DNA from: an uncultured bacterium
GTDB taxonomy: Bacteria > Krumholzibacteriota > Krumholzibacteriia > LZORAL124-64-63
NCBI GenBank assembly: GCA_963732385.1
Contig: CAVSZB010000003.1
Location: forward strand, 288,985-352,984
Direction of reading: 5' to 3'
DNA: 64,000 nucleotides
Shown here: piece after piece, positions 1 through 64,000 of the stretch
Layout of the letters: each line of letters begins with the position of its first letter
Position numbering within the stretch: the first letter of the stretch is position 1
Made by a program: the position numbers and the translations under genes
The notes under the pieces: generated by a model
Told to the model about the DNA's origin: nothing
Databases searched by the model: none
What the model saw: only the letters and a program-made list of their open reading frames with translations

Positions 1-321
1 GTGCTGGTGGGTGGGCAGGACGTAGTGGGCCACCTCGTGCAGCACGCTGAAGCGGGTGCGTCGGGGGTCGAGCGCGCTGTCCACGGCGACGAGGCGGTCG
101 GGGAAGGAGATGAGCGCGCGGGGGAGTCGGGTACGGCGGGGGAGGGCCGGCGCGAGGCTTCCTTCGAAATCCACGGACAGGTAGTCGAGCTTGAGGTAGT
201 CCAGCAGGGTGGCGGCGTTCACGGCGCCCGGCGCGTCCTGGCCGGTTCGGCGCAGCAGGAAGGCGACGAGTTCGTGGGGCTGGATGTCGAAGGACCCCGA
301 GGTCTGGATGGCGCCGGCCAT
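1..321 (-). CDS. ImmA/IrrE-family (COG2856/DUF955-like) zinc metallopeptidase. This is the N-terminal part; the gene runs off the window at position 1.
   Basis: Minus-strand translation from the ATG at 321 reads MAGAIQTSGSFDIQPHELVAFLLRRTGQ...RFSVLHEVAHYVLPTHQH, which contains an HEXXH (HEVAH) motif in an ImmA/IrrE-like context. It is absent from the ORF track only because no stop lies inside the window. It starts 5 bp after the stop of the upstream HTH antitoxin gene. Confidence 0.5.
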   Translation of the reverse strand, partial: MAGAIQTSGSFDIQPHELVAFLLRRTGQDAPGAVNAATLLDYLKLDYLSVDFEGSLAPALPRRTRLPRALISFPDRLVAVDSALDPRRTRFSVLHEVAHYVLPTHQH

Positions 322-326
322 GTCGT

Positions 327-893
327 CTACTTCCTTTGCGCGGCGAGCAGGCGCAGGCGCTCGCGCAGCGTTTCGGCCAGCGTGGCGTCGATTTCCGCGC
401 CGTGCGCGGCCATTGCGAGCGCGCTGTCGCCCTTCATTCCGCCGAGGCCGTCCAGATAGTCCTCGATCTTCTGCTGGCGGTCCGGATCGCGCTGGGCCTC
501 GAGTTGGGCGAAAAGGGCGGGGAACCGGTCGGCCAGCCTGATGAGGTTGTCGCTCGAGCGATTCTGCAGGGAACGCCCCGACTCCCAGCGGCTGTAGGTC
601 TTCTCGCCGGTGCCCACGAAGAGGGCCATCTCCACCTGGCTCAGGCCGGCGCGCTCGCGCACGGCGCGGATCTCCTCCGGGGGCAGCAGGCCGAGGCGGT
701 CGTACCTGATGCCGTCCAGGGCGTCGGTCAACGCGGGGGGGAGCACCTGTTCGTGGCACGCGCCGCACTCCTCCCAGGTCGCCGCGGGCACGACCAGCGT
801 GCCCCCCGGAATGTTCGGTGGCGGCTCCATGCGGTACTCGCCCTCGTGCCGCTCCAGCGCGGCGGCGCCGCAGATCGGGCAGGTGTTCGTCAT
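327..893 (-). CDS. MqsA-like antitoxin with an N-terminal Zn-ribbon (CPIC...CGAC) and a C-terminal HTH_XRE domain.
   Basis: The internal start MTNTCPICGAAALERHEGEY...CGACHEQVL...LSQVEMALFVGTGEKTYSRWESGRS matches the MqsA architecture. Its ATG overlaps the upstream toxin stop as ATGA. The track ORF 327..1292 is an upstream over-extension. Confidence 0.7.
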   Translation of the reverse strand: MTNTCPICGAAALERHEGEYRMEPPPNIPGGTLVVPAATWEECGACHEQVLPPALTDALDGIRYDRLGLLPPEEIRAVRERAGLSQVEMALFVGTGEKTYSRWESGRSLQNRSSDNLIRLADRFPALFAQLEAQRDPDRQQKIEDYLDGLGGMKGDSALAMAAHGAEIDATLAETLRERLRLLAAQRK

Positions 894-1150
894 GACTGGC
901 CTCCTGGGCGAATGGCCTCGGGTCGGTCCGGGTGGACGGAGACGATGAAGAGCTTCGGGCTGAGCGACGGCTCCCCGAGGATCATGAACTTGCAGTAGAA
1001 GCGCCGGCCCGCGAGCTCCGGCCAGATCTCGTAGGCGAACTGCCCCGCGTCCTGCCCGTGCATGATCGTCCTGGTGACGGCCGTGCCCTCGTGGATCCAG
1101 TCCCAGAGCGCGTCGCAGACATCCGCTCTGGTGAGGTGATGGGCCATCAT
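890..1150 (-). CDS. MqsR-like toxin (putative mRNA interferase).
   Basis: MMAHHLTRADVCDALWDWIHEGTAV...QFAYEIWPELAGRRFYCKFMILGEPSLSPKLFIVSVHPDR is collinear with the E. coli MqsR C-terminal half (the YxxxWxDVYRP...YLKI...IVSFK pattern). It sits toxin-first, as in mqsRA. An alternative TTG start at 1285 cannot be excluded. Confidence 0.6.
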   Translation of the reverse strand: MMAHHLTRADVCDALWDWIHEGTAVTRTIMHGQDAGQFAYEIWPELAGRRFYCKFMILGEPSLSPKLFIVSVHPDRPEAIRPGGQS

Positions 1151-1295
1151 GTCGGTGGTGGCCGTCTTCGTGCTGCTCGCGCGGCCCGGATCGGCGGCCA
1201 ACGCACGCAGCAACCGGACTTCCGATTCGCCGGCCCTGTCCTTTCCCAAGAGGACCCCAGCAGCAACAGAAATCGGCAGACTCAAAGCACACTTG

Positions 1296-1345
1296 AGTGC
1301 TATATGGTACTACAGTGTCACAATAATTTCAATAATACTGATTAT
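1296..1345. promoter_or_regulatory. AT-rich island upstream of the toxin-antitoxin operon; candidate promoter/operator.
   Basis: tatatggtactacagtgtcacaataatttcaataatactgattatatag sits in otherwise ~70% GC DNA. It is immediately upstream of the minus-strand TA genes and of the plus-strand DUF4386 gene. Confidence 0.3.
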
Positions 1346-1550
1346 ATAGTTCTGTGTGCGTCTCGATTCCGCCACGGGGGCACCTGCCCTCCTCTCGGTC
1401 TTCGCTCGGGAAATGCGGATGTGATCCCGAAGCGAGCCAACGGAGCGCTCTGGCAACAACGAACCCAGCGGTTCCGTAGGAGACTGCCATTGCCAAGCTC
1501 CGTCCTTGAGGCGAGGGTCGGAGCGTACACGGACACGGGGAGGCAGGCGA

Positions 1551-2237
1551 ATGGACTCGACCGGGAGAGCTGCGCGGCTGGCCGGACTGCTGTACCTGCC
1601 GGTGGTGATTGGCGGGCCGTTCGTGCTCCTCTACGTGCCGGGCAAGGTGTTCGTGTCCGGAGACGCCAGCGCGACGGTCAACAGCATCCTGGCGCACGAG
1701 TCGTTGTTCCGGGCCGGCATCGCGGTCGGGATCGTCTCGGAGCTGTTTTTCGTGGGCGCCATCCTGGCCCTGTACCGCCTGCTCAGGGACGTCGGCCAGA
1801 CGCTGGCGGCGCTCATGGCCCTGCTGATCCTGTTCGATGTTCCGCTGGCGTTCCTGAGCACTGCCAACCAGGTGGCCACTCTGACGCTCGCTCGCGGCGC
1901 CGATTTCCTGGCCGCCTTCGAGCAGCCGCAGCGGGATGCGCTCGTGCTTCTGCTGCTCAAGTTCGACAGTGCCGGAGCGCTGGTGTCGCAGGTCCTGTGG
2001 GGGCTGTGGCTGCTGCCGCTGGGCCTGCTCGTGTACCGCTCCCGCTTTCTTCCCCGATTTCTCGGCCTCTGGCTGCTTCTCAACGGCCTCGCCTATGTCG
2101 TGATGAGCGCGACGGGACTGTTCTTTCCCGACGATTTCAAGCTGGTGCGCAACCTCGCCATGCCGGCCCTCTTCGGCGAAATGGTGTTGATGCTGTGGCT
2201 GCTCATCAGGGGCGCCCGTCGGCCGGTCATCCCCTGA
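1551..2237 (+). CDS. DUF4386-family integral membrane protein.
   Basis: MDSTGRAARLAGLLYLPVVIGGPFVL... has multiple hydrophobic helices, and the N-terminal AGxLYL motif is typical of DUF4386. Its 3' end overlaps the recQ 3' end (convergent). Confidence 0.55.
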   Translation: MDSTGRAARLAGLLYLPVVIGGPFVLLYVPGKVFVSGDASATVNSILAHESLFRAGIAVGIVSELFFVGAILALYRLLRDVGQTLAALMALLILFDVPLAFLSTANQVATLTLARGADFLAAFEQPQRDALVLLLLKFDSAGALVSQVLWGLWLLPLGLLVYRSRFLPRFLGLWLLLNGLAYVVMSATGLFFPDDFKLVRNLAMPALFGEMVLMLWLLIRGARRPVIP

Positions 2238-4155
2238 TGGCCGACAGGAACAGCTCCCCGTACCGCGCCAGCTTCGTCTCCCCGACTCCCTTCACCTCGA
2301 GCAGCTCCGCTTCGTCGCGCGGCTTCAGGCGCGCCATTTCGCGCAGCGTGGCGTCGGAGAAGACGACGTACGGTGGCACGCTCTCGCGCTGGGCGATTTC
2401 GCGGCGCAGGGCGCGCAGCCGCTCGAACAGGTCGGTGTCGACGCCGCTCCACTCCGCGCCGGCGTGGGTGGCGGCCGCGGCGCGCTTGCCTTTCGCCCCT
2501 TTCCTCCCCTTCGGCACCGGCTCTTTGCCCTCCGCCCCGCGCCAGAACCGCGTCAGGCGCGGGGCCTCCTGGCCTTGCAGCACGGCGCGCCCCTGCTCGG
2601 TCACCCGGACGATCGGGAAGCGGCGGGCGCCGCTGATCTTCTCCACCATCTCGAGGGCGTTCTGGGCGATGAGCTGGTCGATCCAGGCGCGCACGGTGGC
2701 GTCGGACTCGTCGCGCAGCAGGCCGTGGACCGACAGTTCGTTGTGGCGCAGGTCGCGGATCCGCTCGCCGTCGCTGCCGCGCAGGACCGCGGTCACGTGC
2801 GCGGCGCCGAAGGTGCTGCCGGTGCGCAGCACCGCCGAGAGGACTTTCTGGGCGGCGACGAGCGCCTCGCCAGCGGCCAGCGCGATGGTCTCGCCGAGGC
2901 AGACGTCGCAGGCATGGCAGTTGTCGGCTTCGCCCGGGACCGGCGCGGCGGGGGGCGGCGGGGCGCCGGCGTCGTCCGTCGGCGGCGGCCAGGGGCGCCC
3001 GAAGTGCTCGCTCAGCAGGCGGTGCCGGCAGACCGGCGCCACGGCGAACCGCGCGATCTGCGCGAGTTGCCGTTCAAGCGCGTTCTTCCGCTCCTCCGGC
3101 AGCGGGCCGTCCATTTCGGCCAGACGGCGGTGCGCCTGCAGGTCGGCGGCGCTGTAGAGGAGCGTACAGTCGGCCGGCAGGCCGTCGCGGCCGGCGCGCC
3201 CCGACTCCTGCTGGTAGTGCTCCACGCTGCGCGGCGCGTTGGCATGGATGACGAAGCGGACGTTCGAGCGGTCGATGCCCATGCCGAAGGCGATCGTCGC
3301 CACCACGACGGCGAGGTCCTCGTTGAGAAACGCCGTCTGCGTGGCGGCGCGCTCGGCCGCGCCGAGGCCGGCGTGGTAGGGGGCGGCCCGCACGCCGGCT
3401 CCCTGCAGGCGTGTGGCGATGCGCTCGACCTCCCGCCGCGTCTGCGCGTAGACGATGCCCCCCTCGCCGGCGTGGCGGCGCACCGCGGCGAGCAGCTGGA
3501 TGTCGGTGTCGTGCCGCGGGAACGCGCGATAGACGAGGTTGGGACGGTCAGGGTGTCCGATGAGGACGAGCGGGTCGCGCAGCGCGAGCTGCTCGATGAC
3601 GTCGCGTTGGACCGCGGGCGTGGCCGTGGCGGTGAGGGCCATGCGCGGGACGCCTGGCGCCGCCGTGAAAAGTGGCGCGAGCTGCCTGTACTCGGGCCGG
3701 AAATCGTGTCCCCAGTGCGAAACGCAGTGCGCCTCGTCCACCGCGATCAGACCCAGGCGGGGCGCGAGCGCCTCCATCAGGTCGCCGAGCACGAGACGCT
3801 CCGGGCTGGCGTACAGCAGTTGCAGGTCGCCGGAGACCGCGTCGCGAAAGGCGCGGGCACGCTCCGCGGCGGCGAGATTGCTGTGCAGCGAGGCGGCGGT
3901 CAGGCCGGCCTGGCGCGCCGCGGCCACCTGGTCGTCCATCAGGGCGATGAGCGGCGACACGACCAGCGTCAGCCCCGCGCCGGCGGCGGCCGGCAGCTGG
4001 TAGCAAAGGCTCTTGCCGCCGCCGGTCGGCAGGACGACGAGCGCGTCGCGCCCGGCAAGGGAGGCCTCGACGGCGGCGCGTTGCAGCGGGCGAAAGGTCT
4101 CGTAGCCCCACACGCGGCGCAGGACAGCAGCCGGATCGGCGCGATGGTCGCTCAC
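2227..4155 (-). CDS. recQ: ATP-dependent DNA helicase RecQ.
   Basis: GYETFRPLQRAAVEA...VVLPTGGGKSLCYQLPA...DEAHCVSHWGHDFRPEY helicase motifs, an RQC region, and a C-terminal HRDC domain (YVVFSDATLREMA...VKGVGETKLARYG). Confidence 0.9.
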   Translation of the reverse strand: MSDHRADPAAVLRRVWGYETFRPLQRAAVEASLAGRDALVVLPTGGGKSLCYQLPAAAGAGLTLVVSPLIALMDDQVAAARQAGLTAASLHSNLAAAERARAFRDAVSGDLQLLYASPERLVLGDLMEALAPRLGLIAVDEAHCVSHWGHDFRPEYRQLAPLFTAAPGVPRMALTATATPAVQRDVIEQLALRDPLVLIGHPDRPNLVYRAFPRHDTDIQLLAAVRRHAGEGGIVYAQTRREVERIATRLQGAGVRAAPYHAGLGAAERAATQTAFLNEDLAVVVATIAFGMGIDRSNVRFVIHANAPRSVEHYQQESGRAGRDGLPADCTLLYSAADLQAHRRLAEMDGPLPEERKNALERQLAQIARFAVAPVCRHRLLSEHFGRPWPPPTDDAGAPPPPAAPVPGEADNCHACDVCLGETIALAAGEALVAAQKVLSAVLRTGSTFGAAHVTAVLRGSDGERIRDLRHNELSVHGLLRDESDATVRAWIDQLIAQNALEMVEKISGARRFPIVRVTEQGRAVLQGQEAPRLTRFWRGAEGKEPVPKGRKGAKGKRAAAATHAGAEWSGVDTDLFERLRALRREIAQRESVPPYVVFSDATLREMARLKPRDEAELLEVKGVGETKLARYGELFLSAIRG

Positions 4156-4350
4156 GGGAAATCTCCAGTCCGGGAGGACGTTGGGCGCGGTGTCCGCGCG
4201 ACTGGCAAGGAACCACTCCGGCGGCTCCGGGGCAAGGGGGGATCCTGGGGACGAAGGTCGGGGGTGGGTGGGGCGGGGGGTGGGTTCCCCCGGATACAGT
4301 TGCGGAAGCGGGAAGTGCGCAGGCTGAGGTGTGCGACATGGATTTTTGGT

Positions 4351-4497
4351 GCATCCAAATAGCCGTTGCTACGGAAGCAAAAAGTGCGCAGCGACGTTTG
4401 CCGGGAAGCGCGGGTTCCGGTCGCGTGGTATCGGGGTCGCTGTGGCGCCATGGGGCATGCAAAACAATTGCTCCCGTAGCAACGGCTATTTGGATGC
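4351..4497. repeat. 147 bp element bounded by perfect 24 bp terminal inverted repeats (gcatccaaatagccgttgctacgg / ccgtagcaacggctatttggatgc). It could be MITE-like or a large structured regulatory element.
   Basis: The arms at 4351-4374 and 4474-4497 are exact reverse complements separated by 99 bp. The element lies in the divergent recQ-clpB intergenic region. Confidence 0.5.
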
Positions 4498-4742
4498 GCC
4501 CGAAATCGCTCCGCGCCCCTGTCGGTTCGTGTGTCATTATGACATGCCAGTTCGTTTGTGCCGCGCCTGTACTGGTCCCCTCAGACGCCGATCCGGCGAT
4601 TCCACGAGCAGGCCTCCTGATTGTAAGTATATTATCGACATATTATTGCGAATTAGTCGGGCAGCAGGCCTCGCGCACGGCATGCCGGGTGCAATTGCGT
4701 CCGGACGCGGTGTCGGGGCGCCGCAGACAGGGAGTCGCTGAA

Positions 4743-7346
4743 ATGAAAAACTGGACCGTCAATGCCGCCGAAATCCTTCAGCAGGCCCAGAGCCGGGCCT
4801 ACGAGATGGGTCATCCGGAGCTGGAGCCGGTCCATCTGCTCGACGCCATGCTGGCCGAACCGGGGCTGGCCTCCCAGACATTGCGCGCCCTGGAGCGTGA
4901 TCCGCAGCTCATCGCGCGTACCGTGACGCAGGAGTTGAAGTCCCTGCCGGTGGCGCAGGTGAAGGAGCTGCCGACGTCCAGCCCCGAACTGCAGAAGCTG
5001 CTGCTGGAGGCGCAGAGCCTGGCGCCAAAGAGCGCGGGCGGCCTGGTCGGCACGCGCGAACTGCTGCTCGCTCTGGCGGCGGACAAGGGGCGCGCCGGCA
5101 GCGTGCTGCGCACCTTCGAAGTCACGCCCGACAAGGTCGCGCGGGCGTTCGCGCAGACCGGGGCCGCCGACACGTCGTACGCAGGAGGCGAGGAGGGCGA
5201 GGCCGGCAATGGGCAGAAGTCGGCGCTCGACCTGTACGCGCGCGATCTCTGCGCGCTCGCCCGGCAGGGGAAGATCGACCCGGTCATCGGGCGCGACGAG
5301 GAGATCCGGCGGGTGATCCAGATCCTCAGCCGACGCACCAAGAACAACCCGGTGCTGGTGGGATCGCCCGGCGTCGGCAAGACCGCCGTCGTGGAGGGGC
5401 TCGCCCGCCGGCTCGTCGAGGGGGACGTGCCGGAGGGGCTGAAGGGCAAGCGTCTCTTGGCGCTCGACATGGGCGCATTGGTGGCCGGCACGAAGTACCG
5501 CGGCGAGTTCGAGGACCGGCTCAAGAAGGTCGTACAGGAGGTCGTCGAGCAGGAGGGTGAGATCCTGCTGTTCATCGACGAGATGCACACGCTCGTCGGG
5601 GCGGGCGCGGCCGAGGGGGCGCTCGATGCGTCGAACATCCTCAAGCCGGCGCTCGCGCGCGGCGAGCTGCACTGCGTCGGGGCGACGACCGTGGAGGAGT
5701 ACCGGCAGCACATCGAGAAGGACGCCGCCCTCGAACGCCGGTTCCAGCCGGTGCCGGTGGAGGAGCCGACGAGCGAGCAGGCAATCGCCATCCTGCGCGG
5801 GCTCAAGGAGAAGTACGAGGTGCACCACGGCATCCGCATCTCCGACGGCGCGATCGTGGCGGCGGTGAAGCTGTCGCAGCGCTACATCAGCGATCGCATG
5901 CTGCCCGACAAGGCGATCGACCTGATGGACGAGGCGGCCTCGCGGCTGCGCATGGAGATCGACTCGGTGCCGGGCGAGGTGGACGACCTGCAGCGGCGCA
6001 TCAACCAGCTGGAGATCGAGCGGCTGGCGCTGGCGAAGGAGACCGACCGCGGCGCCGTAACGCGTCGCGAGACCATCGACCACCAGCTCGTCGAGCTGCG
6101 CGAGGATCTGGCGAAGCTGCGCGCGCGGTGGGAGGAGGAGAAGGAGGCGATCGACGGCATCCGCAAGCTGCAGGAGCAGATCGAGCGGCTCGGTGTCGAG
6201 ATGGAGGCGGCCGAGCGGCGGGGCGACCTCGCGCGGGCGGCCGAGCTCAAGTACGGGCGCAGGACGCAGATCGAACGCGAAATCGTGGATGCCAGGGCGC
6301 GCCTGGTCGCGGTCCAGGGCGACAATGCGCTGTTGAAGGAGGAGGTCGGCGAGGACGACATCGCCGAAATCGTGGCGCGGTGGACCGGTATCCCGTCGCG
6401 GCGGCTGGTGGAGGACGAGACGCAGCGGCTGCGCGAGCTGGAATCACGGCTCGAGGCGCGCGTGGTGGGGCAGGACCACGCGGTCGAGCGCATCGCGCGG
6501 ACGATCCGCCGCTCGCGCGCCGGGTTGACCGACCGCAACCGGCCGCTCGGATCGTTCCTGTTCCTCGGCCCGACCGGCGTCGGCAAGACCGAACTGGTGA
6601 AGGCGCTCACCGCCGAATTGTTCGGCGACGAGAAGCACCTCGTGCGGCTCGACATGTCGGAATACATGGAGCGTCACGCCGTGGCGCGGATGATCGGCGC
6701 GCCTCCAGGCTACGTCGGGTTCGAGTCGGGCGGCCAGCTCACCGAGGCGGTGCGCCGGCACCCGTACAGCGTCATCCTGCTCGACGAGGTCGAGAAGGCG
6801 CACCCCGAAGTGATGAACATCCTGCTGCAGCTGCTCGACGACGGCCGTCTCACCGACGGGAAAGGGCGCGTCGTGGACTTCCGCAATACGCTCGTCGTGA
6901 TGACCTCGAACCTGGCGCAGGACGCCGCCTTCGAGGCGCGGCCGAACGCCGGACCGGAGGAGGAGCGCGAGGCCGAGAAGCGCCTGCTCGATGCTCTCGG
7001 CGGCCACTTCCGCCCGGAGTTCCTCAACCGCGTCGACGCGATCGTGCGTTTCCACGGACTGACGCGCGCGATGATCGAAACCATCGTCAGCCTGGAACTG
7101 GCGAAGGTGGGCCGCGCGCTCGCGGAGCAGGAGCTGCGCCTCGAGGCGACGCCGGCTGCCGTGGCGCGCCTGGCCGAACTCGGCTGGGACCCGGCGTTCG
7201 GAGCCCGGCCGGTGAAGCGGGTCATCCAGCGCGAGGTGCAGGACCGCATTGCGGACCTGATCCTGGCCGGAGGCGCGCACCCGGAGCAGCTGCTGGTGCT
7301 CGACGTGGCTGGCGACGACTTCATGTTGCGGGTCGCCGGGCCGTGA
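4743..7346 (+). CDS. clpB: Chaperone disaggregase ClpB (AAA+, two nucleotide-binding domains).
   Basis: [19 protein letters not shown]...[43 protein letters not shown]...[19 protein letters not shown], with a long coiled-coil middle domain. The track ORF starts at 4329, but the start homologous to ClpB is the ATG at 4743. Confidence 0.95.
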
Positions 7347-7363
7347 CCGGCCGGCCCGACGCG

Positions 7364-7388
7364 GGTGATCGGCCATGGCCCGATCACC
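7364..7388 (+). terminator. GC-rich hairpin (9 bp stem, ggtgatcgg/ccgatcacc) 18 nt after the clpB stop; putative intrinsic terminator without a U-tract.
   Basis: Read directly from the sequence: ggtgatcggccatggcccgatcacc. A second short hairpin overlaps the stop itself. Confidence 0.35.
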
Positions 7389-7592
7389 GTGATGACCGCC
7401 GCCTCCTTCTACTTTGTCGTCGAGAATCACAATCGCAAAATATACGACAATTTGGTATGGCTTCTGCAATCAGGATGGCCAATAATGGCTGAATTGTACG
7501 TCTGAAGTTCGGGCGACCTATTGCAAGTCCGCTGTTATCAGGTTTTTGTCGGCCAGGGCGCCAGAACCCCCCTCGCGAAGGAAACGGTCATC

Positions 7593-8921
7593 ATGGAACT
7601 GCCCGGGCTCTACAGCCGTGCATTTTATTGCCGCGGCGGCGCTGTTCTGGCCACCGTGCTGGGGATCATGGCGGTGGCCGGAGCGGCCGGGGCCGGTGAG
7701 CTGCAGCTGCTCACGCCGGAGCCTTCGTGGAGCTTCGGCCTGCGCTCGACCGGCTACGCCTTCCAGACGGAGGACCGGCTTGGCGCGGGCGCCGACCAAT
7801 TCCGCTTCTACCAGCAGTTCGCGGGCAGCGCGACGGGGTTGGCGGGGGGGCGGATCACGTTGCGAGGGTCGGGTCGTCTCGCCAGCAGTCCGGCTTCGTC
7901 GTCGACCGACTTCACGAACGCGCGGCTCTACACCGGCTATCTCGAGGCCCGTCTCGCGCCGCGGCTGCGCGCGCGCGTCGGCCGGCAGTTCCTGCAGAGC
8001 GGCGTTGCCGGTCTGACGCTCGATGGTGCATCGCTGACCTGCGGTTTGGCGCGGGGGTCCGAGGCTTTGATCTGGGGCGGCGCGCGGGCGCCGTCGGGCA
8101 ACACGTATGCGTTGGGCAGATTCGACGAAGAAATTGCCGCCGGCGGCCGATTCAGGCTGGCGCTGGCGCCGGCGCACCGGCTCGGGTTTTCCGGCGCCTA
8201 CCGCGAGCGGGACGGAGTCGTGAGCGAGCGTCCGGTCGGGTTCGAGTACACGACGACGGCGGTCCGCCACCTGCGCGCCCTCGCGCGGGCGGCCTACGAT
8301 CTGGAAGGCGATCGCTGGGCGCGCCTCGAGGCACAGGGCACGTGGCAGGTCGCGCCGCAGCGCCCCGCCGTAACGCTGCAGTTCATGGATCGCCACCCCT
8401 CCGTTGACGCGGCGTCTTGGTTCGCCCGTTTCGTGGATGTGAAGCGGATCCGGCTGGCGCGCGGCGCGGTGCGCTGGGAGCAGCGCTCGCGCTACGGAGG
8501 CGAACTGGAGTATATGGGTTCCTTCGTCGACACGCGCGCCTCGTCGCGGGTGGGGTTGGCGCTGCTGATGCCCAACGCCCGCCTTGGCTACTCGGTGCGG
8601 TTCGGCGACGCAGGCGAGGAGAACAGCCTCTACGGCGAGGCGGGCTGGCAGGCCGCCCCGTGGTTGCGTCTCGAGGGGGAGGCGTCGTACCTGACCTACG
8701 CCCTGATCACCGACGCCCCCGCGTCGGACGAACGGGATCTCACCACGCTCGCGGCGCGGTTTTGCGCCCGGCTCCGTCCCGGCCTGGATGTCACGGCCGA
8801 GGTGCAGCGTCTCGACAATCCGCTCTACTCGAGCGATATCCGTTTCCTGCTGGGCGTCGATCTGGCCATGGCGCGCGGGACTTCGCGCTACGGCCTCGAC
8901 CGGGGAGGCTGGCTGCGATGA
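7593..8921 (+). CDS. Outer-membrane beta-barrel protein; candidate porin of a porin-cytochrome (Pcc-like) conduit.
   Basis: Signal peptide (MELPGLYSRAFYCRGGAVLATVLGIMAVAGAAGAGE), alternating amphipathic beta-strand pattern, and an aromatic C-terminus. Its stop overlaps the start of the following cytochrome gene (ATGA). Confidence 0.6.
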   Translation: MELPGLYSRAFYCRGGAVLATVLGIMAVAGAAGAGELQLLTPEPSWSFGLRSTGYAFQTEDRLGAGADQFRFYQQFAGSATGLAGGRITLRGSGRLASSPASSSTDFTNARLYTGYLEARLAPRLRARVGRQFLQSGVAGLTLDGASLTCGLARGSEALIWGGARAPSGNTYALGRFDEEIAAGGRFRLALAPAHRLGFSGAYRERDGVVSERPVGFEYTTTAVRHLRALARAAYDLEGDRWARLEAQGTWQVAPQRPAVTLQFMDRHPSVDAASWFARFVDVKRIRLARGAVRWEQRSRYGGELEYMGSFVDTRASSRVGLALLMPNARLGYSVRFGDAGEENSLYGEAGWQAAPWLRLEGEASYLTYALITDAPASDERDLTTLAARFCARLRPGLDVTAEVQRLDNPLYSSDIRFLLGVDLAMARGTSRYGLDRGGWLR

Positions 8922-9790
8922 GGTTGCCGATCATCCTGACCGTAACGTTGCTGGCCGCGGGCGCGGCGGCGGCCGCCGAGACCGTTCAGCCGGACCGCCT
9001 CGTCATGCCGCACCGCACGCACTTCGAGGCCGGCGTCGAGTGCGCGACCTGCCACGCAGGGGTGGCCGAATCGCGCAGCGCGCGCGACAACCTGCGCCCC
9101 GGCATGGACGACTGCGGCGCCTGTCACGACATCGCTGACGACACAGGCTGCGCCACGTGCCACACGAACGTCGATGCGATCGAGCCGGTCGCGCGCCCGG
9201 CGTTCCCCGCGGAAAAGTTCGCTCACGCCGCCCATCTCGGTCGGAACATGGCCTGCGCCGCCTGCCACGGCGATCCGGCCGTGGTCGCGCCGCGGCTCCC
9301 GGCCAAGCCCGACTGCCGCGTCTGCCACGCCACCGCCGACGACTACGGTGACTGCCGCCTCTGCCACGCCGACCGCGCGAACCTGCGTCCGGTCTCGCAC
9401 GGCGCCTTCTGGGCGAATCGCCACGGCGGCCAGGCGCGCGAAAACGCGGCGCTCTGCGCCACCTGTCACACGCAGACCTCTTGCCAGACCTGCCATGCCG
9501 GCGACAACGTCCGCCCGCGGACGCATCCCCTGAACTTCGTCTTCAATCACGGCATCAGGGCGCGGGGCAACGAGCAGGACTGCGCCACCTGCCACGGCGA
9601 GCCGGAATTCTGCAGCTCCTGCCACGTCGCCGAGCGGGTGTTGCCCGACAGCCACTCGCGGGCCGGCTGGGTCCGCCTGCCGGACGGCGGCCGGCACGCC
9701 GTCGACGGCGTTTTTGAAATCGAAAGCTGCATCGCCTGCCACAGTGACGGCAAGGGCGCACCGACCTGCGCCGCCTGCCACGGAGGCTGA
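8918..9790 (+). CDS. Periplasmic dodecaheme c-type cytochrome (12 CXXCH motifs in ~290 aa).
   Basis: Signal peptide MRLPIILTVTLLAAGAAAAAE, then CATCH, CGACH, CATCH, CAACH, CRVCH, CRLCH, CATCH, CQTCH, CATCH, CSSCH, CIACH and CAACH counted directly. Confidence 0.85.
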   Translation: MRLPIILTVTLLAAGAAAAAETVQPDRLVMPHRTHFEAGVECATCHAGVAESRSARDNLRPGMDDCGACHDIADDTGCATCHTNVDAIEPVARPAFPAEKFAHAAHLGRNMACAACHGDPAVVAPRLPAKPDCRVCHATADDYGDCRLCHADRANLRPVSHGAFWANRHGGQARENAALCATCHTQTSCQTCHAGDNVRPRTHPLNFVFNHGIRARGNEQDCATCHGEPEFCSSCHVAERVLPDSHSRAGWVRLPDGGRHAVDGVFEIESCIACHSDGKGAPTCAACHGG

Positions 9791-9795
9791 GCCGC

Positions 9796-11556
9796 ATGAC
9801 ACATCACGACAGACTTGCGTTGCCGCCCCGCCTGGCTCTGCTGCTGCTGGCCGGCCTGGGGCTGATCGCGCTGGCCGGCTGCGCGGAGCGCGACGTCGAT
9901 CCCGATTTCGGCGCCCATCCCGCGGACTGGAACCGGACCGCCTCGCCCGATTTCCACGGCGAATACGTGAAGGCGAGGGGGCTGACCTCCTGCCGGAGTT
10001 GCCATGCGTTCGACCTGCACGGCACCGCCGACGTTCCGGGTTGCTACGCCTGCCACGACGGGCCTGGCGGGCATCCGGTCGGATGGTCTGCGGCGCAGGC
10101 TCATGGCGTCGAGGTGAGCACGAACGGTTCGTCCACCTGCGCCGTCTGTCATGGCGATGACTACCGCGGGGGCTGGAGCGGCGTCTCCTGCTACACCTGT
10201 CACGACGGCCCCACCGGCGCCCATCCCGACGGGTGGGCCGACGCGAGCCAGCACGGCGTCTTCGTGCACGACAACAGCGCCTCGTCGTGCACCATGTGTC
10301 ACGGTGCCGACTACCTCGGCGGCACGAGCGGAATCTCCTGCTTCACCTGCCACGACGGGCCGGGCGGCCATCCGGTCGACTGGGCTCTGCGCGTCAATCA
10401 CGGGGCGGACGTCGTTGCGAACGGCTCCACCTCCTGCACCGCCTGCCACGGCGCCGACTATCTGGGCGGCTGGAGCACCGTCTCCTGCTACAGCTGCCAC
10501 GACGGCCCCACCGGCGCCCACCCCGACGGCTGGGCCGACCCGGCGCAGCACGGCGTCTTCGTGCGCGACAACAGCGCCTCGTCGTGCACGACGTGCCACG
10601 GCGCCGACTACCTCGGCGGCACGAGCGGAATCTCCTGCTACACCTGTCACGACGGTCCGGGCGGCCATCCGGTCGACTGGGCGCTGCGCGTCAATCACGG
10701 GGCGGATGTCGTCGCCAACGGCTCCACCTCCTGCACCTCCTGCCACGGCGCCGACTACCTGGGTGGATGGAGCACCGTCTCCTGCTACACCTGTCACGAC
10801 GGCCCCACCGGCGCCCATCCCGACGGGTGGGCCGACGCGAGCCAGCACGGCGTCTTCGTGCGCGACAACAGCGCCTCGTCGTGCACGACGTGCCACGGCG
10901 CCGACTACCTCGGCGGCACGAGCGGAATCTCCTGCTACACCTGTCACGACGGTCCGGGCGGCCATCCGGTCGACTGGGCGCTGCGCGTCAATCACGGGGC
11001 GGATGTCGTCGCCAACGGCTCCACCTCCTGCACCTCCTGCCACGGCGCCGACTACCTGGGTGGATGGAGCACCGTCTCCTGCTACACCTGTCACGACGGC
11101 CCCACCGGCTCTCACCCCGACGGGTGGGCCGACCCGGCGCAGCATGGCGCGGCGGTCCGCTTGAGCGGCGCTTCATCCTGCACGTCATGTCACGGCGCGG
11201 ATTATTTCGGCGGCACGAGCGGGGTGTCGTGCTTCACCTGCCACGACGGCCCGGGCGGCCATCTGGTCGGCTGGGTCGATCCCGCCAACCACGGCATTGC
11301 GGTGGTGAACGAAAGCGCCCTCGACTGCCGGACCTGCCACGGCACCGACTACAGCGGCGGCTGGAGCACGATCTCCTGCTACACCTGCCACGACGGCCCG
11401 GGTGGCCACCCCGTGAACTGGCGGCGGAGGTCCCTGCACGGAGTCTACGCCGACACATACGGCACCCACGAGTGCGCGGCGTGCCACGGGCAGGACTTCC
11501 GTGGCAGCTGGACCGGCGTTTCCTGCTACCAGTGCCACGACGGGCCCAATCCCTGA
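9796..11556 (+). CDS. Lipoprotein multiheme c-type cytochrome with 22 CXXCH motifs arranged as repeated paired-CXXCH modules.
   Basis: Lipobox LAGC. Repeated modules of the form SCT(S/T)CHGADYLGG(W/T)S.(V/I)SCYTCHDGP(T/G)G.HP. There is a GGAGG RBS 9 nt upstream of the ATG. It starts 6 bp after the stop of the preceding cytochrome gene. Confidence 0.85.
   Translation: MTHHDRLALPPRLALLLLAGLGLIALAGCAERDVDPDFGAHPADWNRTASPDFHGEYVKARGLTSCRSCHAFDLHGTADVPGCYACHDGPGGHPVGWSAAQAHGVEVSTNGSSTCAVCHGDDYRGGWSGVSCYTCHDGPTGAHPDGWADASQHGVFVHDNSASSCTMCHGADYLGGTSGISCFTCHDGPGGHPVDWALRVNHGADVVANGSTSCTACHGADYLGGWSTVSCYSCHDGPTGAHPDGWADPAQHGVFVRDNSASSCTTCHGADYLGGTSGISCYTCHDGPGGHPVDWALRVNHGADVVANGSTSCTSCHGADYLGGWSTVSCYTCHDGPTGAHPDGWADASQHGVFVRDNSASSCTTCHGADYLGGTSGISCYTCHDGPGGHPVDWALRVNHGADVVANGSTSCTSCHGADYLGGWSTVSCYTCHDGPTGSHPDGWADPAQHGAAVRLSGASSCTSCHGADYFGGTSGVSCFTCHDGPGGHLVGWVDPANHGIAVVNESALDCRTCHGTDYSGGWSTISCYTCHDGPGGHPVNWRRRSLHGVYADTYGTHECAACHGQDFRGSWTGVSCYQCHDGPNP
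10201..11100 (+). repeat. Intragenic tandem repeat with period 297 bp (99 aa, 4 heme motifs per unit). There are three near-identical copies, with diverged copies on both flanks.
   Basis: The unit cacgacggccccaccggcgcccatcccgacgggtgggcc... recurs at 10201, 10498, 10795 and (diverged) 11092. Copies 2 and 3 are almost identical at the nucleotide level. Confidence 0.8.
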
Positions 11557-11614
11557 CGCACGGCGGCGGCGGCGTGTCCCGATCACGGACGCGCCGCCGC
11601 CGGTCGCCGCGTCC

Positions 11615-12622
11615 CTAGAAGTCGGCGTCCAGCACCACCCGATAGCGTGCCTTTCCCGCGTGGAGATGCGCCACCGCGTCGTTCACCCGGCTCATCGGGA
11701 AGTGCTCCGTCACCGGCGCGATGCCGTGGCGCGCGCAGAAGTCGAGCATTCTGCGCGTGGTCGCGGGGGAGCCGAGCGGGGAACCGGAGATGCTCTTCTG
11801 CCCGCCGATCAGTGTGAACGCCGGCACCGGGATCGGCGACGGCACCACGCCAACGGTGTGCAGGCGTCCCTTCGGCGCCAGCGCGGCGAGGTACTGACCC
11901 CAGTCGAGATCCACGTTCACGGTCGAGAGGATGAAGTCGAACGAGCCGGCGAGCTTCTCCAGCTCGCCCGCCTGGCGCGAGTTCACGACGTGGTGCGCGC
12001 CCATGGTGACCGCTTCGTCGCGCTTGGCGTCGTGCGACGTGAAGGCAGTCACCTCGCAGCCCCACCGGTTCAGGAACTGCAGCGCGAGGTGGCCCAGACC
12101 TCCGATGCCGATCACGCCGACGCGGTCGGTCGGCTGCACGCCGCACTGCACGATCGGATTGAACACGGTGATGCCGCCGCAGAACAGCGGGCCGGCCCTG
12201 CGCGCATCGAGGCCGGCCGGCAGACGGATCGCCCACTCCGCCCGGCAGCGCACCTTGTCGGCGAAGCCTCCGTAGCGGCCGACGATGGTCTGCTCGCCGT
12301 GGCCGCAGAGATTGTGGTCTCCGCTCATGCACTGGTCGCAGGTCAGACAGCTCCCGCTGTACCAGCCGAGGCCGACCGTATCGCCGGCTGCGACGCTCGT
12401 GACGTGCGCGCCGATTGCGGCCACCCTGCCGATGACCTCGTGCCCTGGCACGAGGGGGTAGGCGGACATGTGCCAGTCGTTGGCGAGCATCGACAGGTCC
12501 GAGTGACACAAGCCGCAGGCCTGGACGTCGATTTCGACCTGGTCCGGCCCGAGAGGACCGGGGTCGTACTCGAAGGCCCGTAGCTGATCCCCTGCCTTGT
12601 GCGCGGCATATGCCCTGATCAT
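11615..12622 (-). CDS. Zinc-dependent, NAD(P)-dependent alcohol dehydrogenase (MDR family; YahK/cinnamyl-alcohol-dehydrogenase-like).
   Basis: MIRAYAAHKAGDQL...CGLCHSDLS...GHEVIG...CGHGEQ...GVIGIGGLGHLALQF has the catalytic and structural Zn ligands and a Rossmann GxGxxG fold. Confidence 0.85.
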   Translation of the reverse strand: MIRAYAAHKAGDQLRAFEYDPGPLGPDQVEIDVQACGLCHSDLSMLANDWHMSAYPLVPGHEVIGRVAAIGAHVTSVAAGDTVGLGWYSGSCLTCDQCMSGDHNLCGHGEQTIVGRYGGFADKVRCRAEWAIRLPAGLDARRAGPLFCGGITVFNPIVQCGVQPTDRVGVIGIGGLGHLALQFLNRWGCEVTAFTSHDAKRDEAVTMGAHHVVNSRQAGELEKLAGSFDFILSTVNVDLDWGQYLAALAPKGRLHTVGVVPSPIPVPAFTLIGGQKSISGSPLGSPATTRRMLDFCARHGIAPVTEHFPMSRVNDAVAHLHAGKARYRVVLDADF

Positions 12623-12769
12623 GAGCACTCCTTCATTGGCCGGCGACACGCCGGACCCCGGGAATCGCGGCCTGTTCCGCCGCGCGCGAAGTTTGGCACA
12701 GGGATAGGCGTGAAAGGGATTTTCCGCACCCACTCGCAGCAGGCACGTTCGCCGGGAACATTTTGGACA

Positions 12770-12865
12770 AAATATAACAAATAATTACGGACAAAATTCT
12801 CAAATATTCAGCTTGACATTATTTTATAATGCGTTTAATTTCAGGCCAGCACGGACGCTGAATGT
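12770..12865. promoter_or_regulatory. Strongly AT-rich intergenic island with TTGACA and TATAAT-like hexamers; candidate promoter for the fic-like gene.
   Basis: aaatataacaaataattacggacaaaattctcaaatattcagcttgacattattttataatgcgtttaatttcagg. The spacing between the best hexamers is not canonical, so the exact -35/-10 assignment is uncertain. Confidence 0.3.
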
Positions 12866-14023
12866 ATGCGGCAATATATGGAATATAACAGTGGACATTC
12901 ATGGCTGGACCTTCGCGTAGACCTGAAGGTGGCCGCGCCACAGTTCTGGTTGCTGCTGGGCGAGGCGCAGGCGAGGTGTTCCCAGATCTCCGGCGCTCCA
13001 CTGCGGCCTGACGCCGCGGAGGAGATTGGACGGATCCAGACGGCCAGGTTTTTGTTGGCCGGAGCGGCGATCACGGGCAACACGATCACGGACGATGAAG
13101 TTTTCCGGCATCTGGATGGCCGGCTCGATCCTGCGCCCCCCCAGCGGCCCTTACCCACCACCCTGGTTTCTCTCCTCGCCGCCCGGACGAGTATCTTCGA
13201 GGCGGTTGCGCGGGGCGAGCCGGCCGAGGTCACCCCGGAGCTGCTGACGGCCCTGAATGGGCTCGCGCTCGCCGGCGTCACGGTCGGGGAGCCTGGAGCG
13301 CGGCGCCGGGACGACACGCCGCCGCCGGCAGGGACCGCCGGGCCTCGCGATGCCGGGCCGCCTGCGGGCGACCTCCCCGCCGTGCTGGAGCGGCTCTGTG
13401 CGTGGCTCAATGCGCCGCGGCCCGGCCCGCCGCTTGTCGTGGCGATCATGAGGGCGTTCCTGGCTCACCTGCACGTGGCGTGGATCCGGCCCTTCGCGGA
13501 CGGCAACGGCCGTACTGCCCGCCTCGTCGAATTGCATGTCCTCGCGCACGCGGGCGTGCCGTCGCCGGCCGTAACGCTGCCCCTGATCTTCCACGCCCGC
13601 GATCGGGAGGAGTACTTCCGCCAGATCGAGCGCGCCCGGCGTTCGCCGTCGGGGGCGGTCAATTTCGTGCAGCACTCGACGCTCGGATTCGTGGAGGAGC
13701 TGCGCGATCTGGAGGCGACGCTCGCCGCACGGCAGCGCGAAGCAACCTGGCGGCACCACGTCGAGGCCGCCTTCGGCGACCGCCCAGGCAAGGCGGCGCG
13801 ACGCCAGAAGCAGTTGCTGCTCGATCTCGGAGCGGCCGGCGGCCCTGTGGCGACCTCGCGCGCCAGGGCGGCCGGCCCCGAAACCGCGCTCGCCTACCTT
13901 CACCTCAATGAGAAGACCGTGCGTCGGGACCTGTCCGAACTGGCGGCCCGCGGCCTGGTCGAGCGCGTACGGGGCGGCTGGCGCGTCCGGGGCGGCAGTC
14001 TGGCCCCATGGTCCCGGGGCTGA
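12866..14023 (+). CDS. Fic/Doc-family protein with a C-terminal winged-helix domain. The Fic motif is non-canonical (Arg in place of the catalytic His).
   Basis: The core motif is IRPFADGNGRTARL, where the canonical form is HPFx(D/E)GNGRxxR. The C-terminus (LNEKTVRRDLSELAARGLVERV) resembles a wHTH. The start could be 12866 or 12878. Confidence 0.7.
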   Translation: MRQYMEYNSGHSWLDLRVDLKVAAPQFWLLLGEAQARCSQISGAPLRPDAAEEIGRIQTARFLLAGAAITGNTITDDEVFRHLDGRLDPAPPQRPLPTTLVSLLAARTSIFEAVARGEPAEVTPELLTALNGLALAGVTVGEPGARRRDDTPPPAGTAGPRDAGPPAGDLPAVLERLCAWLNAPRPGPPLVVAIMRAFLAHLHVAWIRPFADGNGRTARLVELHVLAHAGVPSPAVTLPLIFHARDREEYFRQIERARRSPSGAVNFVQHSTLGFVEELRDLEATLAARQREATWRHHVEAAFGDRPGKAARRQKQLLLDLGAAGGPVATSRARAAGPETALAYLHLNEKTVRRDLSELAARGLVERVRGGWRVRGGSLAPWSRG

Positions 14024-14143
14024 GCGTCTGCCGCTCAAGCCAAGTCGCAATTTGACGAATACTTCCCTGTCATGGTCTCGAAACACCACATGGGGAGTGC
14101 GGGAACGTTGCGTCCACGGGGCAGGCGCCTATTTACGCCTGTT

Positions 14144-15379
14144 ATGGCTGAGGCGCGCGCGGCGCCGCTCGTGGCGCTGGCCGTTGCGCTGGCGGCGTTG
14201 GCCGGCGCATCCACCGCGTGGACAGCCCAGGAGCCCGCGGACAAGGATCCTGCCCTCTATTACTACCTCATCGCCGCGCCGACCGATGTGCGCGCCGTGG
14301 ACCATCCGAACGACAACGGCGGCACGATCATTGTCACCTGGACCCTCTCGGTCAATGACACCCCGGACGGCGGGATTGTCAGCGGCTATGTCGTTCGTCG
14401 GGCGCGGTCCGTGAACGGGCCCTATGAGGACGTGGGACAGACCACCGCGCGCTCCGACCGCTACATCGATTCGTCGGCGGGAATCAGCGTCCCGTTCTTC
14501 TACCGGGTCGATGCGCTGGCGGACGGCGTTGCGAGCCCTTCCGATCCCGTGGGGCCGGTCGTCTCGAGCTACCAGTGGTTCAACTGGGATCGCCTCAACC
14601 TCGCCGTACTGAGTTTGCTGCTTTCGGGCGCCGTGCTCTGGTGGGTGGATGCGCTGAAACGGGGGCGCACCGTAACCGTCCGCCGAATTCCTGGTCTCGA
14701 GGCGATTGGCGAGGCGGTCGGGCGTGCCACGGAAATGGGTCGCCCGATCCTGTTCGTGCCGGGGCTGCAGGACATGGACGACATGCAGACGGTCGCCGCC
14801 ATCACGATCCTCGGGCGGGTGGCCGCCATGACCGCGGAGTACGACGCGCACCTCGAAGTGCCGACCACGCGCTCGCTTGTCATGACCGCGGCCCGCGACG
14901 CGGTGCAGCGGGCCTGCCTGGGCGCGGGCCGTCCGGACGCCTTCAATCCGGAGTCGATCTACTACGTGACCAACGAACAGTTCGGGTACGTCGCCGCGAT
15001 CAACGGCGTGATCTGCCGCGATCGTCCCGCGACCTGTCTCTACTTCGGCGCCTTCTTCGCGGAATCGCTCATCCTGTCCGAGACCGGTCGCGGCGTGGGC
15101 GCCGTGCAGATCGCGGGAACTGCGGAGACGGCGCAGGTTCCGTTCTTCCTGGCCGCGTGCGACTACGTGCTGATCGGCGAGGAGTTCTACGCCGCGTCGG
15201 CCTATCTCTCGGGCGATCCCCGGCAGCTCGGCAGCCTGAAGGGGCAGGACACCGGCAAGGTGTTCGCGGCGGCCGCGATCGTGCTCGGCTGCCTGCTGGC
15301 GACCGCGGCCTCGCTGACCGGTTCGCGAACTTTGGAAGCCCTGGCCGGCGCGGTGCGCGCCGTATTCCGCACGCAATAG
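14144..15379 (+). CDS. Membrane protein with signal peptide, FN3-like ectodomain, one TM helix and a ~230 aa cytoplasmic domain; function unknown. It is the first gene of a four-gene membrane operon.
   Basis: MAEARAAPLVALAVALAALAGASTAWTAQEP signal peptide. IVTWTLS...GYVVRR...FFYRVDAL has an FN3-like pattern. The TM helix is LAVLSLLLSGAVLWWV. The track ORF starts at 14072; the true start is uncertain. Confidence 0.45.
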   Translation: MAEARAAPLVALAVALAALAGASTAWTAQEPADKDPALYYYLIAAPTDVRAVDHPNDNGGTIIVTWTLSVNDTPDGGIVSGYVVRRARSVNGPYEDVGQTTARSDRYIDSSAGISVPFFYRVDALADGVASPSDPVGPVVSSYQWFNWDRLNLAVLSLLLSGAVLWWVDALKRGRTVTVRRIPGLEAIGEAVGRATEMGRPILFVPGLQDMDDMQTVAAITILGRVAAMTAEYDAHLEVPTTRSLVMTAARDAVQRACLGAGRPDAFNPESIYYVTNEQFGYVAAINGVICRDRPATCLYFGAFFAESLILSETGRGVGAVQIAGTAETAQVPFFLAACDYVLIGEEFYAASAYLSGDPRQLGSLKGQDTGKVFAAAAIVLGCLLATAASLTGSRTLEALAGAVRAVFRTQ

Positions 15380-15388
15380 GGGGCGGAA

Positions 15389-16063
15389 ATGCAGAGAGCG
15401 GTGCCGTTCGCCATCACCTTCGTCACGGCTTTCGTGCTGCTGTGGGCTGTCGTCGTGCCGCCGATGAACCAGATCCGCGAGGAGTTCGTGCTGTTCTTCG
15501 ACATCCTGGCCGCGTTCGCCTTCCTGCTCGGCGGCGCCAGTCTGCTCGGACGTCATGGGGGCAAGATCCGCCGACGGGCGCGGGGCTGGGGCTTCTCGGC
15601 GGTCTGCCTGGGCGCGTTTCTGCTGACGCTGATCGTGGGGCTGCTGAAGGTCGGCGGGGATGGCGGTCTGGCCGGATCGGTCACCGCCGAGGGCAGCGTG
15701 CTCGGCTGGATCTACGAGTACGTGTTCGGCCCCTGCGATGCTTCGCTCATCAGCCTGCTGGCCTTCTATGTCGCCTCAGCGTCGTTCCGCGCCTTCCGCG
15801 TGCGCAATGCCGAGGCGACAGTGATGCTGATCACGGCGTTCATCGTTCTGCTGGGGAGGACGTTCCTTGGCGGCGTGGCCACGGACTGGCTGCCGGCGGA
15901 GCTGGCGCCCCTGAAGATCCCCAGCCTGGTGCAGTGGATCATGTCGGTGCCGGTTACCGCAGGGAACCGGGCGATCATGATCGGCATCGCCCTGGGCATC
16001 ATCTCCACGAGCCTGAAGGTCATGCTCGGCATCGACCGCACCTATCTCGGGGAGGATGCCTGA
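15389..16063 (+). CDS. Polytopic membrane protein, function unknown (operon gene 2).
   Basis: Hydrophobic helices throughout (FAITFVTAFVLLWAVVV, ILAAFAFLLGGASLL, AVCLGAFLLTLIVGLL...). It starts 9 bp after the gene 1 stop. Confidence 0.45.
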   Translation: MQRAVPFAITFVTAFVLLWAVVVPPMNQIREEFVLFFDILAAFAFLLGGASLLGRHGGKIRRRARGWGFSAVCLGAFLLTLIVGLLKVGGDGGLAGSVTAEGSVLGWIYEYVFGPCDASLISLLAFYVASASFRAFRVRNAEATVMLITAFIVLLGRTFLGGVATDWLPAELAPLKIPSLVQWIMSVPVTAGNRAIMIGIALGIISTSLKVMLGIDRTYLGEDA

Positions 16064-16946
16064 GATGAGATCGCGGGGGTCACCTGAAGTCGAGGGCGTG
16101 GTCGGACGCCGCGTGATCTACGTCCTGATGCTGATGTCGGTGATCGCGCCGATGGTCTGGGGCGTCAGCTTCAGGGAGCGCCCGTCGGCCATGACACGCG
16201 ACATCTTCGCCGCGATCGAAGCGCTGCCGCCCGGATCGCGCGTTGTGTTGTCCTATGACTTCGATCCCGCCTCCGAGCCGGAGATGAAGCCGATGGGCGA
16301 CGCCCTCTCGCGACATCTCGCGCTCAAGCAGGCCCGGATCTTCTACCTGACCCTGTGGCCGCTGGGCCAGGGCGAGATCGACATGGTGACGCGGCGCGTG
16401 CTGGCGACGGAGTACCCCGAATACCGCTACGGCACGGACTACGTGAACCTCGGCTTCATGAGCGGCAACGAGGGTGTGATCTCCGTCGCCATGACTGACC
16501 TGAAGAAGGGCTTCCCCACGGACGTGCACAACGCCAGCACGAGTGCGGACGACCGGCTGCCGATCATGCGTGGCATAGACAACCTGCGCAACATGGACCT
16601 GATCGTGGATGTAGCCGCGGGCTACCCCGGGCTGCGCGAGTGGATCCAGTACGCGGCCGTGCCGGGCCAGATCCCGATCATCGGCGGTTCTTCGGCCGTG
16701 AAGTCGCCGGAGCTGTTCCCCTATGTGCCGACGCAGTGCCTGGGCATCCTCGCGGGAATCAAGGGAGCGGCGGAGTACGAACAGTTGCTGCTCGACCGTT
16801 ATCCGCACTTCGACCGGCCCGATTCGCGCGTCGCCATCGAGCGCATGGGGCCGCAGACCGTGGCGCATCTTGTGGTGATGCTGCTGATCGTCGTCGGCAA
16901 TGTGATCCACCTCACGCGCCGTCGCCGGGAGGGGGAGGCCGCATGA
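16056..16946 (+). CDS. Bitopic membrane protein with a large soluble domain, function unknown (operon gene 3).
   Basis: N-terminal TM (VIYVLMLMSVIAPMVWGV), a central soluble region, and a C-terminal TM (VAHLVVMLLIVVGNVI). It overlaps the gene 2 stop. Confidence 0.45.
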   Translation: MPEMRSRGSPEVEGVVGRRVIYVLMLMSVIAPMVWGVSFRERPSAMTRDIFAAIEALPPGSRVVLSYDFDPASEPEMKPMGDALSRHLALKQARIFYLTLWPLGQGEIDMVTRRVLATEYPEYRYGTDYVNLGFMSGNEGVISVAMTDLKKGFPTDVHNASTSADDRLPIMRGIDNLRNMDLIVDVAAGYPGLREWIQYAAVPGQIPIIGGSSAVKSPELFPYVPTQCLGILAGIKGAAEYEQLLLDRYPHFDRPDSRVAIERMGPQTVAHLVVMLLIVVGNVIHLTRRRREGEAA

Positions 16947-17722
16947 CCCGCCGCCTGGCGATCGCCATCGTTTCATTGTCACTGCTGCTGCTGGTGCTGA
17001 TTCGCGCCTCCACGGGCGCGATGGCCAACCCCTTCAACGATCCGCGCGCCCTCGGCTCCTGGACGGCTGCTTTCTTCACGCTTTGCATGCTGAGTTTCCT
17101 GTACGGGGATAATCCGTTCTTCCGTTTCGCCGAGCACGTTTTCGTGGGCGTATCGGCCGCCTACTGGATGATCATGGCGTTCTGGCGGGCGATCGTGCCC
17201 AACCTGCTCGGCAACCTCGCGCCGGAAATTCCCGTGGCGATGTTCGGCATGGAACTTCCGCTCGACGTTCCGCTTACGCAGCGGCTTACTTACGTAGTGC
17301 CGCTGGCGCTGGGCCTGATGCTGCTGGCGCGCTTCCTGCCGCGCGGGCGCGTCTTCAGCACCTGGGCTCTGGCCTTCACTGTCGGCGCGACGGCCGGCCT
17401 GCGCCTGGTCGGCTACCTGGGCACCGATTTCATGGCGCAGATCAGCAACAGCCTGCAGCCGCTGATCGTCCTGCGGGACGGCGGCTTCGATTTCGGGCGG
17501 ACCTTTTCCGTGGTGATTCTCACCGGCGGCCTGCTCTGCAGTCTGGCATATTTCTACTTCAGCCGCGAACGGCGGGGGGCACTGGGCGTGGCCAGCCGCA
17601 TCGGCATCTGGGTGCTTATGGTGACGTTTGGCGCCGGGTTCGGCTTCACCGTCATGGGTCGCGTCGCCCTGCTCGTGGGCCGCATGGAATTCCTGCTGCG
17701 CGACTGGCTGAAGGTCCTCTGA
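16944..17722 (+). CDS. Polytopic membrane protein, function unknown (operon gene 4).
   Basis: Its ATG overlaps the gene 3 stop (ATGA). Multiple TM helices (LAIAIVSLSLLLLVLI, WTAAFFTLCMLSFLY, ...). The track ORF 16640..17722 is the same frame over-extended. Confidence 0.45.
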
Positions 17723-17784
17723 GCAGGGCTTCCGCCGGCATCAAACACGGGCATGAGAACCGGCGGCCGATTCCCACAAGTGAA

Positions 17785-17807
17785 CCGGCCCCGTAAAACG
17801 GGGCCGG
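17785..17807. terminator. Perfect 9 bp stem / 5 nt loop hairpin (ccggccccg-taaaa-cggggccgg) between convergent operons; putative bidirectional terminator.
   Basis: Read directly. It lies between the end of the plus-strand membrane operon (17722) and the end of the minus-strand RND gene (17961). There is no U-tract. Confidence 0.4.
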
Positions 17808-17960
17808 CCCGGGCGGCAAGTCGGTGGGGGTTTGGAGGGAGGATACCGACCTGGCCGCGTTTCCAATTGTTGGTCAAAGAAGAGTCATTGTCCTCCGCTG
17901 AGCAGGGGCTCCCCCGCAACTGTCTGACAATATATCCAGCACGGCATTCGAGAGCAAAGT

Positions 17961-21286
<3,326 letters not shown>

Positions 21287-21287
<1 letters not shown>

Positions 21288-22399
21288 TACTCCCTCACCA
21301 CCCTGTCGCCGTCGGCGAGCGGCTCGGCTGGCGCCACGGCGAGCGTTTCGCCGCCCGCCAGCCCGGACAGCACCTCGATGCGGCCCCCCTCGGCGCGGCC
21401 GAGACGAATCCAGCGCAGGGCGACGACGCCGTCCGCGCCCAGCACGTACACTCCGCGCAACTGGCCGCGCACCACGATGGCGGCCTCCGGCACCAGTACC
21501 GCGTCACGGCGTCCGGTCGCCACGAGGACCCGGGCGAACATGCCCGACTTCAGGCGCGCGTCGGCGTTGGGCACGAATATTTCGATGTCGAAGGTGCGGC
21601 TGCCGGGGTCGGCCGCGGGGACGATCTTCAACACGGTCGCGCGGAAAGTCGCGCCGGGGAGCGACGTGACCTCGACGGTGACGCTGTCGCCGATCGCGAT
21701 CGAGTTCACGTCCTTCTCGCCGACCCGCGCCACGATCTTCATGCGATCCACCTGCTCCACCGAGACCAGCGGCATGCCGGGGCTGGCCATGTCGCCCGGC
21801 TGGACCGATTTGCGGACCACCAGCCCGGCGATGGGGGAGACGATGTCGAGGTAGCGCAGGTGGTCGGCGATCTCGTCGCGTCCGGCCTGCGCGGCGGCGA
21901 GGCCGGCCCGCGCGCGGTCGCGTCCGGTGAGCACGTCGTCAAGCTGCTGCTTCGAGACCGCCTTCTCGGCGTAGAGCTTCTCGAAGCGGGCGGCCATCTT
22001 CTCGGCGTTCGCCACCACGGCGGTCGCTTCGGCAATCCCGGCCTCGACCTGGGCCCGCTTCGCGCGCAGGTCGGCGTCGTCGATCGTCACGAGCGGCGCG
22101 CCGGCGCGGACCGTCTGGCCCTCCTCCACGTGCACGCGGCGGACCCAGCCCATCATGCGCGTGCTGATGTCGGCGCGGGCGGCGGCGTGCACGGAGCCGG
22201 TGGCGGTCACGACGATCGGCACCTGGGTCCGTTCGGCGGTCGCCACGGCGGCGCGCACCTCGCGGTGCGTCGGCGCGGGGGCGCGCGACTCGTGCCCACA
22301 GCCGGCGACGAGCGAGCCGAGGGCGGTCGCGGCAAGGATCAGCACGGCGGCGGCCGCGTGGCGGGTCGAGGTGGTCCGGATCGGGGTGAGGAAACTCAT
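21287..22399 (-). CDS. Efflux RND periplasmic adaptor (membrane fusion protein, HlyD family), lipoprotein.
   Basis: Lipobox LVAGC, a coiled-coil hairpin, and barrel-sandwich/beta-barrel regions. Its stop overlaps the RND start by 1 nt (TAATG). Confidence 0.85.
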
Positions 22400-22405
22400 G
22401 ACTGT

Positions 22406-23812
22406 CTACTCCTCCCCGGCGCGCGGCACGGCGCCGGTATAGCTGAGACGGGCCAGTCCTACATTGTAGTCGTGCAGGGCCTGCACGAGATTGCCCTCCG
22501 CGCCGGTGGCGGCGGCCTGGACGTCGAGCAGGTCGATCATCGAGGCGAGCCCCTCGCGGTGCTGACTGGTGACGATGCGCAGGCCCTCGCGCGCGGCCGA
22601 GACCGCCTCGCGCGCGACCTGCACCTTCTCGGCGGCGGCCCCGGTTTCGAGGCGGGCCTGGGTCGCCTCGACCCGCGCGCGGCGCAGGTCGAAGTCGTAC
22701 ATGTGCTCGGCGGCCCGCTGCTGCGCGCGGGACGTTTTCACGCGGCCCCAGTCCTCGAGGCCGGAGAAGATGTCCCAGGTGGCGTACACGCCGAGCGACC
22801 AGCTGGTGGCGTCGTTCGCGAAAAGTGTCTGTCCGTACCAGTCGCGCTGCAGGCTCAGGTTGACGTGCGGCAGCAGGGCTCCGCGTGCCACGCCGACCAT
22901 GCGCGCGGCGGCCTCGGCCCGCTGGCGGCGCGCGAGCACATCGGGCCGGAACGCGACCAGGTCGGCCCCGGCCGCGCCGGTGGCCGGCGTCCGCGAGGGA
23001 TCGACGAAGCCGTCGGCGGGGGCGAGCGGCAGGTCGGTGCGCAGCGCGGTGAGCAGCTTGATGTTTTCGCCCGCGATGGCGATCAGGTTGCGCACCTCGA
23101 TCAGCTTCTGTTTGACGCCGCCGAGGTAGACGCGCGCCTGCATCAGGTCGGCCTCGGTGGCCATCTCCGCCTCGACCATCGACTGCGCCTGGCGGGCATG
23201 AGCCTCGGCGGCGGCGACCGCGTCGAGCATGACCCGCTCGTACGCTTTCGCCAGCACCAGCCCCTCGCAGGCCTGGACGGCCTGGAATTCCACGGTCTGG
23301 GCGGCGCGGCGATAGTCGTGATCGGCGGCCCGGGCCATGGCGTCGGCGGCGCGCTTGCCATACAGCGCCATGCCGCCGTTGAAGATCGGCTGCAGCAGTT
23401 GCAGGCGGGTGAGGTTGTTCTCGGCCACCCCCGGATCGTTCAGTGTCGGCGGGTAGAAGTCCGCCTCGGTTACGCTGCGCTGCTGCAGTTTGTAGCCGAA
23501 GCTGCTGAGCGCGTCGTCCGAGCGCAGGAAAAATTCCGCGGCCTGCACGCGCGGCAGGAATCCGCGCCAGGCCCCCAGGGCGTCGCCGCGGGCCGCGTCG
23601 ACCATGGCCTCGCCGGCGGCGAGCATCTCATTGTGGGCCAGCGCCGCCGCCCTTACCTTTGCGAGCGTTACGTGGAGCGTGTCGTTGCGGATCGTGCCCA
23701 GATCTTCGGGCCGCGTTTCTGCGGCCCGCGACCGACCGGCCGGTGCCGCCAGCGCCAGGGCGAGGCCTAAAACCGCGGCGGTGAGGGGGAGGTTCAGCCT
23801 GGACTTCCTCAT
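22406..23812 (-). CDS. Outer-membrane efflux protein (TolC/OMF family).
   Basis: Signal peptide MRKSRLNLPLTAAVLGLALALAAPA. Duplicated alpha-helical/beta-strand repeats typical of the OMF family. It is the first gene of the tripartite efflux set. Confidence 0.85.
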   Translation of the reverse strand: MRKSRLNLPLTAAVLGLALALAAPAGRSRAAETRPEDLGTIRNDTLHVTLAKVRAAALAHNEMLAAGEAMVDAARGDALGAWRGFLPRVQAAEFFLRSDDALSSFGYKLQQRSVTEADFYPPTLNDPGVAENNLTRLQLLQPIFNGGMALYGKRAADAMARAADHDYRRAAQTVEFQAVQACEGLVLAKAYERVMLDAVAAAEAHARQAQSMVEAEMATEADLMQARVYLGGVKQKLIEVRNLIAIAGENIKLLTALRTDLPLAPADGFVDPSRTPATGAAGADLVAFRPDVLARRQRAEAAARMVGVARGALLPHVNLSLQRDWYGQTLFANDATSWSLGVYATWDIFSGLEDWGRVKTSRAQQRAAEHMYDFDLRRARVEATQARLETGAAAEKVQVAREAVSAAREGLRIVTSQHREGLASMIDLLDVQAAATGAEGNLVQALHDYNVGLARLSYTGAVPRAGEE

Positions 23813-23815
23813 GGT

Positions 23816-24040
23816 TCAGCCTTTCGCCTCGACGTTCGCGCAGCGGGCCACCGTTTCGGGCACTCCGGCCCGGCGCAGGATTGTGATCAGGGGGCACCAG
23901 TCGGTGACGGCGGACTGCACCAGGTTGACCCCCACGAACGCGGTGAACCAGAGCCAGTTCGGACTGACGAAGTGGGCCAGCGCCAGGCTGACCAGCACGA
24001 ATGTTCCGGCAACCAGCCGGAGGTAACGGTGCAGGGTCAT
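23816..24040 (-). CDS. DUF2892 (YgaP C-terminal-like) small inner-membrane protein.
   Basis: MTLHRYLRLVAGTFVLVSLALAHFVSPNWLWFTAFVGVNLVQSAVTDWCPLITILRRAGV matches the DUF2892 pattern (R.LR..AG......L...W.....G.NL.QSA.T..CP). Its stop lies 3 nt before the OMF start. Confidence 0.55.
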   Translation of the reverse strand: MTLHRYLRLVAGTFVLVSLALAHFVSPNWLWFTAFVGVNLVQSAVTDWCPLITILRRAGVPETVARCANVEAKG

Positions 24041-24214
24041 GACAATTCCCCCTTGTTCGCTATGAAATCTATCAACTGCCAATATGCTTAACCGCGAATA
24101 CGATAAAACAGGCCGGAGCGGGTGTCAAGAGAGAATTTGCCGGGAATGGCTTCGCCGGTCAATCATGTCTTATTATGTTGTTAGTGAATATGTTACGATA
24201 CTGTCCGAGGGGGG

Positions 24215-25177
24215 ATGTCTGTGCGTGAGGTCCAGCGCTCGGTCCTGATCGCCAGTCCTCGTGGCTTCTGCGCCGGGGTGGAACGAGCCATAGAGGTCGT
24301 GGAGCGGTTGCTGACGCGCGAAGCGCCGCCGCTCTACGTCCGGCGCGAAATCGTGCACAACCACTCCGTCGTGGAGGACCTGCGCAAGCGCGGGGTCGTC
24401 TTCGTGGAGGAGCTCGCCGAGGTGCCCGATGGGAGTCTCGTCATCTTCAGCGCGCACGGCGTTGCCCCTGGGATTTGGCGGGACGCCGAGGCGCGCAGGC
24501 TGCGGGTGATCGACGCCACGTGTCCGTTGGTGACGAAGGTGCATCGGCAGGTGTCGCGCCACGCGAAGGCCGGTCTGTCGATCGTGCTGATCGGTCACGC
24601 GGGGCACGATGAGGTGCTCGGCACGATGGGGGAGGCGCCTGACGCCATCCACCTCGTGACGTCGGTGGCGGATGTGGGCCTGCTGGCCCTGCCGGTCGAC
24701 GGTCCGGTCGCCTGCGTCACCCAGACCACCCTCGGTCTCGATGAGACGCTTGCAATCGTCGAGGCGCTCCGGCGGCGCTTTCCCGGGCTGGTTTTTCCCG
24801 ACCGGGGAGACATCTGCTACGCGACGCAGAACCGGCAGGACGCGGTGAAGGATCTCGTGCGCCACGGCTGCGGATTCCTGCTCGTCGTCGGTTCGCCTAA
24901 CAGCAGCAACAGCGTTCGCCTCTGCGAGGTGGCCGAACGTCTCGGCGTGCCGGCCAGCCTGATTTCCGGCCCGGCCGAATTGCCGTGGGAACAGCTCACC
25001 CTCCACCCGATCCTCGGCCTGACGGCCGGCGCCTCCGCCCCGGAACATCTCGTGCAGGCGGTGGCTTCCAGCCTGGCGGCGCGCGGCTGGGCGCCGCGGG
25101 AGATCGTGACCCTGGCGGAAGATCTTCGCTTCCGCCTGCCGCCGGAGCTGGATCCTCCGCCCGATCAGCTGAACTGA
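24215..25177 (+). CDS. ispH: 4-hydroxy-3-methylbut-2-enyl diphosphate reductase (IspH/LytB).
   Basis: SPRGFCAGVERAI...ATCPLVTKVH...TQTTL...NSSNSVRLCEV conserved Cys ligands and the SxN motif; 320 aa. Confidence 0.9.
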   Translation: MSVREVQRSVLIASPRGFCAGVERAIEVVERLLTREAPPLYVRREIVHNHSVVEDLRKRGVVFVEELAEVPDGSLVIFSAHGVAPGIWRDAEARRLRVIDATCPLVTKVHRQVSRHAKAGLSIVLIGHAGHDEVLGTMGEAPDAIHLVTSVADVGLLALPVDGPVACVTQTTLGLDETLAIVEALRRRFPGLVFPDRGDICYATQNRQDAVKDLVRHGCGFLLVVGSPNSSNSVRLCEVAERLGVPASLISGPAELPWEQLTLHPILGLTAGASAPEHLVQAVASSLAARGWAPREIVTLAEDLRFRLPPELDPPPDQLN

Positions 25178-25368
25178 CCTGCGGGGGCGGTTGCGGGCAG
25201 GACGCCGTGCCGCAACGTTCCTTGTTGCCTGCTGCTTTGACTATGACCTACATAGCTACGCAGAGAATTGACTTTGACGTCGCGCATAAAGTTTATTATG
25301 CTTCAAAAACGTACGGTCGGTATCTGGCCGACAGTTCCAGGTGTCCGCAGTCCCGAGGTCCCGCCGAA

Positions 25369-25707
25369 ATGGAAAAAAAGCTGTACGAAATGCAGGCCGA
25401 GCTCTGCAAGACCCTTTCCAACCCCAAGCGGCTGGAAATTCTCGATATATTGAAGGAGGAGAGGGAGATCTCGGTCAATCGCCTCGCCGAGCGGCTCGAA
25501 ATCCCCAAGGCGAACACCTCGCAGCACCTGGCAGTGCTGAGGCAGGCCGGCGTGGTGGCGACCCGCAAGGACGGCATCAACGTCCACTACAGCCTGCGTT
25601 CCACGAAGATCTCCGAAGCGTGCAGCTTGACCCGCGCCATCCTGCTGGAGAAATTGGAAGATCAGGCCGGGCTCAGCACCCTGATCCGCAAGGACAGCGA
25701 CTCCTGA
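25369..25707 (+). CDS. ArsR/SmtB-family metalloregulatory transcription factor.
   Basis: MEKKLYEMQAELCKTLSNPKRLEILDILKEEREISVNRLAERLEIPKANTSQHLAVLRQAGVV is a classic wHTH. The promoter-like AT-rich region at 25240-25320 (ttgactttgacgtcgcgcataaagtttattatgct) lies upstream. Confidence 0.85.
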   Translation: MEKKLYEMQAELCKTLSNPKRLEILDILKEEREISVNRLAERLEIPKANTSQHLAVLRQAGVVATRKDGINVHYSLRSTKISEACSLTRAILLEKLEDQAGLSTLIRKDSDS

Positions 25708-25759
25708 CGGTCGCGCCGGCGGGCCATTGGGGCCAGCACACCTGCGGGCGGAGGAAACC

Positions 25760-27106
25760 GTGACGCAGCCGCTTTCGGTGCGCTTTCTGCAGATTTCCGA
25801 TGTTCATCTGGGTGCCTCGATGGCCGCATCGCGTCTCGGCTATCCGCCGGAGCGGGCCGCGCAGCGGGCGGCCGAGGTGCAGGCGGCGTTCGCCGGGGCG
25901 ATGCGCCTGGCGATCGAGGAGCGGTGCGACGGCGTGCTGCTGCCGGGCGACCTGTTCGACGGCGAGGCGGTGGATGACGCGGTAGCCGCGGCGGCCTTCG
26001 CGGCGATCCGCGAACTGGCGCCGCTGCCGGTATTCCTCACCCCCGGCAATCACGATCCCTACTCTCCCGAGGGCCCGTATGGTGAGGCGCGCTGGCGCCT
26101 GCTGGCCGGTGGCGAGGGGCCGCCCGCGAACCTCGTGCTGTTTCGTGAAGAGCGGTTCGTTACCGTGCCGTGGCCCGGACGGCCCGACGTCACCGTGACC
26201 GGCGCCGCGTTCCTGCGCCCGACCGCAGTGCGCGAGCGGCGGCTGCAGCAGACGGTGGTGGACCCTGCGTCCCTGGCACCAGACCGCATCCATCTCGCCC
26301 TGCTGCACGGCTCGCGCGACGACTCCGGACTTCTCCAGGCCCACAAGGCCACCCTCCCGTTCAGCGCGGCGGAACTCGCGGCGCAGCCGTTCGACTACGT
26401 CGCCGTCGGGCACTACCACAGTTCGGCGCCGATCCTCGACCCCGCCACCGGGGAGGTGCGGGGCGGCTACGCCGGCATGCCGGCCTTTATCGGTCTCGAC
26501 GAGGAGGGCGAGAAGAGCGTGCTGCTCGTCGAGGTGGATCTCAGCCCCGGCCCGTTGCGGCGCCGGGTCGTGCGGGCGCGCAACCGGGTGGTGGACCCGC
26601 GTCGTCTGCACCGGCTCGTTGTGGACGTGACCGGTCGGCGCGACATCGAACAGGCACGCGCGGCACTGGTTGAACAGTACGAGCGCGCCGGGGTGCGTCC
26701 GATCGACGCCGTGGCCGTGCGCTTCCAGGGCCGGCTCGCGGCGGAGCTGGGGCGCCAGGAGTTGCAGGAAATGGCGTCCGCATGGCTGTCCGGGCGTTGC
26801 TGGCACGCCGCGGCCTGGTGCTCGGGGATCGAACCGGACCTCGACGTGTCGCGCTTCCTCGAGGGGGAGTCGCGGACCCTGCAGGCGCTCTTCGCGCGCG
26901 AACTGGCGGCGCGCGCCGGAGATCCCGCGCTCGCGGTGCGCGAACGGGAGATTGCGCGGCGGGCGTTGGCCTATGGCATCGAGGCCCTGGAGACGGGGCG
27001 CATTCGCCGGCGGTGGGAGCCGGATGTGGCCGGGCCGGCCTGGAGCGCGGCGGCGGGCGACGCACCGCCGACCGTCCCCGAAACGAACGGGGGGGGCGGG
27101 GCGTGA
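25760..27106 (+). CDS. Mre11/SbcD-like calcineurin-fold phosphoesterase (DNA-repair-exonuclease-type nuclease subunit).
   Basis: Phosphoesterase motifs ISDVHLG, LPGDLFDG, TPGNHDP, and later His motifs (LLHGS, AVGHYH). GTG start at 25760. Confidence 0.75.
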   Translation: MTQPLSVRFLQISDVHLGASMAASRLGYPPERAAQRAAEVQAAFAGAMRLAIEERCDGVLLPGDLFDGEAVDDAVAAAAFAAIRELAPLPVFLTPGNHDPYSPEGPYGEARWRLLAGGEGPPANLVLFREERFVTVPWPGRPDVTVTGAAFLRPTAVRERRLQQTVVDPASLAPDRIHLALLHGSRDDSGLLQAHKATLPFSAAELAAQPFDYVAVGHYHSSAPILDPATGEVRGGYAGMPAFIGLDEEGEKSVLLVEVDLSPGPLRRRVVRARNRVVDPRRLHRLVVDVTGRRDIEQARAALVEQYERAGVRPIDAVAVRFQGRLAAELGRQELQEMASAWLSGRCWHAAAWCSGIEPDLDVSRFLEGESRTLQALFARELAARAGDPALAVREREIARRALAYGIEALETGRIRRRWEPDVAGPAWSAAAGDAPPTVPETNGGGGA

Positions 27107-30100
27107 GATTTCTCTCGCTGCACGTGCGCGGCTTCGGAGGCCTGCGGCCGGGCGAGTACCGGTTCGGAGACCGCACGCTCGTCGTCGAGCCGAACTCCAC
27201 CGGCAAGAGCACGCTGGCCGCGGCGTTGCGCGCCGCCCTCTACGGACTGGAAGGGGATCGTCGTCGCCAGCATGGCTTCACCGATCTCGAGGCCTGGGAG
27301 CCGTGGCGCGGTGGCGCCTACGGTCTGACGCTGCTGTTGCAGACGCGGGACGGCTTTTTCACCATCGAACGCGATTTCGCGCGCGCCGGCGGCCAGCTCA
27401 CGGTGCGCGACACCACCGGCGCCGACGTCACGGCGCGGTTCCTCGTCGGTCGTGGGCGAGACCGCGCCGGAGAACTGCTGGCCGGAGTTGGCGAGCCGGA
27501 TTTCCTGCGGGCGGCGCTGGCCGCGGACCGGGCCTGGGGACAGCCGTGGCGCGACGGAGAGATCGGGCGGCTGACCGATCTGCTCGGGCAGGTCGTCAGC
27601 AGCGACGAGGGGGGAGGTCCGGCTGCCGCGGCTCTCGCCGCGTGTGACGAAGCGCTGCGCCAGTACGAGGGCGTGACCGTGAAGGGGGCGGCGAAGGTCG
27701 AAACCGAGATCCAGCGGATCGAGCTGCGGCTCGGGCAGATCCGCGCCGATCGCGAAGCGACCGAGCGGCGCCACGATGCCGCGCTGGCGACCCTCGCCCA
27801 GCTGGCGGAGTGGCGCGGACAGCTGGCCAGGCTCGACGCCGCGCTCGACCTCAACCGTCGCCGGCGCCTTGGCGCCCAGGCCGCGGCGCAACGGCGGGCG
27901 CTCGATGCGCGTTCCCGCGCGGAATCCGAACTGGCCCAGGCGCGCCGCCGCGTCGCCGCCCTGGCGCCCCTGGACGGATTTCCGCCCGGTCGCGAGGTGG
28001 AGCTGGCGGCGTGGGCCGAACGGTGCGCGCAGGGGGACCGCGAGGCGGACGTCCGGCGCCGACGCATGGAGGAGACGCTGCGTCCCGAACTGGCCCGGTT
28101 CGAGGCGGAGCTGGCCGACGCGGGCTTCGCCGGCGCGGGCGTACTGGGAGAGCTGGAGTCGGGGGTGGCGGCGCTGCTGGAGCGGGAGGCCCGTCTGGCA
28201 GAGTTGCGCGTCGAGCGCGACGCGCGACGCGCGCGCATCGCAGACGAAGGGGAAGACCCGGAACTGCAGGCCGCGGTGCACGCCGGCCTCGCCCGTCTTG
28301 GCGAGACCGAGCGCCGATTCCTGCGCGAGCAGGAGCGTCTCGATTTCGAACGCGATGAAATTGCCACCCGCCTCGACCGGGACGAAAGCGCCGTGCGCGT
28401 CGCCATGTCAGAGTGGGCGGGCGCTGCGCGCGGACAGGCCCGTGGCCGCAATGCCGCCGGAGCCCTGGCGGTGGTCGGCGGCGCCGGCGCGCTGGGCGCC
28501 CTGCTGCTGCGGGAGACCGGAGCGTCACCGCCATGGACGGTGCTGGAGGTCGCGCTGGGGATCGCCCTGCTCGGGGCGGGGCTGGCGGTCCGGCTGCACC
28601 GTCAAGGTGCGGCGCTGCGCCGCCGGTGCGAACTCCAGGGCACTGACCGACTGGCGGGTCTGGCCCGCGAACGGGAGGCCTTGCGTGAGCGCGAGGCGGT
28701 ACGGCGCGATCGTCTCGCCGAACTTTCCCCGGTTCTGCTGCCGTCCCGTTGCGGAGAGCCGGCGTCAACCGCCGACGATCTGACTGCAATCTACCGCCGA
28801 CACGAGTCGTTCCGCGTGCGCCACGATGACTGGTTCCGCCTCGCCGAACGCGGCGCCGAAGAGGAGGCGGAGATTGCGCGGCTGCACGCGCGGCTGGCGC
28901 CGTTCCTGGACGAGGGGGCGGCCGCCCCCCCGGCCGCCGGCCACACTGCCCGCCTGCAGGTCGAGCTGGCGCGCCGGCGACGCATCGTCGCCCTGGAAGA
29001 GAAGATCGCGCGCGCGCGCGCGGTCCTCGCGCAGGCCGGACGCGAAGAGGCCGAGCACGCGCAGCGCGCACTGGAGGCCGGCCGGCGCGCCGCCGCGATT
29101 CTCGCCGTGCTGCCGCCCGGCTGCCGCTTTGCGCCGCCCACCGCCGCCGATGCCGGCACTGTCCGCGACGAAATCGCCCGCCTGGTTCCCCTGTTCCGCG
29201 CCGATCCCGCCGGCGTCGCGGCCTGGTTCTCCGCGCGCGCCGCCGAGGCCGCGGAGGCTCTCCGCCTGGGCGACGAGTTGCTGCCGGCCCTCGAGCGGCG
29301 CCTCGCGGAACTGCCCGCGGCCGCCGAGTTGGCGCGCGCGTTGGCGGCGACGGAGGGCGAACTGGCGCTGCAGGCGGTCGCCGCCGCCGCTGCGACCGCG
29401 GCCAGGACGGCCGGGGAGGGTGACGAGGACTCCCCGCGTTTCGCGCCGGCGGAAACGCTGGCGGTGGACGAACTGCTGGCGCAGGGAGAAGCGCTGCAGG
29501 AGCGCCGGCGCGCACTGGCCGGCGAGATCGGCGAGCGCTCCCGCGGCGTGGCGGAAATCGAGCGCGAACGGCGCGCGCACCTGCCCGACCTTGCGCGCCA
29601 GGAACGGGAACTGGTCGCCTTTCTGCAGCGCGCCCGTGATTTCCGCGATGCCGTCACGCTGGCCCGCGAGATGATCGCGAAACACGCCGGTGACGTGTAC
29701 GGTCGCTGGGCCGCCGTCCTCGACGCCGACGCCGCGCGTCTCGCCACCCGCCTCTGTCCCGAGATCGCCGGCGTGGCCTTCACGCCGGAACTCGATTACG
29801 TCGTCACCCTCGCCGACGGTCGCCGTCTCGATGCCGCCCGCGCCGATCGCCAGCTCAGTCGTGGCGTGCGCGATCAACTCGTTCTGGCCGTTCGCCTGGC
29901 CCTGGCCCGCTTCCTTGCTCGCCCCGGCGAGCCGCTGCCGCTCCTGTTGGACGATCCTTTCGCCCACTACGACGACGCCCGCTTCCGCCGGGGCATGTCG
30001 GCCCTCGCCGAAGAGGCGTCGGGCCACCAGATCATCCTGCTGACCTGCCAGGCGGAGCGGCAGCGCTGGCTCCGCGAGGTCGCGCCTGAATCCTGCGGGC

Positions 30101-30126
30101 CCTGGACCCGGTTGGAGATCGGCTGA
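27103..30126 (+). CDS. SbcC/Rad50-like ABC ATPase with a long coiled coil. It lacks a CXXC zinc hook and instead carries two hydrophobic helices at the coil apex (YhaN-like).
   Basis: N-terminal RFLSLHVRGFGG...VVEPNSTGKSTL (Walker A). C-terminal LSRGVRDQLVLAVRLAL (signature) and LLLDDPFAHYD (Walker B/D-loop). The centre is AGALAVVGGAGALGALLL...WTVLEVALGIALLGAGLAV. Its GTG start overlaps the SbcD-like stop (GTGA). Confidence 0.75.
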   Translation: MRFLSLHVRGFGGLRPGEYRFGDRTLVVEPNSTGKSTLAAALRAALYGLEGDRRRQHGFTDLEAWEPWRGGAYGLTLLLQTRDGFFTIERDFARAGGQLTVRDTTGADVTARFLVGRGRDRAGELLAGVGEPDFLRAALAADRAWGQPWRDGEIGRLTDLLGQVVSSDEGGGPAAAALAACDEALRQYEGVTVKGAAKVETEIQRIELRLGQIRADREATERRHDAALATLAQLAEWRGQLARLDAALDLNRRRRLGAQAAAQRRALDARSRAESELAQARRRVAALAPLDGFPPGREVELAAWAERCAQGDREADVRRRRMEETLRPELARFEAELADAGFAGAGVLGELESGVAALLEREARLAELRVERDARRARIADEGEDPELQAAVHAGLARLGETERRFLREQERLDFERDEIATRLDRDESAVRVAMSEWAGAARGQARGRNAAGALAVVGGAGALGALLLRETGASPPWTVLEVALGIALLGAGLAVRLHRQGAALRRRCELQGTDRLAGLAREREALREREAVRRDRLAELSPVLLPSRCGEPASTADDLTAIYRRHESFRVRHDDWFRLAERGAEEEAEIARLHARLAPFLDEGAAAPPAAGHTARLQVELARRRRIVALEEKIARARAVLAQAGREEAEHAQRALEAGRRAAAILAVLPPGCRFAPPTAADAGTVRDEIARLVPLFRADPAGVAAWFSARAAEAAEALRLGDELLPALERRLAELPAAAELARALAATEGELALQAVAAAAATAARTAGEGDEDSPRFAPAETLAVDELLAQGEALQERRRALAGEIGERSRGVAEIERERRAHLPDLARQERELVAFLQRARDFRDAVTLAREMIAKHAGDVYGRWAAVLDADAARLATRLCPEIAGVAFTPELDYVVTLADGRRLDAARADRQLSRGVRDQLVLAVRLALARFLARPGEPLPLLLDDPFAHYDDARFRRGMSALAEEASGHQIILLTCQAERQRWLREVAPESCGPWTRLEIG

Positions 30127-30258
30127 GCCGAAACCGGTACGCCAGGCACAATTGCGGTGGCACAAGGAAAACATTGGCCGCCGCCGGCCTCAGGACCGAT
30201 GATAGGTGGGTCGGCGACCGGCCGTCACGATCACCTCACCCTGTTGAAAGGTGGGCCA

Positions 30259-30438
30259 TTGGCCAGGACGAACTTCAACTTCGAAAAGCGACGCAAGGAA
30301 CTCGAGAAGAAAAAGAAGAAGGAAGCCAAGCAGTTGGCCAAGCAGGAGAAGAAGGCCAGGGGCGTCGGGGACATCGACGCCACGGCCGAGGGCGCGACCG
30401 AAGCAGAGCCGGCGCCCGAGCCCGGCCCCCTGCCCTAG
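30259..30438 (+). CDS. Small lysine-rich protein (~59 aa), function unknown.
   Basis: A TTG start preceded by an AAAGGTGGG RBS gives MARTNFNFEKRRKELEKKKKKEAKQLAKQEKKARGV.... The alternative ATG at 30199 in the same frame (track ORF 30157..30438) cannot be excluded. Confidence 0.35.
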   Translation: MARTNFNFEKRRKELEKKKKKEAKQLAKQEKKARGVGDIDATAEGATEAEPAPEPGPLP

Positions 30439-30472
30439 AGTTACCGGCGGATTCCGCCCCGCGCGGCGTTGC

Positions 30473-31531
30473 TCACCGGAAAGCGAGCCAGGGCCGGTTC
30501 GCGCCGCGTTCGCCCGCCTCGCCGATCTCCACCGCGCAGGAAGCACCCGCGTCGAGGAGAGCGTCGGCCATTTCCGTAGCGCGGGCCGCCGGCACGGCCA
30601 CGAGCAGGCCCCCCGAAGTCTGCGGATCATTGAGCAGATTGCGCATCACGGTGGTGACCGTGTCGGCGTAGTTCACGCCGGCGGCCGTGAACGAGGCGTT
30701 GGCCTGCGTGCCGCCGCAGGTGTGGCCGGCGGCGATCAGGGCCAGGGCGTCGGGGAAGCGGGGCAGACGCTCGGTGTCGATCGTCAGGGTCACGCCGGCG
30801 CCGCGCGCCATCTCCAGGGCGTGGCCGGTGAGTCCGAACCCGGTGACGTCGGTGGCGGCGGTGGCGCCGTGCGCGTGCATGGCCAGACCGGCGCGGTTGA
30901 GCTCCGCCATCGAGGCGACCAGCGCCCGGTAGCCGGGCGAACCGACCGGAAGCAGCCCCTTCTTGTGGGCGGTGGCGAGGGCGCTGGTGCCGAGCGGCTT
31001 GGTGAGAATCAGGCGGTCTCCGGGGCGCGCGGTGCTGTTGCGCACGATGCGGTCGGGGTGGACTTCGCCCGTGACCGAGAGGCCGAACTTCACTTCGCTG
31101 TCGCGCACCGTGTGGCCGCCCGCCACGGCCACGCCCGCTTCGGCGCACTTGGCGGCGGCGCCTTCGAGGATCGCCCGCAGCACCGTCGCCGGCAGTTCGG
31201 TATGTGGGAAACCGCACAGGTTGATGGCGACGAACGGCCGGCCGCCCATCGCGTAGACATCGCTGAGGGAGTTGGCTGCCGCCAGGGCCCCGAAGTCCTC
31301 CGGTACATCGACGAGCGGCGTGATGAAGTCGGCGGTGACGACCACCGCGCGATCGGTCGTCAGCAGATAGACCCCGGCGTCGTCCGCCGTCTCGAACCCC
31401 ACGAGCAGGGCCGGGTCGGTGGTGGGGGCGAGTCCCGCGAGCGCCTGGGCCAGGTCCCCCGGCCCGAGCTTGGCCGCTCAGCCGGAGCTCTTGGCGTAGC
31501 GTGTCAGATAGACCTGCTCGTCCGGAAGCAC
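30473..31531 (-). CDS. selD: Selenide, water dikinase SelD (selenophosphate synthetase), a selenoprotein with an in-frame UGA (Sec) codon at 31478-31480.
   Basis: The track ORF begins at 31402 only because of the TGA. Reading through gives VLPDEQVYLTRYAKSSG-U-AAKLGPGDLAQALAGL..., which matches the SelD N-terminus (E. coli LTQYSHGAGCGCK, with Sec/Cys at that position). GTG start with a GGGAGG RBS at 31531. The rest of the protein is full-length SelD. Confidence 0.8.
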
Positions 31532-31540
31532 GACACCTCC

Positions 31541-32461
31541 CTAACGGCCGGCCTGGAAGCCGCCGGGCCGCGATGGCGGCGGACAGTCGCCGCCGCCCCC
31601 CCCCTCGCCACGGCGCGGGATCGGCAGCATGCCTGCCAGTTCGCCGATGACATTGACCAGGTCGGAGCCGGTCGGCACGACGATCTTGGCGTTGTGCGAC
31701 AGCGCCTTCTCCACCGTTTCGAGGCGACGCAGCAGCTGGGCGTTGCCCACGAAGTACTCGTTGGCCGCCTCGTTGATCAGCTTGATTGCCTGCGCCTCGC
31801 CCTCGGCTTCCAGCACGCGCGCCTGCTTGACGCCGTCAGCCTTCTTGATCTCGGCGCGGCGCGCGCCGTCGGCCACGGTTTCGGTGGCGGTGGCATAATC
31901 GATGGCCGCGATCTTCTCGTTCTCCGCCTTGACCACCTTGTTCATCGTCTCCTGGACGTCCTTGGGCGGGTCGATCTCCTTCAGCTCGGTGCGGACGATA
32001 TCGATGCCCCAGTCCGCGGTCTCCTTGCGCAGCGTCTTCTGTAGTTCCTCGTTGATGCGGCCGCGCTCGCTGTTGGCAGACTTCAGGGTCATGGTGCCGA
32101 TGATGTTGCGCAGCGTGGTGCGGGCAAGGTTGACGATCTGCCAGCGGTAGTTGTTCACGAAGTACAGCGAGTTCTTTACGCTCGCTTCGTCTTCCTTGAC
32201 CTTGAAGTAGACCTGCGCATCGACGCGGGCGTTCAGATTGTCGTTGGTGATGATCTCCTGCGGCTCCGCGTCGACCATCACCTCCGTGATGTTCACCTGG
32301 TACATGCGGTCGATGCCCGGGATGATCCAGTTGAAGCCGCATCGCGCGAAACTGTGGTATTTGCCGAGGCGCTCGATCAGGCCGCGGTGGGTCGGCCGCA
32401 CGATCCGGATCCCGAGCAGAAGGTAAAATACCACCACGACGACAATGATGGGCGTGAACAT
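31541..32461 (-). CDS. SPFH/band-7 (stomatin/HflKC-like) membrane protein.
   Basis: N-terminal TM (IIVVVVVFYLLLGI), then an SPFH domain (VRPTHRGLIERLGKY...IPGIDRMYQVNITE...) and a coiled-coil tail. It sits immediately upstream of selD. Confidence 0.85.
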   Translation of the reverse strand: MFTPIIVVVVVFYLLLGIRIVRPTHRGLIERLGKYHSFARCGFNWIIPGIDRMYQVNITEVMVDAEPQEIITNDNLNARVDAQVYFKVKEDEASVKNSLYFVNNYRWQIVNLARTTLRNIIGTMTLKSANSERGRINEELQKTLRKETADWGIDIVRTELKEIDPPKDVQETMNKVVKAENEKIAAIDYATATETVADGARRAEIKKADGVKQARVLEAEGEAQAIKLINEAANEYFVGNAQLLRRLETVEKALSHNAKIVVPTGSDLVNVIGELAGMLPIPRRGEGGGGGDCPPPSRPGGFQAGR

Positions 32462-32483
32462 GGCTGGCCCTCCCCGATGGCGG

Positions 32484-33776
32484 TTAGAAATTGAATCGAT
32501 CCCCGAACAGGAAGACGTTCTCGCCTTCGCGCGTGTGCGCGAGCTCGAATCGCAGGTTGAGCGACGAGAGATTGACGTGCACGCCCCCGCCCCAGCTCAT
32601 CAAAGGGGCGCCGGGATCGGCGCCGTCGTACCACGCATCGCCGGCGTCCCAGAAGAGATGCAGCCCCACGCCGATGACGTGGCCCTGGGGGGAAATCGGC
32701 ATCAGGAACAGCGGCCAGCGCAACTCGCCGCTCAGCAGCCAGCCCTCCTCGCCCTCGAGTGAAGCGTAGCGGTGGCCGCGGATCGTTTCAGGACCGGCCC
32801 AGTAGAGACGGTCCTCAAGGGGGACGGCGTGACTGACGCGGCGGCCGAAGGCGCGCAGCGCCAGCACCTTGTGCCAGGGCAGGGGGACGAACTGGCGCAG
32901 GTCGCCCGAGACCTCGCTGAAGGAGTCGAAGCCGTCGCTCATCGCACGGGTCGCGCGCAGCCGATGCCAGGCGCCGCGCAGCGGATAGAAGTTGAGGTCG
33001 CGTGAGTCGTAGCCGAGGGTCAGGCCGGCGGTGAAGCGGTTGCGGCAGCCGTGGACCCAGAGAAGGTAGCCGGAAGAGCCGTCGCCGCGGTCGGGAGCGG
33101 TCTCGAGCACGTCGCTGTGCTGGCGGAAGCCGAGCAGCGTGCCGTCGGCTTCCAGGTAGGCCGGTCCGTGCAGGCGCGCGCGGGCATGCAGGCCGGCGTC
33201 CCAGCGGGAGTACCTGGTCGGTCGCCAGACGAACTGCGCCTGTTCCCAGCCCGCGGACACGCCACCCTCCAGCCAGCGCCGGCCGGCGAGCCAGGGGCGG
33301 TCCCAGGTGGCCCGGTAACCGTGCACCCTGATCCAGGTCGCCTCGAGGGAGGTGTGCTCGCCCCGGCCACGCAGGTTCTTCTCCTCCACCCGCGCGCCGA
33401 GCCGGTACTTGTGGCGGCGGTCGTATTCGATGAGCGGGTAGTAGTGGAGGGTCTTGTCCTCCTCGACCATGATCGTGAGCGGCACGCGGCCGTCGTCCGT
33501 CTCTGCTTCCTCGGAGAAGTCGACGAAAGCGAAGTCGCCCAGATCCTCGAGGCGGTCCCAGGCCCGTTCCACGGCCCTGGCGTCCCAGGGGTCTCCCTCG
33601 CGAAAGCCGAGCTCGCGCAGGATCAGGCTGGTGGCGGTGCGGGTGTTGCCCTGGACGCTGATGGGGCCGAAGCGGCGGACGACGGAGTCCGCGGCCACGC
33701 TCGTGTCCGGTCGGATCGCGCCGGCAAGCACAAGCAGGCCGGCGTAAATGAGCACCAGGGGGCGCAATCGCAGCAT
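32484..33776 (-). CDS. Omp85-superfamily (BamA/TamA-like) outer-membrane protein with one POTRA-like domain and a C-terminal beta-barrel.
   Basis: Signal peptide MLRLRPLVLIYAGLLVLAGA. POTRA-like ISVQGNTRTATSLILRELGFREGDPWD. Aromatic-rich barrel ending ...FLFGDRFNF. Confidence 0.6.
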   Translation of the reverse strand: MLRLRPLVLIYAGLLVLAGAIRPDTSVAADSVVRRFGPISVQGNTRTATSLILRELGFREGDPWDARAVERAWDRLEDLGDFAFVDFSEEAETDDGRVPLTIMVEEDKTLHYYPLIEYDRRHKYRLGARVEEKNLRGRGEHTSLEATWIRVHGYRATWDRPWLAGRRWLEGGVSAGWEQAQFVWRPTRYSRWDAGLHARARLHGPAYLEADGTLLGFRQHSDVLETAPDRGDGSSGYLLWVHGCRNRFTAGLTLGYDSRDLNFYPLRGAWHRLRATRAMSDGFDSFSEVSGDLRQFVPLPWHKVLALRAFGRRVSHAVPLEDRLYWAGPETIRGHRYASLEGEEGWLLSGELRWPLFLMPISPQGHVIGVGLHLFWDAGDAWYDGADPGAPLMSWGGGVHVNLSSLNLRFELAHTREGENVFLFGDRFNF

Positions 33777-33822
33777 GGTGGAAGGCCCTTTCGGCAGTGG
33801 CGGAGGTTCGCCGACCGAGCCG

Positions 33823-34512
33823 TCATTTAACATGCGCCGGGGCGGGTTGTCCAGCCGGACGGGAGACTTCGCGGTCGCGCTCGGCGCCGGTCCGGTCGCA
33901 CGTCAACGCAATCAGGGCCACGCCCAGCTCGTTCCAGCCGCCGGAGAGATCGGCCGGCGTCAGATTCGCCGGCAGCAGGCGCGGGGGGAACGTCGCGTTG
34001 GCGGGATCGGCCAGCCGGACCTCGATGCGCGTCTGCAGCAGCGTGCCGAGCAGGCGACGGATGAATGCCTCGCCGGTCGTTTCGGCGTGCCGCAGGAAGA
34101 CGTCGTAGAACAGCGTGGGGGCGACGATGTGAAACGTGCAGCTGCCACGCGGTGCGTCGGTACGGCCGGCGGCCTCCGGCGGTACCGTCTCGCCCCAGCG
34201 ACAGGTCAGAGCCGTGTCGGTGGCGATCATGAAGAGCCGTCCGTCGGGCGGGACCTGCCCCGAGCCGTCGCCGACGCGCAGGAGATGCGATCCCTCGAAC
34301 CAGGTCGCGCGCACGGCGTGGTTGTGCGCCAGCAGCCCCGTCTGGCCCCGCGTCAACTGCAGGTGCAGGCCGCCTCCGGTGAACGACCTCAGCTCGAGCG
34401 GACCCTGCACCGCGCCATCGCGCGGGTCGAACGACCAGGGGGTAGGGGGGGCTGCATCGTCCGGCCAGACATCCCAGGTCGCGTTTTTCCGTTTGTTGCC
34501 GTGCGTGCTCAT
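33823..34512 (-). CDS. Hypothetical protein (229 aa), no confident family assignment.
   Basis: ATG with an AAGGAGAG RBS. MSTHGNKRKNATWDVWPDD.... It starts 24 bp after the upstream gene's stop on the same strand. Confidence 0.4.
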   Translation of the reverse strand: MSTHGNKRKNATWDVWPDDAAPPTPWSFDPRDGAVQGPLELRSFTGGGLHLQLTRGQTGLLAHNHAVRATWFEGSHLLRVGDGSGQVPPDGRLFMIATDTALTCRWGETVPPEAAGRTDAPRGSCTFHIVAPTLFYDVFLRHAETTGEAFIRRLLGTLLQTRIEVRLADPANATFPPRLLPANLTPADLSGGWNELGVALIALTCDRTGAERDREVSRPAGQPAPAHVK

Positions 34513-34535
34513 GCCTCGTCTCTCCTTGGCCGCGT

Positions 34536-35048
34536 TCATGCCGGCGCGGTGTCCAGGCCCAGCCCCAGCAGGAAATTGCGCGCCTCGGCGACCGCGCCGA
34601 TGGCGTCCAGATCGCGCGAAAGCCGCGGCGCCTCGCGCCCGAACCAGCTCGACGAACGGGCGTCGCGCGCGAGCGCCGACACCAACGCGTGCGCCTCCTC
34701 GATCAGAAGGATCAGGCGCAGGTCGTGCTCCTCGAGTTCGACCACCGTGTCGGCATCGCCAAGGCCCAGCCGGACCTGTCCCTGCCGGTTGAGGCGCCGG
34801 AAGATGACGCTGATCTCGTCGACCAGGCTGTCGATCGTGTCGTGCTGTTCGTCGGTGATGATTTCCGGCTGCATCTCTACGACCCGCAACAGCCGGTCGC
34901 CGCACTCCTTGAGTTGACGGCCGAGCGCCAGACGCCAGGCGCGCTCTTCGGCCGCGGCCCGCAACGTACTGCCGTAGCAGTCGTAGGAGGGCATCCTCTG
35001 GATGACGTGCGCGAGTCTGGTATAGGAGACGGTGGCGGTCACGGTCAT
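34536..35048 (-). CDS. Hypothetical protein (~170 aa), acidic, function unknown.
   Basis: MTVTATVSYTRLAHVIQRMPSYDCYGSTLRAAAEERAWRL...; the start coordinate is +/-1 nt. It is the first gene of a same-strand run ending in selD. Confidence 0.4.
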   Translation of the reverse strand: MTVTATVSYTRLAHVIQRMPSYDCYGSTLRAAAEERAWRLALGRQLKECGDRLLRVVEMQPEIITDEQHDTIDSLVDEISVIFRRLNRQGQVRLGLGDADTVVELEEHDLRLILLIEEAHALVSALARDARSSSWFGREAPRLSRDLDAIGAVAEARNFLLGLGLDTAPA

Positions 35049-35312
35049 CGTCCCTGCTCCCCCGGTTGTCCTCCGTGCTGTCGTGGCCGGACGTCGGCCG
35101 GTGTTCACGCACGCAACCCGCAAGGAACGTTCCCGTGGCGGGCGCGCCACGAGCCCGTCCGACCAGCGGAGCGAGGCCATTAACTCGTTGTGATCGTGCT
35201 ATTTATGTGTCGTGGAGATTCCTGCCGACCCGGCAAAAACGCCGCCGCGCCGGAGCGCCGCGGGCAATTGTTCAAGGTGGCGCCGACGCGCGATGCAGAT
35301 TGCGGCGGGCGC

Positions 35313-36197
35313 TCAGCGTGCGACGACGGGATTGAGCAGACGGCCGATCCCTTCGATCGCCACCTCGACCGTGTCGCCCGGCTTCAGGAAGACCTGCGGA
35401 TCGCAATACGCCCCCACCCCGGCGGGAGTGCCGGTGGAGATGATGTCGCCCGGCATCAGCGTCATGTGGCGGCTGGCGTAGGCGATCAGCGCATCGACCG
35501 GGAAGATGAGCTGCGACGTCTGCGATGTCTGCATGACGGTCCCGTTCCAGCGCGCGCTGATGGCGAGCCCGGCCGCGAGATCGGGCAGTTCGTCCGGCGT
35601 GACAAGCCACGGCCCGCACGGGCCGCCAGTATCGAGACTCTTGCCGCGGAACCACTGGCTCTCGGACTTCTGTGCCCGACGGTCGGAAACATCGTTGAAG
35701 CACATATACCCCGCGATGTGCTCCCGGGCGCTTTCGCGCGCGATGCCCCGGCCCCCACGGCCGATGACCACCGCGAGTTCCGCTTCCGCGTCCACCTGGT
35801 CGAGCCCGGCATCGAGTTCGATCGGACCGTACGGCCCCTGCAGGCACGACGGCGCCTTGGCGAACAGCAGCGGCGCCGCGGGCGCCGGCTTGTGCTGTTC
35901 CTCGGCGTGGTCGCGGTAGTTCAACCCGACCGCCACGATCTTCGACGGCTCGGGAATCGGCGGCAGCAGCGTGACCCCGTCCAGCGCGAACAGCGCCGTG
36001 GCCGGCCGCAATTCCCCCGGCTGACGCGCGCGCTCGCCAAGCGCGCGCACCCGCGCCATCAGCGCGGGGTCGGGGAGGATCTCGTTCCAGCGCGGCGGCA
36101 GTGACGGATCGATTCCGAGCAGGTCGAGTGCGATGCCGTCATCGAGAACAAGGCCGGGCCGCGCGGCGGCCCCCAGACTGAAAGTGATGAGTTTCAT
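35313..36197 (-). CDS. Fumarylacetoacetate hydrolase (FAH) family protein (2-keto-4-pentenoate hydratase / oxaloacetate decarboxylase-like).
   Basis: KIVAVGLNYRDHAEE...ELAVVIGRGG...GYMCFNDVSDR...GPWLVT...GDIISTGTPAGVG is the FAH-fold signature. Confidence 0.8.
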   Translation of the reverse strand: MKLITFSLGAAARPGLVLDDGIALDLLGIDPSLPPRWNEILPDPALMARVRALGERARQPGELRPATALFALDGVTLLPPIPEPSKIVAVGLNYRDHAEEQHKPAPAAPLLFAKAPSCLQGPYGPIELDAGLDQVDAEAELAVVIGRGGRGIARESAREHIAGYMCFNDVSDRRAQKSESQWFRGKSLDTGGPCGPWLVTPDELPDLAAGLAISARWNGTVMQTSQTSQLIFPVDALIAYASRHMTLMPGDIISTGTPAGVGAYCDPQVFLKPGDTVEVAIEGIGRLLNPVVAR

Positions 36198-36660
36198 GCC
36201 GCCGACTATAAGAGGAAGGCCATGACACTTCATAATGAAAAGGTGCATCGGCCTGGAATTCCGGAGTTAGCATGTTCTTCGGGACCTCGACCCATGCGCT
36301 GAAGATCAATAATTAGACAACATTGATCGCGATTCAGCCGCGCAAATTTCCGCAGAGGAAGACTTGGCTGGTCGTAGTCCGATCTGGTCGCGCTGTTACG
36401 GTGGAACCTGTCCACATATCGAGACCCATAGAAATAGATCGATGATCCGTTCGGAGCGCCGCCGGAAACTCCGCAAACGGTGCAGTTGGAATTGGCGTGG
36501 TGAGATGTCGGACCGCAACGGGGGGCCTGGTCCGGTGGCCGGGCGGGACCGGTGCGAATTTGCTAATCAAGAACCGAATTCAGTAGAAATCAAGCGGGGG
36601 GAAAGTGTATTTTAGACAGCGGTGGGATTTTGGAGGGGCACCGACGAATGGGGGGGGGCA

Positions 36661-37863
36661 ATGCGAGCGAAATATACGTGCATGTTCGGATTGTTGATTC
36701 TGGTGTTCGCGATCACGGTCGGCTGCGGGGATGACAATGATAATCCTGTTGCACCGCAGATCGGCGCAATCACGATCAACCCCGAGCCGAACAGCATCAG
36801 CGCGCCGTGGCAGATCACGGGGCCGAACAACTTCACCCTGTCCGCCTCCGGCGACACGACGCTTGCGGGCGTGGTGGCAGGCAGCTACACGCTGACCTGG
36901 GAGTCGGTGGATGGGTGGATGACACCGACTCCGGTGGCGGAAACACAGACGCTGACCCTTGACGGTGTCGTGACGTTTGCGGGGCAGTACTGTCCGGGGT
37001 GCTACGTATCGGTTCCCTCCGGCACCTTCACGATGGGCAGCCCGACGACCGAGCCGTTACGCTTCACCAATGAGACCGAGCATCAGGTGACGTTGACTCA
37101 CGGCATCTACGTCCAGACCACCGAGGTGACCAACCTGCAGTACATGGAGCTGGCGCAGTGGGCGTACGATAATGGTTACGTGACGGCGACGAGCGCCAGC
37201 CTGACCGACAACCTGGACGGCTCGACCCAGATCTTGAAGACTCTGGGCGAAGGAAACTACGAAATGTCTTTCAGTGCCGGAGTCTTCAGCTGCACCAACC
37301 CGACCCACCCGGTCAAGTACGTGTCCTGGTACGGGTCGGTGGCGTACTGCGACTGGCTCAGCCTGCAGCGGGGGCTGCCGCGAGCGTACAACCACAGCAC
37401 CTGGCAGTGCAACGGTGGCGATCCTTATGCGGCCACGGGGTACCGCCTGCCGACGGAAGCGGAGTGGGAGTATGCGTGTCGGGCGGGGACTCAGACCCCA
37501 TTCAGCTCAGGGTCCTGCCTGGCCGCCGGCGTCGAGGCGAACTACGACGGAAGACTTCCCTACACCGGGTGCGCGGTCGAGTCGTTCGTCGGCTACTCGG
37601 TGCCCGTGGGGAGCTATTCGGCAAACGTCTTCGGCCTGTACGACATGCACGGCAACGAGTGGGAGTGGAGCAACGACTGGTACGGCGATTATGTTGGAGC
37701 TGTGACTGATCCGGTGGGCCCGGGGACGGGCTCCAACCGGGTGATCCGCGGTGGTTACTGGTTCGCCGACGCGCGCGGCTGCCGCTCGGCCTACCGGGGC
37801 AACACCGACCCGAGCGGCGCACTCCTCACGGTCGGGTTCCGTACTGTGAGATCGGCCGACTGA
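36661..37863 (+). CDS. Lipoprotein with a C-terminal formylglycine-generating-enzyme (FGE/SUMF1/EgtB/PvdO) sulfatase-modifying-factor domain.
   Basis: Lipobox ITVGCG. The N-terminal beta-rich region is followed by SVPSGTFTMGS...YRLPTEAEWEYACRAG...GLYDMHGNEWEWSNDWY...RVIRGGYW, an FGE-sulfatase domain signature. The local GC is lower than the surroundings. Confidence 0.8.
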   Translation: MRAKYTCMFGLLILVFAITVGCGDDNDNPVAPQIGAITINPEPNSISAPWQITGPNNFTLSASGDTTLAGVVAGSYTLTWESVDGWMTPTPVAETQTLTLDGVVTFAGQYCPGCYVSVPSGTFTMGSPTTEPLRFTNETEHQVTLTHGIYVQTTEVTNLQYMELAQWAYDNGYVTATSASLTDNLDGSTQILKTLGEGNYEMSFSAGVFSCTNPTHPVKYVSWYGSVAYCDWLSLQRGLPRAYNHSTWQCNGGDPYAATGYRLPTEAEWEYACRAGTQTPFSSGSCLAAGVEANYDGRLPYTGCAVESFVGYSVPVGSYSANVFGLYDMHGNEWEWSNDWYGDYVGAVTDPVGPGTGSNRVIRGGYWFADARGCRSAYRGNTDPSGALLTVGFRTVRSAD

Positions 37864-38046
37864 GACGGCGCAGCCAGCCGACCCGCAGGGCCGTGGCCCG
37901 GCGAGCGGTTGATGCTGGTGTTGGAGCACGAGGAGCTCGCGGGCGCGCGATCGTCCGTGCGCGCGCGAGCGTCCTCGTGGAGACGTATCCATATCGGGTT
38001 GCATCCCCCCACGAAGCTCCCCCCACAACAGGACGTCAGCCCGCTC

Positions 38047-38068
38047 CGACTTGCGCCGGCGCAAGTCG
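38047..38068. terminator. Perfect 22-nt palindrome (cgacttgcgccggcgcaagtcg) between convergent genes; putative bidirectional terminator or protein-binding site.
   Basis: Read directly. It lies between the FGE lipoprotein gene (+, ends 37863) and hsp20 (-, ends 38288). Confidence 0.4.
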
Positions 38069-38287
38069 CTGCTTGCCGCGGCTGATCGTGACGGCAGCGC
38101 GTCCACAATCGGGACACTCACAGGTTGTAGTGAAGTGATCCGTGTCCAGCCGCAGGCTCCTCAGGTGGACCTGACGGATGCCCGGAGCGGACCCGCGGGC
38201 CGGGCGGCGAGAGAGGGGGCGTCGAGGCAGGCTCGGCGCCCCCGACCCGTTCCGGCCGCCGGCGGGGGGAGATGGCGGCCGCCGACG

Positions 38288-38710
38288 CTACCGGACTTCG
38301 ATCTTGCGCGGCAGCATCTGCTCCGTCTTGCCAAGCGTCAGGTGCAGGATTCCCTGCTCGATGCGGGCCTCCACGCGCGCGGGATCGACGCCGCGTCCGA
38401 GGGTGAAGGTGCGGCGGAACTCGGCCTTGTCGGACCGTTCGCCGTGCAGGACCCTGAATCCTTCCGGCGGCGGACTCTGGCGGCGCGCGGTGACCGTGAG
38501 AGTCTGGCCCTCGATTTCGATCGCGAGCTCCTCGCGTGACACGCCCGGCAACTCCATCACGATGCGGAACTCGCGCTCGCCCTCGAGGATGTCTGCCCGG
38601 GGAAGCAGTTGGGCGCAGGCGTCCCCGCAGCCGCTGGCGTCGGTGCGCGGGTCGAACATGCCATCGAAGAGGGAGTCGAGGCGGCGGAAGGGCATCAGAC
38701 CGGTCATCAT
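38288..38710 (-). CDS. Small heat-shock protein (Hsp20/alpha-crystallin family).
   Basis: An AGGAGG RBS 7 nt upstream of ATGATG. MMTGLMPFRRLDSLFDGMFDP...ADILEGEREFRIVMELPGVSREELAIEIEGQTLTVTARR...LHLTLGK is an alpha-crystallin domain. Confidence 0.85.
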   Translation of the reverse strand: MMTGLMPFRRLDSLFDGMFDPRTDASGCGDACAQLLPRADILEGEREFRIVMELPGVSREELAIEIEGQTLTVTARRQSPPPEGFRVLHGERSDKAEFRRTFTLGRGVDPARVEARIEQGILHLTLGKTEQMLPRKIEVR

Positions 38711-38910
38711 GCTGTTACCTCCTGGTTTCTTCACGTTTGCCGCTGGCTCCGCGGGGCGGGGCCGCGTTATCATGCTGGTTCAGGGATCGGGGCCGGAGCC
38801 GCTCTGTGTGGTTGGTGGCTTCGCGTCCCATGGCGTGGGGAATATCAAGGGGCGTGCCGTTCGGGGCGCGATTGGCCATTGCAGCGTAACACCATGAAGT
38901 AATTGTTTTT

Positions 38911-40659
38911 ATGACGCAAGAAGTCGCGGACAGGTCGCGGGGTTGGGGGCTGGAGAGATTTCTGGCTTCGCTTGTGTCATGTCATCGTGTCTGCATCACT
39001 GCCGCCGTTGTCACTATTCTGACAGGATTTCCCTGGCTCGCTACGGCCGCGTCCCTGCGGATCGATCGGGTCACGGTCACCGTCGATGGCATCTACACCG
39101 CGTCGGAAGTGGCGGGATCGCACGGTCTCGTACGGGTGGTGCGACGGAGCCTGAACGCTCTGCACGTCGACACCCGGGAGCGGATCATCCGGCGCGAACT
39201 GCTGTTCGCTCCCGGCGACACGCTTGACGCCGCGCGGCTGGCCGAGACGGAACGCAATCTGCGCGGCCTCGGCTATCTCGCCGAGGTCAGCGTGGCGGCG
39301 GGCGACACGGTGGCCGGCGGGGGGGTGGAGGTCCTCGTACGCGCGCGGGAAACCTGGTCGTTGCAGCCCCAGCTCGCCTATGCGCGCTCCTCGGACGGCG
39401 AACAGCGCTGGAGCGTCCTGCTGGAAGACGATAATTTCCTCGGCTATGGCACCCAGCTCTCCGCCGGCGTGGGGCGCGACGAGGACCGGCGCTCCTCCTC
39501 GCTGGGGTGGCGCAGTCGCCGCGTGTTCGGCAGCCGGTGGCGCGTCGGGCTGGCCGCGGCCCATCTCAGCGACGGCCACATCACGACGCTGGCGGTCGAG
39601 CAGCCGTTCTACGAGCTGGCGGATCCCTGGGCGCTGGAGGTGCGCGGGGTTGATCAGGCCCTGGCTCCGCGCTTCTACCTGAGCCACGCCGGGCCGGCGG
39701 GCGTCGATCCGGGCGCGACCGCCAGTCTCTGGGCGGCGATCCCGTACGCCGAGACGTGGCTGAGGCTGACGCTGCTGCGGCGGGTGGGTGGCGCCCGGGC
39801 GGGCCGGGTCTGGCGCGTGGGCGGGGGGATGCTGGCGGAGGACGTCGACTATGCGGTGACCGGCCCCGATCTGGCGCTCTCGGACGGACGCATCATCGAC
39901 AACGGATTCCTGTTCGAGGTCGGCACGCCGCTGCGGCTCGATGCCGAGCCGCGGCTGGGGCCGCTGGTGGTGGTGCAGAGCGTGGGGCGGCGCTGGACGA
40001 AGGGGCGTTACCTGCTCAAGTACGGCGCGGTGGAAGACGTCCCGCTCGACCCCGCTTTCCGGTTCCAGGCCGCCTGGGCCAGACGCCTGTTAGGGTCCGC
40101 GCGTGACGTGGCGCTGCTGGAGTGGACAGCCAGCGACTGGTCGCGCGTGGCGGGCGGCTTCCTCACCGTGCAGGCGGAGGGGAGCGCCACGCTCGGCGGC
40201 GCAGCGGCGACACGCACGGCCCGGGTCGACGCGGTCGCCGGCTGGTTCGGGCAGGGGCCGGCCGGATTGACCCGCATCAGCGCGGAGGCGGCCTGGGGAG
40301 ACCGGCTCTGCGGCCGGGAGGCGTTCATCCTCGGCCTGACACGCGGCCTGCGGACCCTCGCGTACGATGGCATGGCGGGCGACCGCCTCGTCCGTTGGAA
40401 TCTCGAGCAGGGGTGGCCGCTGCCGGATGAGCTGCTCGGGTTCTATCGCGTCGGTTTGGCGGCCTTCTACGCCGGCGGCGCCGCCTGGTGGCGCGGCGAG
40501 CCGCGCGGCCTCGGCGAGGCGCGCCACGAGGCGGGCGTTGGCCTGCGCCTTGGCGCCACCCGTGCCGCGCGCGCCGAAGTGGTGCGCCTTGACGCGGCGT
40601 GGTCCCTGGATGCCGGCGGCGGACCGGTTTTTACGGCCGTGACCGGCTGGTTATTCTGA
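38911..40659 (+). CDS. Outer-membrane protein with a POTRA-like domain and a beta-barrel (Omp85/TpsB/TamA-like).
   Basis: VRRELLFAPGDTLDAARLAETERNLRGLGYLAEVSV is POTRA-like. It is followed by a long region with alternating beta pattern. The exact start is uncertain (first ATG of the ORF used). Confidence 0.45.
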   Translation: MTQEVADRSRGWGLERFLASLVSCHRVCITAAVVTILTGFPWLATAASLRIDRVTVTVDGIYTASEVAGSHGLVRVVRRSLNALHVDTRERIIRRELLFAPGDTLDAARLAETERNLRGLGYLAEVSVAAGDTVAGGGVEVLVRARETWSLQPQLAYARSSDGEQRWSVLLEDDNFLGYGTQLSAGVGRDEDRRSSSLGWRSRRVFGSRWRVGLAAAHLSDGHITTLAVEQPFYELADPWALEVRGVDQALAPRFYLSHAGPAGVDPGATASLWAAIPYAETWLRLTLLRRVGGARAGRVWRVGGGMLAEDVDYAVTGPDLALSDGRIIDNGFLFEVGTPLRLDAEPRLGPLVVVQSVGRRWTKGRYLLKYGAVEDVPLDPAFRFQAAWARRLLGSARDVALLEWTASDWSRVAGGFLTVQAEGSATLGGAAATRTARVDAVAGWFGQGPAGLTRISAEAAWGDRLCGREAFILGLTRGLRTLAYDGMAGDRLVRWNLEQGWPLPDELLGFYRVGLAAFYAGGAAWWRGEPRGLGEARHEAGVGLRLGATRAARAEVVRLDAAWSLDAGGGPVFTAVTGWLF

Positions 40660-40733
40660 GTTAGCATCGCCGCGTCCACGCCGCCGGCCGCCTTCAGCGG
40701 ACGCCGGAGGGTCGTCTCCCGGCAGGAGCAACC

Positions 40734-42245
40734 GTGGCCTCCACCCGCACCGTCGCCAGGAACACCGTCTTCCTGACTGTCGGCCTGATGTCGGGCCGCC
40801 TGCTGTCGGTCTTTGTTTTCCGCAAGATGAGCGGGACGCTCGGCCCCGAGGGCGTGGGCGTGGCCAACCTCGCCATCGACGTCGCCTCCATCCTGCTGGT
40901 CGTCGCCAACTACGGACTCGGCAGCCTGATCACACGGGAAATCGCGCGCGAACGTCGGATGACGCTGCCGATCATGTGGTCGGCGCTGCAGATCCGCCTC
41001 GTGCTGGGTCTGGTCTGCTACGTACTGCTGCTTGGCTACGTCTGGGCCTCGGACTTCGGCGTGCTGCAGCGCGAGGCGCTGCTGATCATGGGCCTGGGCA
41101 TCCTGCTCGAGGCGACGGCCATGTCGTGTGACGGCGTCCTGCAGGCGCACGACATGGCGGAGAGCCAGATGTGGGGCCAGCTCGCCTCCGCCGTGGCTTA
41201 CTTCGCGCTGGCCATCTGGTGGCTCGACGCCGGCTTCGGCGTGATGGGGGTCATCTGGGCCAACGTGGCGAGCAAGGTGGTGCGGCTGGTCGTCATGGTG
41301 CCGCTGATGTTGTTGCGCACCGGTCCCTGGGAGCGGCGGCCGACGGGCTACGAAGGGGTGCCGGCGGCGCACTGGCGCAGTCTGGCGGCGCTGTCGTGGC
41401 CGGTTTTCCTGTCCACAACCTTTGGCATCCTCTACGTCAAAATCGACACGCCGCTCCTGCGCGCGTTCCGTGACAGCTCCGCGGTCGGCGTCTACACCCT
41501 GGGCCACCGGGGCCTGGACGTGCTGGCCATGGTGCCTGCCCAGTTCGCTACCGCGCTCTTCCCGGCGATGGTGCGGGCGGCCGCGGTCGGACGCCCCGAA
41601 TTCGAGCGGATCAGTGAGCGCTCTCTCCGGTTCCTGCACCTGATCGTGCTGCCGCTGACGCTGTTGTGCGCGCTGGCCGCGGCGCCGTTGACGATGTGGC
41701 TCGCCAAGGGCGAGAGCGCCTTCGGAGATTCGGTCATCGTCTTCCGCATCGTCGTCTGGGGGCTCCCGTTCATGGCGGCGATGACGGTACTCAATCGCAT
41801 GCTGTTCACGGCGGGTCGCGAGCGGGACTTCATCGCGATCGCGCTCGTGTCGCTGGGCGTCAATCTGGGGCTGAACGTGCTGCTGATTCCGCGCTTCGGC
41901 TACTTCGGCGCGAGCGTGGCGGTCGTGGCGAGCGTCGTGACGAGCACGGTAATGCACTGGTGGTTCGTGCGCCGAGCCGGGCTGCACCTGCCGATCATGC
42001 GCTCGTTGGTGCATGCGAGCGGGGCGCTGGGCGCCGCCTGGCTGACCGCCGCCGGTCTGGCGCAGTTGTGCGCGCCACGCTGGGGTACGACCTGGACCGC
42101 GTTGCCGGTCGCGGCCGGCTGGGGCCCCACGCTCGTGGTGATCAGCCTGACGACCCTGCTCTACCTGCCGGCGATGTGGTTCACGCGCGCGCTCACGCCG
42201 CAGGACCTGCCGGTGATCACCTCCATGTTCCGCCGCGGCGATTGA
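40734..42245 (+). CDS. MOP-superfamily flippase (Wzx/MurJ-like polysaccharide or lipid-linked oligosaccharide transporter).
   Basis: ~14 predicted TM helices. VARNTVFLTVGLMSGRLLSVFVFRKMS...LGSLITREIARER is typical of the polysaccharide-biosynthesis-protein family. Confidence 0.7.
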   Translation: MASTRTVARNTVFLTVGLMSGRLLSVFVFRKMSGTLGPEGVGVANLAIDVASILLVVANYGLGSLITREIARERRMTLPIMWSALQIRLVLGLVCYVLLLGYVWASDFGVLQREALLIMGLGILLEATAMSCDGVLQAHDMAESQMWGQLASAVAYFALAIWWLDAGFGVMGVIWANVASKVVRLVVMVPLMLLRTGPWERRPTGYEGVPAAHWRSLAALSWPVFLSTTFGILYVKIDTPLLRAFRDSSAVGVYTLGHRGLDVLAMVPAQFATALFPAMVRAAAVGRPEFERISERSLRFLHLIVLPLTLLCALAAAPLTMWLAKGESAFGDSVIVFRIVVWGLPFMAAMTVLNRMLFTAGRERDFIAIALVSLGVNLGLNVLLIPRFGYFGASVAVVASVVTSTVMHWWFVRRAGLHLPIMRSLVHASGALGAAWLTAAGLAQLCAPRWGTTWTALPVAAGWGPTLVVISLTTLLYLPAMWFTRALTPQDLPVITSMFRRGD

Positions 42246-42264
42246 GCGCGGCGAAGGGAGTGGA

Positions 42265-43113
42265 ATGGATCTCGGTCTGACCGGGCGCGCGATCGTCGTG
42301 ACCGGGGCTTCGAGCGGGATCGGCCTCGCCTGCGCCGAACTGCTCGCCGCGGAGGGGTGCAGCCTGGTGCTGCAGGGACGCGGCGGTATGGGCCGCCTCC
42401 AGGACTGGATCGACGCGCGCGGGCTCGCCTCGCGCGCGGTGGCTGTCGCGGCGGACGTGACGGACGAGGCGGCCGTGGAGGCGCTGTTCGCCGCCGGCGC
42501 GGCGCGCTTCGGCGCTCTGCACGGCTGCGTGGCGAGCGCGGGCATCTGGCCTGCCGAGGCGCGGGCGCTGATGGACGAGACGCCGGTGCGCATTCGCGAG
42601 GTGCTCGACGTGGATCTGCTCGGCGCGGTATGGACGACGCGCGCCTTCCAGCGGCAGGTCGCCGCGTGCAAGACGCGCGGATCGAGCCTGGTGCTGATCG
42701 GCTCGACGGCCGGCCGTTTCGGAGAGGCGGGGCACGCCGCCTACGCCGTGGCCAAGGCGGGCCTGCGCGGCCTGATGCTCTCCTGCAAGAACGAGATCGT
42801 GCGGATCGATCCCGACGGACGGGTCAATCTGGTCGAGCCGGGCTGGACGCTCAGCCCCATGACCGAGGAGGCGCTGCAGGACGACGCTGCCGTTACCGGT
42901 GTCGTTCGTACCATGGCGCTGCGGCGCATCGCCGCCGCTCGTGACATCGCTGCCGCGTGCGCCTTCCTGCTCTCGCCGCTGGCCGCGGCCCACGCCTCCG
43001 GCCAGACTCTGACGCTGGCCGGAGGGATGGAGGGGCGTCTGCTGTGGCGGCGCGACGAGATCGATCCGGAGGCCATCCGGGCGCGCCTGCGCGGGGAAGG
43101 TGACCGGTCTTGA
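42265..43113 (+). CDS. Short-chain dehydrogenase/reductase (SDR).
   Basis: RAIVVTGASSGIGLACAELLA (TGxxxGxG), with a YAVAK catalytic Tyr-x3-Lys. Confidence 0.85.
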   Translation: MDLGLTGRAIVVTGASSGIGLACAELLAAEGCSLVLQGRGGMGRLQDWIDARGLASRAVAVAADVTDEAAVEALFAAGAARFGALHGCVASAGIWPAEARALMDETPVRIREVLDVDLLGAVWTTRAFQRQVAACKTRGSSLVLIGSTAGRFGEAGHAAYAVAKAGLRGLMLSCKNEIVRIDPDGRVNLVEPGWTLSPMTEEALQDDAAVTGVVRTMALRRIAAARDIAAACAFLLSPLAAAHASGQTLTLAGGMEGRLLWRRDEIDPEAIRARLRGEGDRS

Positions 43114-43224
43114 ACGGTCCAGGCCGCCTCGCGATCGCGGGGGGGCTTCATCCACACAGCGGGAGGCCGCCGCGTCGCTGGGCGTGAATCGGTCGGTCGT
43201 CTGCGAGGCGCTGGCCTGGGCGCG

Positions 43225-44784
43225 TTACCGCGTGTTGCTCGCGGCGGAGGAGAGCGTGAGGCAGCTGTCCGGGGTGCTCGCCGAGGGGTGAGTGGTCGCG
43301 GCAGCGTTGGCGTCGGCGGAGCCGTCGGGGCCGCGCGGGGCGTCGTCAGCCACCTCGAGCGTCACTTCGAACCAGAAGGTAGAACCGCGTTCCGGTTCGC
43401 TCTCCGCTCCCATGGTGCCGCCCAGCCAGGCGACCAGCTGGTGGCTGATCGCCAGTCCGAGTCCCGCCCCGCCGTACGGGCGGCTCAGGGAGTTGTCGGC
43501 CTGGTTGAAGCGGTCGAACACCGTGGCCAGCCTGTCCGCCGGAATGCCGATGCCGGTGTCGGTCACGGCGAAATGGAAGCAGGCGCGCCGCGGGGCCACC
43601 GGTCGCGCGCGGACGGCCAGCGTGACGCCGCCGGTCGGGGTGAACTTCACCGCGTTGTCGAGCAGGCCGTTGAGGACCTGCGTGAGGCGGTCCGCGTCAA
43701 CCACGACCCGTTGCGGCGTCTCCGGGTCATAATCGACGACGAGCCTCAGGCCCCGCTCCCGACACGACGAAGTCTGGCGATCCGCCGCCGCGCGCACGAC
43801 CTGCGCGAGGTCGCAGGCGGCCGCCGCGCGCGGCAGCTGGCCCGACTCGATCCGCACGTACTCGAGGATCGCATCGATGATCTCGAGCAGGCAACGGGCC
43901 GAGTCGTCCACGGAGGTGACATACTCCCGCTGCTCGACATCGAGCATCGTCTGTTCGAGCAGCGAGGTCATGCCCATGACGCCGTTGAGCGGCGTGCGCA
44001 GTTCGTGGCTCATGTTGGCGAGGAACTGGCTCTTGGCCTGGCTGGCTGCGTCGGCCATCTTCCGGGCCACGGTCAGAGATGCTTCACGCTCTTCCACCCG
44101 CGCCAGCATGGCGTTGAAGGCGTCGACCAGCCTGCCGGTCTCGTCTCCGGTGACGCGAACCGCGCGGGTGGTGTAGTCCTGTGCGTTCGTGACGCGGCGC
44201 GCCGCTTCGGCCAGCCCCGAGATCGGCTCCGAGATCAGTCGCTGCAGCCGCGCGGCCAACAGGAACGCGCATGCGGCGGCCGCGGCCATCAGCGCCAGCA
44301 TCATGCCGATATGGGCGGCGATGCGCCGGCGCAGGTCGGCAAGGTTCGTGCGCAAAAAGACCGTGCCGACCCGCTCCCCGTCCAGCATCACCGGTCGGAA
44401 CATGATCAGCGAACCGTTCACGGAGCGCGCCAGGCCGCCCTCCCTGGGCGGCCGTGGCGCATCCCTGGGCACCTCGCCGCGGAAGTAGGCGGCGAACAGG
44501 TGTCCCCGGGAATCGTAAAGATAGGCGTCATCGAGATGCGGTGCGGCGCTCAGTCCGGCCAGGAGGCGCTCGGCATCCTTGACGTCGCCGAAGGCGAGGG
44601 CCGGGGCGCAGCTGGCGCCCATCAGCTCGGTGAGCATGGAGAGGTCGCGGTAGCGCGCCAGGCGGGTGTCGCGCGCGTCCTGCAGGGCCGCGCCAGCGCC
44701 GACGATCAACAGTCCGGCGACCGTGGTGACGGTGATGATGCACATCAGCTTGGTGCGGATCGGGAAGTCGCGGAAACGGATCAT
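43225..44784 (-). CDS. Membrane sensor histidine kinase (TM - sensor - HAMP-like - HisKA - HATPase_c).
   Basis: A GGGAGG RBS then MIRFRDFPIRTKLMCIITVTTVAGLLIVGA (TM)...ANMSHELRTPLNGVMGM (H-box)...DTGIGIP...GGAGLGLAIS (G-boxes). Its ATG overlaps the upstream DUF4154 stop (ATGA). There is no adjacent response regulator. Confidence 0.8.
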   Translation of the reverse strand: MIRFRDFPIRTKLMCIITVTTVAGLLIVGAGAALQDARDTRLARYRDLSMLTELMGASCAPALAFGDVKDAERLLAGLSAAPHLDDAYLYDSRGHLFAAYFRGEVPRDAPRPPREGGLARSVNGSLIMFRPVMLDGERVGTVFLRTNLADLRRRIAAHIGMMLALMAAAAACAFLLAARLQRLISEPISGLAEAARRVTNAQDYTTRAVRVTGDETGRLVDAFNAMLARVEEREASLTVARKMADAASQAKSQFLANMSHELRTPLNGVMGMTSLLEQTMLDVEQREYVTSVDDSARCLLEIIDAILEYVRIESGQLPRAAAACDLAQVVRAAADRQTSSCRERGLRLVVDYDPETPQRVVVDADRLTQVLNGLLDNAVKFTPTGGVTLAVRARPVAPRRACFHFAVTDTGIGIPADRLATVFDRFNQADNSLSRPYGGAGLGLAISHQLVAWLGGTMGAESEPERGSTFWFEVTLEVADDAPRGPDGSADANAAATTHPSASTPDSCLTLSSAASNTR

Positions 44785-45389
44785 CGCGATACCTCCCGGG
44801 GCTGAGCCAGCACTTCGTCGGCGAGCTGCAGCAGGGGGGCGCCGACCCGCAGACCGACGGCGCGCGCGGCGTCCGGGAGGATCCGGAAACGCAACCGGTT
44901 GTCGCGGGTCAGCAGTTCGATCATACCGCCGCAGTCGGTGAAGTTCCGGCCCTCGCCGACGGTCAGGACCGGATGTCCCCGGGTGCCCGCAAGCAGCGCG
45001 GTCAGTTGCGCCGCCGAGGCGTCGTGGCAGTAGAGCAGGTGGCAGTCCGAGGGGTCGTCGACGGGACCGAGCGGCACGATGCGCACGACATGCCCGCGCA
45101 CCAGCCGGCCCTGGAGCGCGACGAAGGCGGCAGGGACCTTGTCCGGCGTGAACACACCGAGGCGCAGACTCGCGGTGTCGGGCAGCGCCTCGCGAGGCCA
45201 TTCCACGAAGCGCGCGAAATTGAAGACGAAGGCGGCGCGGAGGTTCAGTTCACGGGCCGCGTCATTGCCGTCCGGATCCGGAGCCGGAGGCGGCAAGGCG
45301 CGGGCCGTTGCGGGCGCGAGCAGGCACCCGGCGAGCGCGATGGCTGCCAGCCGCACGGCCAGTGAGTGGATACAGACGCGGTCGCCCAC
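44781..45389 (-). CDS. DUF4154 (YfiR-like) periplasmic protein.
   Basis: Signal peptide, then ...LRAAFVFNFARFVEWP...CHLLYC... resembling YfiR/DUF4154. It is coupled to the kinase gene. Confidence 0.5.
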   Translation of the reverse strand: MGDRVCIHSLAVRLAAIALAGCLLAPATARALPPPAPDPDGNDAARELNLRAAFVFNFARFVEWPREALPDTASLRLGVFTPDKVPAAFVALQGRLVRGHVVRIVPLGPVDDPSDCHLLYCHDASAAQLTALLAGTRGHPVLTVGEGRNFTDCGGMIELLTRDNRLRFRILPDAARAVGLRVGAPLLQLADEVLAQPREVSR

Positions 45390-45571
45390 TGCGCTCCCTC
45401 GGCTCGGGGTGACGGAGTGGATATCGTCAAGAAGCCGGGGAGCTTGAGCGATTGAGGGGGTCGGAGTGGCGGGAGGATGTCGGCGCGCTTAGCATGCCCT
45501 CATCGGATAATGATTGCCGGCATCAATGCGTCGCCGGGCCGCGGCCCGGCGACGGAGGGAGGGCGATCCCC

Positions 45572-46324
45572 ATGTCGACGCGACGTGAATTCCTGGGTCG
45601 GACGCTCGCGACCGGAGGTCTTCTGGTACTGCCGGGATTGCTGCGCGCCGATCCCGCGCCGGCCCGCGTCTCCTCCGCCGGCGCCGCCCCGCCGGCCGGC
45701 GGCGGCGCGCCCGGTGAACATCAGTTGCCGCCGCTCCCCTACGCCTACGACGCGCTCGAACCGCACATCGATGCCCGGACCATGGCGCTCCACCACGACA
45801 AACATCACCTCGCCTACGTAAACGGCCTGAACGCCGCCGAGAAGGCGCTGGCCGAGGCGCGTGCCCAGGGCAGGTTCGACGACCTCGAGAAGCTGATGCG
45901 CCAGGTCGCCTTCCACGGCAGCGGCCACTACAACCACGTCGTGTTCTGGAACAACCTGCGCCCCGCCAGCCAGGCGAAGCCGCGCCCCGAGGGGGACCTG
46001 CTGCAGCGGATCGAACACGATTTCGGCAGCCTCGACGCCTGCAAGGCGCAACTGACTGCGGCCTCCGTGAAGGTGGAGGGGAACGGCTGGGGCGTGCTGG
46101 CCTGGCATCCCGGCTTCGGCACCCTGGTCACCCTCGCCTTCATGAACCACCAGAACTCCATGCAGAGCGCCACCCTGCCGCTCCTGGTCTGCGACGTCTG
46201 GGAGCACGCCTACTACCTGAAGTACGAAAACCGCCGCGCCGACTACGTGACCGCCTGGTGGAAAGTCGTCGACTGGGCCGACGTCGAGCGGCGCTTCGCG
46301 GCGGCGCGGGGACTGGTGATCTGA
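45572..46324 (+). CDS. sodA: Fe/Mn-type superoxide dismutase with an N-terminal twin-arginine (Tat) signal peptide.
   Basis: MSTRREFLGRTLATGGLLVLPGLL (Tat RR motif), then LPPLPYAYDALEPHIDARTMALHHDKHH...DVWEHAYYLKY with the metal ligands H, H, D, H. GGAGGGA RBS. Confidence 0.9.
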   Translation: MSTRREFLGRTLATGGLLVLPGLLRADPAPARVSSAGAAPPAGGGAPGEHQLPPLPYAYDALEPHIDARTMALHHDKHHLAYVNGLNAAEKALAEARAQGRFDDLEKLMRQVAFHGSGHYNHVVFWNNLRPASQAKPRPEGDLLQRIEHDFGSLDACKAQLTAASVKVEGNGWGVLAWHPGFGTLVTLAFMNHQNSMQSATLPLLVCDVWEHAYYLKYENRRADYVTAWWKVVDWADVERRFAAARGLVI

Positions 46325-46535
46325 ACGGGCGGTGGGCCGGCGCTCCGGCAGGAAGTCGAAGCACACCAGCGCGACTGCGCGCAATGTCGCGACCTGATCG
46401 GGCTGCTCGCCTCGACGATGAATCAATGCCCGGCAATGCGAGGGGTTTTCAAGCCTGCCGGTCCACGCTAAGGTCTCCTCGCCGGCCGCGTGGCGAGCTC
46501 CCGCGCCTGCAGCGTCGCCGGCGAGGAGGTTCCGC

Positions 46536-47939
46536 ATGCACTATCCGTGGTGGCACATCCCGTTTCTCACCTCGCCGATGCTGATCGCGCTCATCTCCAC
46601 GGTACACATCTATGTGTCGATGTATGCCGTGGGGGGCGGGCTGTTCCTGGCCGCCGAGACGCGGCACGCCCACGCCACGGGCAACCGTGCCTACCTCGAC
46701 TACCTGCACGATCATGCGCGGTTCTTCATTCTGCTGACGGTGGTGTTCGGGGCGATCACCGGGGTGGGGATCTGGTGGACGATCGGGTTGGCGTCGCCGC
46801 TGGCGACCGAGACGCTGATCCACGCTTTCGTCTTCGGGTGGGCGATCGAGTATGTGTTCTTCGTGATCGAACTCGTGGCGGCGTTCGTTTTCTATTACTA
46901 CTGGGACCGGCTCGAGCCGCGAACGCACGTGCGGATCGGTATCATCTATGCGGCGGCGGCCTGGATCAGCCTGGTCCTGATCACCGGCATCACCGCGTTC
47001 ATGCTGAACCCCGGGCGCTGGCCGCAGACCCACGACTTCTGGGACGGCTTCCTGAACCCGCAGTTCCTGCCGCAGACCGTTTCGCGCACCGGCGGCGCGC
47101 TGCTCATGGCGAGTCTGTACGTCTTCCTGCACGCCGCGTTCCGCGCCAGGGATCCGCAGCTGCTGACGCTGATCGGGCGGCGGTCGGCGCGGCCGGGGCT
47201 GCTGGGCGCCGGCCTGGTGACGCTCGGCGGGTTGTGGTGGTACGCGGCGCTGCCGGCGTCGGCGCGGGCGGCGCTGGTGGCCGCGGCGCCGCTGAACATC
47301 CTGGTGCTGCTGCTGTTTGCGGTGACCATCGTCGTGTTCGTCATGCTCTACGTCGGTCCGTACCGCAAACCGGGATGGGTCTCGCCCGGCTTCGCAGTTC
47401 TGCTGTTCACGTTCGGGCTGGCGGCGATCGGCGCCGGCGAGTTCGTGCGCGAGGCGGTGCGCAAGCCGTACATCTGTTACGACGTGGTGCTGAGCAACCA
47501 GATCCTCAGGGAGGAGCTGCCATCGCTGCGGCGGCACGGCTACCTCGAGGGGGGCACCTGGACGCGGGCCTGGGTGGCGCGGCAGTGGCCGAGCGCGGTC
47601 ACTCCGGACGGACGGGTGATCGAGGACTCGCTGCTCGCGCTGCCGGCGGTGGAAAGGTTGAAGGTGGGCGAGGTCCTGTTCCAGTACCACTGCAACGATT
47701 GCCATGCCGCGCGCGCCGGCCTGAGCGCCGTGGCCCAGCTCACGCGTGGCTGGACCGACGAGATGCTGCACGAGGTCGTGCAGCATCCGGAACGGTCGCA
47801 CTTCTTCATGCCGCCCTGGGCCGGCACGCCGCAGGAGGCGCGTCTGCTGCAGGGCTACCTCGGGTCGATCGCCCTGCCGTTCCCGGAGGGGCTGTCGCTT
47901 GGCGGCGCCGGCGGCAGCGCGGGCGGGGCCGGGCGCTGA
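46536..47939 (+). CDS. Cytochrome bd oxidase subunit I (CydA)-like membrane protein with a C-terminal fused c-type cytochrome motif (CNDCH).
   Basis: VHIYVSMYAVGGGLFLAAE and WAIEYVFFVIELVAAFVFYYYWDRL align with the CydA helix I His and the [24 protein letters not shown] region. One CXXCH (CNDCH) sits in the C-terminal soluble domain. Confidence 0.55.
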   Translation: MHYPWWHIPFLTSPMLIALISTVHIYVSMYAVGGGLFLAAETRHAHATGNRAYLDYLHDHARFFILLTVVFGAITGVGIWWTIGLASPLATETLIHAFVFGWAIEYVFFVIELVAAFVFYYYWDRLEPRTHVRIGIIYAAAAWISLVLITGITAFMLNPGRWPQTHDFWDGFLNPQFLPQTVSRTGGALLMASLYVFLHAAFRARDPQLLTLIGRRSARPGLLGAGLVTLGGLWWYAALPASARAALVAAAPLNILVLLLFAVTIVVFVMLYVGPYRKPGWVSPGFAVLLFTFGLAAIGAGEFVREAVRKPYICYDVVLSNQILREELPSLRRHGYLEGGTWTRAWVARQWPSAVTPDGRVIEDSLLALPAVERLKVGEVLFQYHCNDCHAARAGLSAVAQLTRGWTDEMLHEVVQHPERSHFFMPPWAGTPQEARLLQGYLGSIALPFPEGLSLGGAGGSAGGAGR

Positions 47940-47967
47940 GTTTGCGAGTCGCGAGGAGGACGCACGG

Positions 47968-49125
47968 ATGGAGACCAGTCTGATCGGTCCGGCCAGTCCG
48001 CTGGGCTCCCCTGCCCCGTACTGGTTCCTGGTCGGCTTCAAGGCGCTGGGGCTGGCGCTGCACCTGTTGCCGATGCACCTCTGGTTCGCCGGCATCCTGG
48101 TCATGCTGCTGCTGCGCCGCGGGACCGACCCGCAGGCCGGGCGCCTGAGTGACCGGATCATGAGCCAGATGCCGGTGATCGTGGCGGTCGGCGTGAACCT
48201 CGGCATCGTGCCGCTGCTGTTCACGCAGGTGGCGTACTACCGTGTCTTCTATCCGGCCGGCGTGCTCATGGCGTGGCCTTGGTTCATGGTGGTTCCGCTG
48301 CTGTGCCTCGCCTACTACGGCGTCTACGCCTATGCTTTCGGGGTGCGCGCGGGGCGGCTGGCGCCATGGCGCGGGGCGGCAGGCTGGACGGCCTGCGCCT
48401 TCTTCATCGTGATCGGCTGGCTGTTCACCAACCTGTTCGCGCTGATGGTCAACGTGCCGGCATGGCGTCGTCTGTGGGCCGCCACCAGCCTGGCGGGCGC
48501 CCCGCTCGGCATCGCGTTCGACACCGCCGATCCGACGCTCTGGCCCCGCTGGCTGATGATGTTCGGTCTCGCCATCACCACGACGGCGGCCTGGGTGGCG
48601 TTCGACGCCGGCGTGTTCGCCGGGGGCGAAGCGGTCGCTTACCGGCGCTGGGCGCGGGGTTTTGCGCTGCGCCTCCACACGGTGGGGATCGTCTGGTTCG
48701 CGGCGGCCGGTTCCTGGTACCTCTTCGGCGCGCTCAACCCGGGTATTCGCGCCCGGCTCACGAACGGTCCGCTGCTGCTGCTCACCGCACTGACCGCCCT
48801 GAGCCCCGGTCTGGTCTGGCTGCTGCTCCTGCTGACGGCGCGGCGCCGGGACGGCGCCCACGCCCACGCCTGGGGGCTCGCGCTGCTGGGTATGCAGTTC
48901 CTTGTGCTGGCCCTGAACGTTGTCAGTCGGCAGATCGTGCAGAACCGCGAACTGCGCCCGTTTCTCGACGTGACCTCCGAGCTGGTCCGCGCGCAGACCG
49001 GTCCGCTCCTGCTGTTCCTCGGGCTGTTCGTGGCGGGGGTGGGCGTCGTGATCTGGATGCTGCGACAGGCGGTGCGCGCCGACCGGTCGGCGCGCGCATC
49101 CCACCGGACCGCACCGATCGCCTAG
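47968..49125 (+). CDS. Polytopic membrane protein (~385 aa); possible partner subunit (CydB-like in size) of the preceding bd-like protein.
   Basis: GAGGAGGA RBS. It is entirely hydrophobic-helical with 8-10 predicted TM helices. It starts 29 bp after the previous gene's stop. Confidence 0.4.
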   Translation: METSLIGPASPLGSPAPYWFLVGFKALGLALHLLPMHLWFAGILVMLLLRRGTDPQAGRLSDRIMSQMPVIVAVGVNLGIVPLLFTQVAYYRVFYPAGVLMAWPWFMVVPLLCLAYYGVYAYAFGVRAGRLAPWRGAAGWTACAFFIVIGWLFTNLFALMVNVPAWRRLWAATSLAGAPLGIAFDTADPTLWPRWLMMFGLAITTTAAWVAFDAGVFAGGEAVAYRRWARGFALRLHTVGIVWFAAAGSWYLFGALNPGIRARLTNGPLLLLTALTALSPGLVWLLLLLTARRRDGAHAHAWGLALLGMQFLVLALNVVSRQIVQNRELRPFLDVTSELVRAQTGPLLLFLGLFVAGVGVVIWMLRQAVRADRSARASHRTAPIA

Positions 49126-49799
49126 CCCCCGACGATTTCCGGCGGATGCACCTCCGCCTCGGCGCGAAAGCCGCTGATCAGCGTGTCGAAGTACGTCTCC
49201 ACCCGGCGGGCCGCCAACTCCGGATCGCGGTTCTGGCAGGCGTCGGCCAGGTCGCGAAGGCAGCTCTCGGCGAGGCGCCGGAGATTGTCGCTCATGTACA
49301 GATACACGCGGTAACGACGGCTCCGCATCTGCAGCGCTTCCAGCAGTCTCATCAGGCGCGGGCGATCGGGCGCATTGAACAGAAGCGCGTGGAATTCCGA
49401 GATGAGCGCGCCCCAGCGGTGACCGTCCGGCTCGATCTCCATCGCCGCCAGCAGGTCGGTCAGACGTTGCAGGTCGGCATCCGAGAGGCGGGGCAGCGTC
49501 CGGCGCACCGCAAGCTGCAACAGGGCGCTGCGCATCTCCGCGATTTCCACGCCGTCTTCCACCGTGATCGGAGTGACGATCGCCCCGCGATACGGCTGGA
49601 TCTCGACATACTCCTCGGCTTCGAGTCGTCGCAATGCCTCGCGCAGCGGAATGCGGCTGACCTCGAACTGTTTTGCCAGATCCGCTTCCCGCAGCGCTCG
49701 CCCCGGGGTGTAGACCTGGGTGATGATGTTCTCGCGGATGGTTTCAGCCAGGTGCGTCGCAAGCGTGCAGTGGCCGGCCGGATGGTCGCGTGTGGACAT
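49122..49799 (-). CDS. GntR-family transcriptional regulator (FadR-like C-terminal domain).
   Basis: MSTRDHPAGHCTLATHLAETIRENIITQVYTPGRALREADLAKQFEVSRIPLREALRRLEAEEYV is the GntR wHTH, followed by an all-helical FCD-type domain. Confidence 0.8.
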   Translation of the reverse strand: MSTRDHPAGHCTLATHLAETIRENIITQVYTPGRALREADLAKQFEVSRIPLREALRRLEAEEYVEIQPYRGAIVTPITVEDGVEIAEMRSALLQLAVRRTLPRLSDADLQRLTDLLAAMEIEPDGHRWGALISEFHALLFNAPDRPRLMRLLEALQMRSRRYRVYLYMSDNLRRLAESCLRDLADACQNRDPELAARRVETYFDTLISGFRAEAEVHPPEIVGG

Positions 49800-49962
49800 G
49801 TCGCCCCCATGTCTATTGAAAGAGAGCAGGCCGTTCCGAGACGGCCTGTGGCGCCGGCGTCCCGCGTCTATATCCGTCCGCTGGGCGATAGCGGTCGGGA
49901 TCGCGGGAGCGCCGGCGCGCGGATTCGCCATGGGCGAGGGCGTGGACGATCCGACATGTAAT

Positions 49963-49974
49963 ATTGTATACAAT
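49963..49974. promoter_or_regulatory. Perfect 12 bp palindrome ATTGTATACAAT; candidate GntR-family operator.
   Basis: It fits the GntR-family half-site logic (t.GT...AC.a). It lies ~165 bp upstream of the gntR-like gene and ~190 bp upstream of the divergent CPBP protease gene. Confidence 0.4.
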
Positions 49975-50163
49975 CCGTCGCAACAGGGCAAGATTATATT
50001 CCAGGCTTGGGTGATCTAGTTTTCTGTAGGGGACGATAATGCTATTGTTTTTCCCTTCGCCGGTGGGCGCGAGGTGCCCGTCACCCTGGCCGGTTGACCC
50101 CGCGAAGGGAGATGCGGTCCGCCCTGCGTCGGCCGACACTGGCTCGCCACAAACCGCCGGGCT

Positions 50164-50973
50164 ATGATTCCTCTCATGAAGATGACGCGCCGATATCTGG
50201 CCCTGTTCGCCTTCGCGGCGGCAACTGTCCTGCTGATTCCCGCGGCCCGCTTCGGCTCCGGCGCCATGGTCTGGGCAGTGGCTCTGCTGCTGGCGCTGCG
50301 CGACCCCGAGCCGGCGTTCCGGCGACGGATGGGCTTGCTGCTCGGCGTGATCGCGTTGCTCGCCGCCGCGCCGATCCACACCGCGCTCGACAACCTGCAT
50401 TTCGCCAGGCTGGGGGCGTTTTTCCTTGCGGTGGTGGTGGGGCCGGCGCTGATATTGCGGCGCACCGACCCGGGGCTGCTCGAATTCCGGCTGTGGCCGC
50501 GGCGGCTGCGGTGGCAGGACTTCGTCTACACGGCGCTCTCAGTGCCGCTCGCCTGGGCCGTGATCCGGCTGTACTTCCTCCACCTGACCCCGGAGATGCC
50601 GACCCACTGGTGGCTGCCGGCGCAGCCGGGCCACGACGGGATCTGGCGCCTGATCGTCGGCATCAACTGCGTCGGAATCTGGGACGAGTTGTTCTTCGTC
50701 AACACCGTGTACGCCCTGCTGCGTTCGCTCTTCCCGCGGCGCGTGGCCAACGCGGCGCAGGCGGTCGTCTACACGTCGGTGCTCTACGACATGGCTTTCA
50801 CCGGCGCCGGACCGGTCATCGTGTACCTGTTCGCGCTGACGCAGGGGGCGATGTACGAAGGGTCGCGCTCGTTGCTGTGGGTGCTGGTCGTCCACCTGAT
50901 CGTGGACTTTTTCCTGGTCGCGGCCATTCTGCACCACTACTACGGGCCGGCCGTGTCTCACCTGGTGTTCTGA
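50164..50973 (+). CDS. CPBP-family (CAAX protease/Abi) intramembrane glutamic-type metalloprotease.
   Basis: GIWDELFFVNTVYALLRSLF (the EExxxR-like motif region), followed by FTGAGP...HLIVDFF (the His-containing motif); 6-8 TM helices. Confidence 0.65.
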   Translation: MIPLMKMTRRYLALFAFAAATVLLIPAARFGSGAMVWAVALLLALRDPEPAFRRRMGLLLGVIALLAAAPIHTALDNLHFARLGAFFLAVVVGPALILRRTDPGLLEFRLWPRRLRWQDFVYTALSVPLAWAVIRLYFLHLTPEMPTHWWLPAQPGHDGIWRLIVGINCVGIWDELFFVNTVYALLRSLFPRRVANAAQAVVYTSVLYDMAFTGAGPVIVYLFALTQGAMYEGSRSLLWVLVVHLIVDFFLVAAILHHYYGPAVSHLVF

Positions 50974-51010
50974 GCGACGGAGCGGTGGGCGCGGTCGCCA
51001 GGCGGCGCGG

Positions 51011-51727
51011 TCAGGGGCGCCGAAACGCGAAGACGCTGCCGCCCGGTGCGTCTGTGCGGAACGGCGCGCCGGCGAAGTCCCCCCAGTGTCCCTGTTCGAC
51101 GAAGCCGGCCGCTGTGTGCAGGCGCCGGACCTCGTCGGCGCACACCGGGAAGAGGTCGACTTCGCCCTCGAATACGATGCGGTCAGGGAACGCCAGGCGG
51201 GTGGCGAAACGCAGCCGCTGCGGTGTGAGGTCGAGATAGGCGCGGGAAAACAGGGCGCCGTCAGGCAGGGAGCGTTCGGGGAAGCGGAACTCCGGCCGGC
51301 CCAGACCCAGGATGTGGTCCCAGTTGACGGTCTGCTGCACCCAGATACCGCCGGGCGACAGGGCGGCGTGGAGCTTCGCCAGCAGGCTCGGCAGCCGAGC
51401 CGGCGGAACGTGCGCAAGCACGTTGCCGATGCTGTACACCAGGTCGTACCGGCCGGAGACCTGGTCGAGATCGAGCAGGTCGAGCGCGTGGAAGCGGACC
51501 GCGGGGTAGGCGCGCGCGGCGGCCGCGATCATGGCGGGGTCGAGGTCCAGGCCGACTGCCGCGTGGCCGGTGGCGGCGAAACGGCCGCAGTAGTGCCCCG
51601 TGCCGCAGCCGAGGTCGAGCACGCGGCGCGCGCCGGGGGCGAGCCGGACCGCCAGGAACGCGAAGACCGGCTCCCGGAACGGGAAGACCGCCTCGTAGTG
51701 CGCGGCGAAATCTGAGTAGAAGGACAT
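51011..51727 (-). CDS. Class I SAM-dependent methyltransferase.
   Basis: RVLDLGCGTGHY (motif I GxGxG)...VGLDLDPAMI...YDLVYSIGNVLAHV. Confidence 0.8.
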   Translation of the reverse strand: MSFYSDFAAHYEAVFPFREPVFAFLAVRLAPGARRVLDLGCGTGHYCGRFAATGHAAVGLDLDPAMIAAAARAYPAVRFHALDLLDLDQVSGRYDLVYSIGNVLAHVPPARLPSLLAKLHAALSPGGIWVQQTVNWDHILGLGRPEFRFPERSLPDGALFSRAYLDLTPQRLRFATRLAFPDRIVFEGEVDLFPVCADEVRRLHTAAGFVEQGHWGDFAGAPFRTDAPGGSVFAFRRP

Positions 51728-51880
51728 CGGAACGTCGGCCTCCCGGTGCTCGCGCGCCTGCTCGCACGGCCCCCGCCTTGCGCAGGGGGATCTTGCCCAC
51801 GCGCAGAGCCGTTCATATTGTACAGTCGACCTGGCGGGAGCGCTGCGGCTCGCCCGGAAACACCGCCGACCGGAGGCCGC

Positions 51881-52882
51881 ATGAAGCCCGATTTCTGGCC
51901 CGAGCTGCCGCAACCCTTTTTCTGTCTTGCCCCCATGGAGGACGTGACCGACACCGTCTTCCGCGAAATCGTGCTGCAGGAATCGGCGCCCGGCTGCCTG
52001 CACGTCCTCTTCACGGAGTTCACTTCGACCGACGGACTCTGTCATCCCAAGGCCCGCGCCCGGGTGGCGCTGCGCCTGCGGGTGAACGAAAGCGAGCGAC
52101 GCCTGCTGCGCGAGCGCGGCGCGAAGATCGTGGCGCAGATCTGGGGGAACAACCCGGAGAAGTACCGCCAGGCCGTGCGCCTGATCCGCGACGAGATGGA
52201 CTTCGACGGCATCGATGTCAACATGGGGTGCCCGGTGAAGGAGGTCGTCAGGCGGGGCAGCTGCGCCGCCCTGATCGGCGATCCCGAGCGCGCGAAAGAG
52301 ATCGTGCTCGCCGCGAAGGAGGAGGCCGACGTTCCGGTGAGCGTGAAGACCCGCACCGGCCTGAACGAGCATGTCACCGAGAGCTGGATCAGCCACCTGC
52401 TCGACGTCGCACCCGCCGCGATCATCCTGCACGGCCGCACGCAGAAGGCGCTGTCGAAGCTCCCCGCCGACTGGGACGAGATCGCCAAGGCGGTGCGTCT
52501 GCGCGATGCGCGCGGCTCGACCACGGTCATCGCCGGCAACGGCGATGTGGCCTCGCTGACCGACGCGCGGGTGAAGGCGGCTGCCTCGGGCGTGGCCGGG
52601 GTGATGGTGGGCCGGGGGATCTTCCGCGATCCGTGGTTCTTCCGCGACCGGCCCCCGGAGGCGACGCGCGAGGAGCGGCTGGACCTGCTGTGGCGCCACA
52701 CCCGGCTGTTCGCCGAGACGTGGGGCGACACCAAGCATTTTCCTATCCTCAAGAAGTTCTACCGGATCTACGCTTCAGGTTTCCCCGATGCCTCGGGGCT
52801 GCGCGTACGTCTGATGGCGGCGTCGAATCCCGCCGACGTGCGCGCAGCCCTCGACGCCTGTGCCGGCGTTGGAGAGGCCTAG
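51881..52882 (+). CDS. dus: tRNA-dihydrouridine synthase (Dus family, TIM-barrel flavoenzyme).
   Basis: FCLAPMEDVTDTVFREI...IWGNNPE...IDVNMGCPVKEV...SVKTRTG...ILHGRTQKA is the Dus signature, including the catalytic Cys in NMGCP. Confidence 0.85.
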   Translation: MKPDFWPELPQPFFCLAPMEDVTDTVFREIVLQESAPGCLHVLFTEFTSTDGLCHPKARARVALRLRVNESERRLLRERGAKIVAQIWGNNPEKYRQAVRLIRDEMDFDGIDVNMGCPVKEVVRRGSCAALIGDPERAKEIVLAAKEEADVPVSVKTRTGLNEHVTESWISHLLDVAPAAIILHGRTQKALSKLPADWDEIAKAVRLRDARGSTTVIAGNGDVASLTDARVKAAASGVAGVMVGRGIFRDPWFFRDRPPEATREERLDLLWRHTRLFAETWGDTKHFPILKKFYRIYASGFPDASGLRVRLMAASNPADVRAALDACAGVGEA

Positions 52883-53625
52883 AACCCGCCCGCCAGCACC
52901 ACGCCGAACAGGATGTTGTCCGGCTCGGCCGCCGCGTCGCGCAGTTCCGTGGTGAGCAGGGCCGTGTAGCCGAGCGTCGGCCGCACGGTCAGCAGCGGCG
53001 TGACCGCGATGTCCATGGAGAGCGTCAGGCCGGCGTCAGTCGGGCCGGCGGTCGGCGCGCCGTAGTTGTAGCCGTTGTGCTTCTCGTCGCCCCAGCCGAG
53101 CGATGCGGCCAGATCGAGCGCCGTGGTCCCGATCGGCAGTGCGTGACCGACGCCGAACAGCACATAGGTGCCTTCGCTTTCGTCGATGTCGCGATAGATC
53201 CCGAGAGAGGGGGAGGCCAGAACGCCGACGCTCCCGCTGACGAACAACTCGGTCGTCGCCGCGAAGTCGTCCTGCGGGAAGGCGTAGTGCAGGGCGCCGG
53301 CCGAGAGTTCCACCAGCGCCACGCCCAGGGTATAGGCGGCCGTATAGTCGATCTCGCTGAGATTGTTCTGGTGGTCGTTCACATCGTCGAGGTCCAGGTT
53401 GCCCCACGCGCTGACCTCGAACCCGCCCAGGCCGAGCGCGACATTTGGCTGGACGACCCAGCCGTCGGTCATCACGCCGCCCCGCCACAAATACTTGTTC
53501 AGCACCGCGGCCTCGGCCGAGATACTGGGGGTCAGCTGGGCCGCCACGTTCGTCGCCAGGCACAGGCAGACTGTCAGACAGGCGAGGCTGCCCGTTGTCC
53601 GGCGGAGAGCGCAATTCCTGTTCAT
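52879..53625 (-). CDS. Small outer-membrane beta-barrel protein (~248 aa) with a signal peptide.
   Basis: SLACLTVCLCLATNVAAQ signal peptide. An alternating pattern and a C-terminal ...LFGVVLAGGF. Confidence 0.5.
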   Translation of the reverse strand: MNRNCALRRTTGSLACLTVCLCLATNVAAQLTPSISAEAAVLNKYLWRGGVMTDGWVVQPNVALGLGGFEVSAWGNLDLDDVNDHQNNLSEIDYTAAYTLGVALVELSAGALHYAFPQDDFAATTELFVSGSVGVLASPSLGIYRDIDESEGTYVLFGVGHALPIGTTALDLAASLGWGDEKHNGYNYGAPTAGPTDAGLTLSMDIAVTPLLTVRPTLGYTALLTTELRDAAAEPDNILFGVVLAGGF

Positions 53626-53818
53626 GATTCGATCCTCCCTGAAAACCGTTCGCCGCCAGGCATTGCGCCCGCACCGACCCGGCCCGGCCGCTGGTGCAAC
53701 GCCTGCCGCACTGATTCCGGATTATCGGTCAGGCGGGAAAAGAGTTGAGCCGGTGTTTCCGCCGGCTCAACGAACCAATGGCAACGCCGGCTCTCGTCCG
53801 GACAGGCTGAACGACGCC

Positions 53819-54607
53819 CTACTGCCCGTCGCCCGGCTGTTCCGCCGGGCGCGACTCCTCCGCCGGAGGCGCGTCAACGGGCGGCGCCATCATTGCCGGC
53901 GGCGGCGACGCGGCGGCGCGCGAACAGTCGGGGGAAAGCACGGCGTCCGCCGGGGTGTATTGTCCGGCGCGGCCCTCGGCGTCGGTCAGCGTCAGGATTC
54001 CGTTCTCGATCCGGAAAGATGCCTTGCGCGCGGGGGCCTCCGCCAGCCGCAGTTCGACCGAGTCGGCGGTCACCGTGTAGGTTCCCTCGATCGTCTGCAT
54101 CGGCAGCCGGAAATAGAAGGCGCCGCCGGGCGCGTAGGCTTCGTAGGCCGAGGCGCCGGCAGGATGACGATAGGTCCAGGTTCCGGACACCAAAGTGCCC
54201 TTGACCTGCCTGCCGCTGCGGACCAGCACCTGCTGCCGGCCCTCGACGGTCGGGATGATCGTCAGGGTGTCGCCCTGGACGCGGAAGCCGGTCACGCGGG
54301 ATTGCCCTGCGCTGTCGCCCACCGCGACCGTCAGCTGATCGCCGGCGACGGTGTACTTGCCGTCCACCATGGCCCCGACGGTGTAGTAGACCTTGTTGTC
54401 GGCGGTCATCTCCATCGTGTTGCCGATCGCCCCCTGGGAGCGCTCCACGGACTCCCAGCGTCCGACGAGCCCCTTGTTCGCGCCGCCGGCTTTGCCGCCC
54501 TTGCCACTGCACGACGAGAGACCGACCGCCAGCAACAACGTCAGCAGCGACAGCAGAAGCGGGCGAACAGGAACTGAAAGCGACCAGCGACAATGCGCCC
54601 CGGACAT
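53819..54607 (-). CDS. Lipoprotein, function unknown.
   Basis: MSGAHCRWSLSVPVRPLLLSLLTLLLAVGLSSCSGKG has a lipobox. Beta-rich body and a Pro-rich C-terminal tail. Confidence 0.5.
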   Translation of the reverse strand: MSGAHCRWSLSVPVRPLLLSLLTLLLAVGLSSCSGKGGKAGGANKGLVGRWESVERSQGAIGNTMEMTADNKVYYTVGAMVDGKYTVAGDQLTVAVGDSAGQSRVTGFRVQGDTLTIIPTVEGRQQVLVRSGRQVKGTLVSGTWTYRHPAGASAYEAYAPGGAFYFRLPMQTIEGTYTVTADSVELRLAEAPARKASFRIENGILTLTDAEGRAGQYTPADAVLSPDCSRAAASPPPAMMAPPVDAPPAEESRPAEQPGDGQ

Positions 54608-54978
54608 GGCGGCGACCTCCGGAAACGGGTGGCAGGCATGGCGAGATCGGCCCCGCGCTCCACGTCTCGAGGCGCGCGCGCGAGAAGTGCCAATAGTAGG
54701 CCGGAGAGGGGGGCGGCGCCACGGCAATTCCGGGCGGGACCGGTGGCGGCGGTGAGCAGGGACACGGGCAGCTCCGTTCTCAAGGTGGCGCGCGTGGTCC
54801 CGCGCGGAGTAGGATCGGCCCGTTCGGGCGGTGCGTTCGCGACTTCCCCCCGCTTTCCCGCCCGGACAGGCCGCGTGCCGTCCCTGGAGGTGCCATGGTT
54901 CCGCCGCCGGAGCTCCGGATCCTGGGTCGCAGATGCGCCTGGGGCGCCACACGGTCCGTCCGCGCCGGCAGGTACGCC

Positions 54979-56787
54979 ATGCCGTGGGCGCTGGTCGTGC
55001 TCGTCGCAATCTTCGCGGGCGCCGCGCCGGTTGATCCGGCTGCTCCGGCCGCTCCGCTTGCCCCGCCGCCCGGCGTGCCCGACTCCCTAGTCACCTGCTT
55101 CGAGCGCTCGGGCGGCACGGAGACCCCGCGCTACGACGAAGCGGTCGCATGGTGCCGCACCCTGGATGCCGCCTCGTCCCGGGTCACGTACACGACCTTC
55201 GGCGTGAGCCCGCAGGGGCGACCGCTGCCGCTCGTGATCGTCGACCGCGACGGTCTGGCCACGCCGGCCGCGGCGCGCGCGGCCGGCCGCGCGGTCGTCT
55301 GGGTGCAGGCCTGCATCCACGCCGGCGAGCCGGACGGCAAGGACGCCGGCTTCCTGCTGCTGCGGGACCTGGCCGTGACCCGGCGCCTCGACCGTCTGCT
55401 CGACGGTGTGACGCTCCTGTTCCTGCCGATCTTCAACGTGGACGGCCACGAGCGTTGCGGCCCGTACAACCGCATCAACCAGGACGGCCCCCTGGAGATG
55501 GGGTGGCGCACCACCGCGGCCGGCCTCAATCTCAATCGCGACCATCTGAAGGCCGACACGCCGGAAATTCAGGCGTGGCTGCGGCTGTTTACCGCCTGGC
55601 TGCCCGACCTGCTGGTGGACTGCCACGTCACCGACGGCGCCGATTACCAGTATGTTCTCACCTACGCCCTCGAAACGTGCGGCAATCTCGACGCCGGACT
55701 GACTGCCTGGACCCGGGACGAATTCCTCGCGTCGCTGCAGCACGCGCTCGCGGCGCGCGACCTGGAGATGGCCCCCTATGTGATGTTCCGCGAGTGGCAC
55801 GACCCGCGCAGTGGCCTCAGGGCCGGCGCCGCTCCGCCGCGGTTCATGACCGGCTACGCAGCCCAGCAGAATCGTCCGGCCCTGCTGCTCGAGACGCACA
55901 TGATGAAGGACTACCGCACGCGCGTGGCGGCGACCCGCGCCGTTCTCGATGAGGTGCTCGGCGTGGTGGCGCGCGACCATGTCCGTCTGCGGCGGCTCAC
56001 CGCGGCGGCCGACAGCGCCGTCGCCGCCCCCGCCTTCCGCGCGACGCCATTCCCGCTCGAGTTCGAAGCCACGTCCGACAGCACGCTGATCGACTTCCGC
56101 GGCGTGGCGTTCGACGTCGTCACCAGCGACCTGACCGGCGGACCGTGGGTCCGCTATGACCGGAGCCGCCCGCTCGTCTGGCGCGTGCCGTATTTCGACG
56201 ACGTGCATCCGTCCGTCAGCGTGCAGCTGCCGGCGGCCTACGTCATTCCCCCGGAGTGGGAGGATCTCACGCAGCGCCTGCTGCTGCACGGCGTGGCGGC
56301 GCGTCGCCTCGAGCGCGATACCGCGCTGCCGGTGGCGGCTCAGCGCCTGAGCGCCGCGAAGTGGCGGGAAAAGCCGTACGAGGGGCGTCACACGCTCACC
56401 TGTACCGTGGAGGAATTCGCCGAGACGCGCCTCTTCCCGGCCGGCAGCGCGGTGATCGACCTCGGCCAGCGCACGGCGCGCGTCATCGCGCACGCGCTCG
56501 AACCGGCCGGCCCCGACGCCTTCGTGCGCTGGGGTTTCTGCGATGCGATCTTCGAGCAGAAGGAGTACGCCGAAGCCTACGTGATGGAGGTCAAGGCGCG
56601 CGAGATGCTGGCCGCCGACCCGGCGCTGCGGGCGGAGTTCGCGGCCGCTCAGGCGGCCGATCCGGAGTTCGCGCAGGATCAGGACGCCATGCTCAACTGG
56701 TTCTTCCAGCGCACCCCGTGGTGGGACCAGCGGATCGGCGTCTACCCGGTCGGGCGGATCATGAATGGGGCGGATGTGCCGCAGTGA
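54979..56787 (+). CDS. M14-family zinc carboxypeptidase-like protein (secreted).
   Basis: Signal peptide MPWALVVLVAIFAGAAP. ...VWVQACIHAGEPDG... (HxxE zinc motif) and NVDGHER. Long C-terminal extension. Confidence 0.65.
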   Translation: MPWALVVLVAIFAGAAPVDPAAPAAPLAPPPGVPDSLVTCFERSGGTETPRYDEAVAWCRTLDAASSRVTYTTFGVSPQGRPLPLVIVDRDGLATPAAARAAGRAVVWVQACIHAGEPDGKDAGFLLLRDLAVTRRLDRLLDGVTLLFLPIFNVDGHERCGPYNRINQDGPLEMGWRTTAAGLNLNRDHLKADTPEIQAWLRLFTAWLPDLLVDCHVTDGADYQYVLTYALETCGNLDAGLTAWTRDEFLASLQHALAARDLEMAPYVMFREWHDPRSGLRAGAAPPRFMTGYAAQQNRPALLLETHMMKDYRTRVAATRAVLDEVLGVVARDHVRLRRLTAAADSAVAAPAFRATPFPLEFEATSDSTLIDFRGVAFDVVTSDLTGGPWVRYDRSRPLVWRVPYFDDVHPSVSVQLPAAYVIPPEWEDLTQRLLLHGVAARRLERDTALPVAAQRLSAAKWREKPYEGRHTLTCTVEEFAETRLFPAGSAVIDLGQRTARVIAHALEPAGPDAFVRWGFCDAIFEQKEYAEAYVMEVKAREMLAADPALRAEFAAAQAADPEFAQDQDAMLNWFFQRTPWWDQRIGVYPVGRIMNGADVPQ

Positions 56788-56857
56788 GAGGGGCGCGGCA
56801 GGACACCGGCGCCACAGGCACGAAGGCGTTGGCGTCGTCGTCAGTGGCCCGAAGGTG

Positions 56858-57415
<558 letters not shown>

Positions 57416-57480
57416 GGGCACACGAGTATGTCGAAGCGGTCCGGTCCGCCAGCCGCCACCGCCAAAACATATATCTGACC

Positions 57481-57505
57481 GAACCTTCCCCGTGCCGCGT
57501 GCGTC
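57481..57505 (+). promoter_or_regulatory. ECF-type promoter candidate GAACC-N17-CGTC upstream of the ECF sigma gene (autoregulatory).
   Basis: ccgaaccttccccgtgccgcgtgcgtcc, ~75 bp upstream of the sigma ATG. Confidence 0.4.
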
Positions 57506-57579
57506 CCGGGGAGCAGGATGGCGAAGCGGACCGATCCCGGCCGACCGGGATGACGAGACCGAGAAGACCGAGGAGACCG

Positions 57580-58146
57580 ATGGAGCTGCCCGAACTGCTC
57601 GCGCGCTGTCGCCATGGCGACGAGCTGGCCTGGGAGGAGCTGATCCGTCAGCACCAGGCCCGGGTCTACGGGATCGCCCTCGGGTACACCGGCAACGCGG
57701 AGGAGGCGAGGGACGTGGCGCAGGAGGTGTTCGTGCGGGTCTGGAAACGGCTCGACCGCTGCCCCGACCCGGCGCTGTTCCAGCCCTGGTTGATCCGCGT
57801 GGCGCGCAACGCCTGCGTGGATCACCTGCGTCGCCGCAAGGCGCGGCCGCCGGCGCAGGATGTCCCGGCCGACGAGCTGCGGCATCTCGCCTCCGCCGCG
57901 CCGACCCCCGCCGAGGCCTACGACGCCGAATCGCGCCGCCGCCTGGTCTACCGGGCGCTGCAGGCGCTGAGCGAAATCAACCGCGAGATGATCCTGCTCA
58001 AGGATGTGCAGGGACTCGCGCTCGAAGAGATCGCGTCGATGCTGAACGTTCCCCTCGGGACGGTCAAGTCGCGCACGAATCGCGCCCGTCTCGAGTTGGC
58101 GCGGGCGGTCATGGCGATCGAGGGCGGCTCCGCCGCCGGCGTCTGA
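57580..58146 (+). CDS. ECF (sigma-70 region 2 plus region 4) RNA polymerase sigma factor.
   Basis: GAGGAG RBS. MELPELLARCRHGDELAWEELIRQHQARVYGIAL...VAQEVFVRVWKRL...ILLKDVQGLALEEIASMLNVPLGTVKSRTNRAR. Confidence 0.85.
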   Translation: MELPELLARCRHGDELAWEELIRQHQARVYGIALGYTGNAEEARDVAQEVFVRVWKRLDRCPDPALFQPWLIRVARNACVDHLRRRKARPPAQDVPADELRHLASAAPTPAEAYDAESRRRLVYRALQALSEINREMILLKDVQGLALEEIASMLNVPLGTVKSRTNRARLELARAVMAIEGGSAAGV

Positions 58147-58166
58147 CCAGGGAGAGGAGGCACGTC

Positions 58167-59066
58167 ATGGACAGCAGGGACTGGGAAAAGCTCTGGGACG
58201 ACCTCCTCGAAGGGTGTTCCGACGTCACGACCCCTGCCGACGCTCCCGACCTGACGGCGGCGGTGCTCGCGCGCACGTCGGGTTCGGCCTGCGGACGGGC
58301 CGGCGGCCTGCTCGCCGCGTTCGCCGACGGCGCCCCGGACCTCGGCGATGCGCAACTGCTGCACGCGCACCTCGAACGTTGCCCCGCCTGTCACGCTCTG
58401 GCCGCAACGCTCGCCTGGTTGACGCCCGAGCTGCGCGGCATGGCCGAGGTCGCGCCCGATCCCGCCTTCCTTGCCGACGTGTTGGCCGCCACCGCGCGCC
58501 TGAGGGCGTCGTCGTTGGCTCGCGCGCGGCGACAGGCCCGCTTCGCCGGCCGTATCGAAGCCGTGGCCGGGCTGGCCGGCGTCTGGTGGCGGCGACAGCT
58601 GGAGCGGCCCCGCTTCGCGCTCGAGTTTGCCTACGTGGCCACGATGATCCTGCTCGCGCTCTGCGCGACCCCCGTGTCGCCGCTGCGCTCGGCGCCGCAG
58701 AAAGCGCTCGCGGTCGTGGAGGCGAGCCCGGCCGGCCTGGCGACCGTTTCAGCCTGGGTCTGGAGGGCGTTGCCAGCGAGCGTGGCCGATGTCGGTCGCG
58801 TTGCCTGGGGCGTTACCGGCGGTCGGGTCACCGGCGCCATCAGCACCACCGCCGACCGGCTCGCGGCGCGCGGTCGCCGCACCGACCCGTTGCGCGCCGA
58901 CCTGGCGCGGCATCTCGGCGACACCGGCCGCGCGCTCGTGCAGTTCAATTTCGTAAAGGCGGCCGGCGATTGGAACCAGGCCCGCGCCGATCTGTCGGCT
59001 CTATGGAGTGCGTGGCGCATGGGCGGGAGGATCCCCGCTGCCGGCGATGCGCGCACCCGGGCGTGA
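58167..59066 (+). CDS. Membrane-spanning anti-sigma factor with a zinc-binding ZAS motif (HxxxCxxC).
   Basis: LLHAHLERCPACH is the ZAS motif. A central TM helix (FAYVATMILLALCATPV). It starts 18 bp after the sigma stop, with a GGAGAGGAGG RBS. Confidence 0.65.
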   Translation: MDSRDWEKLWDDLLEGCSDVTTPADAPDLTAAVLARTSGSACGRAGGLLAAFADGAPDLGDAQLLHAHLERCPACHALAATLAWLTPELRGMAEVAPDPAFLADVLAATARLRASSLARARRQARFAGRIEAVAGLAGVWWRRQLERPRFALEFAYVATMILLALCATPVSPLRSAPQKALAVVEASPAGLATVSAWVWRALPASVADVGRVAWGVTGGRVTGAISTTADRLAARGRRTDPLRADLARHLGDTGRALVQFNFVKAAGDWNQARADLSALWSAWRMGGRIPAAGDARTRA

Positions 59067-59126
59067 TCCCGTGCCCACTCGAGTTCTGCAACCGTAGACG
59101 AAGACGATAGAAAGAAGGAGGCAGTC

Positions 59127-59747
59127 ATGAACATCCTGCATCAACTGCGTCGCGAAGATCGGCCCGGCGAAGTCGGCTCGGGCGCGGGCGCGGGCCCCGC
59201 CGCCGGCGCCGGCCCCGGCACGTCGCCGCCCCCGCCCCCCGCCTGGGCCCCGCCGCCCCGGCTGGCGGATGCGAACCAGAAGTCGACGGTTCTGGCCGGT
59301 TTCCTGTCGGCGATCTTTCCCGGCCTCGGGCAGATCTACGTCGGCTACTACCAGCGCGGCGCGACATTCACTCTCACGGAGGCCGCGATCATCTCGGTCC
59401 TGGCCGGCGGCTTGATGCATGGGCTGGAGCCGCTGCTCGGCATCGCGATCGGCTTCATTTGGTTCCTCGGCATCATCGACGCCAATCGTCTGGCGAATCT
59501 CTATAACCAGGCGATGCAGGGACGTTCCGCCCTGAACCTGCCGGAAGGTTTCCAGCTGCCGCGTGAGCGCGGATCGTACGCCGGAGGCGCCGTGCTGGTC
59601 GTACTGGGCCTGCTGCTGTTCCTGAATCGCAACTTCGACTTCTCGCTCGAATGGCTCGAGGACTGGTGGCCGCTCGGCGTGATGGGCCTGGGCATCTGGC
59701 TGATCGTGAAGGCGCGCCGTGGACGCGCTTCGCGGGCGGACGCCTGA
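59127..59747 (+). CDS. TM2-domain-like membrane protein, function unknown.
   Basis: KSTVLAGFLSAIFPGLGQIYVGYYQRG resembles the TM2-domain signature. A second hydrophobic pair lies near the C-terminus. It is the last gene of the sigma / anti-sigma run. Confidence 0.45.
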   Translation: MNILHQLRREDRPGEVGSGAGAGPAAGAGPGTSPPPPPAWAPPPRLADANQKSTVLAGFLSAIFPGLGQIYVGYYQRGATFTLTEAAIISVLAGGLMHGLEPLLGIAIGFIWFLGIIDANRLANLYNQAMQGRSALNLPEGFQLPRERGSYAGGAVLVVLGLLLFLNRNFDFSLEWLEDWWPLGVMGLGIWLIVKARRGRASRADA

Positions 59748-59805
59748 CCCCCGAACGTCCATCAGGAGCCGACCGAGTCGTACGGATTCGGTGGACCTAA
59801 ACGCA

Positions 59806-59835
59806 AAGGCGGGGACCCGTGAGGGTTCCCGCCTT
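59806..59835 (+). terminator. Strong hairpin (13 bp stem including one G-U pair, GTGA loop) ~60 nt after the TM2 gene; putative intrinsic terminator lacking a U-tract.
   Basis: aaggcggggacccgtgagggttcccgcctt read directly. Confidence 0.45.
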
Positions 59836-60001
59836 CGTCGTGGCCGGGGATCTGTCCTGGCGCGTGCTCCGGCAGCCACCGCACGAACACGCTCCGCGGA
59901 ACCCCTGTCGATACAATTCTTGCATACCGGGCCGGGAAAGCGGCTAGAGTGGGCGCTGTTTCCCGCGCCGCGGCGCCATTCCCGTGCGAAAAGAGCGCCC
60001 A

Positions 60002-62020
60002 ATGACCGAATTCGAGATCGAACAGCTCCGTCGCCTGCCGCAACGCGAGAGTGACACCTGGCAGGGGGGGTGGTGCCGTTACCCGTTCCGTCTTGCGATC
60101 GCCGGAGAGGACGGCAGCAGCTTCCGGCTCGCTTTCTGGGCCAGTATCGAGAGCGGCCTGGTCAACCGGGCGTCGGAGCCGGTCTGGGTCGGGGAGACCA
60201 CGCCGGCGCGTCTTTTCAGCGCGCTGGTCCGCTACGCGATCGACCGCCGCGTGGCCGGTCATCGCCCCGGCCGCGTGCAGGTGGCAGATCGGGAGCTGGC
60301 CGACGCCCTGGGCCCGCCGCTCGGCCGCGCCGGCATCGTGGTGGAACTGGTGCCGGGCCCCGCTGAACGGCTGCCGGCGCTGGCGCCGGTGCTGGCCGCC
60401 ATGCGCGAGGAGTTCGCGGATCGCTGTACCGGCGCCGCCATGACCGATGTCCCCGGTGTGACGGTCGGGCGGATGCGCGCGTTCTCCGAGGCGGCGCGCG
60501 AATTTTTCCTCGCGCGTCCGTGGGAGCGGCTCGACGGCGACACCGACCCCATCCGCATCGTGACCCCTGAGCCCGATCCGACGCGCGGCGTCGTGACGGT
60601 CATGGGGTCGGCCGGCGAAACGTTCGGGCTCGGCTTCTTCGCGTCGCTGGAGCAGTTCCGGCGGATGGTGACCGCCGCAGCGGCCGATGACGAAGACGAG
60701 AGCGAGGATCTCGCGACCTCGGCGGAGCGCTGGTCGGTCGCGTTCGGCGATTTCGAGGACCTGCCGTACGAGGACGGCGACACCTGGCGGCAGCACGACC
60801 TCCCGGTAGCCGGCGAGGAGGCCTGGCCGCTGCTGCTTCACTTTCGCCCGCCGTACGAGTTTCTCGCGCCCGGTCCCGCCGATCTCTCGTTCATGGAGGC
60901 GATCCTGCGCGCCGTGGCGCAGGCCACGGAGGAACAGCTCGACAGCGGCCGCTGGAGCCTCACCGTGCCGACCTTCGACGGCCCGGTCGTCGTCGAACTG
61001 GAGCTGCCGGAACTGCTCGCTCCGCCCGACCGTCGCGAAATGATCGCGCGGGGATGGGAGCCGGACCGCCGCGCCTTCGAGCGGCTCCAGCTGATCATCG
61101 ACCGGGAGATGGCCGAGAACCGGCCGCGGAACATCGATGAGGCGAACGCCCTCCTGGCCCGCAAGCTCGGACCTGGTCCGATCCCCGACCTCCCGTTCGA
61201 GCCGCGCGACGACTGGGAGCGCGCCCAGGAGTTGTGCTACCAGGCGTTCGATTCGCAGGGCCGCCGCCGGGTCGCCCTTGCCCGCCGCGCGCTCGCCGTC
61301 TGCCCCAACTGCGCCGACGCGTACGTCCTTTTGGCCGAGAACGCCATGACGTCCGTGCAGGCGCACGCCCTGTATGAAGCCGGTGTCGCTGCCGGCCCCC
61401 GCCACCTGAGCGCGGATTTCCTGGCCCGCTTCGACGGCAATCTGTGGTCCAACCCCCGCGGCCGTCCCTGGCTGCGCGCGCTAAACGGCCGGGCAAGGAC
61501 CCTGAGCGAACTCGGCCGCAAGGACGAGGCGATCGCCGTCGGCGATGAACTCCTGCGCCTCGACCGCGAAGACCACCAGGGCATTCGCGAACCGCAGCTG
61601 ATCCTGCTGCTCGACGCCGGCCGCGACGCCGACGCCGAGACCCTGCTCGCCCGCTTTGCCGACAATGTTACCGACCACGACGGCGGCTTCTGGTTCTGGG
61701 CCACCGCCCTGATCGCCTTCCGCCTGCGTGGTGACACCCCCGAATCTTCCGCCGCTCTCGCCAGGGCCCGCGCCACCAACCGCCACGTCCCCCGCTTCCT
61801 CAAGGAGCCCGAGCCGATCCGCCTGGACGAAGAGGAGAATCTGCGCCCCGGCCAGCTCGGCGCCGCCCAGATCGTGGCGGGAATGCTGCACCGGTTCTGG
61901 AGGCAGACCCCTGGCGCGCTCGAGTGGGCTCTGGCCAGGAAGGCGAAGCCGGTCCGCCCCACCGGTGGGGGCGGGAAGGTAGGTCCCAGGGGACGGGGGA
62001 AGACGCGGGGCAGGGGATAG
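60002..62020 (+). CDS. Large (672 aa) soluble protein, function unknown. The C-terminal half is TPR-like/alpha-helical and may be related to the ST7 family.
   Basis: MTEFEIEQLRRLPQRESDTWQGGW.... The C-terminal ...CPNCADAYVLLAENAMTS... helical repeats; the tail is Gly/Arg/Lys-rich. I could not confirm the ST7 assignment. Confidence 0.5.
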   Translation: MTEFEIEQLRRLPQRESDTWQGGWCRYPFRLAIAGEDGSSFRLAFWASIESGLVNRASEPVWVGETTPARLFSALVRYAIDRRVAGHRPGRVQVADRELADALGPPLGRAGIVVELVPGPAERLPALAPVLAAMREEFADRCTGAAMTDVPGVTVGRMRAFSEAAREFFLARPWERLDGDTDPIRIVTPEPDPTRGVVTVMGSAGETFGLGFFASLEQFRRMVTAAAADDEDESEDLATSAERWSVAFGDFEDLPYEDGDTWRQHDLPVAGEEAWPLLLHFRPPYEFLAPGPADLSFMEAILRAVAQATEEQLDSGRWSLTVPTFDGPVVVELELPELLAPPDRREMIARGWEPDRRAFERLQLIIDREMAENRPRNIDEANALLARKLGPGPIPDLPFEPRDDWERAQELCYQAFDSQGRRRVALARRALAVCPNCADAYVLLAENAMTSVQAHALYEAGVAAGPRHLSADFLARFDGNLWSNPRGRPWLRALNGRARTLSELGRKDEAIAVGDELLRLDREDHQGIREPQLILLLDAGRDADAETLLARFADNVTDHDGGFWFWATALIAFRLRGDTPESSAALARARATNRHVPRFLKEPEPIRLDEEENLRPGQLGAAQIVAGMLHRFWRQTPGALEWALARKAKPVRPTGGGGKVGPRGRGKTRGRG

Positions 62021-62121
62021 CGGGGGGGTTTGCCAAGCGTTCCCCCACTTCTTGACGCCCCTCTCCCGCCCACCTACCGTTGCCCGTTCTGAGATTTTCG
62101 TCTCATAATCACGGAGAGAAC

Positions 62122-63489
62122 ATGTCCTGCATGAACATGCGCGCAGGGCCGCGGCTGGCGGCGGTCGTGGCCGCGATGGCAATCGGTCTGGCAGGGGCAT
62201 CGATCACGGGCGCGGCCGGGTCGACCGGCGCACCCGCCGAAACCGTCATGCCGAAATTCGGCGGCGAACTGCGGCTGCGCGGGGAGTCGTTCGACAATAT
62301 CCTCGACTTGTCCGATACGGGCGACGATTCCTACCAGTATTGGCGGCTGCGCTATCGCTTCTGGGCCGACGCCACGCCGCGCGAGGGGCTGCGGCTCTAC
62401 TTCCGGTTCGGCAACGAGTACCGGATGGGGGTCTACTCGGGGGCGTCGAGCATACGGGATGCGGAGAGCCGGGTCAGCCTGGACAACGGGTGGGCCGAAC
62501 TGAGCGATCCGGCGCACAGGCTATCGCTGCGGTTCGGGCGGATGGACCTCGTGTTTGGCGAGGGGCTGCTCATTTGCGATGGCACGCCGGCGGACGGATC
62601 GGGTTCCGCGTACTTCGATGCCATCCGCGGTACCTGGAAGCGGGGCGACCTCGCGCTCGACCTGTTCACCGCGAAGCTGGCCGATGAGGGGCTCGGCGCC
62701 GCGACGCGCGACGAGGATCTGTACGGCCTGCACGCGCAGCGGCACGACGTCGCGGCGTACGTCCTGCACCGCTTCAAGCGGGGGGCGACCGTGTTCCAGG
62801 ACGGCAAGCCGTGGGCAGTGCCGTCACCGCGGCAGCGGACCACCGCGCTCGGGGCGCGGTGGGCGCATCTGCCGGGCGCGGGGTGGCGCGCGGCGGTGGA
62901 GGGGGCGTACCAGGCCGGGCGGTTCGAGGACGACCTCCTGGCGGCGCCGGGCGACGAGGGGAACGCGCGCCGGGCGTTCGGCGGTTACGCGCGCGCCGGC
63001 TGGGCCGCAGACTGCTGCTGGCGACAGGCGTTCGAGGCGGGCGGGCTCTACCTGTCGGGCGACGATCCCGGCACGGCGCGCTACGAGGGGTGGGACGATT
63101 TCTACGGCGAATGGCCGAAGTGGTCGGAGCTGCTCATCTACACGTTCCTCGATTGCGCCACGCGCGTGGGGGGCGATCCGGCGCGACCTGACGACGCCGG
63201 CGTCTGGAATAACCTGACGGCATACTGGGCGGAGGTGCGGGCCGATCTGGCGCCGCAGTTGAGGGTGACCTTGCGCGGGACCGTGCTCGGGGCGCCCGAG
63301 GCGACCGGGCCGGGCGGCGGGCACGACCGCGGCACGCTGCTGTCTTTGCGTGCCGACTGTACGCGGTGGCGTGGCGTGGCGCTGCAGGCGCTCGGTGAGT
63401 TGTTCAATCCGGGCGACTACTACAGCGGCCGGGGCGACTACGGCGACCACGCCTGGTATTCGCGTTTCCAGATCGTCACCACCTTCTGA
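62122..63489 (+). CDS. Alginate-export (AlgE-like) family outer-membrane beta-barrel.
   Basis: Signal peptide (MSCMNMRAGPRLAAVVAAMAIGLAGASITGA). ...LRLRGESFDN...YWRLRYRFWAD...LYFRFGNEYR... is the Alginate_exp-like pattern. It ends with an aromatic ...RFQIVTTF. The start could be 62122, 62131 or 62137. Confidence 0.5.
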   Translation: MSCMNMRAGPRLAAVVAAMAIGLAGASITGAAGSTGAPAETVMPKFGGELRLRGESFDNILDLSDTGDDSYQYWRLRYRFWADATPREGLRLYFRFGNEYRMGVYSGASSIRDAESRVSLDNGWAELSDPAHRLSLRFGRMDLVFGEGLLICDGTPADGSGSAYFDAIRGTWKRGDLALDLFTAKLADEGLGAATRDEDLYGLHAQRHDVAAYVLHRFKRGATVFQDGKPWAVPSPRQRTTALGARWAHLPGAGWRAAVEGAYQAGRFEDDLLAAPGDEGNARRAFGGYARAGWAADCCWRQAFEAGGLYLSGDDPGTARYEGWDDFYGEWPKWSELLIYTFLDCATRVGGDPARPDDAGVWNNLTAYWAEVRADLAPQLRVTLRGTVLGAPEATGPGGGHDRGTLLSLRADCTRWRGVALQALGELFNPGDYYSGRGDYGDHAWYSRFQIVTTF

Positions 63490-63500
63490 GCGGGAGGCCC

Positions 63501-64000
63501 ATGGAAGCGCTCGGCGTTCTGCTGGCTGTCAGTCCGGTCATCGTGATCTTCCTGCTCCTGCTGCTGCGGCGCACGCCGGCCGATGTGGCGGGGGCGATCG
63601 GCTGGATGGTGACGGCGGCGGTGGCGCTGCTGTGGTTCCACACCGCACCGGCGGTCGTGGCGAGGGCGTCGCTGGCGGGGGTCGTGGCGTCGTTCCCGAT
63701 CAGCCTGATGGTCGGCGCGAGCCTGTTCCAGATGACGTTCATGCTCGAGACCGGGGCGGTGGAGCGGGTCGTCATCGCGATGCGGTCGGTGTCGCCACGC
63801 GACCGGATCGTACAGATCCTGATGATCAACGTCGGGTTCGGCACCGTGGTGACGGCGTTGGGGGCGACACCGGTGTCGATCCTGCCGCCGATCATGATCG
63901 CGCTCGGATACTCGAGTTTCGTGGCGATCGCGCTGCCGGCGATCGGGTACGACAGCCTCTGCACCTACGCGCTGCTGGCGATCCCCGCGGTCGTCTTCAC
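63501..64000 (+). CDS. L-lactate permease (LctP family), 5' fragment; the gene continues past the window end.
   Basis: GGGAGG RBS. MEALGVLLAVSPVIVIFLLLLLRR...VNVGFGTVVTALGATPVSILPPIMIALGY aligns with the LldP N-terminal helices (E. coli GFSFGAFLEGAAGFGTPVAI). It is absent from the ORF track because no stop lies in the window. Confidence 0.65.
   Translation, partial: MEALGVLLAVSPVIVIFLLLLLRRTPADVAGAIGWMVTAAVALLWFHTAPAVVARASLAGVVASFPISLMVGASLFQMTFMLETGAVERVVIAMRSVSPRDRIVQILMINVGFGTVVTALGATPVSILPPIMIALGYSSFVAIALPAIGYDSLCTYALLAIPAVVF

Follow-up and report, generated by a model that had tools for sequence, protein, structure and literature searches.

The three genes at positions 7593-11556 of the window, by which we mean the whole 64-kb stretch of DNA analysed, from a Krumholzibacteria-like genome, probably encode a porin-cytochrome (Pcc)-type conduit that moves electrons across the outer membrane, as judged from sequence features and structural models. 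The triad is most likely another lineage's undescribed version of the known porin-cytochrome respiratory wires; in the papers found by our literature search, which were FeGenie-type surveys only, it is undescribed in Krumholzibacteria or Eisenbacteria. In the proposed mechanism, the 22 strands of the barrel protein (g1) would sheath a hydrophilic, Arg-rich lumen into which the compact 12-heme cytochrome (g2) would thread, giving an insulated heme wire. The lipoprotein cytochrome (g3) would be lipid-anchored on the outer face, where it would accept electrons from g2 and relay them along a chain of 11 diheme beads, 22 bis-His hemes in all, to partners that are insoluble or lie outside the cell (e.g., Fe(III)/Mn(IV) minerals, humics or other cells); the length of g3 is determined by a four-heme cassette that duplicates in tandem. 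The electron flow might also be reversed.

Table 1. Features of the triad and its flanking DNA (positions in the window).
Feature	Position	Strand	Remarks
g1, outer-membrane 22-strand beta-barrel (predicted porin-like sheath), 442 aa	7593..8921	+	
g2, predicted periplasmic 12-heme c-type cytochrome, 290 aa	8918..9790	+	ATGA-coupled to g1
g3, predicted lipoprotein 22-heme cytochrome, 586 aa	9796..11556	+	N-terminal diheme module plus 10 of 49-50 aa
Intragenic tandem repeat, period 297 bp (99-aa four-heme cassette), 4.6 copies	10042..11399	+	TRF
Inverted repeat TTGTCGT-N23-ACGACAA enclosing the direct repeat AATCACAATCGCAAAAT	7414..7450	+	Arms of 7 nt, 7414-7420 / 7444-7450
Candidate sigma-54 (-24/-12) promoter element TGGTATGGCTTCTGCA	7453..7468	+	125 nt upstream of the g1 ATG
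GC-rich 15-bp hairpin, probable terminator without U-tract	11565..11601		Between the g3 stop and the convergent alcohol dehydrogenase gene

The cluster consists of only three genes, flanked by ClpB and a convergent alcohol dehydrogenase gene, and their arrangement suggests one operon in which g1, g2 and g3 are co-transcribed. The g1 stop and the g2 ATG share the sequence ATGA, a GGAGG lies 11 nt before the g2 start, and the g2 stop is separated from the g3 ATG by 5 nt, again with GGAGG upstream of g3. Within the window, g2 and g3 are the only ORFs with at least two CXXCH motifs, and their density corresponds to 24.2 and 26.6 aa per heme, respectively. The sequence-only reading had described translationally coupled genes with 12 and 22 CXXCH motifs, a lipobox and an extreme heme density, and all of these features were found.

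The N-terminus of g1 is a signal-like helix, and the protein has no CXXCH motif. Its AlphaFold (AF2) model (pLDDT 86.9) is a large barrel of 22 strands that has no built-in plug domain, as expected of the porin first proposed and not of a small generic outer-membrane protein, and the lumen is predicted by the model to be hydrophilic and Arg-rich. Pfam and NCBIfam scans of g1 gave no match, and a search of solved structures by sequence with the barrel profile found nothing. The product of g2 has a Sec signal peptide ending AAAAA/ET, is not a lipoprotein and contains exactly 12 CXXCH motifs, consistent with the periplasmic cytochrome of the earlier reading. Across 53 homologues the Cys and His of these motifs are nearly all invariant or at least 90% conserved, and 10 more His are invariant besides the 12 proximal ones; the family keeps a length of about 285-305 aa among the relatives listed of 554 matches. 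The g2 model is moderate (pLDDT 75, about 60 in the C-terminal half) and was built heme-free, and it therefore allows no judgement on the shape of g2. Both cytochromes are acidic (pI 6.25 for g2 and 5.5 for g3); Pfam and NCBIfam returned only generic c7/c3 models for them, and the comparison of g2 with solved structures by sequence gave only weak matches, to the ACIII pentaheme subunit and c7.

The third gene had been proposed to encode a lipoprotein cytochrome, and g3 carries the lipobox L-A-G-C at residues 26-29 together with exactly 22 CXXCH motifs, CX3-4CH being absent. It is built of 11 diheme modules, the first of 58 aa and the others of 49-50 aa and of the form DGPxG(A)HPxGW..HG..CxxCHGxDYxGG..SCYxCH, in which two further His accompany the two CXXCH, that is, four His per two hemes. 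This regular array distinguishes g3 from the Geobacter Pcc outer cytochrome and bears out the statement that its module composition is unlike that of OmcB/MtrC. At the DNA level, the cassettes at 10501-10797 and 10798-11094 are 98.0% identical, and that at 10204-10500 is 92-94% identical to both; the 297-bp four-heme cassette has thus been duplicated recently. The family PF09699 (Paired_CXXCH_1), named earlier as the one to check, was unreported for the whole g3 even at E<=10, whereas an isolated 104-aa super-repeat scored 22.2 bits (E 1.2e-4; gathering cut-off 20.6). Matches of g3 to ankyrin and Fab structures were discarded as spurious.

The triad was then placed among its relatives. In the near family (105 barrel homologues, 25 genome loci), the gene after the barrel encodes an 11-12-heme cytochrome, with 12 hemes and about 290 aa in nearly all, and where the sequence goes on the next gene encodes a g3-family lipoprotein with 6 to 26 CXXCH; orthologues of g3 keep the lipobox followed by C-[AS]-E-[RK]. 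More distant barrel homologues (HMM E 1e-50 to 1e-20) precede an 11-14-heme cytochrome in 5/5 cases examined, and those from Calditrichota, Zixibacteria and Fidelibacterota MAGs keep the barrel-cytochrome pair. With the distant locus L032 added, the lipoprotein ranges from 2 to 26 hemes and is nearly always the third gene where the sequence goes on. Altogether, about 35 related loci (Krumholzibacteria, Eisenbacteria, Zixibacteria, Calditrichota, Fidelibacterota-like) were covered; in all of them an 11-14-heme cytochrome gene comes next after the barrel gene, and no barrel homologue was seen that lacked a multiheme cytochrome downstream. Most loci also have the ATGA overlap, which within the near family persists where barrel identity falls to 44-50% and which occurs in the distant locus L035 as well. 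The porin-then-cytochrome order pointed out from the single sequence is hence kept in several FCB-group lineages. The lack of a family annotation for g1 would fit a generic outer-membrane protein lying by chance beside two periplasmic cytochromes, but such an accidental link is improbable in the extreme, since the adjacency holds in all the loci, five distant subfamilies included, the ATGA overlap persists at this divergence and every barrel homologue seen had its multiheme partner downstream. The named relatives of the barrel were all FCB-group or Gemmatimonadota (30 proteins sampled, best 150 HMM matches). Two of the five distant homologues carry Zixibacteria or Calditrichota-related names.

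The gene order is shared with OmbB-OmaB-OmcB of Geobacter sulfurreducens (PMC4245776, PMC4282303), a likeness that concerns order, strand and heme counts; the operational Pcc criterion of Shi et al. 2014 is BLAST similarity at E<0.01 to OmbB/OmaB/OmcB. The Geobacter-type set is present, with signal peptides on g1 and g2, a lipobox on g3 and 0, 12 and 22 CXXCH, respectively. The Pcc survey gives ranges, which are not strict rules for heme numbers, of 18-22 trans-membrane strands for the porin, 5-14 hemes for the periplasmic c-Cyt and 1-15 for the outer-membrane c-Cyt (PMC4245776); the 22 strands of g1 and the 12 hemes of g2 lie inside them, whereas the 22 hemes of g3 lie outside. Both in the relatives of the triad and in the Pcc survey, the barrel and the periplasmic cytochrome are conserved jointly and the outer cytochrome varies freely. 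Unlike Geobacter pcc, the triad cluster has no transcription factor gene. Within the FCB group, the superphylum to which the window's lineage also belongs, pcc clusters have been reported from Ignavibacterium album (IALB_1839/1838/1837), Melioribacter roseus and Caldithrix abyssi (PMC4245776; PMC6137239). The partner cytochrome of the distant locus L033 (395 aa, 14-heme) resembles IALB_1838 (400 aa, 14-heme; PMC4245776) in size and heme count, whereas the window's clade differs from the I. album type in its fixed 12-heme partner and its g3-type repeat lipoprotein.

Shewanella MtrCAB (PDB 6R2Q) and MtoAB/PioAB share the logic of a barrel-sheathed heme wire with a surface lipoprotein cytochrome, and no sequence or fold similarity of the triad to MtrA, MtrB, MtrC or any solved cytochrome conduit was found. 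Membership of these systems was rejected, as g1 has 22 strands versus 26 in MtrB (6R2Q) with no sequence homology found, and the decaheme MtrA and MtrC of MtrCAB stand against 12 and 22 hemes. The PCC3 of Fe(II)-oxidising Proteobacteria (He et al. 2017, PMC5566968) was likewise set aside: its clusters conserve an inner-membrane protein with five helices and encode a periplasmic cytochrome whose median heme number is 21, whereas the triad has no such membrane protein and g2 only 12 hemes. The Cyc2 fused porin-cytochrome, which needs an N-terminal CXXCH on the barrel, was rejected because g1 has none.

Upstream of the barrel, the Eisenbacteria-like loci encode a membrane protein that is NapC/NirT-like and has 5 hemes, an 11-heme cytochrome with a cytochrome b fusion and a lipoprotein with 9 hemes, and one other relative locus has a molybdopterin/FeS/NrfD module; the genes of those loci thus cover the whole electron path between quinone pool and cell surface. 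The NapC/NirT-like and cytochrome-b-fused multihemes presumably resemble the quinol-oxidising CymA, ImcH and CbcL of metal reducers, and their linkage to the triad argues against the same architecture serving electron uptake, with extracellular Fe(II), reduced minerals, cathodes or partner cells being oxidised and electrons fed inward as in MtoAB/PioAB. We consider this reversed use unlikely, although heme chains carry electrons both ways and the sequence fixes no direction. Cyc2-type iron oxidase homologues and oxidases are reported in Krumholzibacteriota and Eisenbacteria MAGs (PMC9769843), and in the window the gene for a CydA-like membrane protein with a fused c-type heme domain adjoins one for superoxide dismutase, a hint of an oxygen-exposed lifestyle; on the other hand, the known uptake systems MtoAB and PioAB have no large extracellular multiheme lipoprotein (PMC5566968).

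The cluster of the window's own clade is without inner-membrane or terminal-reductase genes: the operon has no inner-membrane quinol dehydrogenase, and no NapC/NirT or CbcL-type gene was found in the 64-kb window. This would suit an arrangement in which g3 faces the periplasm on the inner leaflet of the outer membrane, g2 and g3 acting as a periplasmic electron store or relay for a soluble-substrate reductase and the barrel as a substrate/product channel, e.g., for polysulfide/S0, selenite or metal chelates. The lipobox tells nothing on which outer-membrane face g3 occupies, and no surface-export machinery was identified. However, the acidic CAERDVDPD that follows the lipid-modified Cys of g3 resembles, as we take it, the export signals of Bacteroidota surface lipoproteins, most loci keep the barrel gene and g2 translationally coupled and all keep them side by side, and a barrel this wide with a cationic lumen, as modelled, would be oversized for small solutes. 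We therefore regard a periplasmic g3 as very unlikely, even though certain Pcc-bearing bacteria fail to respire Fe or Mn oxides, among them I. album, which carries a Pcc cluster yet showed no growth with Fe(III) or Mn(IV) oxides (PMC4245776), an observation that also counts against the conduit reading.

The DNA upstream of the operon has a GC content of 43-45% at 7400-7550, compared to about 70% for the window, in agreement with the AT-rich region recognised by the sequence-only reading, which had also proposed short inverted repeats as operators. The operator proposal is supported only in part. The repeat TTGTCGT/ACGACAA does exist, and in locus L031 its arms read TGTCGC...GCGACA, changed on both sides with complementarity kept; what is conserved upstream is a -24/-12 element of sigma-54-like type together with a repeated AATCAC. 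A motif of the AATCAC type recurs 5′ of the barrel gene in L031, L005, L016 and L025 and is degenerate in L007. The candidate sigma-54 element matches TGGCACG-N4-TTGCW at 11/12 positions, a score reached in just 0.8% of random 460-nt stretches of the window; a TGGTAT-N6-YTGC element also lies 5′ of the barrel gene in L005, L016 and L025, with weaker forms in L018 and L031, and its GG and GC dinucleotides are invariant in a six-locus alignment. A sigma-70 consensus scan upstream of the operon found no site on the operon strand, and neither a GAFTGA motif of sigma-54 activators nor an Rfam match was found in the window. The hairpin downstream of g3 has a folding energy of -49.6 kcal/mol (z-score -3.58), and 0/200 shuffles fold equally well.

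Going beyond the single conduit, the barrel and its 12-heme partner may represent an undescribed FCB-group conduit class, independent of the Geobacter/Shewanella classes, spread across that group, whose surface part would be a heme wire in one polypeptide chain. The length of this wire would be adjustable, as diheme and four-heme cassettes gained or lost in tandem would set a reach of 2 to 26 hemes, and in Krumholzibacteria the expanded wire would replace the separate 9-heme surface cytochrome and the inner-membrane genes that Eisenbacteria-like relatives retain in the cluster. Taken as a whole, this wider proposal is tentative, and we hold it somewhat short of an even chance.

Krumholzibacteriota and neighbouring FCB-group bacteria are uncultured organisms that occur commonly in sediments, soils and wastewater, and what they contribute to metal and electron cycling has been inferred mostly through searches for generic markers. 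A barrel family that is conserved, unannotated and always paired with a 12-heme cytochrome would mark extracellular electron exchange specifically in these phyla. The g3 family, moreover, offers naturally occurring single-chain heme wires that range from 2 to 26 hemes and are made from one 49-50-aa diheme module; with such a series the dependence of electron transfer on chain length could be examined, and it is a possible design template for synthetic protein wires.

The three same-strand ORFs from which the sequence-only reading had proposed a porin-cytochrome electron conduit (Pcc) of the Geobacter OmbB/OmaB/OmcB type are present at the positions and with the CXXCH counts (12 and 22 in the two cytochromes) that it had claimed; we call them g1 (barrel), g2 (periplasmic cytochrome) and g3 (lipoprotein), together the triad. 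The g1 stop and the g2 start overlap as ATGA, with a GGAGG 11 nt before the g2 start, and 5 nt lie between the g2 stop and the g3 start, which likewise has a GGAGG in front of it. Besides g2 and g3, no ORF with at least two CXXCH was found across the 64-kb window. Upstream, a 246-nt spacer, with a core of 43-45% GC in a window of about 70% G+C, separates g1 from a ClpB gene, and downstream a GC hairpin is followed by a convergent zinc alcohol dehydrogenase gene and then by a Fic/DeoR protein. Since these elements bound the operon on both sides, the triad is a self-contained three-gene unit and a real, well-delimited operon.

Coordinates of the triad, of its associated elements and of other genes mentioned in the text (window positions unless a locus is named)
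Feature	Position	Strand	Description
Sigma-54-like element	7453-7468	+	TGGTATGGCTTCTGCA
g1	7593-8921	+	442 aa; N-terminal hydrophobic signal; 0 CXXCH
g1 C-terminal tail	8876-8921	+	14 residues, ARGTSRYGLDRGGWLR
g2	8918-9790	+	290 aa; Sec-type signal peptide without cysteine; exactly 12 CXXCH
g3	9796-11556	+	586 aa; lipobox L-A-G-C at residues 26-29; exactly 22 CXXCH
Hairpin	11565-11601		15 bp; z = -3.6
DUF6754 gene	14072-15379	+	membrane protein (379 bits); N-terminal extracytoplasmic domain
RND efflux operon	17961-23815	-	AcrB-family pump (1180-aa stop-to-stop ORF), HlyD-type adaptor, OEP outer-membrane factor
Omp85/BamA-related genes	32484-33902; 38890-40659	-; +	one POTRA-Omp85, one partial BamA (TIGR03303) match
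Superoxide dismutase gene	45452-46324	+	Fe/Mn type; Tat-like signal
bd-like gene	46536-47939	+	467-aa membrane protein
Multi-helix membrane protein gene	47746-49125	+	no family match
Probable microviridin-like cluster in L001	6098-7750; 3895-5864	-; -	adjoins the triad of this related locus

The C-terminal tail of g1, which follows the last strand of the model, is predicted with low confidence and is strongly conserved family-wide (consensus SRFGLDRGGWLR). The DNA coding for it also contains the g2 Shine-Dalgarno sequence (GGAGG) and ATGA start, and what is conserved may therefore be a signal for translational coupling, a contact made by the protein, or a combination of the two. Elsewhere in the window we observed an RND efflux operon and a DUF6754 gene followed by two ORFs without family match.

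On the strand of the operon, no sigma-70 consensus was found ahead of g1. A sigma-54-like element fits the -24/-12 consensus with correct spacing, and among 460-nt stretches drawn at random from the window 0.8% score as high. This TGGTAT-N6-YTGC element also precedes the barrel gene in the related loci L005, L016 and L025 and, in weaker form, in L018 and L031, the GG and GC dinucleotides being invariant in the six-locus alignment. Just upstream of it lies a conserved AATCAC-type direct repeat, enclosed in the window by the inverted repeat TTGTCGT/ACGACAA, which had been picked out from the sequence and is indeed there; in L031 both arms are altered (TGTCGC/GCGACA) with complementarity kept. 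Genes for sigma-54 activators adjoin the triad in L001/L002, L006 and the distant locus L035, and none was found in the window. That a candidate regulated sigma-54 promoter drives the operon is a reasonable hypothesis. In L001 the triad also has as its neighbours a run of five short genes, whose Inhibitor_I10 (microviridin-type) matches are weak or faint, and then two genes for ATP-grasp MvdD-like ligases; together they probably make up a microviridin-like RiPP cluster that has no relation to the conduit.

No Pfam or NCBIfam model matched g1, and a profile of 54 homologues found nothing among PDB sequences. The confident AlphaFold2 model built on the 54-homologue alignment (mean pLDDT 86.9, pTM 0.76) has 22 antiparallel strands, far from the small barrel of fewer than 14 strands that would have spoken against a conduit, and lacks a plug or cork domain. 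In its strands a hydrophobic face alternates with a polar one, and the 136 residues inferred to face the lumen, assigned by sequence parity rather than by model coordinates, include 29 Arg and 13 Glu. Its pI is 9.6 for the mature protein, whereas g2 (6.25) and g3 (5.5) are acidic. A fold search with the model returned the PapC usher (17.5), Occ porins (about 17), 22-strand TonB-dependent receptors (about 16.8) and, at rank 34, MtrB (6r2q_B, 12.9); it therefore indicates a wide barrel and assigns no function. The two Omp85/BamA-related genes of the window confirm that the envelope is diderm and equipped for the insertion of barrels like g1.

Past the lipobox, the lipoprotein g3 opens with a diheme module of 58 aa, and ten modules of 49-50 aa follow, with the consensus DGPxG(A)HPxGW...HG...CxxCHGxDYxGG..SCYxCH, each carrying two CXXCH and two more His, sufficient for two bis-His hemes. 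Two alternating module types form a 99-aa, four-heme cassette, which TRF detects as a 297-bp period in 4.6 copies. At the DNA level cassettes 2 and 3 are 98.0% identical, cassette 1 is 92-94% identical to either, and cassette 4 is about 74-75% identical to the other three; the present length is therefore the product of recent tandem duplication. The copies are so alike that their number is possibly mis-assembled, but counts of 22-26 hemes were found again in at least six independent loci. The heme number differs among relatives, with 18 in the g3 of a locus whose barrel is 78% identical and 10 in that of L001 (66-69%). Pfam matched whole g3 with c7/c3-type models only, PF09699 appearing only on a single super-repeat (22.2 bits against a cut-off of 20.6). 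Whole g3 is at best 44% identical to a database match, whereas barrel matches reach 94%. The same pattern has been reported for Pcc systems, whose outer cytochrome evolves separately from the porin and its periplasmic partner (PMC4245776).

The strongest evidence comes from synteny. All 105 close g1 homologues lack names beyond "hypothetical" and, where a taxon is given, belong to Candidatus Krumholzibacteria, Eisenbacteria or Latescibacteria. Species-representative genomes hold 25 near-family loci, and wherever the sequence suffices the gene after the barrel encodes an 11-12-heme cytochrome, in nearly all loci with 12 hemes and 283-305 aa, its start most often overlapping the barrel stop as ATGA. 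A g2 search gave 554 matches, very uniform in length among those listed. Across 53 aligned sequences, the Cys and His residues of the 12 CXXCH are almost all either unchanged or conserved to 90% or more, and another 10 His do not vary, which fits bis-His ligation. Nearly all near-family loci that continue far enough hold the third gene, whose products keep the lipobox, followed by C-[AS]-E-[RK], and carry 6, 10, 12, 14, 16, 18, 22, 24 or 26 hemes. Two loci on Microflora Danica MAG contigs, L029 and L031, the latter being the closest relative in the genome collection (barrel identity 95%), have g2 and g3 orthologues that are split into several frames, most likely through assembly indel errors.

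Exhaustive searching with the HMM profile of the barrel extended the family to 653 representatives at E<=1e-3 (254 at E<=1e-10); named members among 30 sampled from the distant tiers were Fidelibacterota, Zixibacteria, Calditrichota, "FCB group" and Gemmatimonadota MAGs. In each of the five distant loci that we inspected, the gene after the barrel encodes a cytochrome with 11-14 hemes (395 aa and 14 hemes in L033), and in four of them another cytochrome gene comes next; L032 has a 133-aa, 2-heme g3 homologue and ccm maturation genes. An accidental linkage of barrel and cytochrome is effectively excluded because this synteny is conserved.

Eisenbacteria-like loci (L003/L004, L006, L019-L021, L024, L027) carry three more genes upstream of the barrel, for a NapC/NirT-like membrane cytochrome (5 CXXCH plus one CX3-4CH), an 11-heme cytochrome fused to a Ni_hydr_CYTB cytochrome b, and a 9-heme lipoprotein of 570 aa; their g3 homologue has only 6 hemes. 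In L036 a molybdopterin/FeS/NrfD module occupies the upstream position. By their gene content, these clusters lay out a route that leads from the quinone pool to the surface of the cell. The Krumholzibacteria-like clade of the window has the outer-membrane triad only, without those upstream genes, and a g3 expanded to 10-26 hemes. About 35 kb from the triad, with nothing linking the two, lies a gene whose product matches cytochrome bd oxidase subunit I in its N-terminal part (PF01654, 52 bits) and ends in a monoheme c-type domain (CNDCH; PF13442, 26.5 bits). This protein may be a quinol:cytochrome c oxidoreductase of the bd superfamily, and thereby a candidate inner-membrane partner of the conduit; a superoxide dismutase gene precedes it, a multi-helix membrane protein gene follows, and NCBIfam gave no match.

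A Pcc-type conduit is the best-supported reading of the triad, in which operon structure, heme motifs, sorting signals and barrel size are established, as are, in relatives, the conserved barrel-cytochrome coupling and the association with quinol-dehydrogenase-like genes. The g1 barrel would act as an insulating sheath, into which g2 would be threaded as a trans-membrane heme wire; the g2 model is moderate (pLDDT 75) and heme-free, and its fold search gave no informative match. The third protein would be a lipid-anchored outer wire, presumably exposed at the surface; we also considered that g3 faces the periplasm and acts as an electron store. Heme loading, electron-flow direction and acceptor identity are parts of the conduit model that we infer, and use of the same hardware for inward electron uptake was likewise considered.

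Published Pcc systems were operationally recognised by BLAST similarity to OmbB/OmaB/OmcB (PMC4245776). On the descriptive side, the triad has the same gene content, and its strand number and periplasmic heme count lie within the reported 18-22 and 5-14; the 22 hemes of g3 exceed the range of 1-15 among surveyed outer cytochromes. The Mtr/Mto/Pio and Cyc2 systems were rejected for the triad, as was PCC3, whose five-helix inner-membrane protein is absent from the cluster. Homologues of a "Geobacter-like pcc porin" have been reported in Ignavibacterium, Melioribacter and Caldithrix (PMC4245776; PMC6137239), and since distant relatives of g1 come from the same superphylum, a remote link of its family to these FCB-group porins is plausible. 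Our literature search found no paper describing the triad in Krumholzibacteria or Eisenbacteria. The conduit logic is thus familiar; new and useful are a barrel family without annotation, spread across the FCB group, and what may be a surface heme wire whose length would be set by cassette copy number.

Follow-up and report, generated by a model that had tools for sequence, protein, structure and literature searches.

Known conduits across the outer membrane share a layout of a barrel, a periplasmic cytochrome and an outer cytochrome (PMC4245776). The porin-cytochrome (Pcc) definition specifies a porin of 18 to 22 strands, a periplasmic cytochrome with 5 to 14 hemes and an outer cytochrome, and the outer cytochromes in the same 2014 survey held 1 to 15 motifs (PMC4245776). 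The Geobacter Pcc cluster is OmbB-OmaB-OmcB (PMC4245776; PMC4282303). In Geobacter, Orf1 and Orf2 are conserved and the outer cytochrome slot is variable (PMC2825233). The locus described here lies in a 64-kb window, which is the whole stretch of 64,000 nucleotides that was analysed, and its closest relatives are Krumholzibacteriota MAGs, the lineage to which the organism belongs. The locus is likened to the Geobacter clusters by layout, as the order is the same (barrel, periplasmic multiheme cytochrome, outer-membrane lipoprotein cytochrome) and variability falls on the outer cytochrome, the first two genes being conserved. It differs in two respects. First, the outer cytochrome in the window has 22 hemes (6 to 28 in relatives), compared with 1 to 15 in the survey. 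Secondly, Geobacter swaps in unrelated cytochromes, whereas this family changes the number of one repeated cassette.

In Shewanella, MtrB forms 26 strands in its crystal structure, and MtrC holds 10 hemes in two pentaheme domains accompanied by two beta-barrel domains. The MtrCAB complex (PDB 6R2Q) resembles the proposed conduit in that a barrel sheathes a periplasmic multiheme cytochrome, from which electrons pass to a lipoprotein cytochrome on the surface. However, MtrB, for which 28 trans-membrane motifs have been predicted (PMC4245776), is larger than the 22-strand barrel predicted in the window. The 22-heme protein also differs from MtrC, since it has no match to the MtrC/MtrF domain (PF22113) and no beta domains in its model. 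Its match to the OmcA profile is weak and generic (2.9e-9). The MtrC/OmcA decaheme class was ruled out for the lipoprotein by the missing PF22113 match and by a model that contains helices and loops only.

Each repeat of GSU1996 is a c7-type domain that holds three hemes, one of them His-Met, in about 80 amino acids. This family (PDB 3OV0) is similar in that a single polypeptide of tandem small multiheme domains forms an extended heme chain, and long predicted nanowire-cytochrome relatives occur in Desulfuromonadia (PMC11492766). In contrast, the unit in the window has two hemes in about 49 amino acids, all predicted to be bis-His, and GSU1996 is periplasmic whereas the window protein is a lipoprotein encoded in a barrel operon. 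A weak match to the 3ov0 profile was obtained (E = 2e-4 over 84 positions). Membership of the c7 polymers (GSU1996 family) was ruled out by the modules of two CXXCH and the presence of only two Met. The polymerising filaments (OmcS/OmcE/OmcZ) were also rejected, as judged by homology and fold similarity. In the literature on the GSU1996 family, no report was found of near-identical DNA repeats or of a copy-number series among orthologs.

Adhesins that vary in repeat number have in-frame arrays in which the internal repeats are homogenised, the edges diverge and copy number shifts by recombination. The array in the window is likewise in frame, with a homogenised middle and diverged edges. However, each of its repeats carries two predicted covalently bound redox cofactors. 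Thus, copy number would alter how many hemes lie in the electron path, rather than stalk length alone. For multiheme cytochromes, a modular evolution through "grafting and pruning" has been described (Soares et al. 2022, PMC9250108; 2025 preprint 10.1101/2025.05.29.656830). Heme number shifts there too by gain or loss of whole modules, but those events are ancient and lie between families, whereas the changes considered here are at the DNA level within one orthologous gene. A literature search, incomplete in its coverage, found no paper on intragenic concerted evolution or a copy-number series of heme modules.

The three-gene cluster and its lipoprotein cytochrome

The favoured reading, to which we give a probability of roughly 70%, is that the lipoprotein is the outer, lipid-anchored cytochrome of a porin-cytochrome-type conduit, and that it is a chain of 11 modules and 22 hemes whose array is reshaped by recombination. 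The features of the cluster are as follows.

7593 to 8921, + strand: predicted outer-membrane beta-barrel of about 442 aa, with which the cluster starts (TTG 7521 opens the ORF; homologs start near ATG 7593)
8918 to 9790, + strand: periplasmic 12-heme cytochrome, 290 aa, Sec-type signal peptide without a lipobox, 12 CXXCH
9782 to 9786, + strand: GGAGG ribosome-binding site of the lipoprotein gene, 9 nt 5' of the ATG, by sequence inspection
9796 to 11556, + strand: lipoprotein multiheme cytochrome gene, 586 aa, 22 CXXCH, 11 two-heme modules
9796 to 9882, + strand: signal peptide with lipobox L-A-G-C, Cys29 at codon 9880-9882, from the translation
9547 to 11145, - strand: antisense ORF of 532 aa, not a gene (non-coding GC profile; crosses the 9790/9796 gene boundary)

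All three genes are on one strand and are tightly packed, with the ATG of the 12-heme gene overlapping the barrel stop (ATGA). The stop of the 12-heme gene (9788-9790) is followed by a 5-nt gap before the lipoprotein gene, which is the last of the three. By analogy, the layout matches that of a Pcc-type conduit, the three genes being colocated. The barrel / 12-heme / lipoprotein trio recurs in at least 15 related loci, and the synteny extends across MAGs of Krumholzibacteriota, Latescibacterota, Glassbacteria, Gemmatimonadales and Rhodothermales. Searches of Pfam and NCBIfam assigned none of the three proteins to a specific family and returned no match at all for the barrel.

The barrel has 107 homologs of about 440 aa, and its place upstream of the cytochromes is kept in at least 16 loci. 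Its AF2 model (mean pLDDT 85.8) has an N-terminal signal helix and a predicted 22 strands, which is within the 18 to 22 strands of a Pcc porin. The best 50 Foldseek PDB matches were all outer-membrane barrels (FimD/PapC ushers, Occ porins, AlgE). MtrB was absent from these 50 matches; thus, the barrel is named here as a generic outer-membrane barrel only. The 12-heme cytochrome begins with MRLPIILTVTLLAAGAAAAAE and matches Pfam Cytochrome_C7/c3_2, with a sub-threshold match to MtrC/MtrF II-IV. Its 12 CXXCH and its signal peptide without a lipobox are those of a Pcc periplasmic cytochrome (5 to 14 CXXCH). In relatives this protein is also about 290 aa long, and the spacing of its last six motifs (27, 99, 30, 117, 39) is kept in most syntenic loci. 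When the whole gene was scanned, all 12 motifs were identically spaced in the relatives L001, L021, L053 and L054.

The 586-aa lipoprotein, with its LAGC lipobox, contains exactly 22 CXXCH, as in the original prediction of a 22-heme lipoprotein gene, and no atypical heme motifs were found in the whole ORF. The lipobox is conserved, its Cys being kept in orthologs L001-L019, and the 22 hemes (up to 28 in orthologs) are outside the published range for outer cytochromes. The mature protein has about 25 aa per heme. Candidate distal His residues also number 22 (11 in "HG", 10 in "HP/HL" and one in an N-terminal "AHP"). All hemes are predicted to be bis-His because the protein has only two Met in total, one of which is the initiator. 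The Pfam search of the cluster gave only generic c7/c3 matches, and for the lipoprotein no match to PF09699 (Paired_CXXCH_1) was reported at E <= 0.01. A precomputed PF09699 match is present in some homologs (P0008, P0010, P0026 and P0047). The AF2 model is of moderate confidence (pLDDT 71, pTM 0.29) and contains short helices and loops only; among solved structures it had no match, and the fold match to MtrA was insignificant (E = 2.1). For these reasons, wire geometry was assumed from motif density. We infer heme attachment, surface location, wire-like geometry and an electron-transfer role for this protein, which is probably surface-exposed and would carry electrons out of the cell.

The codon-position GC of the sense gene (GC1/2/3 = 0.624/0.61/0.877) is of the coding type at the third position. 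The antisense ORF had been called spurious in the original prediction, and its GC profile (0.835/0.617/0.674) together with stops in close relatives ruled it out as a real gene. Its frame is broken in L053, L001, L004 and L007, whereas the sense frame is open.

Two-heme modules and concerted evolution

The elementary repeat of the lipoprotein gene is a two-heme module of 49/50 aa (147/150 bp), present 11 times from 9955 to 11553 (m1 to m11). Each module follows the pattern HG-x10-CxxCH-x12-CxxCH-DGPxGHP, with two CXXCH and two distal His, and this consensus is kept in 41 homologs. The parts of the array are listed below.

9955 to 10251, + strand: modules m1-m2, N-terminal end of the array, with nearest neighbours in other genomes
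10252 to 11142, + strand: modules m3-m8, homogenised internal block of alternating 147-bp "T" and 150-bp "W" modules
10546 to 10812, + strand: perfect 267-bp repeat, copy one (exact match at shift 297)
10813 to 10842, + strand: 30-bp mosaic junction patch between the perfect copies, within the 86-bp tract that matches copy 1 exactly
10843 to 11109, + strand: perfect 267-bp repeat, copy two (exact match at shift 297)
11143 to 11553, + strand: modules m9-m11, C-terminal end of the array, ortholog-like; the last module lacks the trailing "GHP"

TRF reported a period of 297 with 4.6 copies at 10042-11399 (86% matches, score 1769) and, nested inside it, a period of 147 with 8.4 copies. No other tandem array scoring >= 80 was found in the window. 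The original prediction had placed 297-bp four-heme modules head-to-tail at 10201, 10498 and 10795, with a diverged unit at 11092 and older diverged copies flanking the array. The 297-bp unit is real, but it is a higher-order repeat, a pair (A+B) of two-heme modules. Identity among the three units is 91.9% (10201 vs 10498), 93.9% (10201 vs 10795) and 98.0% (10498 vs 10795), compared with 74-75% for the unit at 11092 against each of them. The flanking copies were also recovered, since a repeat search found 10 copies of a core of about 97 nt at 147/150-bp spacing from 9990 to 11421 and an eleventh at 11462.

The units at 10498 and 10795 have six differences, all located in 10519-10545. The longest exact repeat in the array is 267 bp (10546-10812 = 10843-11109), and a second exact tract of 86 bp occurs at shift 594 (10182-10267 = 10776-10861). 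The patch at 10813-10842 has six sites unlike the equivalent copy-2 patch at 10516-10545. This mosaic of exact tracts requires more than one exchange. The absence of differences over 267 bp, compared with 3-12% in the flanking genes of the nearest relatives, bears out the claim that the second and third copies record a recent event.

Placement of an indel in a tandem array is inherently ambiguous, and BLAST yields two overlapping alignments for the 297-bp indel between the window and its 18-heme relatives. Thus, a nearest-neighbour test of the single modules was used. The end modules were closest to other genomes: m1 was 94% identical to m1 of L102 and m2 96% to m2 of L053 (58-81% for matches within the gene), and m9-m11 were 94-97% identical to m7-m9 of L053 (60-74% to paralogs). 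For m3 and m5-m8, the best neighbour was a paralog in the same gene at 94-100%, compared with at most 88-90% for any ortholog, and m4 was a tie at 92% between its best paralog and best ortholog. Within the block, m5 and m7 are 100% identical and m6 and m8 97%. Within this intragenic array, the internal modules are under concerted evolution and the end modules are exempt. Between units, synonymous changes outnumber non-synonymous ones (15 vs 7 in one comparison and 13 vs 5 in another), which indicates purifying selection on the modules. A relative (L004) shows a recent event of its own, a 218-bp exact repeat at shift 444 that corresponds to a three-module unit.

Copy number varies widely among orthologs, in agreement with the original prediction that recombination can change the length of the heme wire. 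Syntenic orthologs of the lipoprotein have 6, 10, 12, 14, 16, 18, 22, 24, 26 or 28 hemes (3 to 14 modules), and distant relatives have up to 66. Across 15 or more syntenic relatives, neither the barrel nor the 12-heme protein changes in size, whereas the heme count of the lipoprotein spans 6 to 28, always in whole modules. Motif gaps in orthologs always alternate between 51 and 93-102 nt, and the series of heme counts makes the two-heme module, not the four-heme unit, the unit of change. Counts of 12, 18 and 22 occur within one species complex. Among relatives about 88-93% identical in flanking DNA, L022 has 22 hemes, L053 has 18 and L102 has 12, where the counts for L102, L053 and the other 18-heme relative, L001, come from short-read contigs and the lower numbers could be collapsed. 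L022, a Nanopore-assembled MAG of Microflora Danica (PMC12313526), has 11 modules in the same arrangement as the window, with an identity of only 81-89% among its internal modules. No obvious pattern of copy number with phylogeny was seen. An exact search for the protein in public assemblies gave no match. Scans of genome and metagenome contigs found no locus of the same species that spans the array; the nearest locus (L103, 94-97% identical) is on a contig that ends at the array start, at window position 10161.

The proposed mechanism begins with the tandem array itself, in which misaligned modules would recombine by unequal exchange or gene conversion. Such recombination would homogenise the internal modules, and would account for both the 86-bp mosaic tract and the perfect repeat of 267 bp. 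By adding or removing whole modules in frame, it would also account for the range of 3 to 14 modules among orthologs whose partner proteins are constant. Of the end modules, one group presumably docks to the barrel complex and the opposite group makes up the terminus; both escape homogenisation and evolve as ordinary orthologs. The 11 near-minimal modules of about 49 aa would make a single chain into a heme wire with 22 bis-His hemes.

Alternative explanations of the array and its function

The near-identical copies could instead come from a new tandem duplication of one 297-bp unit, from (m5 m6) to (m5 m6)(m7 m8), in an 18-heme ancestor of the window lineage. We regard this as possible but doubtful. 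In the 18-heme genes of L053 and L001, exactly two modules are missing from the interval bounded by the orthologs of m4 and m9, and the two that the window has in addition are the near-perfect duplicates. However, one event predicts an unbroken identical block, and the 30-bp patch with its six differences, which is copy-1-like, needs further exchange. In addition, L022, which is about as distant from the window as L053 is (roughly 92%), has 22 hemes in diverged modules, so the 22-heme state may predate the near-identity. A single genome fits a new duplication and gene conversion or unequal exchange equally well. Because L022 has 11 diverged modules, the near-identity could equally be due to gene conversion or unequal exchange in an existing 22-heme array. 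The claim of ongoing amplification is therefore borne out in part, as to recent recombination but not as to direction.

An unlikely second alternative is that the lipoprotein is not an extracellular wire. It would instead be a periplasmic or membrane-anchored heme "capacitor", or a partner for a soluble substrate, and module number would be neutral or driven by phages or grazers. A lipobox alone is no proof of surface exposure, the location being deduced, and the lack of an obvious phylogenetic pattern in copy number is also consistent with this reading, as is the fact that tandem-repeat surface proteins commonly vary for reasons unrelated to core function. On the other hand, in at least 15 loci the lipoprotein gene shows strict synteny and translational linkage with the genes for the barrel and the 12-heme cytochrome. 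Moreover, the mainly synonymous differences between modules indicate that each module is maintained by selection. Both points speak against this alternative.

Third, the assembler may have looped through or collapsed the repeat, in which case the module count would be wrong and the near-identical copies would not be real in their present form. We consider this quite improbable. The perfect repeat exceeds typical short reads and k-mers, so that short-read assemblers can miscount it, and in close relatives the contigs assembled from short reads break off at or within the array (L103 at 10161, L054 after 15 hemes) or start inside it (L063). Such breaks agree with the original prediction that the array is prone to assembly collapse; they are not pressed here as proof, however, because many metagenome contigs are short and can be expected to end inside a 1.8-kb gene fairly often. 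Three different 30-bp patches (10516-10545, 10813-10842 and 11110-11139) lie between the perfect copies and on either side of them. Thus, no route through the assembly graph is possible with fewer than two copies, and an under-count is the likelier error. The array is also fully in frame with 22 intact motifs, and the Nanopore assembly of L022 independently shows the same 11-module arrangement. Other assemblies hold internal repeats of 88-94% identity, in addition to the second perfect repeat in L004. Lastly, an old duplication kept identical by purifying selection alone was rejected, as third-codon positions are also identical over the 267 bp while flanking genes differ by 3-12%.

Heme number and the reach of the proposed conduit

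The findings bear on how microbes set the reach of extracellular electron conduits. Known systems either have a fixed heme number, as in Mtr, or have unrelated outer cytochromes swapped in, as in Geobacter Pcc. Here one orthologous outer cytochrome varies by two-heme cassettes while its partners are constant, and the DNA shows recent recombination. One practical consequence is that short-read metagenomes cannot be relied on for the number of hemes in such genes, and contigs tend to break there. The minimal cassette, at about 25 aa per heme, could also serve in engineered heme wires.

A further, tentative suggestion is that these proteins form a widespread and previously undescribed family of heme wires, each an extracellular single chain that recombination can lengthen or shorten (6 to 28 hemes in orthologs and up to 66 in distant relatives), with length variants that coexist within populations and are selected by electron travel distance. 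If this is true, the 49-aa cassette would be a "heme bead" added to a fixed base of the barrel and the 12-heme cytochrome. The distance would be set by the thickness of the envelope or capsule, or by whether the acceptor is a mineral or soluble. Orthologs with 6, 10, 12 and up to 28 hemes on the same conduit would provide a natural length series for tests of rate and reach.

The cytochrome cluster and its predicted products

The lipoprotein cytochrome is the third gene of a cluster with the following features and neighbors.

Further upstream of the cluster: ClpB
7521-8921 (+): ORF of the predicted barrel; mechanical start TTG 7521, likely start ATG 7593
8918-9790 (+): periplasmic cytochrome of 290 aa with a Sec signal peptide and 12 CXXCH motifs
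9796-11556 (+): lipoprotein cytochrome of 586 aa
11615-12733 (-): convergent Zn-dependent alcohol dehydrogenase, separating the cytochrome from the Fic gene
Downstream of the cluster, beyond the alcohol dehydrogenase: Fic-domain (Fic/DeoR-HTH) gene
14024-15379 (+): DUF6754 protein (E = 1e-113), directly past the Fic/DeoR-HTH gene

The 442-aa homologs and the position of the signal peptide suggest that ATG 7593 is the true start of the barrel gene. Its stop overlaps the start of the 12-heme gene (ATGA), and the lipoprotein gene, preceded by GGAGG, starts 5 nt past the 12-heme gene. The barrel protein has no Pfam family. It has 107 homologs of ~440 aa, and its AF2 model (pLDDT 85.8) shows a signal helix followed by a beta-barrel of 22 strands. 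The top 50 Foldseek matches listed for this model are all outer-membrane barrels (ushers, Occ porins, AlgE), and MtrB is not among them.

The lipoprotein has the N-terminus MTHHDRLALPPRLALLLLAGLGLIALAGC, a lipobox at Cys29, exactly 22 CXXCH motifs (~25 aa per heme) and no atypical heme motifs. Its modules follow the pattern HG-x10-CxxCH-x12-CxxCH-DGPxG(A)HP-x(6-7). Of its 49 His, 22 lie within CXXCH motifs and 22 more occupy conserved positions, namely 'HG' (11), 'HP/HL' (10) and an N-terminal 'AHP' (1); only 2 Met are present. Because there is exactly one candidate distal His per heme, all 22 hemes are predicted from the sequence to be bis-His ligated. The AF2 model on a 42-member alignment (pLDDT 71, pTM 0.29) is strictly periodic, with two helices and a short helix per module. 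Pfam matches only the generic Cytochrome_C7 and Cytochrom_c3_2, NCBIfam gives no match above cut-off, and no sequence relative occurs among solved structures. A profile of 42 family members reaches generic multiheme proteins only (HmcA, 1.5e-10; OmcA, 2.9e-9; GSU1996, 2e-4).

Elsewhere in the window (25685-30126, +), a 1150-aa ORF comes after a Metallophos (SbcD-like) gene; this ORF is coiled-coil-rich, has an N-terminal P-loop and no Pfam match, and resembles SbcC/Rad50. The long antisense ORFs overlapping it (26971-28407 and 28765-30189) look GC-driven and spurious.

Anatomy of the repeat array

The original prediction described a 297-bp four-heme unit repeated in tandem, and this period was recovered. 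Tandem Repeats Finder identified a single strong array in the 64-kb window, at 10042-11399, with 4.6 copies of period 297 and a nested period of 147. In the register of that prediction, the units at 10201 and 10498 (copies 1 and 2) are 91.9% identical, those at 10201 and 10795 (copies 1 and 3) 93.9%, and those at 10498 and 10795 98.0%; the unit at 11092 shares 74-75% identity with these three. However, the elementary unit is a 147/150-bp module. Eleven modules (m1 to m11, N- to C-terminal) lie within 9955-11553 and alternate between two types, W (GGWS...PTGAHPDGW, 50 aa) and T (GGTSG...PGGHPVDW, 49 aa), 297 bp being one W and T pair.

The 6 differences between copies 2 and 3 all fall within 10519-10545 and affect four codons; in two of these the changes are synonymous, and in the other two they alter the amino acid. 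A shift scan revealed a 267-bp perfect repeat at shift 297 (10546-10812 = 10843-11109) and an 86-bp perfect tract at shift 594 (10182-10267 = 10776-10861). The 30-bp patch between the perfect copies (10813-10842) matches copy 1 and not copy 2; thus, the array is a mosaic, which a single exchange event would not suffice to produce. Copies 1 and 2 differ by 15 synonymous and 7 non-synonymous changes and copies 1 and 3 by 13 and 5. Judging from its sequence, the array is under purifying selection at the module level.

An ORF antisense to the array (9547-11145, -) was rejected as a real gene, as had been expected. Its GC1/2/3 is 0.835/0.617/0.674 (GC3 of the sense gene, 0.877), it runs across the boundary of two sense genes, and its frame is broken in the related loci L053 (3 stops), L001, L004 and L007; the sense frame is uninterrupted in every case. 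The repeats, which had been thought to create this ORF, prolong it; GC-rich codon usage is the cause.

Cassette number in related loci

An exact look-up in public assemblies found no record of the lipoprotein sequence. A word-indexed search placed 455 proteins in its family at E <= 1e-5; a second search, among 1.84 billion, gave 177 cluster representatives with an E-value of 1e-30 or lower and 514 when the cut-off was 1e-10. The shortest members have about 130 aa and the longest 1,832. Two distant relatives with a lipobox and the same 17/31-34-residue spacing, P0228 (1832 aa) and P0231 (1211 aa), have 66 and 44 CXXCH motifs; therefore, the cassette array can get much longer than in the window. 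Two other members (P0010, P0025) are labelled 'uncharacterized CHY-type Zn-finger protein' by JGI, probably a mis-annotation from dense Cys/His motifs.

Scans of species-representative genomes and metagenomes gave 101 loci. The nearest are in MAGs labelled Krumholzibacteria/Krumholzibacteriia, 'Fibrobacteraceae' and Latescibacterota, and more distant ones in Glassbacteria, Gemmatimonadales and Rhodothermales. The barrel and 12-heme cytochrome are immediately upstream in at least 15 of the 101 (tblastn). ClpB and Fic are also common to the close relatives L001, L022 and L102. The alcohol dehydrogenase gene is present in L001, L102, L053 and L063 and missing from the otherwise collinear L022, which has only a 63-nt remnant match at that position. 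Flanking DNA is 94-97% identical to the window in L103 and about 87-94%, depending on the segment, in L022, L053 and L102.

Hemes were counted as TGY-N6-TGY-CAY motifs read straight from the DNA, which is robust to frameshifts. In the 12-heme cytochrome the last six motifs keep a constant spacing (27, 99, 30, 117, 39) in most syntenic loci; in L001, L021, L053 and L054, for which the scan covered the whole gene, so do all 12. The lipoprotein varies from 6 to 28 hemes in syntenic loci, bearing out the copy-number variation expected among orthologs.

Hemes in the lipoprotein cytochrome, by locus
28: L002, L013 (about 28)
26: L003, L006, L007, L010
24: L005
22: window, L022, L004
18: L001, L053
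16: L011
14: L015
12: L102, L019
10: L021
6: L029

In every locus, gaps of 51 nt and of 93-102 nt follow each other in turn between motifs (a few Nanopore-derived loci are off by 1-2 nt), so change is always by whole two-heme modules, in frame. Given the ~87-94% identity of the L022, L053 and L102 flanks to the window, a single species complex includes counts of 22, 18 and 12. The L022 sequence, which was produced by the Microflora Danica Nanopore project (PMC12313526), has platform-typical indel errors, yet independently shows 11 modules.

Several reading-frame changes in L022:9970-11790, and one CXXCH lost near 11058, look like indel errors; because of the frame changes, gene finders would mis-call or split this protein. 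L102:2224-3240, fully syntenic and at ~88% nucleotide identity, counts just 12 hemes, with a next-to-last module that appears fused (…GPGGHPVNWRRKSLHG…); either the array has truly contracted or its short-read assembly has collapsed. L012:10229-12262 contains 20 regularly spaced heme motifs, a 273-nt gap and 6 more, and may hold two cassette cytochrome genes side by side or a single one with an insertion.

Recombination in the array and relation to known systems

A nearest-neighbor test was run on all modules of 15 genomes. The outer modules m1, m2, m9, m10 and m11 are nearest to L053 or L102 orthologs (94-97%; best within-gene match, 58-81%). Modules m3 and m5-m8 are nearest to paralogs in the same gene (94-100%; best match in other genomes, 88-90%), with m5 and m7 100% identical and m6 and m8 97%. 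For m4, the best paralog and best ortholog tie at 92%. The internal modules of L022 are only 81-89% alike, and L001, L002, L003 and L014 contain internal 147-nt windows at 90-94% identity. In L004, from an unrelated lineage (its 12-heme partner and that of the window are ~55% identical), the orthologous gene contains a separate perfect repeat of 218 bp (L004:10349-10566 and 10793-11010) at a shift of 444, or three modules; therefore, the higher-order repeat size differs between lineages. Together, these patterns indicate that recombination repeatedly homogenizes the array interior and changes module number.

The original prediction of a very recent duplication or gene conversion holds as to age. 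The 3-6% divergence of L103 would predict roughly 8-15 differences in 267 bp and 0 were observed, so, on this sequence comparison, the event came long after the nearest relatives had split off, under duplication or conversion alike. As to its kind, the evidence is divided. Two observations favor conversion or unequal exchange inside an array already at 22 hemes: L022 has 22 as well and lies at about the same distance from the window as L053, and the exact tracts form a mosaic. The L053 comparison favors recent duplication of one 297-bp unit, since L053 has two modules (m5, m6) in place of the near-identical pairs m5-m6 and m7-m8. A window module count wrong through misassembly is improbable: short-read assemblers can err over a perfect repeat of 267 bp, and contigs of the close relatives L103, L054 and L063 do stop at the array, but three distinct 30-bp patches flank or separate the perfect copies and thus require at least two, the long-read L022 has the same architecture, and the reading frame and all 22 motifs are intact. 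Under-counting is the likelier error than over-counting.

The layout fits the published description of Pcc clusters, which comprise a porin-like protein of 18-22 strands, a periplasmic cytochrome of 5-14 hemes and an outer-membrane cytochrome (PMC4245776); here these are the predicted 22-strand barrel, the 12-heme cytochrome and the lipoprotein, whose 22 hemes exceed the 1-15 of outer cytochromes in that survey. Geobacter Pcc is closest in functional layout, MtrCAB is more loosely alike, and GSU1996 is closest in architecture as a single-chain repeat cytochrome. By inference, the cluster would function as an electron conduit. That multiheme cytochromes gain and lose modules is established (PMC9250108). 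In a literature search of incomplete coverage, the combination seen here was not found described. It comprises, first, this cassette family; secondly, orthologs that share a conserved barrel and periplasmic base and differ in cassette number alone; and lastly, DNA-level evidence of an array currently recombining.
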